A stretch of 64,000 nt of DNA from Convolutriloba macropyga (Eukaryota): the NCBI RefSeq assembly GCF_964194025.1, contig NC_134473.1, forward strand, positions 35,960,001 to 36,024,000, read 5' to 3'. Position numbers and translations under genes: made by a program. The notes under the pieces are model-generated. The model had not been told where the DNA came from and searched no databases. It worked only from the letters and a program-made list of their open reading frames with translations. Below are positions 1-64,000 of the stretch, in pieces (the stretch's first letter is position 1; every line of letters begins with the position of its first letter).

Positions 1-12229: not shown

Positions 12230-12900
12230 AATGCATCAGAAAAGCAACGTTGGCTAACTGCCTGCCCAATGAAACCTTACGGTTTCATATCAACAAAATC
12301 CGAATGCCGCTCCGACCTTTGGATGCAGTACAATCTTCAACAATGAGCACACGACACCCTATCTTGATTCAAAACCACTGCCCTCACGGGAAGAATTCTT
12401 ACTCTGTTCGGGCTCTCCACTGAGCATAAGGGGTTTTATAATTACATGCGGCATTACGAAACTAGAGAAATTTTGCGATAATGCAGGATTTATGTTACAA
12501 CGTCGAAGCTAGGCCAGCAATTCAGATGCCAGAATGCGAAAGGCTCTACAAATCTACTAGCAATGAAGACAACGTATAGTTTGACCTCGCCGAAAATTGC
12601 TTGCGAGGATCAACAATCAGCAGTTTTTTCTTCAGGTAAAAATATTTTTGAACATTGGCTAATTCATGACCAAATGAAGACGAGGAAGCTTGAAAAAACC
12701 ACAGGAAAAATAATCTGAATTTCCAACATATAGATTTCATAAAAACTCAAAAAATAGTTACGTTGCATTGCTTTTTCGTTGGGGGAGGAGGGTGATCTCC
12801 TATAAAACAACTGTCAACAAAAATCTCCTAAAGCATACTAAGTCACAAAATCTGACACATTAACACTCCCACGCAGTGCCACCATTTTTGTCAGAGGCTG
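12230..12900 (+). mobile_element. CRE-clade non-LTR retrotransposon 3' end (zinc knuckle plus restriction-like endonuclease), decayed
   Basis: Across frames: ASEKQRWLTACPMKPYGFISTKSECR..LWMQYN; CPHG....RALH...GFYNYMRHYETR; MQDLCYNVE; STSNEDNV.FDL. This follows the CRE-type WL.A.P...GF.L.K.EFRD...RY / C.C...HAL.C..GG...RHNE.RD / DV.VEP / EDEARLDI pattern. Confidence 0.75.
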
Positions 12901-15900
12901 ACATGGTTAAAACAACGTTGAAAACACGATGAGAAAGATTGTAGTACCTCTATGAGCAACGGAATACTAGAGTTCAAGTTATTGTTGTATGAAATCAAGG
13001 TTACAAATATAAGGTCTATAAAAGGGCTACAAGAAATTAGCCTACTGCTGAAAGATTAAAACGCAGTTCGTTTTTGCGGTTCTTTTATGGAACGCTTTTG
13101 ATATCTTCAGAGTCGGGAATTTTTGTTTCGTGCATTGAGTGGACCACACTTCATCTAATTTTCTTTTGGAAAAAAATGAAAAAGAAATGATTAACGCCGT
13201 GACCTTTAAAAAACATGTTGCTATGTTGCTCAGGCAAAATATAGAATGTTGAAGTACTGCTTGATTTCGAATACAGAAAATCAGTAGAGTCCAAGGCTTG
13301 AACTCAAAACAGCTAATGTCTTGCTTCACCATAACTGATATTATGTCAGCATTTAGTAGAGAAAACACTTGTTCAACTTGGGTACACCCATGTGCTTACA
13401 TGTAACTTTTTTTACAAATCAATAAAGATCTTGTAAACCATACTAAGACCAGATTTTATTGCAAAAGGGAATAAAATGATTATAAAAAAGTTAAAATGAA
13501 GCTCCTCATAGAACTCAGCAGGAATCTATCTCAATGCTTTAACCGAGTGCTCAAGCAAACTATGCTCCAAATTGTTGGAGACCTACTGAGTTTTTTTAGG
13601 CCACCTGTTCTGATAAAGTTAACGCTTACTTTAACTTTTGACATTTTTTCAATGACACTGAAAGCTGGTTATCCGATGACGGGTAAAATGCTATGTGTAC
13701 CTTACTTGGCTTTTGTGGGTCAACTTTCGGATCATGCTGAGAAAACTTTAAACATGCGTTGTAGTCTATCCCGAAAGCATAGAGTTCATTGCCTCATTTA
13801 GATCTTTTTTGCCCTGATTTCAATATTGTCTTTTTTAAACCCAAAAATGGCGCTCCCGAGTAATCTTTGTGTTTGCAGCATTTATTCAAGTTTTTTGTAT
13901 TTTCAACGCAAAAAGTCTGAAAAACTTAAAGGCGCCTTATGACGTCCCTGCTGAAATTTTTTGCTTTTAAAATGCTTTCAATTATTTTCCTGACAAGATA
14001 CTTATTATTCGGTAGGGCTCGTCAATTGCCTGTTATGTTTATCCTACTATAAAAAAAACGATTGAAATTTTTAAAATAAAACGCTCTAAACAAGCAACAA
14101 TTTTTTTTTAGCGCAAAACTTTTAGTGATTTTCCTTTTTCTTGATTACAATATCCTCCACTTATTCCAATTCACCTTCTTAAACCTAAAATTTTTTGCCT
14201 GTTTCAGATTTATTTGATGTTTTGTGCATACTGTGGTGCAGTGTTGAGCAAAAAAAAAATCAAACGAAGCATATTGAACCAAATCTAAAGCACTTCTGGT
14301 GAAAACTCGAAAGAACAGCTCTCCACTGTGCAGATGGGGCTTACACACACATGAGGCACAACAAGGTTGAAAAAATTTTCCAGGACATAATGCATGGCGT
14401 ATAATCTGACAGCAAAATTCAGCCAGCACGTCAGACGCCAAAAACGAGAAAACCAGGACGCTTACGCTCGACATAATATCAACACATATGGCTTCTGGGG
14501 CTAAAAATTAGCGCAGTTCATTCTTGTTTTTTCGCAGCGTTTTCTAACAAGCTATATAAATCAAAGTTTCACATAAATTCAAAGCTGAAAAGAAGAGGAA
14601 AAACCCCCAGGATACAAAAACATACCTTGGAACGAAGATAAATTTCACATTTTTACATATCGCAAAGTACATGCTTCAGAGGCTGCAGTGGTGTGAAACG
14701 TATAAATGAGGTGGATAATACCCATAGCATTGTTGCTATGCGCGACGATACTCTGGACACCTGACCAGATTAGTATACTTTTGATCCAGGGCTTTGTTGC
14801 TGCTCCTGCAACCGAGCACACTGATGTAAAAAAACAGTGCGTTTCCTTGTACATACCAATGCGCTGCGGTAATGCTTCATAGTTGACTCTTATGGTTCTG
14901 AAATTTGAGAGTATAATATGCGTTTTGGTTCCGAAAAGATTTGAAACGAAATAGTAAACGCCATGAACTTTTTAAAAGTTCCAGCTAGTGTTACACTGTT
15001 GAAGTTCTGCTTGTATTGATTACGAAAAACAGCTTCTAGTGTCCAAGGCTCAAACTCAAAAGATATATTGAATTGTTAAAGCTAGAACTGATATGGTGAC
15101 AACATTTAAAAGAGAAAACACTTCGTCAGGTTGAACAAATTTTCTACAGGAATCTACAGATAAAAAATTTTTCCAAAGTCTGAACTTTAGCTTTCGTTAA
15201 AAATTAAATAAAATTGGCCATCAAAAATGCATAGTGAAAATCTTTACCGAACTCAGAAAAAATCAACTGCATGTGTATATGAGACTTGAAGGTAAAATGA
15301 GGCTTCATGAATCCTCTCAGTAGTTACACAAGTATCTATCATGCACATTACATTATAATCGCAAGTTAAATGACAATTAGCAAACTTTGCATGTTTGTTA
15401 AGATCGAATAAACTTACTTCGTGCATTGAAGGTAAGTACTTTTGTTTTTTTGGAGTATTCAATCTTTATTTGATTACTTTCCGTCGCTGACATTTGGAAT
15501 GGTTACTCAAACTTGACCATTCTTCTTTTCAACTTCATGATGTTGAACGCCTGAAAACTTTGGATCTATTCCGTTTGTGGTGTGTTTTTAGTAAAGATTT
15601 ATCTGTTGTTCATGACGTCCTTGGGAGACGATGCATGTGATGTTGTTTGATCTGACATTATACCTACAGATTTTCAATTTGCTTTTGAGTACGATATCTC
15701 TACTAAAATTGCGTAACGTTTGGACAAGGATTACTCTTCTTTTTTTCCTTTTATGCTTTAAAGATTCCCAATTGTTCAAGTTTCAATAATATTCTGTCCT
15801 CAAGGTTAGTGTACGGAAGATTTTGAGCTCCGTGGAAGAGTTCCTTTTTTTTTAGCTCATTCCTTGGATTTTGACTAATATAATCCCGTAAAATTATTCC

Positions 15901-17016
15901 AAGTGTTTTAGAAAAAAATCCATTGACACGCCATTTTTCTTCGTTGCGTGCTCCCATTGCACTTGCATAAGTTTCCTTTAGATTTTTCAGACTTCCAATC
16001 TCTTTGTGTAAGTTAACACGGATAGGCTAGCATTCTCTATAAGAAAGGCAATCTATAAGATCCCCGGTAGAGTACTCTGATTTGCAAATACAGAGATGTG
16101 TTTTCCCTAAGATTCAATGTTTATAGACATATTACCTTTTCTTGCAGCGCATTTGTTACAATCATGGATTATATCTTTCTCATGTTCAATGAAAATTTTG
16201 ATGAATATGTAATTGAAAACAGAAAAATTGGGTTTTAGGCATCAAACTTTGTGACAACAAAAGAAGAAGTATAATTTTTGCTAGTTTCGCTAGAAGGAGC
16301 ACAACAAAATTCTATTTTTTTCATTTGTTTGAAAGTTAGAGGTCTTGGGCATTGGTTTTTCAATGGATTTTTTCAATTTTGAATTGAATTGTTCAAATAT
16401 GGTGGAATGTCGCTGCAAGAGTAGGCAGGAACTTCATTATTATCATGAACTTGGTACAATTTGAAGGAGTCTGCAAGCAAATCAGGAAAAAGACTGGCAG
16501 CAAATTTCTTTGATCAAATACACGCCAATCAGACAATCAGACACAAATGAAGTGCCACAATATCCACATACTTTCCATCGAACATATGAATCCGTTTTTC
16601 TGATGCTCTACCATCACCGTAGTTATACATCAGTCAGTCAACCGGACATAAGTGGAATAAACATGGTTGAACGCAGGTGGAATAGACCCAAAACAAAAAC
16701 TTCTTGTTTCACAGGTTTAACTCAATCTAGTGATCAAATATTGGCTTTAACCTAGGCAAGCAAAATTTTGATTTTGTTTGTTTTATAGATCAATCATTTC
16801 TGAGAATTCTGTAATTGTTCTCTGACATAAATATTTAAATTACCTATTCATGCCAAGAACAATACCATTGGTTCCTTTCATTGTGTTTTATCTAAATTTT
16901 TTTCCGCTAGTATTTCTGCCGTACCTCTGGATTTTTATTTATCTTTTTGTATTGCTCTTACCTAATTTTTTGTTCGCCACTCAACGGTGAATCAGAACTG
17001 TATATCGAGCCAATGA

Positions 17017-17690
17017 AATGCATCAGAAAAGCAACGTTGGCTAACTGCCTTCCCAATGAAACCTTACGGTTTCATATCAACAAAATCCGAATGCCGCTCC
17101 GACCTTTGGATGCAGTACAATCTTCAACCATGAACACACAACACCCTATCTTGATTCAAAACCACTACCCTCACGGGAAGAATTCTTACTCTGTTCCGGC
17201 TCTCCACTGTGCATAAGGGGGTTTATAATTACATGTGGCATTACGAAACTAGAGAAAGTTTGTGATAATGCAGGATTTATGTTACAACGTCGAAGCTAGG
17301 CCAGCAATTCAGATGCCAGAATGCGAAAGAATCTACAAATCTACTAGCAATGAAGACAACGTATAGTTTGACCTCGCTGAAAATTGCTTGTGAGGATCAA
17401 CAATCAGCAGTTTTTTCTTCAGGTGAAGATATTTTTGAACATTGGCTAAGTCATGACCAAATGAAGACGAGGAAGCTTGCAAAAACCACAGGAAAAATAA
17501 TCTGAAACTTCAACATATAGATTTCATAAAAATTCAAAAAATAGTTATGTTGCATTGCTTTTTCGTTGGGGGAGCAGGGTGATCTCCTATAAAACAACTG
17601 TCAACAAATATCTCCTAAAGCATACTAAGTCACATAATCTGACACATTAACACTCCCACGCAGTGCCACTATTTTTGTCAGAGGCTGACA
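17017..17690 (+). mobile_element. Duplicate of the CRE 3' fragment within copy 2 of the 4.8-kb duplication
   Basis: Near-identical to 12230-12900; retains ALHCA*GGYNYM. Confidence 0.75.
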
Positions 17691-20559
17691 TGGTTCAAAA
17701 AACGTTGAAAACACGATGAGAAAGTTTGTAGTACCTCTATGAGCAACGGAATAATAGAGTTCAAGTTATTGTTGTATGAAATCAAGGTTACAAATTTAAG
17801 GTCTATAACAGGGCTACAAGAAAATAGCCTACAGCTGAAAGATTAAAACGCAGTTCGTTTTTGCGGTTCTTTTATGGAACGCTTTTGATATCTTCAGAGT
17901 CGGGAATTTCTGTTTCGTGCATTGAGTGGACCACACTTCATCTAATTTTCTTTTGGAAAAAAATGAAAAAGAAATGATTAACGCCGTGACCTTTAAAAAA
18001 CGTGTTGCTATGTTGCTCAGGCTAAATACAGAATGTTGAAGAACTGCTTGATTTTGAATACAGAAAATCAGTAGAGTCCAAGGCTTGAACTCAAAACTGC
18101 TAATGTCTTGCTTCACCATAACTGATATTATGTCAGCATTTAGTAGAGAAAACACTTGTTCAACTTGGGTACACCCATGTGCTTACATGTAACTTTTTTT
18201 AAAAATCAATAAAGATCTTGTAAACCATACTAAGACCAGGTTTTATTGCAAAAGGGAATAAAATGATCATCAAAAAGTTAAAATGAAGCTCCTCATAGAA
18301 CTCAGCAGGAATCTATCTCAATGCTTTAACCGAGTGCTCAAGCAAACTATGCTCCAAATTGTTGGAGACCTACTGAGTTTTTTTAGGCCACCTGTTCTGA
18401 TAAAGTTAACGCTTACTTTAACTTTTGACATTTTTTCAATGACACTGAAAGCTGGTTATCCGATGACGGGTAAAATGCTATGTGTACCTTACTTGGCTTT
18501 TGTGGGTCAACTTTCGGATCATGCTGAGAAAACTTTAAACATGCGTTGTAGTCTATTCCGAAAGCATAGAGTTCATTGCCTCATTTAGATCTTTTTTGCC
18601 TTGATTTCAATTTTGTCTTTTTTAAACCCAAAAATGGCGCTCCTGAGTAATCTTTGTGTTTGCATTATTTATTCATGTTTTTTTGTATTTTCAACGCAAA
18701 AAGTCTGAAAAAAGGAAAGGCGCCTTATGACGTCCCTGCTGAAATTTTTTGCTTTTAAAATGCTTTCAATTAGTTTCCTGACAAGATACTTATTATTCAG
18801 TAGGGCTTGTCAATTGCCTGTTATGTTTATCCTACTATAATAAAACGATTGAAATTTTTAAAATAAAACGCTCTAAATATGCAACAATTTTATTTTTAGC
18901 ACAAAACTTTTAGTGATTTTCCTTTTTTCTTGCTTACAATATCCTCCACTTCTTCCAATTCACCTACTTAAACCTAAAAATTTTTGCCTGTTTCAGATTT
19001 ATGTGACGTTTTTTGCATACGGTGGTGCAGTGTTGAGCAAAAAAAATAAATCAAACGAAGCATATTGAACCAAATCTAAAGCACTTCTGGTGAAAACTCG
19101 AAATAACAGCTCTCCACTGTGCAGATGGGGCTTACACACACATGAGGCACAACGAGGTTGAAAAATAGTTCCAGGACATAATGCATGGCGTATAATATGA
19201 CAGCAAAATTCAGCCAGCACGTCAGATGCCAAAAACGAGAAAACTAAGACGCTTATGCTCGACATAATATCAACACATATGGCTTGTGGGGCTCGAAATT
19301 AGCTCAGTTCATTCTTGTTTTTTCGCAGTGTTTTCTAACAAGCTATATAAATCAAAATTTCTCAAAAATTCAAACCGGAAAAGAAGAGGAAACACCCCCG
19401 GATACAAAAACATACCTTGGAATGTAGATAAATTTCACATTTTTTTATATCGCAAAATACTTGCTTCAGAGGCTGCAGTGGTGTGAAACGTATAAATGAG
19501 GTGGATAATACCCATAGCATTGTTGCTATGCGCGACGATATTTTGGACACCTGACCAGATTAGTATACTTATGATCCAGGGCTTTGTTGCTGCTCCTGCA
19601 ACCCAGCACACTGATGTAAAAAAAACAGTGCGTTTCCTTGTACATACCAATGCGCTGCGGTAATGCTTCATAGTTGACTCTTATGGTTCTGAAATTTGAG
19701 AGTATAATATGCGTTTGGTTCCGAAAAGATTTGAAACAAATTAGTAAATGCCATGACCTCTTTAAATGTTCCAGCTAGTGTTACACTGTTGAAGTTCTGC
19801 TTGTATTGATTACGAAAAAACAGCCTCTAGTGTCCAAGGCTCAAACTCAAAAGATATATTGAATTGTTAAAGCTAGAACTGATATGGTGACAACATTTAA
19901 AAGAGAAAACACTTCGTCAGGTTGAACACATTTTTTACAGGAATCTATAGATGAAAAATTTTTCCAAAGTCTGAACTTCAGTTTTCGTTAAAAATTACAA
20001 AAAATTGGCCATCAAAAATACATAGTGAAAATCTTTACCGAACTCAGAAAAAATCAACTGCAATGCCCAACCCGAACGGTCAAGCAGAATATGCTCCAGA
20101 TTAATAGCAGTCTGCTCAAACTCTTGAATACACCTGATGTGACAGAATGAAGGCTTACTCAAGATTCTGACAAAAATTTTGCGACAGAAAGCTTGTTATT
20201 CGATGACGCGTTGAATGCCATGTGTACCTTACCTGGTTCATTTCAGGTCGGCTACCGTAGCCAGAATAGAAAACAGTAAAATATGTTGCTATTTCTTTGA
20301 AACTAATGAAATCATTGCCGCGACAATATCATTTGGATTTTTTGCTCTGATTTCGACAACAATCTTTGTTTCACCCTAAAACAGCTGCTCTTGTATCTTC
20401 TTTTCTTTGCTGCAATTATATATCTTTTTCTGAATAGTTTTCACGTTTCAACATGGCCGGATACTGTGAATTGATACACGCAAGTCATTAATTTGTCATA
20501 TTTTACATACTATAATATCATGAAGGAAAATTTTAAATATCGCCCGCTTTTGTGAGGAA

Positions 20560-21120
20560 AAGTTCACACCCGCGTAATCGATCTTTAGTGAAAATGGATA
20601 GTTATACCCACATGTGGTGGCAAAAATTGAGAAGCAATTGTTAAGATAATGCTTGATGTATGCCATGAAGTTGACGTTGAGCCGAAATTTCTGAAACTAG
20701 AAGACGAAAACCTTTACTACCAATCTACTAGAACTATTCACAAGGCTGGACATGCGATCGAAGGGAATAACCTAGAGTCAATGTGGGGGTCTAAAATCAA
20801 CACAAAATTCTTCAATCTTAAAGTTTTTGGTGCATTGGCCAAGTCATGACCAAAAGAAATTAAGGAAGCTTGCAATTATCACAAGGCAATTAGAAACTTA
20901 AGAATCAACAAAGGCTTCAAAAAAAAAATAGTTTTTGTTCCACTTGAATTTTCATCGATGAGGCGGCAGGGCCGATTACATCACTCTCTATAAAACAACT
21001 TTAAACAAAAATATTCGAAAACAAAGGACACATTTTCAGACAAAATACTACACACCCGAACTAAGACGAGATCCTTACTGCTACCCAGCACCATTATCTA
21101 TCTATCTCCCTCAGAAACTG
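20560..21120 (+). mobile_element. Older, diverged CRE-type restriction-like endonuclease fragment
   Basis: MLDVCHEVDVEPKFLKLEDE...MWGSKINTKFFNLKVFGALAKS*PKEIKEACNYH, later SFCSTxIFID.GGRA-like and TRTKTRSLLLPSTIIYL. Confidence 0.7.
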
Positions 21121-22349
21121 ACGTTGTATAAAACGTGCAAATGAAGATTACAAAACCATTAGTCCTGTAATGCGGGAGAGAATGCTTGAAACCAGTAAGT
21201 TTGGTAATAAATGTAGGCGTCGACGCGGCTCGTGCATCACAGCAGATTGTTGTAATTTCAGAATACAGTGCTTCTTGGGTAGATATTTTTACATTGCTGT
21301 GATTTCTCTTAACGGCTCACAGTTCCGTTCATTGGTTCAATCAAAGCGCTTTTTAATTTGTTTTTGAACAGATTAATGACAATATGGTGAAGGTGGTGAC
21401 ATTTGAAAAAGCGTAATGATATAATTAGATTTAGATTTTTGAAGTACTGCTTCAAACTTGAAAATTACAAACAACCTCTAGTGCCCAATGCTTAAACTCA
21501 AAAGATCCAACGTCTTTTTAAACCAAAACGGATATGGTGCAAACATTTAAAACAGAAAACAAAACTCAACTCGGGTACAACTTTGAAGGTAAACTTATAC
21601 ATGCAAAGTTTTTCGAAATGTCTGATTTTCACTTATAATACAATAGTGATCAATTCGGCAATCAAATTATAAAAAAAACTCTTTAGGGAACGCGGCGAAA
21701 CCCACTGCAATGCCTAAACAGAGTGCTCACGATAACTATGCAATAAGCTATTAGATGACTTTTCGATTTATTGAACTAACCTGCCTGATAAAACGAACGC
21801 CGACCCAAGGTATTGAAAAAAATGAATGACAAACAGCTGGTTTTCCGACGTTGGGTAAAATATTATCTGTATCGTATTTTTTTAAGTCAAATGTTGTATA
21901 AAGGTAGAAAAGCGTTAGTGTTTCGGAAGTGTTTTGGCATATTTATTAAAATAATGATTTCAACGCCTCCAGAAGCAGAAGACCATTTGGACATTCGCTC
22001 AGATTTTGACTACGTTTTTTGTCTCACATTAAAAGAGCTCCCCTTGTATCGTAGTTTTGGTTTCTGTTATCTTTTGATTTCTGTGAAGCGTTTTTTTCTT
22101 TTTTGATTATTTTCAAGAACCAACCTGACCGTATACTGAAAAATGAGTTACGCTAATCTAGGTCGTGGCATTTTTAACAACAATAAAAAATGAAACAAAT
22201 TTTTAAAATTATCTGCATGATATTTCGTTTCGCTTAGCCAAACGGTATGTTTTCCGCGCATGCTGAAGCTTAGTGACTGTTTTTTATTCAGTACAATCTT
22301 GAAGAAAAAAAAACCTATCGACTGGCCCCGTGAGCAGAAATTTACACTA

Positions 22350-22790
22350 ATAAATGCATTCTAGGGCTCAAAAGAGGTTTACCACCAGATGCTGTATAAA
22401 AAAATTACGAGACATTGATGTATGCCTTTACGTCGACGTTGACGTTGAGCGAACTCTTCAGACACCAGAAGTCAAAACCCTCTACAACAAGTCTAGCAGC
22501 AATGAAAACAACGCTCGACTAGACATCAAAATGAGTTGCTTGTGGGTGGCGGGTATCAGCAGGGTTTTCTTCGACGTAAACATTTGTAATAAGTGGGCCA
22601 AGCAACAACAAGAAAAAGTTAAGGAAGCATGAAGAATAACGAGACAGTCACAAATCTTAGACATCAACAGATGTTTCATATACTCAAAAAAGTTTTTCTT
22701 CTTGTATTTTCCTCGCTGGGGGCAAAAGGTACTCTGCAACTCTTTCTATAAAATAACAAGTAACAAAAAATCTGAAAACAAAGACGACAC
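22350..22790 (+). mobile_element. Another diverged CRE-type restriction-like endonuclease fragment
   Basis: DVCLYVDVDVE...LYNKSSSNENNARLDIKMSCLWVAGISRVFFDVNI contains the ARLDI...FFDV catalytic signature. Confidence 0.8.
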
Positions 22791-24329
22791 ATACATTTTG
22801 TTTAACTGGCAGACTCATTAGTCCTTGATTATCGAAAAAATCTGACACGTTTCTTTGTAAACATCACAACTGTTTTTATTATAATTTTAGCAATAGCGTC
22901 AAATCTCATCTAAATGACTTTTCGAAAAAGTGCACCAACAACAAAACAAAAAACAAAATCGGAACTACTAAGAAAGTTTTTCCTCAAGGTTCTTTCTATT
23001 TTTTTAATGACATGTCACTTTTTCCGCTAGTATTTTGCATTTGGTTTTATATTGAATTTTAGTAAAACAATTTGCTTGAGCAGTCGTGGCACTGCTCTGC
23101 TGTGAGTTGCCATACTTGCGAGTTTTAGCGTCATCAATGATGTACAAACTCTAAAAAGTTGCTTCAAATATTTTCTCGGATTTCGAAATTAGCTAACCAA
23201 GTTGAAAAGAGCTATAGAATGCATTTAGATGATTTCATAACCTGAAGAACATTTTTGCATGGAGCCCAACTTCCTTTGGTAAACTGAATCTATATGTCAT
23301 CTTAATAATTATCCATTTCGTAAAGTATTGGTTACAGGTAAGCACATCTAATACAAATTGAAGCAAAATTGATTATTTAAATAGCATGGTTTTTTGAGGC
23401 AGCAAAGAACGGTGGAAATGAGTAAATCTGAGTTGTTTTAAATATAAGGTCCCCTACCCGAAATCATCAAGCTTTCCACTTCATTCCCTCTCTTCTGAAA
23501 AACGGGTTTAAAATATCCTTCGTTGTTTAGTGTTGCACTGCCGTTGTATTGAACAATATTGTCAGTCTTCTGATAGCGTTGAAAATTCTTCAATTGTAGA
23601 TAATGCATTTTTTCTAATGTCTCATTAAGTTTAACGTATTGCAAATGCAGGAAAACATTAAATTTCAAAAAAAACATTACAAACCGACGCTTCTTATGTT
23701 TTAAAACTGACAAAAACCGACGATTCTTACGTCGGTTTAACTATCGACAAAAATCTCAACATTGGAATAACGCGATGCACTTTTCGGAAAACTAGCGTAT
23801 TTTTCCAAAGTGTACTTGAGTCAATTCACTGTTTGAGGGACAGATGGAAAACAACTTTACTGTTCGGAAAAGTGCTTCGAACTATTGCACTTTGGGTCTG
23901 GAAAGTCTGACCAGAGGAAAACTTGAGTCCGGACCTCAACCTGGGTTATTTAAAAATGGACACATTTTTTCATATTTTTATTGGATGCTTTCATCCCTCT
24001 CTACCAATCAATGTTAATTCATTATCAAAAATCAATCAATTTTCAGTCAAAATTTTATTTGTTTTCTCAAAGACGAGCAGATATAGGTCACGCATTTCAT
24101 TAGTTGAACGGAAATATGCTTAGTTTTGCAAGTTGATCATTACAACTATTGAACTATGAAACTAGACTTTACGAATTGTTTGAAATATTCCTTTAATCTG
24201 AAAAAAGTGCCCAAATCTGTTTTTCATTCAAGCATAAAACTCTTTATTTACGCCAAAAGATACACGAAAGTTGGGCGGTAGAGTATCAAAAGCTTTAGCA
24301 GAATCAAAAAATCAAAATATCAAAAGGCA

Positions 24330-26800
24330 TATTTCACAACAACCGATTAGCAATACGCACATAGCAAACTAATCTTACATCCTGAAACCCCGCCATATTG
24401 CAATTTTAATTTAGTCAGTAAAGATATGACGGGCACATCTTGTATTAAAACAGGTTTTTACGAGTTGACCGATAATTCGGTCGAATTTCCAAAGGCCAAA
24501 GATACAACTCTAAATGGCCCTAAAAACACATACTGCTTTCTCGATGACATTTTGATATTAAGTAGCAGAACGTTTGATGAACAATCAGAAAGTGCTTAGA
24601 AGAATTGCAAGATGAAAAACCCAGAATAAACCTATCAAAAAGCCACTTCGCAAAGAACAAAATTGAATGGCTCGGCTTAAAATTTCCAATAAGTGGTATA
24701 AAGCCATTAAGAACAACAGATGTAAATTTTTTTCAGAACCCGCCAACTACACTGAAAAAATTGAGATCATTTCCCGGAACTGTAGATCAACTTAGTAAAT
24801 TCATACCAAAATTCAGCAAAATTTGCCAACCTTTAAGACCACTACTAAAAAAATCAAAGCTTCAGAGGGACCGGAAGCCATACCATACACTTTGGAAAAA
24901 TCAAAACGAAAATAGCAGAACCGACTGAAAACAAACACTACAATCCGAATCCAGAAACCGGAATAAAATGCCATACCTCTATAGAGGGTTTAGGAGCAGC
25001 TCTGGGACAATTAGATCATGAAGGTCGGAAAACAGTTGCATTGAATTCTCATTTCTTGATATCAGTCAAATCAAGTTATAGTATCAAAAAATGGAACTCC
25101 TGGAGGTGGCATGGGCTATAATATTTCAAATGTTATTTATTTGGACACAAATTTACAGTTATCACATGCCATCGTTCACAACTCGCGATTATGAAGGAGC
25201 ATTGCTCGAATAAGTCCTATAACAGCATACCTACTCGCTGGGTAGATCGGATTTTATCATCCAATTTTGAAATAGGACACCTGCCAAGCACAAAAATGGG
25301 CTCAGTCGATTTTATTTTGCGCGAGTCTTACCATATAGAACCTAACATAACACATTGCGATGAGCATTTCGTGGTAGCTAAACGTGATTTAATGAAACGC
25401 AGCGCAAAAAACTTCTTTTCCTTTGGAATAAATAAAATTATAAGTCAACCGCGCAACAAATTGAGGTAAACTACCCACCAATACACAAATTTGACAAAAA
25501 TGCCACCGAAAAAGCTAATTTTGCGGGGCAAGTAGAAGGCATGAAATCATTCCACACAGAATTAAAATTCGACTCAAAAATCCATTCCTCAATTTCAATG
25601 GACGAAATGACCAACAGCATTGCACACAATCAATCCACCTGTTTGTTGGCTCTGATTCAGTCAGTAAATCGGCTCTCTAATTTTGAAAGAATTGCTCAGC
25701 CATTTGTTAATCTCAACGAGTTTCCAAAAACAGCTAAGCAGAGCACACCATCCCGAGTCAGATTCGACGACGAAACAAAAAAATTTGCTACCCAAACCAA
25801 AAAACACAGACCTCAACAATTCACAAAGACACACAAGACTCCACAAACATCAGTAGACATCAACCCAGATGCGTTCAATTTATCCCTAAGCAAGATATTC
25901 AGGAAAATGCTGCTCGCTTGCCTCACAACGAAAGACGCCATCTTAAACGTGGTCAGAGACTGTGTGCTGACGGGGAACGAGGAAAGATGCAAGCCGCTGA
26001 GGAGTCCTTACATACACCGTTTCTGGCAGGAATTACACGCAAAATCTGGTTGCGTTTGCATCGATGATCGAATAGCAATTCAGCAGTTTTTTCAGAAACG
26101 CCTACTTAGGTGCAATCCACAAAACATACTCCGACAGTTAGGGGATGACGGTTATTGCCTTTCATGAGTCGTGGCCATGTATGAGCAGACATATTATTTG
26201 AAAAATCTCAAAAGGTGGGCCCTGCATAAAAATCGGCAAAAACTTAAAAACAGTCACACCATCAACAAATTGCCTCAAGTCAGACCATGTAAAGAACCTA
26301 AACGATGGGTTCAGATTGGTTTTGGCGGGCCTATTGATAATGAACAAGATCAGGACGTTTATTTGTTTGCCTGCATTGATCGTTTTTTCTGAAATTTTGT
26401 CAGCAGAAATCTATGACCACGTAAATGCTAGTATCATCCAAAAATTTCTTCAAAACTACGTTCTCTGACACGGTGTTCCGCTGCGCAATCCATTTGACCA
26501 GACAAGGTGAAAGAATCGCAAAAATGATTAGTAAATTGCTAAAGACTAGTAAATAAATGACCACAGAACAAGTGGCTAAGTAGAACTTTTGGTAAAAACA
26601 GTTAAAGGAAGACTCGGATGTTTTAAAAAAAACTGTCATTTCGCAATTGAAGCTCAAGAGCTCGATAAAATCGGAAATATACCAGCTTAGAGTATGCAAA
26701 CATGAAAACTCTAAGAACTAGCCTATTTGAAGCGCATTTCGGCCGCAAACCAAACACACCTTTAAGCAATATGTGCGCTCAACCAATTATGTTTAAACTA
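24330..26800 (+). mobile_element. Ty3/Gypsy pol (RT, RNase H, integrase), heavily decayed
   Basis: AHSKLILHP...CNFNL...KTGFYELTD...YCFLDDILI (RT); IEWLG...PPTTLKKLRSFPG; EGLGAALGQ, FTVITCHR, TRWVDRI...FEIGHLP..KMGSVDFILR (RNase H region); VQIGFGGPI...YLFACIDRF, PFEAHFGRKPNTP (integrase). The RT-RH-IN order indicates Gypsy. Confidence 0.9.
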
Positions 26801-29800
26801 TGACTGAATTGTGACAAACAGTTATTAGGATCAATTTGCTGTTCAGTGGACCAGTCTCATCTCAGAGGAGAAAGGGGAAGACCGCTAACGCAGTGCCACA
26901 GAAGTGCAAGTGAACAAGACAAACGCTATTCACGACGCAAACGAAAGACATTTAGGGAACACGCCAGATGAATTGCGCCTATAAAAAGTAGACGGATTAG
27001 GCCGGCAAATAACAAAAACGAAAGAATGACTTCAATTGAAGCTGTTAAAAAAGTTACCAATTAACCAAAAACTCAGGGGTCTATACAAGGTTCTGGCTCC
27101 CGGCTGCACCATTCTCGAAGACGACGGCGTCACCCACGTAAACAAAGGACCGGGCAAAGTGCAAGTAAGCGTACAAAATGGGAACCGGGGAATTCCGACA
27201 CAAACGCCGAGAAAGAAAACTCACACAAAATCTACGCGGAAAGAAGACCAAAGACACCGTAGAGGACAACACCGAGGAAAAAATTTTAAAACAAGCCACC
27301 AACCCCAAGAGAAAACTAGAGGGTGGCAAGCGAATTAGCCGCAAACAACCCATCGAGGAGGTCAGTATCGTCTCATCAGTAAATTCAAATTTTCCAAGAG
27401 CACTGCGAGTTCAAGTGCCAGAATAGTCCGCATATCCCCCACCACCGTTCCCCCTTAAAAGACACACAAGCGGCAAATACAAGCAACACAATAAACAAGC
27501 CACGACGCAGCAAAGGAAACTAAACCACAAACACTGACTCAGCATGTGGATCAATGGTTTCGTGCACAGCGGTTTTGACTACTCCAGAGCATTTGAAAAC
27601 TAGCCCATTTGAAGCGCACTTCAGCTGCAAACCAAACGCATCTTTAAGCAACATGTGCACTGAACGAAATATGATTAAACTTTGAATGAATTGTTATAAA
27701 CAGTTATTTGGATCAATATGCTGTTCAGTGTCCCAGCTTCCTCCCAGAGGGAAAAAAGGAAAGACTGCTAACGCAGTGACACAGAGATGCAAGTGAACAA
27801 GACGCAAACGCCAACAATTAGGAAACACGCCAGTTGATTTGCGCCTAATAAAAGTAGACGGATTAGGCCGGCAAATAACAAAAACGAAAGAATGACTTCA
27901 ATTGAAGCTGTTAAAAAAGTTACCAATTAACAAAAACTCAGGGGTCTTTACAAGGTTCTGGCACCCGGCTGCACCATTCTCGAAGACGACGGCGTCACCC
28001 ACGTAAGCAAAGGACCGGGCAAAGTGCAAGTAAGCGTACAAAATGGGAATCGGGGAATTCCGACACAAAAGCCGAGAAAGAAAACTCAAACAAAATCTAC
28101 GCGGAAAGAAGACCAAAGACACCGTAGAGGACAACACCGATAAAAAATTTTAAAACAAGCCAGCCACCCCAAGAGAAAACTAGAGGGTGGCAAGCGAATT
28201 AGCCGCAAACAACCCATCGAGGAGGTCAGTATCGTCTCATCAGTAAATTCAAATTTTCCAAGAGCACTGCGAGTTCAAGTTACAGAATAGCCCGCATATC
28301 CCCCACCACCGTTCCCCCTTAAAAGACACACAAGCGGCAAATACAAGCATCACAATAAACAAGCCACGACGCAGCAAAGGAAATTGAACCACAAACACTG
28401 ACTCAGCATGTGGATCAATGGTTTCGTGCACAGCGGTTTTGACTACTCCAGAGCATTTGAAAACTAGCCCATTTGAAGCGCACTTCAGCTGCAAACCAAA
28501 CGCATCTTTAAGCAACATGTGCACTGAACGAATTATGATTAAACTTTGAATGAATTGTTATAAACAGTTATTTGGATCAATATGCTGTTCAGTGTCCCAG
28601 CTTCATCCCAGAGGGAAAAAAGGAAAGACGGCTAACGCAGTGACAAAGAGATGCAAGTGAACAAGACGCAAACGACCAACAATTAGGAAACACGCCAGTT
28701 GATTTGCGCCTAATAAAAGTAGACGGATTAGGCCGGCAAATAACAAAAACGAAAGAATGACTTCAATTGAAGCTGTTAAAAAAGTTACCAATTAACCAAA
28801 AACTCAGGGGTCTATACAAGGTTCTGGCTCCCGGCTGCACCATTCTCGAAGACGACGGCGTCACCCACGTAAACAAAGGACCGGGCAAAGTGCAAGTAAG
28901 CGTACAAAATGGGAACCGGGGAATTCCGACACAAACGCCGAGAAAGAAAACTCACACAAAATCTACGCGGAAAGAAGACCAAAGACACCGTAGAGGACAA
29001 CACCGAGGAAAAAATTTTAAAACAAGCCACCAACCCCAAGAGAAAACTAGAGGGTGGCAAGCGAATTAGCCGCAAACAACCCATCCAGGAGGTCAGTATC
29101 GTCTCATCAGTAAATTCAAATTTTCCAAGAGCACTGCGAGTTCAAGTGCCAGAATAGCCCGCATATCCCCCACCACCGTTCCCCCTTAAAAGACACACAA
29201 GCGGCAAATACAAGCAACACAATAAACAAGCCACGACGCAGCAAAGGAAACTAAACCACAAACACTGACTCAGCATGTGGATCAATGGTTTCGTGCACAG
29301 TGGTTTTAACTCCTCCAGAGCATTTGAAAACTAGCCCATTTGAAGCGCACTTCAGCTGCAAACCAAACGCATCTTTAAGCAACATGTGCACTGAACGAAA
29401 TATGATTAAACTTTGAATGAATTGGTATAAACAGTTATTTGGATCAATATGCTGTTCAGTGTCCCAGCTTCATCCCAGAGGGAAAAAAGGAAAGACGGCT
29501 AACGCAGTGACACAGAGGTGCAAGTGAACAAGACGCAAACGACCAACAATTAGGAAACACGCCAGTTGATTTGCGCCTAATAAACGTAGACGGATTAAGC
29601 CGCCAAATAACAAAAACGAAAGAATCACTTCAGTTGAAGCTGTTAAAGAATTTACCTATTAACAACAACTCAGGGGTCTATACGAGGTTCTGGCACCAGG
29701 CTCGACCATTCTCAAAAACGACGACGTCACCCACGCAATCAAAGGACCGGGCAAAATGCAAGTAAGCTTAAAAAATTGGAACCAGGGAATTTCGGCACAA

Positions 29801-29965
29801 AAACCGAGAAAGAAACCCCCGCTCAAAATCTACGCGAAAAGAATACCAAAGACACCGTAGAGGACAACACCGAGGAAAAAATATTAAAACAAGCCAGCCA
29901 CCCCAAGAGAAATGTAGAGGGTGGCAAGAGAATTAGCCGCAAACAACCCATCGACGAGGTCAGTT
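26715..29965 (+). repeat. Tandem array of ~866-bp units (~3.7 copies) made from the Gypsy integrase 3' region
   Basis: actagcc(c/t)atttgaagcgca recurs at ~26718, 27598, 28463 and 29329; identical 100-aa ORFs at 27036 and 28767. Confidence 0.95.
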
Positions 29966-32320
29966 TCGAGAATGACGTAGAACGAGCAGCAAACCGTTAC
30001 GATCCAGCAACACACCGCAACAATCAACAACGCTCCTCCAATGCAGCACTCCTGCCTGCAATCTCTCCAGTCGCGCCGCAATCCAGCGTAGTGGAAGGTT
30101 TTCAGTAACTTGCAGAGCCAAACTTCTTTCCTACTACGTATCCAGAGTTTAGAGGGATTTCGCCTCAAATTGCACCAGTAACCCAATTCTATGAATCACC
30201 GAAATTGAATCCAACAATACGCTCTGCCCTAGAATCCGAAATGAACACTGACTCTGAAAGTGATTTGATTTTGATAAAAATTTGGCTCTCCAAAAAAACA
30301 TTAACCACATAATTTATTAGTATAATAAACAATACATGCTATTTAATGTTCGGACACTTTGGAAATTCTGACCAAAAGAGCAAAGTATTATTTTCGTTTT
30401 GTAGAGGAGGAGAAGTGGTACACAGGTATCCTAACTTGTACTTATTTAGCTCATGCTTCATTTCTTTATTTGGTATTTTTCGTGATGGATATGATTTTGT
30501 CTGTAGTTGAGATATTTCACGTTGCAGTTCTTAACTTACATTGTCGTTCATACCTTTTGGAATTTTGATGCTAAACTTGTTCATTCGTTTTTGTCAGCCA
30601 ATTTGTTGTTCATGCATACTCAATTTGTCTAGCAGCCATTCCTTGACTGCCTAAGTTATTCTTCATTCCACATTTTCATCTTTTAATATTCACTACTGAA
30701 TTGAAAAGCTAAATTGTTCTATTCGCAAAGCGAAACTAGTCTGTAGTTTTAATGTGCCGAATTGCCCCACGAATCACTCCAACAGCATAAAGAACTTTTA
30801 AGGGTGTCTCGCCTCACGAATCAGCATTAGAAAGATAATCGTTCTAAACGCACCACAAATCGACAAATTATCGTAGCACATAAACTGTGTACGACAACAA
30901 AAATAGCATATTTTACAAACAATTGAACTAATGGCAAACGGATAGAAATTCTAATGTTTTTCAAAGTGCAAGACAATTAAGGTCATTGTTAATCAACTAA
31001 GAAGTCTTTAAATGCCTACTAACAAATCAAAATTTTATTAACTAAATCGGGGACTTTCTGCTTCACAAACTAGCATTTAAATTTCACGCTCACAATCATC
31101 ATGTAAAAATTTTCGAGTCTTTTGAGGATCGAATACGGGGATCTCGGCTTGAGACTACATTGAGCACAAAGTTACTCTCCGTGAAAGCCTTTAACGAGCT
31201 TTCACATTGCCCCTTTATCTCTTCTTTTATTCCTTGACTGAAGATGTTTTTTTCTTCTGTTTTTCATGGGACAGATGCCACTTTTGGGGCAGGAGTGAAG
31301 AGAAGAAATGTTCCTCAGCTTTGGCATCAAATTTGGCAGTATCGTTGTTTCATACTTTCGTATAAGGCAGTCCGGTTTCCTGTATGACTGATGTAGTCGG
31401 AGAAGAATCCAAAACTGCAAATCCGAGTGCAAGAGTATGATATAATCAATTCAAATCTGTTTTATTTTCTACTGATTTGACAAGCTATAATTTGTTTTCC
31501 AGCAAGTGCTCAATGCGTGATAGTTGACTAATCAACTTCGAATGTATTAGGAAGCGGGATTAATGTAGTCGTTATTATATCGTTGGCCAGCCTCTATTGA
31601 GGCCGTCTTCAAGGCTTCCTTCACAAACAAACCCCTTCGGTTGGTAATTGACCAGCCTCTGTCAATCAAGTGTTATTCCACTGGTAACGTATCAGCACTT
31701 AAGGATTATTGAGCCAATTCATTCCTTTCATAGGACTTGTTTCTGATGTAAGCTTTATTTCTAATATTACTGAGTGTAGATCTTCTAAAATGCGCTAGGA
31801 ATGGCTATGAGTTTGATGTCTGTCGTTTACAGATACGATTTTTGGTTTACGAAAGAGCGTATTGTGTCTTTTACGTTTTAATAAATGAATTTTAGAATAG
31901 GTTTTTTATACAACCCAATCGTTTCGTTTGATCTAGGCCTCTTCTTCTAAGTACACCGCCATCATTTAAGTAATCTTCAAAGAAGTTTACCTTAGTAGTG
32001 CCCGCATAAAAAATCTATAGCAAAAATCAAGGAAACTGCTTTATCAATGGTTTTTAATGAATATTTTACCGCCAAGCTCAATCTGTATATTTTTGGGTGT
32101 TTCGACACAACGTTAATATGATTTTTCAATGATACAGAGAAATTGTAGAGCTATATTTGGATTTATTTGCAATATCAGTACAGCTTTTGCAGATTACAGC
32201 CCTCTTCAAAATTTCGCTGTGCAAATTGGGAGATCAAATTGAGCAAAATAAATTACCCAGGTCCCCAGTTGAATATAAAAATTTATCAAGCAAATTTTTT
32301 TCATTATTCCTTGACAGAAG

Positions 32321-32646
32321 TGTTACCGAGTAAATTGAATTGAATAAATTATATCACTAGATAGAGAATTCTTGTGCGTATTATATCAAAACTTTCGTTT
32401 AGATTTTCCGTTCTAAAAGCAACATACGTATTATTTCTGAGAAATACAAAGGCCGATTTCCCACTAAGAATAACTTCCAAAATAGCTCAAAACTGATCGC
32501 TTAGCCTAACAAATTCGGTTTTTTGAACAGATTAGTTTAAATCGGTGACCTAGACTAAGACCTGCTAAAAAAGATCAAGCTAGATTTGCCTCCAAGTAAA
32601 CGATGCTTATTGCCTTGACGTTTCGATATACAGTTGACTATAGACT

Positions 32647-32721
<75 letters not shown>

Positions 32722-32768
32722 GATCTCGATGAATTGACTTTACGAAAGACTGCCTTTTGTCAGCTTTA
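32321..32768 (+). repeat. 5' LTR of BEL element 1 (448 bp, contains (TA)n at ~32651-32721)
   Basis: tgttaccgagtaaattgaatt ... gactgccttttgtcagcttta. About 8 substitutions versus the 3' LTR, plus a difference in TA-tract length. Confidence 0.95.
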
Positions 32769-32771
32769 TTC

Positions 32772-32781
32772 TGGTGCCGTT
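32772..32781 (+). promoter_or_regulatory. Putative primer-binding site (tRNA-His-like)
   Basis: TGGTGCCGT three nucleotides after the LTR, complementary to the ACGGCA-CCA 3' end of eukaryotic tRNA-His. The match is short. Confidence 0.55.
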
Positions 32782-33976
32782 CTCAATCTACGAAAAACAT
32801 TATTTAGCTTCCCGCAGTTTCTCCTCTTGTTGTCTGATAGAAGTTGCGACTGCGCAATTTTATTCTAATTCCTGATTAGACGAGGGTTGCTTGAGCGCCC
32901 TTGATTAAACGTATCCGTTATCGCTTACAGTTGGACTTATTTATCTCTAACTCAATTAACGTAGACAGATTCAATTTCACGCAAGCAGTCAGACACATAC
33001 GCAATTGACGGTGATAACAAGCAAGGAATTCACGTCAACCGATTTCATTTGAACAGACTGAAGTTCATTTGAGATGTTTCATCGATTAACGGCAAACTGG
33101 TCTGAGTTAGGGCACCAGTTTGATCTTTAACCATATCCATTAAATTGAGACAATCAGTGGTTATTTACTAGCATTAAGGGGACCCCTCTTTTGCATTACT
33201 TTCCTACTTTATTCCAGGCTGTTATAGTTAACCGGGGCTCAGATGTCGTTCCTAGCTGTATCAGTGAAAAAAGGTCAACTGATTGGAGCGCCAGATGAAT
33301 TTGAATGAGCCGGAAACATCTCACAAAAAATGCATCCGGTAAAATAGAGGTCAACAGATGATTGAGTTGGGCCGAAAGTACGAGAGATGTGCCAGTTCCT
33401 TCAACTGAGAGAAGTTACATAAAACTTGTAAGAGGTACCCAAACTTCAACTTAATTTTCATTTGATGCTCTAAACTTTTATACCGGCAAATCTAGTAAAC
33501 CCCCATCTTGGTTTCGTTTTCTTTATTCTGGTACTATCAAAAATCCCTCGCCACCGATAACCTAAATCATATTTTTTTGTTTATCAAAAGAAAAAATTCA
33601 TCAAATTTGAAAAAAATTGGCCGATATTTGAACAATTAGCAGTAGTACGTATTGGTATCTCTGAATTGCAAAAACGCTGTATACACCTTATATCTGGCGA
33701 AGCAAAAAAAAAGTTTGAAAAAATTGACCAAACTTGATGAAATTTTGCAAAAAATTTATATAAAGCGTTGATAGATGGCGGATCGAACATTTGTATAAAA
33801 AAGGGTAGAATTAAGGGTTTGGTCAAGATTTTCAAACTTTGAAAAAAAAAGAATCAGATAACTGATTTTTTTTGCAAATAAGCGCTTATTCTTGGAAAGT
33901 CGTCAAAATTGTGCCTTGAACATCAAGGTTTGGAGTTTGAGCAAAGCTCAAATCAATTATCTTGTTAAAACATCAT

Positions 33977-34535
33977 ATGGTTTTCATATTAGCTGCAAGT
34001 TCACTTCATCACGCCATAAAAACTGCGCCTCAAGTAACACAAAATCGTTACAAACGTAACATTTACGCATTACCGGGTTTAAGTTTCAACCCCAACGCTT
34101 TGAAAGTCCGAAAAGCAGCGCAGTTCCAGTTGAGTCATTTCTTTCATGATAAGAAGCGCCTAGTTATATGGCATGATGTGGTGAACAATTCATTGTCCCG
34201 TCATCATCGCAGTAACAACAATAAGCCTCTAACAACTTCGCAGCTAATTGAAGTGCTTGAAAAGTATCAGGAGCGCATAGAAGCTATAGTGTATTGCCCC
34301 AGAGAGGGAACAGAAAGATCTTAGTTTACTTAAAGAGTACAGAGCATTACACCAAAGGCCTGCGCTTGAGCTGAAAACACTCACTATAGTCTTAGCTTAT
34401 GAGAACAACCTCCGGTCCTTGATAACACGGTCCCGAAAGAAACTTTCAAAGCGCCGTCGTAAAACGCTTCGCACCCGTCATGCGTTCGAGGAGGCGGAAA
34501 TCACACAAGCCTTTGATAACCTGAATGTCACTTAG
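33977..34535 (+). pseudogene. SGNH/GDSL-hydrolase-like ORF with basic C-terminal tail, in the BEL leader (one frameshift near 34310)
   Basis: MVFILAASSLHHA (block I-like), ALPGLSF (block II-like), LVIWHDVVNNSL (block III-like), AIVYCPREG; the +1 frame continues QKDLSLLKEYRALHQRPALELK (block V-like His) ...RSRKKLSKRRRK...* at 34533-34535. Confidence 0.6.
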
Positions 34536-34794
34536 TCTTTCGCTGTTGTGGGAGTCTACCCGCTGAATGGCGCTTTACTAAACGTTTCGCTCTCCCCATT
34601 CTTCAAGTTTTTCACTACCGTCCGTTTTCCGCAGGTTATCTGGTTTCATTTTCCGCTTCCATCCTTTTGTTTCCGTGTCACTTTGCTTCTTTCTATCCCC
34701 CGTTTATTTGTTGCATGATGTAGTATGTTGGGTTTTGCTGTAGTAAAATTTCTTTCTGCTAGTATGCTGGTTTGTTGTTTAGTCTCGTTCCTTG

Positions 34795-35150
34795 CTAGGG
34801 TGTGACTTAAGTTCATTCTGGAGTTACGGCTGGTTTGTTTCGTGACTTTCACCACACTTGTTTGCTAGCAATTTGTTATAACTTTATTAATTTTTGTAGT
34901 ATGCACTTTTGTTGTCTGGGTATGGTGGTTTGCTAGGGTGTGACTTAAGTTTGTTCTGGAGTTACGGCTAGTAAATTTCCTCACCTTTTCGACTTTTGGT
35001 TATACTACATCGTTGCCGTTAATTGTTTCATCTCTGATGTTTTGATGCCGTAGATAAAGCACCATAATGTTTTGTGCTAGGTTACCTGACAGTAGCTTCT
35101 CTCCGCCTCTCTAGGGTGTGACTTGAGTTTATTTTGGAGTTACGGCTAGT
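34795..35150 (+). repeat. Three spaced copies of a ~40-nt hairpin-forming motif
   Basis: ctagggtgtgactt(a/g)agtt..tt(c/t)tggagttacggct(a/g)gt at ~34795, ~34933 and ~35111. Confidence 0.85.
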
Positions 35151-35253
35151 TTGTTTGGTTGAGTTCGTTGCTGTGGTCTGCTGGCATTGATCTTCCCGCC
35201 TCCTCGCTTGTGGTTTACCGTCTCCCTCCCGTGCTATCCCGGCTTCCCGTACC

Positions 35254-35420
35254 GTCGCGCGCCATCTGCCCGAGGTTTCCGCCACGCCCGTGCCGTTTTC
35301 CCGTTTCGTCGCGCGCCATCCGCTCGACATTTCTGCCCCGCCCGTGCCGTTTTCCCGCTTCGTCGAGCGCTTTCGCCCGACGCTCCCGTTTGTCCGTCCG
35401 GTTTCCCGTTGCGTCGTGCA
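35254..35420 (+). repeat. GC-rich ~54-bp tandem repeat x3 in the BEL leader
   Basis: gtcgcgcgccatc.gc.cga..tt.c.gcc.cgcccgtgccgttttcccg.ttc at ~35254 and 35308, with a degenerate copy at 35362. Confidence 0.8.
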
Positions 35421-35669
35421 TTACTCGTTCGGCGTCTCTTCCCGTCCGTTCCGTCTCCCGTTCTGTCCCGTTTCCGCTTTCTGCGCACCGTTCTTTCTTT
35501 CTTTCGCCGGGTACTATTGTACTCGACGAACAACTTTGCTCTTTGGCGGTTTGCTAGGCAACCGTCACACTAGAGTTCGGTATAACCCATTTGTGTTGTG
35601 CTGTTGCATGTCTATGTACTTTATATTAGTACCAAATTAAACTTGTGGTTCCTGTTTTTTCGTAAGATC

Positions 35670-38600
35670 ATGACAACATTGCAGGACAAATTTAACAAAC
35701 TTTATAATGTGAAGGCAAAATTAGAGGCTGAACCTAATAACATCTATGGTGATATTAACAATGCTGTTGATAAGCAAGACAGGAAAGTTAAGATCGAACG
35801 TCTGATTGTTAAGTGCAAGGATGCTTTTACTAGATTAGTTGATAAGAATGAAGAGCTCTTTGATCTGGCACAAAAAACTGAAGATCCAGACGCTGCCTGT
35901 GAGAACCTAGAACAATGGTTAATGACTGTAACAAAGAAAACTGATGAGTTCATTGCTGCTGCTCGAGGGTATATCAATTCGGTCCATGACAAAGAGACAG
36001 CAGATCTGTATACCTCTCATCATTCAAGATTAGGTTCACATATGACTTCCTCAAAAAGATCAAGTCAGCGTCAACGAGACAAAGAGACAGCAGATCTGTA
36101 TACCTCTCATCATTCAAGATTAGGTTCACATATGACTTCCTCAAAAAGATCAAGTCAGCGTCAACAAGAAATATCAAGACTCAAAAAAGAGGAATTTGAG
36201 AAACAACATGAGGCAAAGCTTTGCATTGCTAGACAGCGTCTTGAAATTGAAAAACAAACAAAATTGCGGGAATTGGGAATTGAGCAGCTTGAGGAGGATC
36301 ATCGCAAGGAAGTAGCTGCTGCAGCCCTTGAGGAAATTGAGTTGATGACAAAATCATCAGCAGGCGGGTCTGGTACAGGCAGAATGAGTGGGTTCTTTAC
36401 GGAAAGAAATTCAGTCAAGAGCAAGAAACTTGCTCAAGATTGGGTTAATTCGTCAACGGCCGGGAACACGCCAGATGTCGCAAACGAACCGAGTTTGCAT
36501 TTTTCTGGTTCCATCTCCCAATCCAACCAAGCAATTTTCCAACGACCTTACTCAACTCAACTTCCAAACTCACACTCCAATTTCAATACACATGGTCAAG
36601 TTGAGGCCAACATCAACCTCCCTGTCCATGAGCCGCAAGAACCAAGTAGTAGAACCAATGTAACCAATGATGCACATGTTGCAAACAACATCTTGCAAGA
36701 GCAGCAACAGCCTCAATATACGCCTCCATCACCCCCAGTAAATTTTGGTATGCAAACTCAACTAAACGCCCCAAACACAGCCCGACAACTGTCTCAAGCA
36801 ACAATGCACTTCGATGGTGTACAGTTAGATCATCAATTCCCGCGCAGGTCGAGCATGCCGGGACAGTTGAATTTAGTCAGCCCTCCGCGTTCACCACCTT
36901 TAAATACACTCGCTAATGCTCCGCTAGCACTTAATCCGCAACAAGCACACATAAATGTACCAGCCCCCCATCCCCCGTTCTAAACCCCGCACCACCGCAT
37001 TTCCCGTTAATGCCACCAGCATTCCGCTTTCCTCCTTCGCCGCCACAAGCACTCCCACTACACGCCAATAACCCCGTGGCGAATAATGTCAATCAGTTAC
37101 CCCATTCTCCGCTTGCACCAATCATTTCCTCCGCAAACGTTTTTGTACCTCAATTAATTCATCCACCACCCCCACAAAAGAGTTTTCAGCCCCAAAATTT
37201 TGTCCCTATAACCCACGCACCTCCTGCTCCTCCAGATCCAAATGTCTGGAGTTTTCCGGCAGCAGTTCCATCTAATGCAGTACCACTTGTACGAACATCC
37301 GCAAACTTATACACCGTACAACCGGCCCCGTCAATCAACCCTCATATATCTACATCGCACCGCTCCTCTCATGTAAAAGCAGCAGCAGGCGCTCAAAATT
37401 ACGTAACATCAGATTTCATGCAAGCGAATCCATTTAGTTCTTCCACAGGTACCGCCCCCACCTTTGTCACTCCGATCATTCCGCCAACGTATGGAGCTAC
37501 CGTTCCGAACCCGTTGTGTTGGGGTGGCCCGCCGCATCCCACACCTTCGGCTCCTTCTTTGGACTCTGCGGATTTGATAAAGCAGTTGGCGGAGGCAATT
37601 ACTTGTAAGAAGAACGATCCATTGCCGAGTGGAAGTTGTCACAGTACAACGGTGATCCCCTGCAGTGGCACGAATGGTTCGGACAATTTAAAAGCGCCAT
37701 AGACGCACAGTCCTTGACTGATGATGTCAAGTTAACATACTTAAAAACTCTTGTAACTGGAAAAACTAAAACCGCCATCGCTGAGTACGCATACTGTGGC
37801 GTAATGTATAAGGACGCACTTAAGACACTCGAACGTAAATTTGGACAACCACAGGCAGTAGTCAGTGCACACTTAGACAAACTCAGCTCTTTTCCTCCAC
37901 TTAAGATGCACAATAGTGATAACATCATAAACTATTCTGCAACAATTTCAAGTCTTGTTGGGGTCTTTAAATCACTTTCATATGACTCAGACCTTAAAAG
38001 CGCCTCACTTCTCAACACGGCTGTGCAAAAATTGCCGCCCAATCTGAAAGAGTCTTGGTCACTCTTCACTGTGAAGAAACATTGGGTTAGGCCAACACTC
38101 CTTGACTTCAACGATTGGTTGAAGGAGAAGGCGGAGGCACATGATTTAATGAAACAAACTTCATCGAAGGCAAGAACTGAGGATAACACCAACTCAGTAG
38201 TAAAGACCAAAGTTGCCTCAAGAACTTTTGCTGCTAATACACAAACTAAGGGCACTCAGAGACCAGCCTCAACATCGGCAACGCCTGCAACCCCTCGCTG
38301 CATTGTTTGTAAAGGTAACCATCGCATCTGGGAGTGTAGGGTATTTAAAGAAAAGTCTCCCACTCAGCGAGCAAAGGTAGTGGCGGAAGCAAAACTGTGT
38401 TTCTCATGTCTGAGAGAAAAGCATATGTTCAGGCAAGGCCCAAACCCCAGGAAATGCAGGAAGGACGGTTGCAACAGCTCCCATAATACTCTTCTCCACG
38501 GAGCTGAGAGGGTTTATCCATCTAAATCCCCTTCAAACAACAACAACAGTAATTCTAATGCTGGCGCAAATCAAAGTAAACTTCCTAGTGTCCAATCATC

Positions 38601-41600
38601 GAGTAAGACCACCACTTTGTCATCTGTGAGTAATGTGAATGGCCTCCTTCAGGTGACTGAATTACAGCTGAAGAGCTCTTGTGGTAAAGATACCACGGCT
38701 TTAGTTTTGTGCGATACCGCTTGCAGTAACTCTTGGGTGTCCAATGACCTTGCAATGACTTGGTTTGCACGGTACAGCATTGAAACTAACAGTCAAGGGT
38801 ATAAATACCGAGGAAGTTATAGACACTAAGCTAGTTGAAGTAATTGTAACACCACGCGACAACCAAGCATTTGAACCATTTAAAGTCAGCCCTTACGTAA
38901 AAGAAAATTTGAATGTAGGCGCCGATGTCATCAACATTAAAGCATTTCAAGAAATATACCCGCACCTAGCACTTCTAGATCCGGTTACATATTGCTATAG
39001 AAACATCGAGATGATACTGGGATAGGATGTGTATCATGCCATCCGCCCGTTAGAGTACTTCGCTGCGGACGAGAAGTCCTCGCCCTTCGCTGTTCGCTTA
39101 CCCTTAGATTGGGTTCTAAGCGGCCCTCTACCGTCGTCTTCAGGTTTAGTCTCGACTTGTTCCAAAGCTAATATGGAGCAGGATTTTGAACTCGCTAGTC
39201 AGGTAAAATCTTGTTACGACATGGAGTCGTACGGCGCACTTAAGCAAGTAGACCCACGATCCGCCTCTGATGCACGTGCGCATGAAATTCTTGAAAACAT
39301 CACCGTGCATAATGGAAAAAGGTACGATGTCGGAATGCTATGGGCTGAAGAAAACATCGAACTGCCCAACAATTATTTCTCAGCGCTTGTTCAATTAAAG
39401 TCTTTGGAAAAGCGGCTCACGAAAGATCACACATTAAGGGAAAAATAATCGAATACCATCAAAGAGGACTTAGACAAAGGCTACGTAGTAAGGGTCAAAG
39501 ATGCTCATAAGGTGGAAAGTCGCTCGGAACGAGAGTGGTACCTACCACACCATCCGGTTGTTAACCCAAACAAGCCGGGCAAGGTTCGTAGGGTACTAAA
39601 CGGAGCAGCAAAATTCCATGGCGCATCTTTTAATAAGTCATTACTCACCGAACCTGACCTGCTGCAAAACCTAATCTATGTACTCCTACGGTTCAGACAA
39701 CATCCATTTGCCGTATCCGCCGACATCGAGGGAATGTTCCTCCAAGTTGGAGTGTTACCATGTGATCAACCATCATTGCGCTTTTTGTGGCGGGAGGACC
39801 CCACATCAAATGTTGTGGTACACCAGTATACGCGCCACATCTTTGGGGCAAAAGATTCGCCCACCTGCGCCAACTACGCACTTCAGCGCACGGCAAGTGA
39901 TAATGTTAAGGAGTACCCAGAAGCTGCGAAAGCCGTCCTTGAGAACTTCTACATGGACGATTACTTAGACTTAGCGGAATCCCCCGAGAGGGCCCTCATT
40001 AGGTCGAAGGAATTGGTACATCTTCTCCATTTAGGTGGGTTCAAGCTTACTAAGTTTGTAAGCAATGTACCAGATCTGGCTGACCAAGTTGATGGGTCTG
40101 CTCAATCCACTGAACCGAAGGTCATCGTTTCATCAAAAAAGGAATCAATGCACGTGCTTGGGCTTAAGTGGGATCACAACAACGATGCTTTGGTTGTGAG
40201 TAGGGGCACTAACAGCACCATCACGAAAAATTTAACACAGCACTTGGTCTTAAGTCTTGTGTCAAAGGTCTACGACCCAATTGGTCTTGTCGCACCTTTC
40301 ACTGTTGGTGCTCGGTTAATCTTGAAAGACATTTGGCGTGTCAATGGACAAAGTTGGGATGACGAGTTACCTAAGGACACAGTTGACAGATTCCTTGCCT
40401 GGTGTATTGAACTGCCGCGGTTAGCTGAGATCACTATACCGAGAAGTTACTTTTCAGGACCATTCCAACATCTTAAACTCCACATGTTTGGTGATAGCTC
40501 GCAAGACCTATTCAGTACAGTAGGTTTTCTTAGGGCTCAAGTAACTTTCCCCTCCGGGGAGATTATAACAGAGCTGGTGTTTGTCTTGGGCAAGGCCCGT
40601 GTTGCATCTATGAAGGTAATGACAGTTCCTAAGTTGGAATTACAAGCCGCTCTCCTCGCTGCCCGTTTAAAAGGGGAAATCTGTCGAGCATTAACGGTTA
40701 CTGTGGACAAAGTTTTTATGTGGACAGATAGTACCATCGTCTTGCAGTGGATAAACTCAACAAACAAACACCCCATCTTCATTGCAAATCGTGTTAGTGA
40801 AATCCTGGAGAACATTAGCGTTGACCAATGGAACCACGTTGCCACTTGTGATAATCCGCCAGATGCTGGCACGCGTGGCATGTCCGCTGAAGTTTTGCAA
40901 TCAAGTAGCTGGGTGAGGGGTCCTGACTTCCTGAGAACTAAGCAATTCCCTTTTGTACCAAATGCTGACGTCGTTGATAACATCAAGCTCGGCGTTGTAA
41001 CTAAGGAGCAAGATGATGACTCCATCTCATCTCTAGCCGCATCTGTAAACAAGCTTCCTAAGGAACAAAGCATTAATCTAATCGCGTTTGATTAGTTTAG
41101 TTCTCATCAAAAATTACTTCGTGTCACCGCATATGTGCTCCGTCTTTTACCATCTCATGAAAGTTACCGTAACGTAGACGGCAGCATAGCCGACCCTGTT
41201 GAGCTTGACGAAGCCGAGCGTCATCTCCAGTACTTGGTTCAGGGAGAGTCCTTTAATACTGAAAGAAAGGATCTTCTTGACAACAAATCCGTTAAGAAGA
41301 GCAGCCGCATTGCTCAGTTCACTCCGTTTATTGGGCCTCATGGTCTCATCAGTTCTTCTGGTCGACTTCGACAGCTAGGGGAAATTAACTTTGACACTAA
41401 GCATCCTATCGTGCTGGATGCGCGTCATACTTTTGTTAAACTGTTTCTGCGGCATACTCATTTGAAGAACCATCATCAGGGCATCGATTACTTAAGGTCA
41501 AAGGTACAGGAACGTTACGCCATCCTAAAACTACGTTCCACACTGCGTTCCATCAAATCAAACTGCGTCTTGTGTAGAAAGTTCCGTGCAGCAACCATCC

Positions 41601-42566
41601 AACCTATCATGGTAGACCTCCCAAAGGAGAGACTCGCATACCAGTCTCCTCCTTTTACCAACACCGGGGTTGATTACTTCGGCCCATTCTACGTCACAGT
41701 TCGTCGGACTACCGAGAAGAGGTGGGGATTTCTTTTCACTTGTCTCACTACTCGTACTGTCCATGTTGAAGTCGCCCCGTCCATGGACACTGGTTCCTGT
41801 GTAATGGGAGTGGAGCGGTTCGTCTCCCGTCGGGATACTCCTGCTATGATTTGGTCGGATAATGGTATGAACTTCATTGGAGCGGAGAAAGAGCTCCGTG
41901 AATGTATGGAAAAATGGAATACGCTTAACATCGCTGCCGAACTTGCACATAAGGGCATTAAGTGGAGGTTCAATCCAACCAGCGCGCCACACCATCGGGG
42001 AGAGGTTAGTTCGTAGTTTTAGGAGAGTACTGTACACTATCCTCGGTACGCGTCGCTTCACAGATGAGTTGTTGAACACTACTTTTTGTCTGGTCGAATA
42101 CGCACTAGACACACGTCCCTTAACGCCCGTAAGCGCCGACCCGTCCGACCTAGGCGCAAAAACACCTTATCATTTTCTACTCGGTAACCAAGCAACCAGA
42201 ATTCCGTCCATCGTTGGCGTCGACGAGTTTGATCATCGTAAGCGGTACGCCCGTGCACAGTCATACGCCATTGCAATTTGGGCACGTTGGCTCAAGGAGT
42301 ATGTACCTGCACTGAACCGTAGATCTAAGTGGCAGACGCCTGCCGAGCAGCACCTCAAGGTCGGTGATTTAGTTTGGATCGTTGAAGAAAGCAACCCTAG
42401 GGGTTACTATCCAACTACTCGGATTGAAGAACTTCGATACGGTTCCGACAGCGTCGCCCGCTCCGCCGTCTTACGCACGTCATCCGGACCGCTCGTCCGC
42501 CCACTCGTTAAGCTTGTACCAATCCTCCCAACATTTTCTTCCGGGCCGGAGAATGTTACCGAGTAA
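35670..42566 (+). pseudogene. BEL/Pao gag-pol polyprotein, interrupted (stops at ~36981, 39023, 39446, 41093; frameshifts near 37625, 38757, 41995)
   Basis: Coiled-coil and proline-rich N-terminus; YNGDPLQWHEWFGQF (BEL gag core); three Cys/His knuckles (CIVCKGNHRIWEC, CFSC...H, CRKDGCNSSHNTLLH); protease LCDTACSNS; RT YLPHHPV, ADIEGMF, NFYMDD; RNase H FGDSS, VPKLELQAA, WTDS; integrase GVDYFGP, SDNG; C-terminal LKVGDLVWI. Confidence 0.95.
35988..36165 (+). repeat. Exact in-frame 90-bp (30-aa) tandem duplication in gag
   Basis: DKETADLYTSHHSRLGSHMTSSKRSSQRQ occurs twice, starting at 35988 and 36078. Confidence 0.95.
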
Positions 42567-42879
42567 ATTGAATTGTATAAATTATATCACTAGATAGAGA
42601 ATTTTTGTGCGCATTATATCAAAACTTTCGCTTAGATTTTCCGTTTTAAAAGCAACATACGTATTATTTCTGAGAAATACAAAGGCCGATTTCCCACTAA
42701 GAATAACTTCCAAAATGGCTCAAAACTGATCGCTTAGCCTAACAAATTCGGTTTTTTGAACAGATTAGTTTAAATCGGTGACCTAGACTAAGACCTGCTA
42801 AAAAAGATCAAGCTCGATTTGCCTCCAAGTAAACGATGCTTATTGCCTTGACGTTTCGATATACAGTTGACTATAGACT

Positions 42880-42932
<53 letters not shown>

Positions 42933-42973
42933 GATGAATTGAATTTACGAAAGACTGCCTTTTGTCAGCTTTA
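42554..42973 (+). repeat. 3' LTR of BEL element 1 (420 bp, (TA)n at ~42883-42929)
   Basis: Matches the 5' LTR; the pol frame ends 13 nt inside it. Confidence 0.95.
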
Positions 42974-44276
42974 AGAAGAATTTTGTTATGGTGATTTTGA
43001 GTCTTGAGTCTTCATTTAAACTCCATTTTGGTGTATCAGTGTAACAAATCGGTCTAGAGCTTAATGCCGCCAATTTTATTTTATTTTACCTTTTTTCTCA
43101 AGTCTTCACTGATATCTGCAATTCGCAAACGCAGAAAAAAGAAGTCGGCTAAAATTTCATGCAACAAAGATTTTTGTCCGGTTCCCTACATTTCCTTATG
43201 CGTAAAATTTTTCATCTACACTATTTTTTCCGTGGCAGCGGAAATTTGACAGATACTCATTTCCTATTCCCCACAGCAGGTACCATAAGCTACATGACCA
43301 TTTGAAAATTTACAAAATTATATGTCAAATTGTTTTCAATTACATCAGCCATAAAATGTGGTGTACCACTATACAAAACCTGATAAAATTTGTTAATTGT
43401 TATAAAGGTCTTAATTATTTGAAAGAATGTAAATCAGGTGTCTTGTGTTCGTTGAAATTCAGCTATTGTAAATCATATTATTTTGCACTTGTTTTATTGA
43501 TTGGCAGGAATGTCTGATCGGTAGAATATAGCTGGATTTTGCTCAAGGAGAAAAAACATAATATCATAACAATTCATAATTTTTTTATCCAGGTTGTGTT
43601 TGGTTTTCAAATTAGAAAAAATTTTTCATCTTGCCGATTTTAAGATTTTACTTTTTCATTAATTGTTCATAGTTTTCGCAGACACAAGGCTTATTTTTGA
43701 CTTTATATTCTACTCAAAGCGGTATCGGTAATGCATATTGAACCACAGAATCAGCTTCAAGGTGGAACGGCAGTCAAAGAAGTTAATTTTTTGCATCCGA
43801 AATAAATGAGCTGGCTTTGCCCAACTTTATGAAGAAGAGAGATCTGTCAAAAGAGTTTTATACTTTTTAACTGGTTAATCCGTTTGTTATCCGTATTCTA
43901 AAGTTTTATTAAAGATGAACTTAGTGCAAAAAGTCTCTTTTATTCTGTTTTCTGACCAACAATAAATTGATGCAGCTTATTGAATGGCTTTTAAATAATA
44001 AATTCAGTTGCTATTATTTACAGTTGGTAATTACAAAGAAGTTAAAATAAATCAGCAGGTTCCATTGATGAATCGTTACACTCGGTATTTACAAAGAATT
44101 TAAAATAATTCAGCAGGTTTCATAGGTTACACTGATGAAGCTTCACAAATAATTACAAGATTAGAGTCAAACACAACAATGGGGCTTTATACAACAATTA
44201 GGTTTTTAATAAATTCAAAAGGAGGTATTTACAAATGCTAACTGTACATTATGAAAGTAGCTTAATCGAAACAACA

Positions 44277-47200
44277 TTACAGATTGAATAAAAAGTTTAA
44301 ATAGTTTTTAGTTTGCTCAGGAGCTTCTTGCCATGATCCGTTTAAAACACTTGCATTAAATCGTAGAGTTTCGACTCTCATATGGACAATTATCTCAAGC
44401 CAGTTTGTCAATTGTAATAAAGTTCTTGCTGCATCTAATTTTTCGCATTCAAAAACCAGGTGTTCAGATGTTTCAAATTTATTTTCACAGAAACTGCAAA
44501 TCGGCGGGTCAGAGAAATTTTTCAGCCATCTTACTTGTTTGTCAACAAGACAGTTGAATGCTAGTCGATACAACAAATTTTGCTGTTGAAGTAAGAGCTT
44601 GTTTATTTTCCAAATATCTCCACAAAAGTGGGTTAATTCTTTGGTTGAACAATTGTATTTAGTGACAGCTTTGCGTAAACGATTTTCAATGAAACTGAAG
44701 GGGAAAATTTCATTGATTATGTAGCATTAGATTTCTTTTGTTTTCATGTGATCATGCAACCTGAGCGAGGATTCTCTGTTGTTTTTGATTAGAAGTAGAA
44801 CTTTCTCGTTCTGGACAACTTTAAGCTTTAAAGAGTTTATTAAAATGGATAGTTCCTTCGAAAAGGTGATCGAGTTCTCGTCAGATGAATTAAATTCGTC
44901 AAAAAGTTTTGCAGAAACAATTTTTGAAATAATGTGTGGAAGGGAGATCCCGCCTCTAGCTGATGACTGGTATAGGACTTCGCTTCTAATTTCCTTTCTC
45001 TATCCCGCTTTCAAAAGGCTGTTAACGAGGTTCTGCATAATTCTCAAGCTTTTCATGGTCGTATCTGTGTGTCGAGCATAGTAAAGGAAGTTTGGAAAAA
45101 TGAATGTTTCGATATTATTTTTCTTGGCTTTCAGTGTTTTCGCTCGAGAATTAAAACGACTGTAGATGGCTATTTGTGTTTTCAGGAGACTAAGAAATTT
45201 CGGATGAGAGTTGTCAGCGTAGAGTACTATACCAAGGATTTTTGTTGATCGCACAGTTTTATGAAAGGGAATATTGTTAGTAGATAGGATTTCGCTCTTT
45301 TTTACATTAATTTCTAGCTGGGTTTGATCACAAAGATCTTTCACAGTATCAAAGAGCGCTTCAATCGATGATTTATGAACTAGACATGTAATGTCATCAG
45401 CATATGCAACAGTTTTGGCCTTTACGAAACCTTTGTTGTGAATTGAGTTGTCAACGGAACAAAGTAACGGCTCAATAGCAAGAATAAAAAGCAAAGCTGA
45501 TAGAGGACACCCCTGTCTTACTCCACGTTCGAGAACAATTGTCTGGGAGAGGTAGCCGTTGATTTCAATAATTGCTTTGGTTTGCTTATATATTGTTCTG
45601 ATTGCAGATTTTGTAATATTATCTACACCTACTCTATCGAGAAGAGCGAATATATAATTCCTATCTACTTTGTCGAAAGCTTTTGAGAAGTCTAGATTTA
45701 CGATGCATTTACTGTTATTCATTTGTTTGTGGGCTTTGTGTACCTTCATCAGTGCTGTATTAATTTGTCGTTTGTTTAGGTAGGCGTGTTGATGTTGACC
45801 AATTACTTCTTCGAGGTTTTTGATTAGTCTGTTAGCCAAGACATGCGACAGAATTTATAAATCAGTGTTCAGCTGGCTTATGGGTCTGAACTCGTCTACT
45901 GTTCTGGGGTTTTCGGTTTTTGCAAGGAGGTTCAATATTGCAATTTGCTGGTTGTCTGAAAGTCTATTGGTGTTCACTACATTGTTGAAAACTTTTTTCA
46001 ATATGGGAGCCATTTCTCGTTTAAACACTTTATAAAAATTAGAAGTAATACCGTCTGATCCTGGTGAACTATCTGCGTTTAGTTTGTCGATTGCTTTCTT
46101 CACTTCGTCTAAGGTGATTTCGTTTTCTGTTGTCATTTCAGTTTCTTGCTCCTGCAGTTGATCAAGCAAGCTTTCAAATGACGATTTCTTTTTACTTTTA
46201 TACAGTTTTGAGAAATGATTTTCAAAAATTTTAATTATCTCTTCTTGATTACTTGTTACACTGTCACTAACTTTCAATGACGTAATACTATTTGTGCTGT
46301 TTTTAGTTTTCGACCATGTTTTGAGATCTCTGGCATTACCAATTTCACAGGGTTGCATCAATTTTTTAAAATGTTTAAAGCTCAGTCGTTGTTTGTTGTT
46401 CTCGTGCTCGTTGATTAGGGATATTGTTGCATTGTATCGATTTAAAATGGTTTGGTCTCATTTACCTTGCTGAATTTTATCTCTTAGTTCCTTTTCTTCA
46501 CTTAAGCTGCCTTTCATCTTTGAACTTATCACTCGGGATTTGTTTATCGCTAAGGCTTGGCATACATCACGTATATGACGCATCAACTCTTCATATGTGT
46601 CCTCAATCGGATAAAGATCACCAAATTGTTTCAGTTCTTCTCTGATATAGTTTTTATTTTAAACGAGTATAGTGTCATTCAATTTCCAAAAGCTCTGACC
46701 ACGTTCGTTTTCTTCAATTTTGTTGCTTAGCTCCAAAAGCATGTGATCTGAGAGATTATCTCTAAGTATTTTCTTGTTACTGTAATTGAGATGATTAGTA
46801 AAGAAATGATCTATGCGCGCGAAAGATGATGTTCTTTTATCATAGTGTGTGAAGTCTTGGACGTCTAGTTCAACTGCTATATCAAAAAGGAGCGCTTTTT
46901 CGATGACCGGCTTTAGCTTAGCGAATCTCTTTATTCTGCCATCTTCACTTCTCAGAGCATTTGAGGTGTTTCTTGGATCATGGTTAAAAGCATTGAAATC
47001 TCCTGCTAAAACTACAAATCTTCCAGGTTCAATTTTAGTGAGGCTTGAATTTAATTGTCTGAGCTTTGTTGTGTAATCGTTTGGATTTAAATACGTATTG
47101 ATTAAGACAAAGTTTAAATTTGGAAACGTTACTGCTGAATGATCTCTTGATTGAAATCTTTGTTCGTTGGTCTTGATTTCTTCGCTCCAAATTGTTATTA

Positions 47201-47408
47201 AACCGCCACTGCAGTTTATTGCCGGTACTAGACGGTTGCTGAATTTGTACTGTTCAAGAATTGCTTCATGTGAATGAGGTAGAGCGAGGATTTTCGTTTC
47301 TTGAACACATAGAAAACAATAAGTTCCTCGAGCTAGATGGTAGCACTTTTCAATTATTGAGAAGAACTTTTTCGGGCACCTAATGCCACAGGAATTCAAG
47401 CTGAACAT
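44277..47408 (-). pseudogene. LINE ORF2 (APE endonuclease, RT, C-terminal zinc knuckle), with frameshifts and stops
   Basis: SLNSCGI, CVQET, LAGDFN, RIDHFF, SDH, GQSFWKLN; SPGSDG, FRPISQLNTD, LDFSKAFDKV, GVRQGCPLSALLF, YADD; CSFCENKFETSEHLVFEC. Confidence 0.92.
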
Positions 47409-47497
47409 TTTATGCTCAATCGTTTGCTATTGTTGTTCAATTCGTTTTTCTTTCTACGCCATTCAGTGTTAAGAAAATGTCTTGGTATTTCAGAGCT

Positions 47498-48696
47498 CTA
47501 ATGCTTTCGTTGATGGTTCTGTGTTTGTTTGTTGATGGTTCTGTATTGTTTCAAAACAACACCTTTGAGAGGCTCAACATTTGATAAATTAAGCCTTTTT
47601 GGAGAGTTTGATTTCATAATGTCGTTGCTTTGTTTTTCAATTGAAATTTGGTTAGACAAAGAATCACTTTGTTCTGTGGTTTTTGTGCCTTCTGTTGCTT
47701 TGGTACGCATTTCAGGGCTTTCTGTTGACCCGCTGCAAATTTCTTCTACAAACATTTCTTGAATTTCTTCCTCGTCTATAGTTAGATTGCCAAATGAGTC
47801 TTGATCAACAGTTTCTTGTTCCTGAGTGTTGTCAGTATTTCTTTCTTGTGTTTTCAGATGGATTTTTTGCTGTTCTGTGCTTACATTTTGACGGTTTTGC
47901 ATTTTAACTTTGTGCATTTCTTTTTGACATAGGAAACATCAGTTTTTATGGTGTCCAATATATTGGCGGCTGTTTTCTTCGCAAAAACTACAGCTATGAA
48001 GCGCGGGAACATGGAATTTGATTTCTAGGCCATTCCAGTCTTTGAACTCGGCGATTTTGTTCCGATAGGACCATTTTCTTAGCTTCTCCTCTTCGTTAGC
48101 ATTGTGGACAGTAACACCTAAAGTTGCATATCCGTCGAAAATAAAGTCCCCATCAATATTTATTTTCATGCGACTGTTTGTCGGGGAGTGCTCTATTCCT
48201 TCTGGGAGTTCGATCAATTTAAGAGTTTCGGTATCCGAGCAAACGTAAGGAAGTTTTACAAATTTAATGTTGTATCTTCTGGGGTAGAAACTTCTTTCTT
48301 TGTTGAGGATATGCTTTCCCATTGGAAATACAGTTTTGCCTAGTAATTTGAGGCCTCGTAATCTGATCGAATGATATTGCGTTCTAACAGTTGGAGGAGA
48401 AGTAACCGTCAGTGTGTGCAGTGTTTTGTCTCGTACTTGCGCGAATGTTTAGCTAATGGTTATTTGAGATCGTACTTCTTGTGGGAACTCTTTCAGAATA
48501 GATTTCGCACATTGAATGTAAGCATCGTTCAAAGCTCCTGTGTTTGCAAGCATCGATTTAGTAAATGGAGGAATAATTTGCATGATTTGGAAGTCGTTGG
48601 AAGCTGTTACTTTTGAAAGGCCGCTTTGGATCGCAGCGGAATACATGTTTCGCTTGCGGTTGGGGCTACTATTGAAGGGAAAGTGTTCTCCCCCAT
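47498..48696 (-). pseudogene. LINE ORF1, disrupted, with Cys/His knuckle and low-complexity tail
   Basis: Fragments 48449-48646, 47939-48322 (IKFVKLPY...CSFC....GHHKN*C) and 47498-47917 lie upstream of ORF2 and inside the TSD. Confidence 0.7.
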
Positions 48697-51599
48697 TGGG
48701 GAAAACAACTTAGAAACTTGTAAACGAATAAAAGGGAGATCTCTAACTTAAACGACTTAAAAAGCTAGAGCTGATGAGGCGTGTATTTAAAAGAACTTTT
48801 AAAGAGTTAGGGCTAAGAGCAAAAAAAGGTAAGAGAAAAGTCAGGATTTTAAATCTTAAGCAACTTTTAGTGAAAAATCTCTTTTTAAAAAAGACTCACT
48901 CCCAAAGGACGTTCCTGCACAAAGTGGAGTACTTGCTTGTGGCTTTCCTATCACACTTTGAGGTACTGATGCGAAAGTGACATTAATAGCGTTTTAATCA
49001 TCATGGACAACAATTAGGCTTATTGAATGGCTACAATCTCAAACAAAAGCTAGCATCCTCGAACGCTTTTATTCATTCTCGGATTTCTGGATACATATTA
49101 ATGCCAAACTCATATTAATGCCAAAAAGCTGGCTACTTTTTTCTCACCCAATCTCCAAACAAACAATTTCTGTTGGCTAATTGGATAGCTTTCACAACTA
49201 TTGGTTCAGTTAAAACCAACACATAACTGAAAAATTTTTTGAAATTTGTAAATAAATTAGGAAAACGTTTAGTTGAGCAAAAGTGGGTTAATAAAAAATG
49301 GTGCAGTATATAACAACTTTTCTGTTTATAGTACTCTAACAGAAAAATATATTACAGATCTTAATAAAAAACACTTAATCAAAAAACAACAGTTGCCTTG
49401 GACTTTTGGGTCTTGCCAAATATATTTAAAATCTGTTTGGAGTCCCAAAGGATAGTCAGAGGATAGTCAATTCGGCTCAAAATTTTAATTTGTCCTTTTG
49501 TGTGCAACCGGGAGCGTCCTTTGCCTTCCAGGAACAAACCGCCAGACAAGTCAGTCAGTCCGATAAATATGTTTTCGGTTCACTAATGTGTCTGTTGGTC
49601 TCCAGGTGTGTCGGCTCTGTTATGCTGGTGACATATAAAACTTGCAAAGACTTCAGTTATTGTTTTTAAACGTGACAATACGACAATTTGCTACAATTTC
49701 GTTATTTAGTGCTATAATATAGGCTAGGAGAATGCACTACAATTGCTATATTGCAATTTAATTAGGAGTTTGCACCGCTTTTTACCACTTTGCTTAGTCT
49801 TTTAATTCCCCTCTGAGAATGCAATTAGAGATTTCGTCGCAAATGACAGACTTAGTACTACAGTGGAATTGAAGGAATTGAAGAGCACGTGATCAAGAAT
49901 AGAATTAGCAATTGAATTGAAGAGTGGAAGTTATAGAGAATAAAATTAAATACAAATTAATTCAAAATCAGAAGCTGTGTGATCACGAACTGATCACGCA
50001 ACACAACGGAAGTGGTAACTTTGTCTAAAATGTCAAGAGACAGTATCCTCCCTATGAATATGAACAACTTAAAGTTAGGAACTAAAATTTATGATCAAAG
50101 TACAAACTGCAACGAAGATTAAATTAAACTAAATACGATATGACAATGATGTCATGACAATTTAAATTATAAAATTACATAGTACCCCCTTTTTTAAACT
50201 GGGTCTTTCAGGTTTTCTGACGTTCCAAACCCCAGAAAACGACGAATTCGTACGCGTAAAAACGAGCTTACTAAATCCGCCAAATATGCAGACAATTTCG
50301 TGCATTAAATTTGAATATACCGAACATTTCTTTTTTGTCTGATTTTTTTGGTCGCCTTGACGTTGGAAGCTGAAATCGAACAAGTATGGAAAGGATATTT
50401 TCCGCTTAAAACACTAAAGCTGGAATTTGAGCTGAAATTTGCATCAATATCCTGATTTACATTCTTGCAGAATTTTTTATACCCCAAGTTGAGAATTAAC
50501 TCAACATAAACAATAAATCAATACAATATATAACGTAAAATGTAATTGACACGAAAATAGCAACAATTATTACGACTTCTGGTCGATTTAGTTTAGCAAC
50601 ATTAAACTTCACATCATTTCGGAATCAAAAATGCGCTAGTATTTGACCTCGAATGGAATGTAGAACATAACAAAATTTCATGAGTGGATAACGCCAGTAA
50701 GTTAGATAGTTTAGGTCAACTTAGACAAGTTAATTAGGTGTTCGAAATAAGCGTTCTTTCTTGAATGGTTATTGTTTCGTAGGCGCCAGAGAGGGAGTTG
50801 GGTGATATATCTTAAACAAACAAATTGATGAACAAAAGCATGTGAGCTGTCGATATATTTCGTTTAATTAGCAAAGTTGTGTTTGTGCATCAGACCAAAG
50901 TCAAAATGAGTGATTTGACTTTAGAAGAAAACTAGAGAGCGAACATTTGAAGTGAACTAGATACTTTGAACAGATTTGGAATTTCATTTTGAAGTAACTA
51001 AAAGTGTGATTTCGAATTTGTAAAATAATTAGCACCCCAAAACCCGATACACTCGAACACTTTAAATTATATTCATCATTGGACTCTGAAAGTTTGTGAC
51101 GAGGTTCCCCTAGTGATTGTTCAACTATAGTATGGATGCGCGGCCGGGTAAACTTTTTCCGATCTGATTTGTTAGCACGGGAAGTGGTGTTATTCAATAG
51201 TTTCTGGATGAAATAACGGTATAAAGCAGTCGTACTCGCATGTACTTTGTGCAAAAATCTATCCGGTGATCATGGGAATAGTTTAGAAGGTTGTGGGAGA
51301 AATTTGTTGACTTAAAGTAAATAAAAAGGCAATTTATCAGTTTTCCAAATACCCTCCTGTAAAAATTTGTCCGACCCCCCCCCCTGGGATGGGAAGGAGT
51401 TATTGGTTGATAACTGGTCAATGACGGGAGGCACCCCTAATGGTCTTCTATTGCAAGTATAATTTTCAGGCCGCCCAATCTCTAGCTATTAACACCGCAA
51501 GTAGTGTGATTTGAAGGTTGTTAGGTATTTTACTGTGAAAAATGACTGTTTGAGTATGACATAAAGCTAGTTAAGGGTTGAAATGGGTATCAAGTCTAG

Positions 51600-52450
51600 A
51601 GTAATGTATCAGATGATCTCGGGATGGGTTTACGATGTAAAATGGCAATTTTTGCGAATATTGGTAATTATCACAGGAATGTAGTTAGCACCTAAATTGA
51701 AATTGTATTTTCTCAAAAAGTTGAAGTCGGATTGACCTGAAAATTGGGGGATAGACTAATTTGGGTACGAGGAATCCGATTTTAATGTCAGATCTGACCC
51801 CACACCACCCTGCACGGAACTAGCGCACGCCCGTGATGCGTAAGGTAAAATTTGAATTGCTCGTGGAGTATTGGTAGTAGCCGTATGATTTTTGGAGGGT
51901 TAGTGTAACTTTTCAAGGGCTATCGATTGGTGATATTTTCAAACCCATATTCCGACCGGAAGTCGGTGCTTCGGGATAAACCGAGTGCCAAATATCCGAA
52001 ATTGGCTTTTTGAGCGGCTGAATGACTTTGAAACGATTTTAATATAATAACCTGAGACAGTTAGTGACAAAAAATAACCACCCAGGTCAGTTTTGACGAG
52101 TCGGATTTTTCGGGTTTTTGTGGACACGACTCGTTAAAAATTTTCAAATTGCAAACGACTCGCAACAGCTGATCCGTTGGTTACGAAACTTGGCAGGCAA
52201 GTAGGTGGCACCCTATAGTTACTATAAAATCTTACCCGAAGACGTTTTTACCACTACTTCGCAAGTTATTAAGTTTGGAAAATTGGGGTCATCCGGGAGG
52301 TCGATGAAAATTGTGCGCGGTCATTGCTCGTGTTCTATTAAGAGTGAGGTGATGAAATTTTGTGAGTAGGTGCAACCATGAGCGAATTTTCTGTGACAAT
52401 GGTTAGTTTCCTTTGGATGACCCCTAGAGGTCAAATTGTGGGTTTTTAGG
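51600..52450. repeat. Probable non-autonomous DNA-element (Helentron/HINE-like) remnant
   Basis: Recurring modules of the form cggat....gaaa(c/t)ttgg..g.tag at ~51730, ~52170 and ~52345, a style common in such elements. Termini not identified. Confidence 0.3.
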
Positions 52451-54809
52451 AATTTTAGACTTTTCGGCAGGTTTTTAACTGAGGAAATGCATGAAATGAA
52501 TTTGAAGTTGGAAGTTACAAATAACCTGTGGTTTGGGGTTGAGTTTAATTATTTATTCAACATACGATGTTTGACAGGGATTGATTGCAGCTAGTTAATT
52601 TGATAGCGGAAATAGAGGAATCAGAACTTTTCAGAGCGAAGTTCAATGTTTACTAAGCGTACACTGATTGACATGTCAAGTGCATATGTGAGATAAAGCG
52701 AATTGGGTTTATTTACATAAGAGTCCAAAGGTCGTGTACTAAAGATAAGGAGAAGATTGAACAAGGGTTGGTAGCAGTTGAATGACAGAGCATAATTTGA
52801 TATTGGTTGTTTGCATAGCAAACAAAGCCCTCCTACAGATTGTGATAATTTCAATTGTAAGTTGCAATGTTTACTTAAGAGATTAAGGTTCGTCCGCTTA
52901 AGATAAGAGCGTATTGGTTGAATATCAATTGAAGTGACACAGAGAAATTTAGGCAGAGAGAGACGTTGGAGAATTCAGGGAGAATTGAGAAGTTTGAACA
53001 CAGGAGAGATTTTTGCACAAGCGAGAGAAAGCAGTTGGTTTAGTTGGACTAAACCTTAAATGATAGTGCAAAAAGCGGGGAGAAGATTGAGAGTGAGGCT
53101 TAACTCTGGAAGTTTTTAAATGCAAGACCAGTTGGGATACTGTGAGCTGTTTTGATTTAGTTCATTTGGGAAGTGAACCACGGATATTGGTATTATTATT
53201 GTAATTACTATTATAAATTGTCTTGAATTTGTCTTTTTCATTGATGTGCAAGTAATTCTCTTACCTTTGTTATCCATTTAACTAGAATTGATATTACGAG
53301 CGCCATAGTGAATTAAATTATTTCAAGGCAATCTAATTTGCAACAGCATAAAAGAGTGGACGAGGGGAATAGCAGAGTAACAAATTAACGCTTGCTTCAC
53401 CAATTCAAAAACTTTGGTTATTTTATTTAATCGATCTTCTGGGCGACAGAGTCCCCTCACTGTTGAGCCTAGTTAGAAATTCAGAAGACGACATGGAATT
53501 TACCTTATTGCTCGAACCTATTAAATAACATTGTTTCAGGAAGATGTTTATGAAGAACCACTTAATTTATTTTAAAGTCACCACATTTACACTATTTGAA
53601 ACTGACGCCATTACATCAATTCATCCTCCACTCCAGACGGACTTGGGTCTGATACAGGGGGTCTTGTGCATACAAGCTCAAAGTCTAAACAAAAGTCTGG
53701 ACCTCATCCCGGGTTATGTCCACCTCCGACCTCTGCCTCAAAATTACTCCAGTGTTACATTTTTTGCCCAAAAATACATTTTTTGTTCCACCTACCACTG
53801 ATATTTTATCACATTCACCGCAATACCCAATCACGCCATAAACCCCTGGGTATAAATGAAAACCACGCTATCATCTCCAACTTTAAGATCAAAACTATCT
53901 CATTAAACCCCATAAATTCCCCTTACCGTCCTCTTGCAGCAAGATTTTTGCTACTGTGAATAGAAAAAGCCACGATTTGAAATTGTACAAAAATAATCAG
54001 CCAAAAGTCAAGGATGTAAAGAATTATAAACCGTGTGATCACGATAAAAAAAAGTCCATGATCAGATTATCAGAATGATTCAAAATTGTGCGCATTTGTG
54101 GGAACTAGCGATAAATTGTTCGAAATTAAGCAAATGAGCACTAACAAGATCCGACCGTGGAAAAATATGTTTTGAAAATACAGACAATGCGAAATTGCAC
54201 GACAATGATCAGACCATATTTAAAAAGTGCTGAAATTTTTTTATCTAATTATAATTTAGACTTTTCCTATCACAGTTCCAACAAGTGCTGCTGAATATAA
54301 TATCAGCAGAGAATTTGATATAAATACAGAAAAGAACTAATGAAAGGTCAAAAAAGGACCAAATCTGTTTCTTCGAAGATTTTTTTAGTTTTTAAGAAAA
54401 TCTTTAAAACTGAACAAAAAACAAGACTGAATGCATTGTTTTTTGTCATAAAAGTTTTTTGTCATAAGCTGAAATTTTTGTTGTGTTGCTTCTGTTAATT
54501 CGCAGCTCCTGCTGAAAAGATATCTGAACAAAATTGAAGTTTAAAAATGTAGAAAAAGTTGTGGCTCAATAAAGTGGCTTTATGAGTCGATACAGTGGGA
54601 CTGGGAGGCAGAATCAGTCAGACCATGAGGCGAATTATTGCGTTTGATTTGATATACCGAGCTTAGGACTCAATTGAACGGTCGGGTCCTGATTCCAACT
54701 AGTGCACTTATGATTCGAGATAGCGCGATAATCCAGACTCCAGGCGGTGCAGTTAAGTCATATTGCGACCCCTTCACCTCGGGTCCCAAGGCCAAGGAGT
54801 CCAGACCGA

Positions 54810-55135
54810 CTAGACCTCTGATCAGACCAACTTTGAGCGAACACATGCGGTTGGTGTGCTCGAAATACATGGTCTGAAAAAGTTTTCGCGAGCACAATTT
54901 AGTCTCGACAATGGTCTGTAACTTGACTGGTCAGAAGTGAACTAGAGTGCACGCTAGTCTGCTCAAAGGCGGATTCGAGAGCGCATTAGTCTGATCAAGA
55001 CTGAATTTTGAGCGCACGAGAGCCTGATCAGAGGAGGTTTTCGAAAGCACTCCGAGTGCACACGGAGTTTCCAGAGCACGAGAGTCTGATCAGAGGTCAA
55101 ATCTTGTCTGGGACGGTCTGATCGGAGCCAATTTT
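54810..55135. repeat. Cluster of direct and inverted GTCTGATCAGA-type motifs (foldback/MITE-like)
   Basis: gacctctgatcagac (54813-54827) is the exact reverse complement of gtctgatcagaggtc (55084-55098). gagc(g)cac.agtctgatca recurs about every 30 bp from 54945 to 55125. Confidence 0.65.
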
Positions 55136-56124
55136 GGCTTGGACCTCAACGTGGGGATCACATTCGAAGATCGCTGTCAACCCTTGCTTTCGATTCATCC
55201 CATAATTCAATCCCTTGACCCACTCTTGCTACTTCAGTTCCCCGATGACCAACTAGTTCTACACATTTTTGAGGTGAAAAAGTTGACACTGGCACTCAAA
55301 GATTCTTCTGGTTACTTGATCGACAGTTCATGTCATGTGTTACTTAATTCACGCCTGATGACTCCTATCAGATACGAATGATCGGTTTCCGAACACATAC
55401 AAGCGGGTTCTTGTTTCAAAACAAAGAACACGAAACTCCTTTTCTTTTTGATCTCTACAAAGAGCTCAAAGAGCGTTTTTCTCATGTTAAGCTTTGCCAA
55501 AACTTCAACAATATCGATGAAATCAGACGTGAAATTATAGTCAAATGTTCAATACAGACTTACAAAAATCTGCTGCTCATTAAAGTTAATTGGCAAAATT
55601 AAGCTGGCCATCAAGCTATCACTTTGTATAAATACATTGTGATTATATAAAAAGTGGCCAATTTAAAATTAAAAACTTGCACAACCAAAAAATGACTAGT
55701 TTCATTTGAGTACGTTTGTTTATATTAGTAAACGGCTCGGTTAATCTGCAAATAAAAAGAGTTTTAGTTAAGCAATTTTGATAAATAAAAAAGCATTTCC
55801 ATACCCTTATTAAACACGTTTACATGTGTAATATTTTCATTTGTTTTTGACCAGTTTTTGTAATTAACTTGAAGTTTATTGTAAAGAGCGTTGTTTATAT
55901 GCGTCATAAGAGAAGCATAACGCTTTCAGGCGTCAATATACGCGCTGTGTCTTCTCTGCATGTGCTAAAAATTTTGGCCGTCTCTTCTCAAACTAATGCG
56001 ATTTTTTTGACAAAAATTGATTGTAATTGGCTCTATTTACTCGTGTAAATACCTCTTAATAAATCTTCTTTGAAGGCTTGTTTGTAAAATCTACTTACAG
56101 TCATGTCAATATTTATATAATATT

Positions 56125-56414
56125 ATGCAAAAGCAAACACCCAACGAGATTTTGCTTAATTACCCGAAGTTAAAAGGAGGAAAGGGTGAATTTAAGCGCT
56201 CTGTAGTTCCTAGGCGGGAATATATTGCGAGCCGAGAGGGTAAAGTTATCAGAGAGCGAACGGAGTCACATGGGTTCTTGCCGAGAGTGCCAGTTTTTGA
56301 CACTAGTGATACCGGGTCATCCGGGGGCGCTAGAAGTTCACCTCGTGATTCGTCTGGACACGATGACATAGACGATGTTCTCAAATACAGACCCTCGTTT
56401 GTGGCAAGAATGAG
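56125..56414 (+). CDS. Possible first coding exon of a host gene of unknown function
   Basis: ATG-initiated 97-codon ORF, GC-richer than its flanks, with no TE motifs, ending at a plausible donor GAG|GTAGAT. No downstream exon identified. Confidence 0.35.
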
Positions 56415-56457
56415 GTAGATAGAATTTCTTACTTCCCGGGCCGAGGAATTTGGCCAA

Positions 56458-56647
56458 AATTATGTAAGATCAGCGGCAACTAGCGTTGACAAGTCGGAAA
56501 ATTCACCGCAATTCTCTTACATAATTTTGCGTTGAATGCGTTGAATTTTTGTCTTTAAATTCAACGCATTCAACGCAAAAATTATGTAAGAATTGGCGTT
56601 GAATTTTCCAACTTGTCAACACTAGTTGCCGCTGATCTTACATAATT
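56458..56647. repeat. ~190-bp imperfect palindrome
   Basis: aattatgtaagatcagcggcaactag.gttgacaagt.ggaaaattca...gcgttgaatgcgttgaattt / aaattcaacgcattcaacgc...tgaattttcc.acttgtcaac.ctagttgccgctgatcttacataatt, centred near 56553. Confidence 0.9.
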
Positions 56648-56793
56648 AGCGTTGAATTTAGCGTAGATCTTACATATTTAGCGTAGAATTTAGCGTAGAT
56701 CTTACACAATTAGCGTTGAATTTAGCGTAGATCTTACATATTTTTGCGTTGAATTTAGCGTTGATCTTACAAAAAATCAACGCGTAGAACTCT

Positions 56794-56861
56794 GGGTATG
56801 GGACTCGAACCACTGACCTCCTGTTTACTTGTCGCCTCTTCTACCATTGTGCCACCGTACC
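56794..56861 (-). other. tRNA-derived (SINE-head-like) Pol III promoter segment
   Basis: Minus strand ggtacggTGGCACAATGGtagaag...gtcagtGGTTCGAGTCCcataccc: A and B boxes at tRNA spacing, but no clean cloverleaf. Confidence 0.6.
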
Positions 56862-57007
56862 TTGGTTTCCTTAAGAGCCGCAATCCTTATATAGCGTAGA
56901 TCTTACATATTTTGCGTTGAATTTAGTGTAGATCTTACATATTTTGCGTTGAATTTAGCGTAGAACTTGCATATATTTCGTTGAATTTAGCATAGATGTT
57001 AGCTATT

Positions 57008-57620
57008 CCGAAAAAAACTTGATAAATTTTAAAACATAAAATGGTCTGAATTGGATTTTGCACTATAAAAGAGCTCGAAAAAAGAAGTTTTTTTCTGATT
57101 TCATGTTACTCACCTTTGGAGTATGGGGTTCGAAACAGTAAAAAAAATTGATTTTTCGAAAAAAAACTTGAAAAACTTTTCAAATCGTAAATTGGTCTGA
57201 AACGGATTTTGCACCATAAAAGAGCACTAAAAAGTGTGTTTTTTGCTGACTTCACTTTTTTCTACTGTGCTGTATAGGGGGTCGAAACAGTAAAAAATTT
57301 AATTTTTTGAAAAAAAACTTGAAAAATTTGAAATCGTAAAATTATCTGAATTGGATTTTGCACTATAAAAGAGCTTTAAAAATGATTTTTTTCTGACTTC
57401 ATATTTCTCACCTTTACAGTAGGGTTGGAAACAGTGGAGAAAAAATGATTTTTTGAAAAAAAAAACTTAAAAAATTTGAAATCGTAAAATGGTCTGAATT
57501 GGATTTTGCACTATAAAAGTGCACTAGAAAATTGGTTTTTGCTGACCTCGTTTTTCAAACCTGTGAAGTAAAAACTTGGAAAACTTTTGAAATCGTAAAG
57601 GGGTCTGAAATGGAATGGAA
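57008..57620. repeat. ~150-bp tandem repeat x4
   Basis: aaaaaaacttga.aa.ttt.aaatcgtaaaatggtctgaattggattttgcactataaaagagc at ~57010, 57160, 57310 and 57460. Confidence 0.9.
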
Positions 57621-57629
57621 AAGACTCAA

Positions 57630-59668
57630 CCTTAAATTTGTAAGATCTACGCTAAAATTCAACGCTAAATATGTAAGATCTACGCCAAAATTCAACAAAA
57701 AATATGTAAGATTGGCGTTGAATGCGTTGAATTTATGTAAGATCTACGCTAAATTCAACGCTAAATATGTAAGCTCAACGCTAAAATTCAACGCAAAATA
57801 TGTAAGATTGGCGTTGAAAGCGTTGAGTGTATGTAAGATCTACGCTAAATTCAACGCTAAATATGTAAGATCTACGCTAAAATTCAACGCTATATATGTA
57901 AGATCTACGCCAAAATTCAACGCAAAATATGTAAGATTGGCGTTGAATGCGTTGAATTTATGCAAGATCTACGCTAAATTCAACGCTAAATATGTAAGAT
58001 CTACGCTGAAATTCAACGCTAAATATGTAAGATCTGCGCCAAAATTCAACGCAAAATATGTAAGACTGGCGTTGAATGCGTTGAAATTATGTAAGATCTA
58101 CGCTAAATTCAAGGCTAAATTTTTAAGATCTACGCTAAAATTCAACGCTAAATATGTAAGATCTACGCCAAAATTCAACCCAAAATATGTAAGACTGGCG
58201 TTGAATGCGTTGAATTTATGTAAGATCCACGCTGAATTCAACGCTAAATATGTAAGATCTACGCCAAAATTCAACGCAAAATTATGTAAGATTAGCGTTG
58301 AATGCGTTGAATTTATGTAAGATCTACGCTAAATTCGACGCTAAATATGTAAGATCTACGCTAAAATTCAACGCTAAATATGTAAGATCTACGCCAAAAT
58401 TCAACGCAAAATTAAGTAAGATTAGCGTTGAATGCGTTGAATTTATGTAAGATCTACGCTAAAATTCAACAATAAATATGTAAGGTCTACGCCAAAATTC
58501 AACGCAAAATTATGTAAGATTAGCGTTGAATGCGTTGAATTTATGTAAGATCTACGCTAAAATTCAACGCTAAATATGTAAGATCTACGCCAAAATTCAA
58601 CAAAAAATATGTAAGATTGGCGTTGAATGCGTTGAGTGTATGTAAGATCTACGCTAAATTCAACGCTAAATATGTAAGATCTACGCTAAAATTCAACGCT
58701 ATATATGTAAGATCTACGCCAAAATTCAACGCAAAATATGTAAGATTGGCGTTGAATGCGTTGAATTTATGCAAGATCTACGCTAAATTCAACGCTAAAT
58801 ATGTAAGATCTACGCTGAAATTCAACGCTAAATATGTAAGATCTGCGCCAAAATTCAACGCAAAATATGTAAGACTGGCGTTGAATGCGTTGAAATTATG
58901 TAAGATCTACGCTAAATTCAAGGCTAAATTTGTAAGATCTACGCTAAAATTCAACGCTAAATATGTAAGATCTACGCCAAAATTCAACCCAAAATATGTA
59001 AGACTGGCGTTGAATGCGTTGAATTTATGTAAGATCCACGCTGAATTCAACGCTAAATATGTAAGATCTACGCCAAAATTCAACGCAAAATTATGTAAGA
59101 TTAGCGTTGAATGCGTTGAATTTATGTAAGATCTACGCTAAATTCGACGCTAAATATGTAAGATCTACGCTAAAATTCAACGCTAAATATGTAAGATCTA
59201 CGCCAAAATTCAACGCAAAATTATGTAAGATTAGCGTTGAATGCGTTGAATTTATGTAAGATCTACGCTAAAATTCAACACTAAATATGTAAGGTCTACG
59301 CCAAAATTCAACGCAAAATTATGTAAGATTAGCGTTGAATGCGTTGAATTTATGTAAGATCTACGCTAAAATTCAACGCTAAATATGTAAGGTCTACGCC
59401 AAAATTCAACGCAAAATTATGTAAGATTAGCGTTGAATGCGTTGAATTTATGTAAGATCTACGCTAAATTCAACGCTAAATATGTAAGATCTACGCTAAA
59501 ATTCAACGCTAAATATGTAAGATCTACGCCAAAATTCAACGCAAAATTATGTAAGATTAGCGTTGAATGCGTTGAATTTATGTAAGATCTACGCTCAAGC
59601 GTAGATCTTACATAAATTCTACGCATTCAACGCCAATCTTACATAATTTTGCGTTTTTTAGCGTTGAC
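57630..59668. repeat. Hierarchical satellite: 31-33-bp subunits, ~129-bp higher-order unit, ~809-bp block duplication; inverted end at ~59598-59668
   Basis: Subunits tatgtaagatctacgc(t/c)aaa(a)ttcaacgc and tatgtaagattggcgttgaatgcgttgaatt; the diagnostic variant gcgttgagtgta occurs at ~57821 and ~58630. Confidence 0.95.
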
Positions 59669-60489
59669 ACCTCGACCCGGGTTGGTATATTTTTCGTTGA
59701 TGCCCAACCCCCAGTCCTGAGCATATAAATTGGGCAACTTGTCTAGTGAACGAATGGTTTCAATGATATACAGCACGTGCGGTTGAAAGCTGCAGAAAAC
59801 ACCCAACTTAATGGGGGGGGGGCTATTAAATTTTTAAAGACATTTAAATTACCATAAAAGAAAATATAAAATTAAATTTTTGCAAACTCAATTTTTTGAC
59901 AAACATACGAACATTAGTCCATCCTAATATAAGAGAAATCAATTCCAGATTTCATTAAAATGTTTTTTTACTTGATTAAGAGTGAAACCACCTGCTGATG
60001 GGACAGGTAAACATCAACAGTAATTCAATCTAATATGCAAAGGTTTCTCCCAAATTAATGTTTAAAGTTTGAAGGAGAACAACCTAATGTGAAATGTGCA
60101 TAAGATGGATCTTTTACAATTTTGTTTCTGTTTCTGTAGTATTACTATTTTCGCGCTTATCTTTCATAGGATAGGCTTCATGGTACTAATTTTTCTGACA
60201 ACCATAAACAAAAATCCATCCAATCGTCTAGCGATAGCGTCAATTTATTGTCAGTAAACTGAAGGATCTCTAAGGAGGAAAAAGTTCACATTTGTGGGGT
60301 GCAAACATACTGGGTATATAGGACTGGAAGGAAAAACATAAAAGATCCCATAAGATACGCTTGACATAGCTTGACAAGAAGCTCTACTGCTTGTTCAGCG
60401 TGTAATTGGCTAGAGAGATGAAACCTCGAGGAACAAGAAAGAACAAGAGAATGGTTTTATAGAGATGAACAAGATCTAGAGTTTAAGAT

Positions 60490-60600
60490 CAGATAGTGTA
60501 ATGGCCAGCACACTAGACTTGAAAGTAAGAGATGCTGGATCAAGTCCAATACCATTCCATTTTCACAGTTCTGTAGCCTGCTTAGACCACCCAACAAATA
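60490..60600 (+). other. Degenerate tRNA-derived SINE-like fragment
   Basis: A-box-like TAGTGTAATGG (60494-60504) and B-box-like GGATCAAGTCC (60537-60547). Confidence 0.35.
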
Positions 60601-60679
60601 AACTGCTTTTATCCGAAGAAGCGGGGAAAACACCAGCTGATGCATGCAAGTGATAAGGAGAAGTATCTAGGATCTAGGA

Positions 60680-61468
60680 TGTTGGAGCTGAGCTTAAGGA
60701 ATAACAAGCTTGCGTAGTTGGGGAAAATAGAAACAAAACACTTTCTGTTGTCTTAGTCATTTAATAGTTATAGTTAAAGTTCTAGTTCTAGTTACAGTTT
60801 GTCACGTGAGAAAAAAGAGAAAAAGGGGGAAATAACAAAAGCAACACACAGAACACAACGTAGCAGCCGCAGAAAACGGCTTAAAGTATAACTCAGCAAA
60901 AATATTGCAACAACAAATTGTCTTGAGCAGTAAATAACGTGTTACTGTGTCTTGAACTAGAAATATTCCTGAGCAGTAATTTGTTACTGTGTCTTGTATT
61001 CAAAATATTATTCTTGAGCAGTAAATTCTGTTACTGTGTCTTGCATCAACGAATTATTGGAGCTGAAATTCAACTGTTACAACCCCAACTTCTGGTATTC
61101 TCAACTTGTGAGTACAAACAGCAAAAGCCAACTTAGGTTTAAAATTAAATATTTTTGCACAAACAGGTCTTAGACATAAATTTTTGTCTTCGATTTGTTT
61201 TTTCTATCGGATTTAACTGGTATACATAAAGAGATCCCGTATTGTGTGATCTGTAGCAATCCAGTTCAAATTGATAGTTGAAAAAACTAAGATCAGCAAA
61301 TAGTTACGAACTAAAATAATTAATGCAACGGTAAGTACAGCAGAGCGGATATACAGTTACAAAAGCAAACTGCATAAACGAAGTATCCGGACAGATTTTG
61401 TAACCACTCAGAACGAACTGGGCGGTGTAAAACTTTCTTTGTGAAACACAAGGAGAGCAGCCGTTACA
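60680..61468 (+). repeat. Putative 5' LTR of BEL element 2
   Basis: Ends in ...gttaca two nucleotides before a TGG PBS. The TGTT start at 60680 is inferred because the second LTR lies outside the window. Confidence 0.6.
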
Positions 61469-61470
61469 TT

Positions 61471-61487
61471 TGGTCCGCTGACCCGGA
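61471..61487 (+). promoter_or_regulatory. Primer-binding site (tRNA-Tyr-like)
   Basis: TGGTCCGCTGACCCGGA implies a tRNA 3' end UCCGGG-UCAGCGG-A-CCA (G72, A73, as in eukaryotic tRNA-Tyr). Confidence 0.7.
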
Positions 61488-61686
61488 CAGTGGAATAAAC
61501 TGCTGTCCAACCCAACAGTCGAAGTGACGAAGTCATCGACGAACGAGAACAAAACTCAACGAGCAAATCAACAACGCAAAGCCAATTAGGCAAAGTGCAT
61601 TAGAAGTTAAATAGCAAGGCTTAATTAAAGCAAATAAACAAAAGGTACTGTAGAGATTCAAGCTGCAGTCCCAAAGTACAAACGCA

Positions 61687-64000
61687 GTGACTCCGTCACA
61701 GAGTCAAGACATTTTGCAAAGACAGATTAGCAACTCCGAAAAACAAATCGAAGCAAAAATTCAGGAGGGCCAGGAGCTAATCAGAAACAACGATAGATCA
61801 AGCAAACTCAAGACCATCTATAAACAGGTGCTGAAACTTGACGACTCTCTTTGCATTCTTAACCGAAAGCGAGCAAATTTTCTTCGTGATTCTGCATTGT
61901 TTGAACGTTACGAAGCCGAACGACTAAATTTCTTACAAAAATTAAACGCAGACTGGTTACCATACATTCACGGAGAAACAAATATGACGGATCAACAGAA
62001 TCAAACCGTACAATTGACAAGCGATGCAGAACCAACTGCCGCTAAGTCTTCACAATTTGTTGTAGGAGTTTCTCAACAAACTGCTGAAAATGGAAACCCA
62101 AACAAAGACAACAATTCAAAGGCCTCCTCTCATAAACGAGCTAAGAAGGCAGAAAAACTTGCGGCTCTAGAGAAAGACTTTGCATCAAAATTGAGGTTGA
62201 AGAAAATTGAATTCGAATTGAAAAGGAAGGAGCTTGAAATGGAGATGCAACTTTTTGAAGAAGAAGGAGCACTGAAACTGGAATACGAGAAAGAAGCTCT
62301 TGACGCAAGAGCACCAGAATCTGATGACAGTGCAACCCCTAGTATTCGATGTAGATCACCATTCAACTGGAAAACCCCGAAGGATAAAGATGTTTCCGGT
62401 TGGCTCGATGACTCGGATAAAGTCTCCAACTTGCACAATCATAGTTTCGAGCGTGCGAAAACCAGGATCGACAACAATTATCCCAGCGTAAGCTTCAATC
62501 GCGAAGGTGTACTTAAATCACGGTCACCAAGTGGAGAGCGTGCCAGCGCAGCCCGGGAACAAGACAAATTTAAGCGTAATAAACCAAGCAGTAGTAGTCA
62601 GCTACCTAAGTTGAAGTTGAGTTCATTCGACGGAAACCCGCTAGAGTGGCCGGAGTGGTCGAATATGTTCAAAGCGACGGTTCACCATCGCGATATACCC
62701 GAACCAGAGAAAATGAGCCACTTGAAAACTTTGTTGACTGGTAAAGCAAAGTCAGCTATATCAGGAATGGGCTATTCAGGAGAATTCTACGCTCAAGCGT
62801 GGGAACTCCTGGGACGGAAGTTTGGGCGACCTTACCTAATTGTCGACGCTCAGCTTAACACATTGCGCAAACAACAACCAATTCGAATGCACGACTCAAC
62901 GTCTATAATTAATTACTCAATAACAATCAGCAACCTAGTTAATGTACTGAAGCAATACAACTATGAGGGCGACCTGCAATCAAGTTCAACACTGCAAGTG
63001 GCAATTGAAAAACTGCCCCCAAACTTGAAAGAAAAGTGGTTCTTTTTCGTTGACGAGTGTCAAGAAGATAGGCCCGATCTCACTCTCCTTGAAAAATGGT
63101 TAGCTCGAATGGCTTTTGTCCATGAAGGAATGCCATCAACCATGAGCGAACGGAAGGAAGATGATCGACCAAACGCTAACAAGGAAAAACGATTCTCAAA
63201 ATCGTCAAACGTTACTGCGAGTTCAAATGCGAACGAAACGAAGCAAATGCAAAACAACAACTGCCCACTAGCGGATGGCACTCATAAAATATGGAACTGT
63301 CCAATATTTAAGAATATGAATGTCACCGATCGCTATTCATCAGTGAGAAAAGAACGTTTATGTTATGGATGTCTGGGGAAAGGGCATGCAATCAAAGATT
63401 GTAAAGTCCACCCGTGCGGTATAAATGGATGTACCAAAAAGCACAACAGACTGCTACACTCAGAAAACCAAATGGACGAGGGTAGTCACGCAGTTAATGT
63501 AAGCGCAGCAACAATCAACCAGAGTAACCAAGTTACTAGTTTTCTTCAAATAGTTCCTGTATCGGTTCAGAGTGGTGGTAACAGGCTGACTACCTATGCT
63601 TTCCTCGATAGTGGTTCAACAGTTTCATTCATCGACCAAAGTGTCAAGAATCAACTACAAGCCAAAGGCACGGACGTTACCTTGAACATAGCTGGCATAC
63701 ATGGGACGCAAGATTTGAGGACAGAGAAGGTTCCTATCACAATAAAGGGACTAAATTCAAAAGTGCCTTCAGTTGAAGCGTTTGCACACCCATCAATCTC
63801 GTTGGGAAACACAACATAAGATTACAAGGAACTGAAGAACAAATTCAGACACCTGAATGTTCTCACAAACAGAAGATTCAACCTGATGGAAGTAGGCATC
63901 ATACTTGGACAAGATGCCTACGAAATTCAACGTCCATTAGACTATAAGATTGGAACACAAAGTGAGCCTTTCGCAGTCTTAGCAGAATTAGGATGGGTAG
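61687..64000 (+). pseudogene. BEL/Pao gag and protease, with an in-frame stop at 63817-63819
   Basis: LPKLKLSSFDGNPLEWPEW; CPLADGTHKIWNC, CYGCLGKGHAIKDC, CGINGCTKKHNRLLH; AFLDSGS. After the TAA the same frame continues DYKELK...IILGQDAYEIQRPL...PFAVLAELGWV. Confidence 0.92.

Follow-up and report, generated by a model that had tools for sequence, protein, structure and literature searches.

One clade of BEL/Pao retrotransposons carries a stand-alone accessory gene ahead of gag, and an interrupted open reading frame (ORF) upstream of gag in a BEL/Pao element of Convolutriloba macropyga is a decayed copy of it. The gene is fixed in the elements of this clade and under selection; its product is predicted to adopt an SGNH esterase fold. 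The ORF is not BEL-specific, as members of the same family head Penelope-like elements (PLEs) and LINEs of this genome.

SGNH esterases are already known from retroelements, as is an LTR element that shares a GDSL ORF with PLEs (PMC5408684). New are the carrier (BEL/Pao), the position (5' of gag) and a divergent family common to three retroelement classes. No publication on an SGNH gene in BEL/Pao elements or 5' of gag was found, nor one on a stand-alone esterase ORF in LINEs, in a literature search that lay outside Repbase, GyDB and most subscription journals, so that deposited elements may overlap with those described here. The function of retroelement esterases has been a question since their discovery in LINE ORF1 proteins. 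The family described here is small, stand-alone and soluble-looking, occupies the same 5' slot in three classes within one genome and offers hundreds of natural variants, so that its activity and its binding of lipids and RNA can be tested directly. The finding also extends BEL/Pao gene content past gag, pol and env, and documents module exchange into an LTR lineage; these elements likely exchange a helper part that binds membranes or RNA.

An interrupted ORF between the primer-binding site and gag of a BEL/Pao element

The window, the whole stretch of 64,000 nt that was analysed, covers positions 35,960,001-36,024,000 of the forward strand of NC_134473.1 (C. macropyga, GCF_964194025.1). It holds a full-length LTR element on the plus strand at 32321-42973, delimited by two LTRs and a 5-bp target-site duplication (32316-32320, with identical bases at 42974-42978). 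The 5' LTR (32321-32768) starts with TG, ends with TA and contains a TA microsatellite; it is ~98% identical to the 3' LTR (42554-42973), 9 of the 421 aligned columns being mismatched, one of these through an end artefact. The element belongs to BEL/Pao: its gag-pol (35670-42566) encodes DUF1759, RT, Peptidase_A17, integrase and DUF5641, and the domains follow the BEL-type order of gag, RT, RNase H region and integrase. Pfam detected DUF1759 (3.8e-15), Peptidase_A17 (8.9e-35) and DUF5641 (2e-20), and gave weak matches to RVT_1 and rve below their own cut-offs. In many sister copies gag-pol is a single open frame of about 2280 codons; in the window it is interrupted by stops and frameshifts as well, so the window copy as a whole is decayed.

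A partial primer-binding site at 32772-32779 is complementary over 8 nt to the host tRNA-Phe(GAA). Among 20 sister copies, the tRNA-Phe match spans 18 nt in 2, 12-14 nt in 3 and at most 9 nt in 15. tRNA-His was considered as primer and rejected, the host genes that match the primer site being those of tRNA-Phe. With its LTRs, the content and order of its gag-pol domains and its size of about 10 kb, the element resembles the Belpaoviridae (PMC8742986; PMC3118150). The ICTV profile of that family lists gag, pol and env only, with tRNA-Arg or tRNA-Gly primers (PMC8742986). The BEL clade described here differs in its extra 5' gene and its putative tRNA-Phe primer site and, in the window copy, in LTRs that end with TA.

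The earlier note on this DNA had described a sense ORF in a leader of ~2.9 kb between the primer-binding site and gag, broken by a single frameshift that was probably a deletion. This description was accurate. The distance from the primer-binding site to the gag ATG is 2.9 kb, and the ORF starts with the ATG at 33977. Its 5' part (33977-34324) runs for 115 codons and includes the motifs FILAASSL, ALPGLS and VIWHDVVNNS in one frame, which ends at a premature stop at 34322-34324. The 3' part (34312-34535) is out of frame and carries ALHQ, the conserved His, the last helix and the Lys/Arg-rich tail in a second frame ending at 34535. Comparison with sister copies placed the break at an 80-nt deletion at about 34309 (site 34309-34312, sliding over 3 nt), which distinguishes the window from 4/4 sister copies compared; the segment missing from the window ORF was present in all 29 sister loci examined. 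An intron was considered and rejected for this segment, as its ends are not GT/GC-AG. Contigs of four DNA-like runs from one study stop at the deletion site, with none of the pieces listed running across it, so that they speak neither for nor against the window's junction; among the runs listed, none was of RNA.

The ORF is preceded by a non-coding leader (32780-33976) with 10 ATGs, of which the last 110-280 nt are conserved among copies. It is followed by a non-coding spacer (34536-35669) with 12 ATGs and short internal repeats. Directly before the gag ATG, the spacer ends in a conserved pyrimidine run terminating in AG, which was found in family 1 (the window and the 16 sisters shown) and was absent from two family-2 copies. 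The gag-pol message might be spliced at, or internally started from, this conserved AG.

The ORF is a constant and selected part of the element

Searched with the ORF, the C. macropyga genome gave 2396 candidates, of which 150 were scored, a number that is not a copy number. All 150 matches were at least 88% identical, and most had an open frame of 215-231 codons. To avoid selecting by the ORF itself, 20 copies were then taken spread along the list of gag matches. The ORF was upstream of gag in 20/20 of these copies and intact in 12 of them (211-214 residues), and 8 copies had gag-pol open for all of the 1833 codons covered. In two additional sets, each of 30 loci chosen through gag and the first including the window's own locus, the ORF was present within 1.5 kb in 24/30 and 27/30 cases; at the other 6 and 3 loci, coordinates placed an ORF match ~2 kb upstream. 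Thus, a BEL lineage with a 5' accessory gene, as the earlier note had proposed, was borne out with family-wide co-occurrence, and the sister copies without the ORF that it had named as counter-evidence did not appear among the 20 gag-selected copies.

Among intact copies, 55 of which were picked through their protein match, dN/dS of the ORF was 0.19. Because these copies had been selected through the protein, the calculation was repeated on the 20 gag-selected copies. Over 190 pairs, dN/dS was 0.23 for the ORF, near the values for the gag N-terminus (0.21), DUF1759 (0.16) and RT (0.19), and 1.47 and 1.40 for the shifted frames of the ORF. Among the 55 copies, variants present in at least 5 copies were synonymous in 50 cases vs 28 that were not, and private variants in 48 vs 69 (P=0.002). 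These results showed purifying selection in the ORF's own frame only, and the ORF is no chance frame.

A nested insertion or a passive PLE or LINE remnant lying in the leader, functionless for BEL, might be suspected because homologues of the ORF come first in PLEs and LINEs of this genome and because the window copy is broken. However, the PLE- and LINE-borne homologues are only ~35-42% identical, and the ORF recurs in three BEL families and on metagenome BEL contigs in addition to the 20/20 gag-selected copies. Moreover, the ORF has kept a low dN/dS while the leader beside it has diverged past alignment, being mostly unalignable among copies upstream of about -500. Constant presence, purifying selection and the unalignable leader together led us to reject a nested insertion, which we regard as highly improbable.

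The product is predicted to adopt an SGNH fold

A naturally intact sister copy served to start a profile search, which recovered 902 representatives at E<=0.001. An alignment of 100 homologues (27-83% identity) was used for structure modelling; three rows of alignment A3 (P0206, P0233 and P0178) looked non-homologous and were left out of later alignments. The model of the natural intact copy (pLDDT 96.5, pTM 0.86) has five strands (residues 3-6, 29-31, 62-64, 100-105 and 125-127), flanking helices and a long C-terminal helix. Foldseek placed PAF-acetylhydrolases (PAF-AH) and GDSL lipases at ranks 1-11, with a best E of 1.7e-3, none reaching 0.001. With VIA-align against 48,161 chains, the best match was the OatA catalytic domain (Z 10.7, rmsd 3.4, 139 aligned), to be read against best Z values of 7-8 that unrelated models reach; among the 50 rows listed, the first plainly unrelated one had Z 6.9. 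Nearly all 50 rows are SGNH/GDSL proteins, OSK among them. A further comparison agreed with this one; in the two, matches to SGNH enzymes span model residues 1-173, with Z up to 10.7-11.0. The structural matches thus accord with the SGNH-like ORF claimed in the earlier note, which had taken the lack of any SGNH hit as the outcome that would speak against it. In the ESM Atlas, the homologue P0113 led to GDSL clusters at 0.88, which is a lead only, and the BEL copy gave nothing (best 0.76).

Sequence methods missed the relation. Pfam detected no SGNH family on the window pieces or the natural intact copy, and one in 0/100 homologues among the 25 listed of 41 families. No SGNH relation was detected in the PDB by sequence or by profile, and hhalign against 8 canonical SGNHs of the C. 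macropyga genome gave a probability of 0.5%. The SGNH assignment therefore rests on the predicted structure. The esterase structure of the zebrafish LINE ZfL2-1 was absent among the structure matches listed, which is not evidence of a different fold. A search of viral contigs gave no relative. Because Pfam misses the family, the gene may go unannotated in many repeat libraries.

Conserved polar residues and a basic tail

Secondary-structure order, not superposed coordinates, was used to map residues onto the SGNH blocks. By this mapping, S8 after strand 1 (92/98 in the 100-homologue alignment), G34 after strand 2 (92/100), N70 and N71 after strand 3 (82/100 and 89/100) and H151 before the last core helix (94/99) would represent blocks I, II, III and V. 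These residues, at putative catalytic and oxyanion positions, are 82-95% conserved and lie among the most conserved columns of the 100 homologues. H66, four residues before N70, is present in 92/100, and D67 and E157 are each >90% conserved.

Block I reads (G/A)AS, so that the Asp of GDS is absent, and the position three before the His was never Asp in the 27 covering rows of 30. The family accordingly lacks the complete canonical set of GDS, GxND, DxxH and triad Asp; D67 or E157 could stand in for the missing acid. The earlier note had stated that the canonical GDS and DxxH residues are altered and that the protein may therefore be non-catalytic. Both Asp residues are indeed gone, but the Ser, Gly, Asn and His are well conserved, and some catalytic function may remain. 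The position tentatively assigned to the transposon-specific Ser is mostly Cys (67/100).

The BEL-borne proteins are strongly basic, with a pI of 9.8-10.8 in 8/8 full-length rows and 8-11 Lys/Arg within a stretch of 15 residues in the tail. Two LINE-borne rows are weakly basic, with net charges of +1 and +3.

The family heads BEL elements, PLEs and LINEs

Searches of the C. macropyga genome with distant homologues brought up further carriers. Two sets of 20 loci were hand-picked for diversity, so the counts are not frequencies. In the first set, 12 ORFs were upstream of PLE pol and 8 upstream of BEL gag; in the second, 15 head LINEs and 5 precede BEL gag, and these brought in a third BEL family. 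The ORF, carried by three BEL families of this genome, was found at 0/20 loci of more distant BEL families (RT 28-46% identical). The PLE carriers L063 and L065 encode RVT_1, PHD and GIY-YIG, and in several PLE loci the ORF and pol are flanked by direct repeats of 241-449 nt (pseudo-LTRs). LINE carriers have three ORFs, the SGNH gene being a separate first ORF ahead of ORF1 and an APE-RT ORF2. In L213, ORF2 encodes Exo_endo_phos and RVT_1, and 15 genome loci match both ORF1 and ORF2 of this locus.

Among 12 metagenome loci, the ORF had BEL gag downstream in 3 (one degenerate), was accompanied by LINE ORFs in 4 and followed a PIF1/GIY-YIG ORF in 1, and 4 were without context. The best matches of L211 and L217 in C. 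macropyga's own genome are only ~40% identical, so these loci likely stem from other organisms. The ORF was stand-alone in every context seen; as weak evidence on this point, a search for longer forms gave, from 7990 candidates, a single match, which was joined to a PLE C-terminus.

Several features of individual carriers were also recorded. In L063 (3734-6340, minus strand) and L065 (3606-6260), a PHD finger lies inside the RT region and there is a separate upstream ORF; the two ORFs of L063 are in frame and divided by a single stop codon. L221 (2-4209) contains an 808-codon partial ORF with a PIF1-like helicase and GIY-YIG, followed by an SGNH-family member. In the third BEL family (L260-L262 and L272, upstream of position 2500), short tandem-repeat arrays lie directly upstream of the SGNH ORF. 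L333 (2399-7800), and likewise L314, is a LINE in which a stand-alone ORF before ORF1 encodes an SGNH with canonical GDS, GxND and DxxH. Multi-copy stand-alone ORFs of canonical SGNH type, 177 and 205 codons long, occur at L312-L332 and L335-L338, where the queries used detected no retroelement gene nearby.

The history of the gene in BEL elements

All six BELs with the ORF fall into one clade (98/98) in a 12-row tree of RT-RNase H, in which long branches meet among the ORF-less rows. Family 1 splits from families 2 and 3 in this tree, and the SGNH tree branches alike. The latter (30 rows, unrooted) groups 8/9 BEL rows with 94/89 and all 9 with a moderate 79/90, and 84% of bootstrap trees keep all 9 BEL rows on the same side. 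PLE rows form a group with 93/85; LINE rows are the most divergent and do not resolve, and LINE monophyly was not rejected (p-AU 0.39). A 100-row SGNH tree made with a quick method, including 90 rows without context, kept BEL apart from PLE and was mostly unresolved.

These trees fit a single capture in the BEL clade with vertical descent. A BEL ancestor would have taken the gene once from a co-resident non-LTR retroelement, probably via template switching, and passed it down vertically thereafter. Since the SGNH tree is unrooted and LINE monophyly was not rejected, the tree does not establish the donor among the carriers. That a canonical SGNH fills the same first slot in the related LINE L314/L333 gives a hint of a LINE donor.

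The closest precedent comes from the Vesta LTR retrotransposons of bdelloids, whose ORF3 encodes a GDSL/SGNH protein of a family found also in Athena PLEs (PMC5408684). As in our elements, an extra SGNH ORF is present in both an LTR element and PLEs, and gene sharing between classes was proposed (PMC5408684). In contrast, Vesta ORF3 lies 3' of pol, keeps intact catalytic residues and is reported to show no clear departure from neutrality (PMC5408684). The BEL ORF lies 5' of gag and is under purifying selection; its motifs are altered, and it also occurs in endonuclease-bearing PLEs and in LINEs.

A proposed role in membrane tethering and its alternatives

We consider it likely, at a probability of roughly 55%, that the product anchors RNA or particles of the element at negatively charged membranes and has a Ser-His site able to hold an acyl ester or to cleave it slowly. 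The Lys/Arg-rich C-terminal helix would bind the element's RNA, the basic SGNH domain would dock the RNP or particle on acidic phospholipid membranes, and the Ser-His site, without the usual Asp, would bind or slowly hydrolyse an acyl ester. This role is drawn by analogy with the ZfL2-1 esterase, whose architecture differs.

SGNH esterases are known in ORF1p of CR1/L2, RTEX and Neptune/BRIDGE elements (PMC3905857). For the ZfL2-1 enzyme, slow hydrolysis of short esters, binding of acidic phospholipids and liposomes independent of the catalytic residues, and an adjoining Arg-rich motif implicated in RNA contact are reported (PMC3905857). Like it, the protein described here has a predicted SGNH fold encoded upstream of pol, is strongly basic and carries a basic motif. 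H66 may be the counterpart of H191, the transposon-specific His of ZfL2-1, as its spacing to N70 equals that of H191 to N195 (PMC3905857). The two proteins differ in that the ZfL2-1 esterase is a C-terminal domain after a coiled coil and the Arg-rich motif, with a full Ser-His-Asp triad (PMC3905857), whereas the ORF here is stand-alone, encodes 200-212 aa, places its basic motif C-terminally and lacks the DxxH Asp. In the LINEs studied here, too, the SGNH gene precedes a separate ORF1, unlike the esterase fused within ZfL2-1 ORF1p.

The loss of the Asp of both GDS and DxxH, together with the strongly basic protein and its Lys/Arg tail, could instead point to a catalytically dead module that acts in RNA binding or as a nucleic-acid chaperone without any lipid role, its conserved residues holding the fold. 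The model for such a module is the OSK domain, which binds RNA and which the structure comparison recovered as well (5a4a; Z 8.2, rmsd 3.9, 145 aligned). OSK thus shares the SGNH fold and the loss of canonical catalytic residues with the ORF product; in Drosophila Oskar this loss is documented (PMC3905857). However, OSK belongs to a host germ-plasm protein, is 8% identical and scores under many active esterases, and the ORF family keeps its Ser and His. Conservation of 82-95% at Ser8, Gly34, Asn70/71 and His151 exceeds the expectation for a dead site, and D67 or E157 might supply the acid. We therefore judge an OSK-like module unlikely.

An active deacylase aimed at a host silencing or defence target (a protein, carbohydrate or small molecule) would serve any retroelement as counter-defence. 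Consistent with this, a separate 5' gene has been kept by LTR elements, PLEs and LINEs despite their entirely different replication cycles, the first BEL family is highly amplified (the 2396 candidates above), an SGNH member adjoins the PIF1/GIY-YIG ORF in L221, and O-acetyl esterases and transferases are among the top structural matches. Yet function does not follow from a common fold, the basic tail would better suit binding to RNA or membranes, and the tested retroelement esterase showed no peptide-deacetylase activity (PMC3905857). We hold a deacylase to be improbable, to about the same degree as the OSK-like module, and retain membrane tethering as the preferred role.

More speculatively, this Asp-less SGNH family, with its hundreds of 50%-identity clusters, may be a universal 5' accessory gene that moves among LTR elements, PLEs and LINEs and supplies a need common to them, such as membrane docking for cell-to-cell or germ-line transfer, replacing env, or the disarming of host defence, and it may have helped the BEL clade to amplify. 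We put this broader idea forward tentatively and think it rather doubtful.

Other features of the window and the host genome

Several LTR subtypes and mostly unalignable leaders were observed on a nearly uniform internal region (window 32321-33700; L191-L210). Beyond the 3' LTR, broken LINE RT-like frames were identified by eye on the minus strand at 44277-45854. The window also contains a tandem repeat with four copies of a ~865-nt unit (26700-30100), a satellite with 32/96/129-nt units and inverted arms (56500-59700), and tandem duplications at 200-6650 and 10800-19350 with spacings of ~3.1 kb and 4.79 kb and 92-97% identity. Elsewhere in the host genome, tRNA-Phe genes form a tandem array with ~450-nt spacing at about 58.94-58.98 Mb of C8 (L346, L347).
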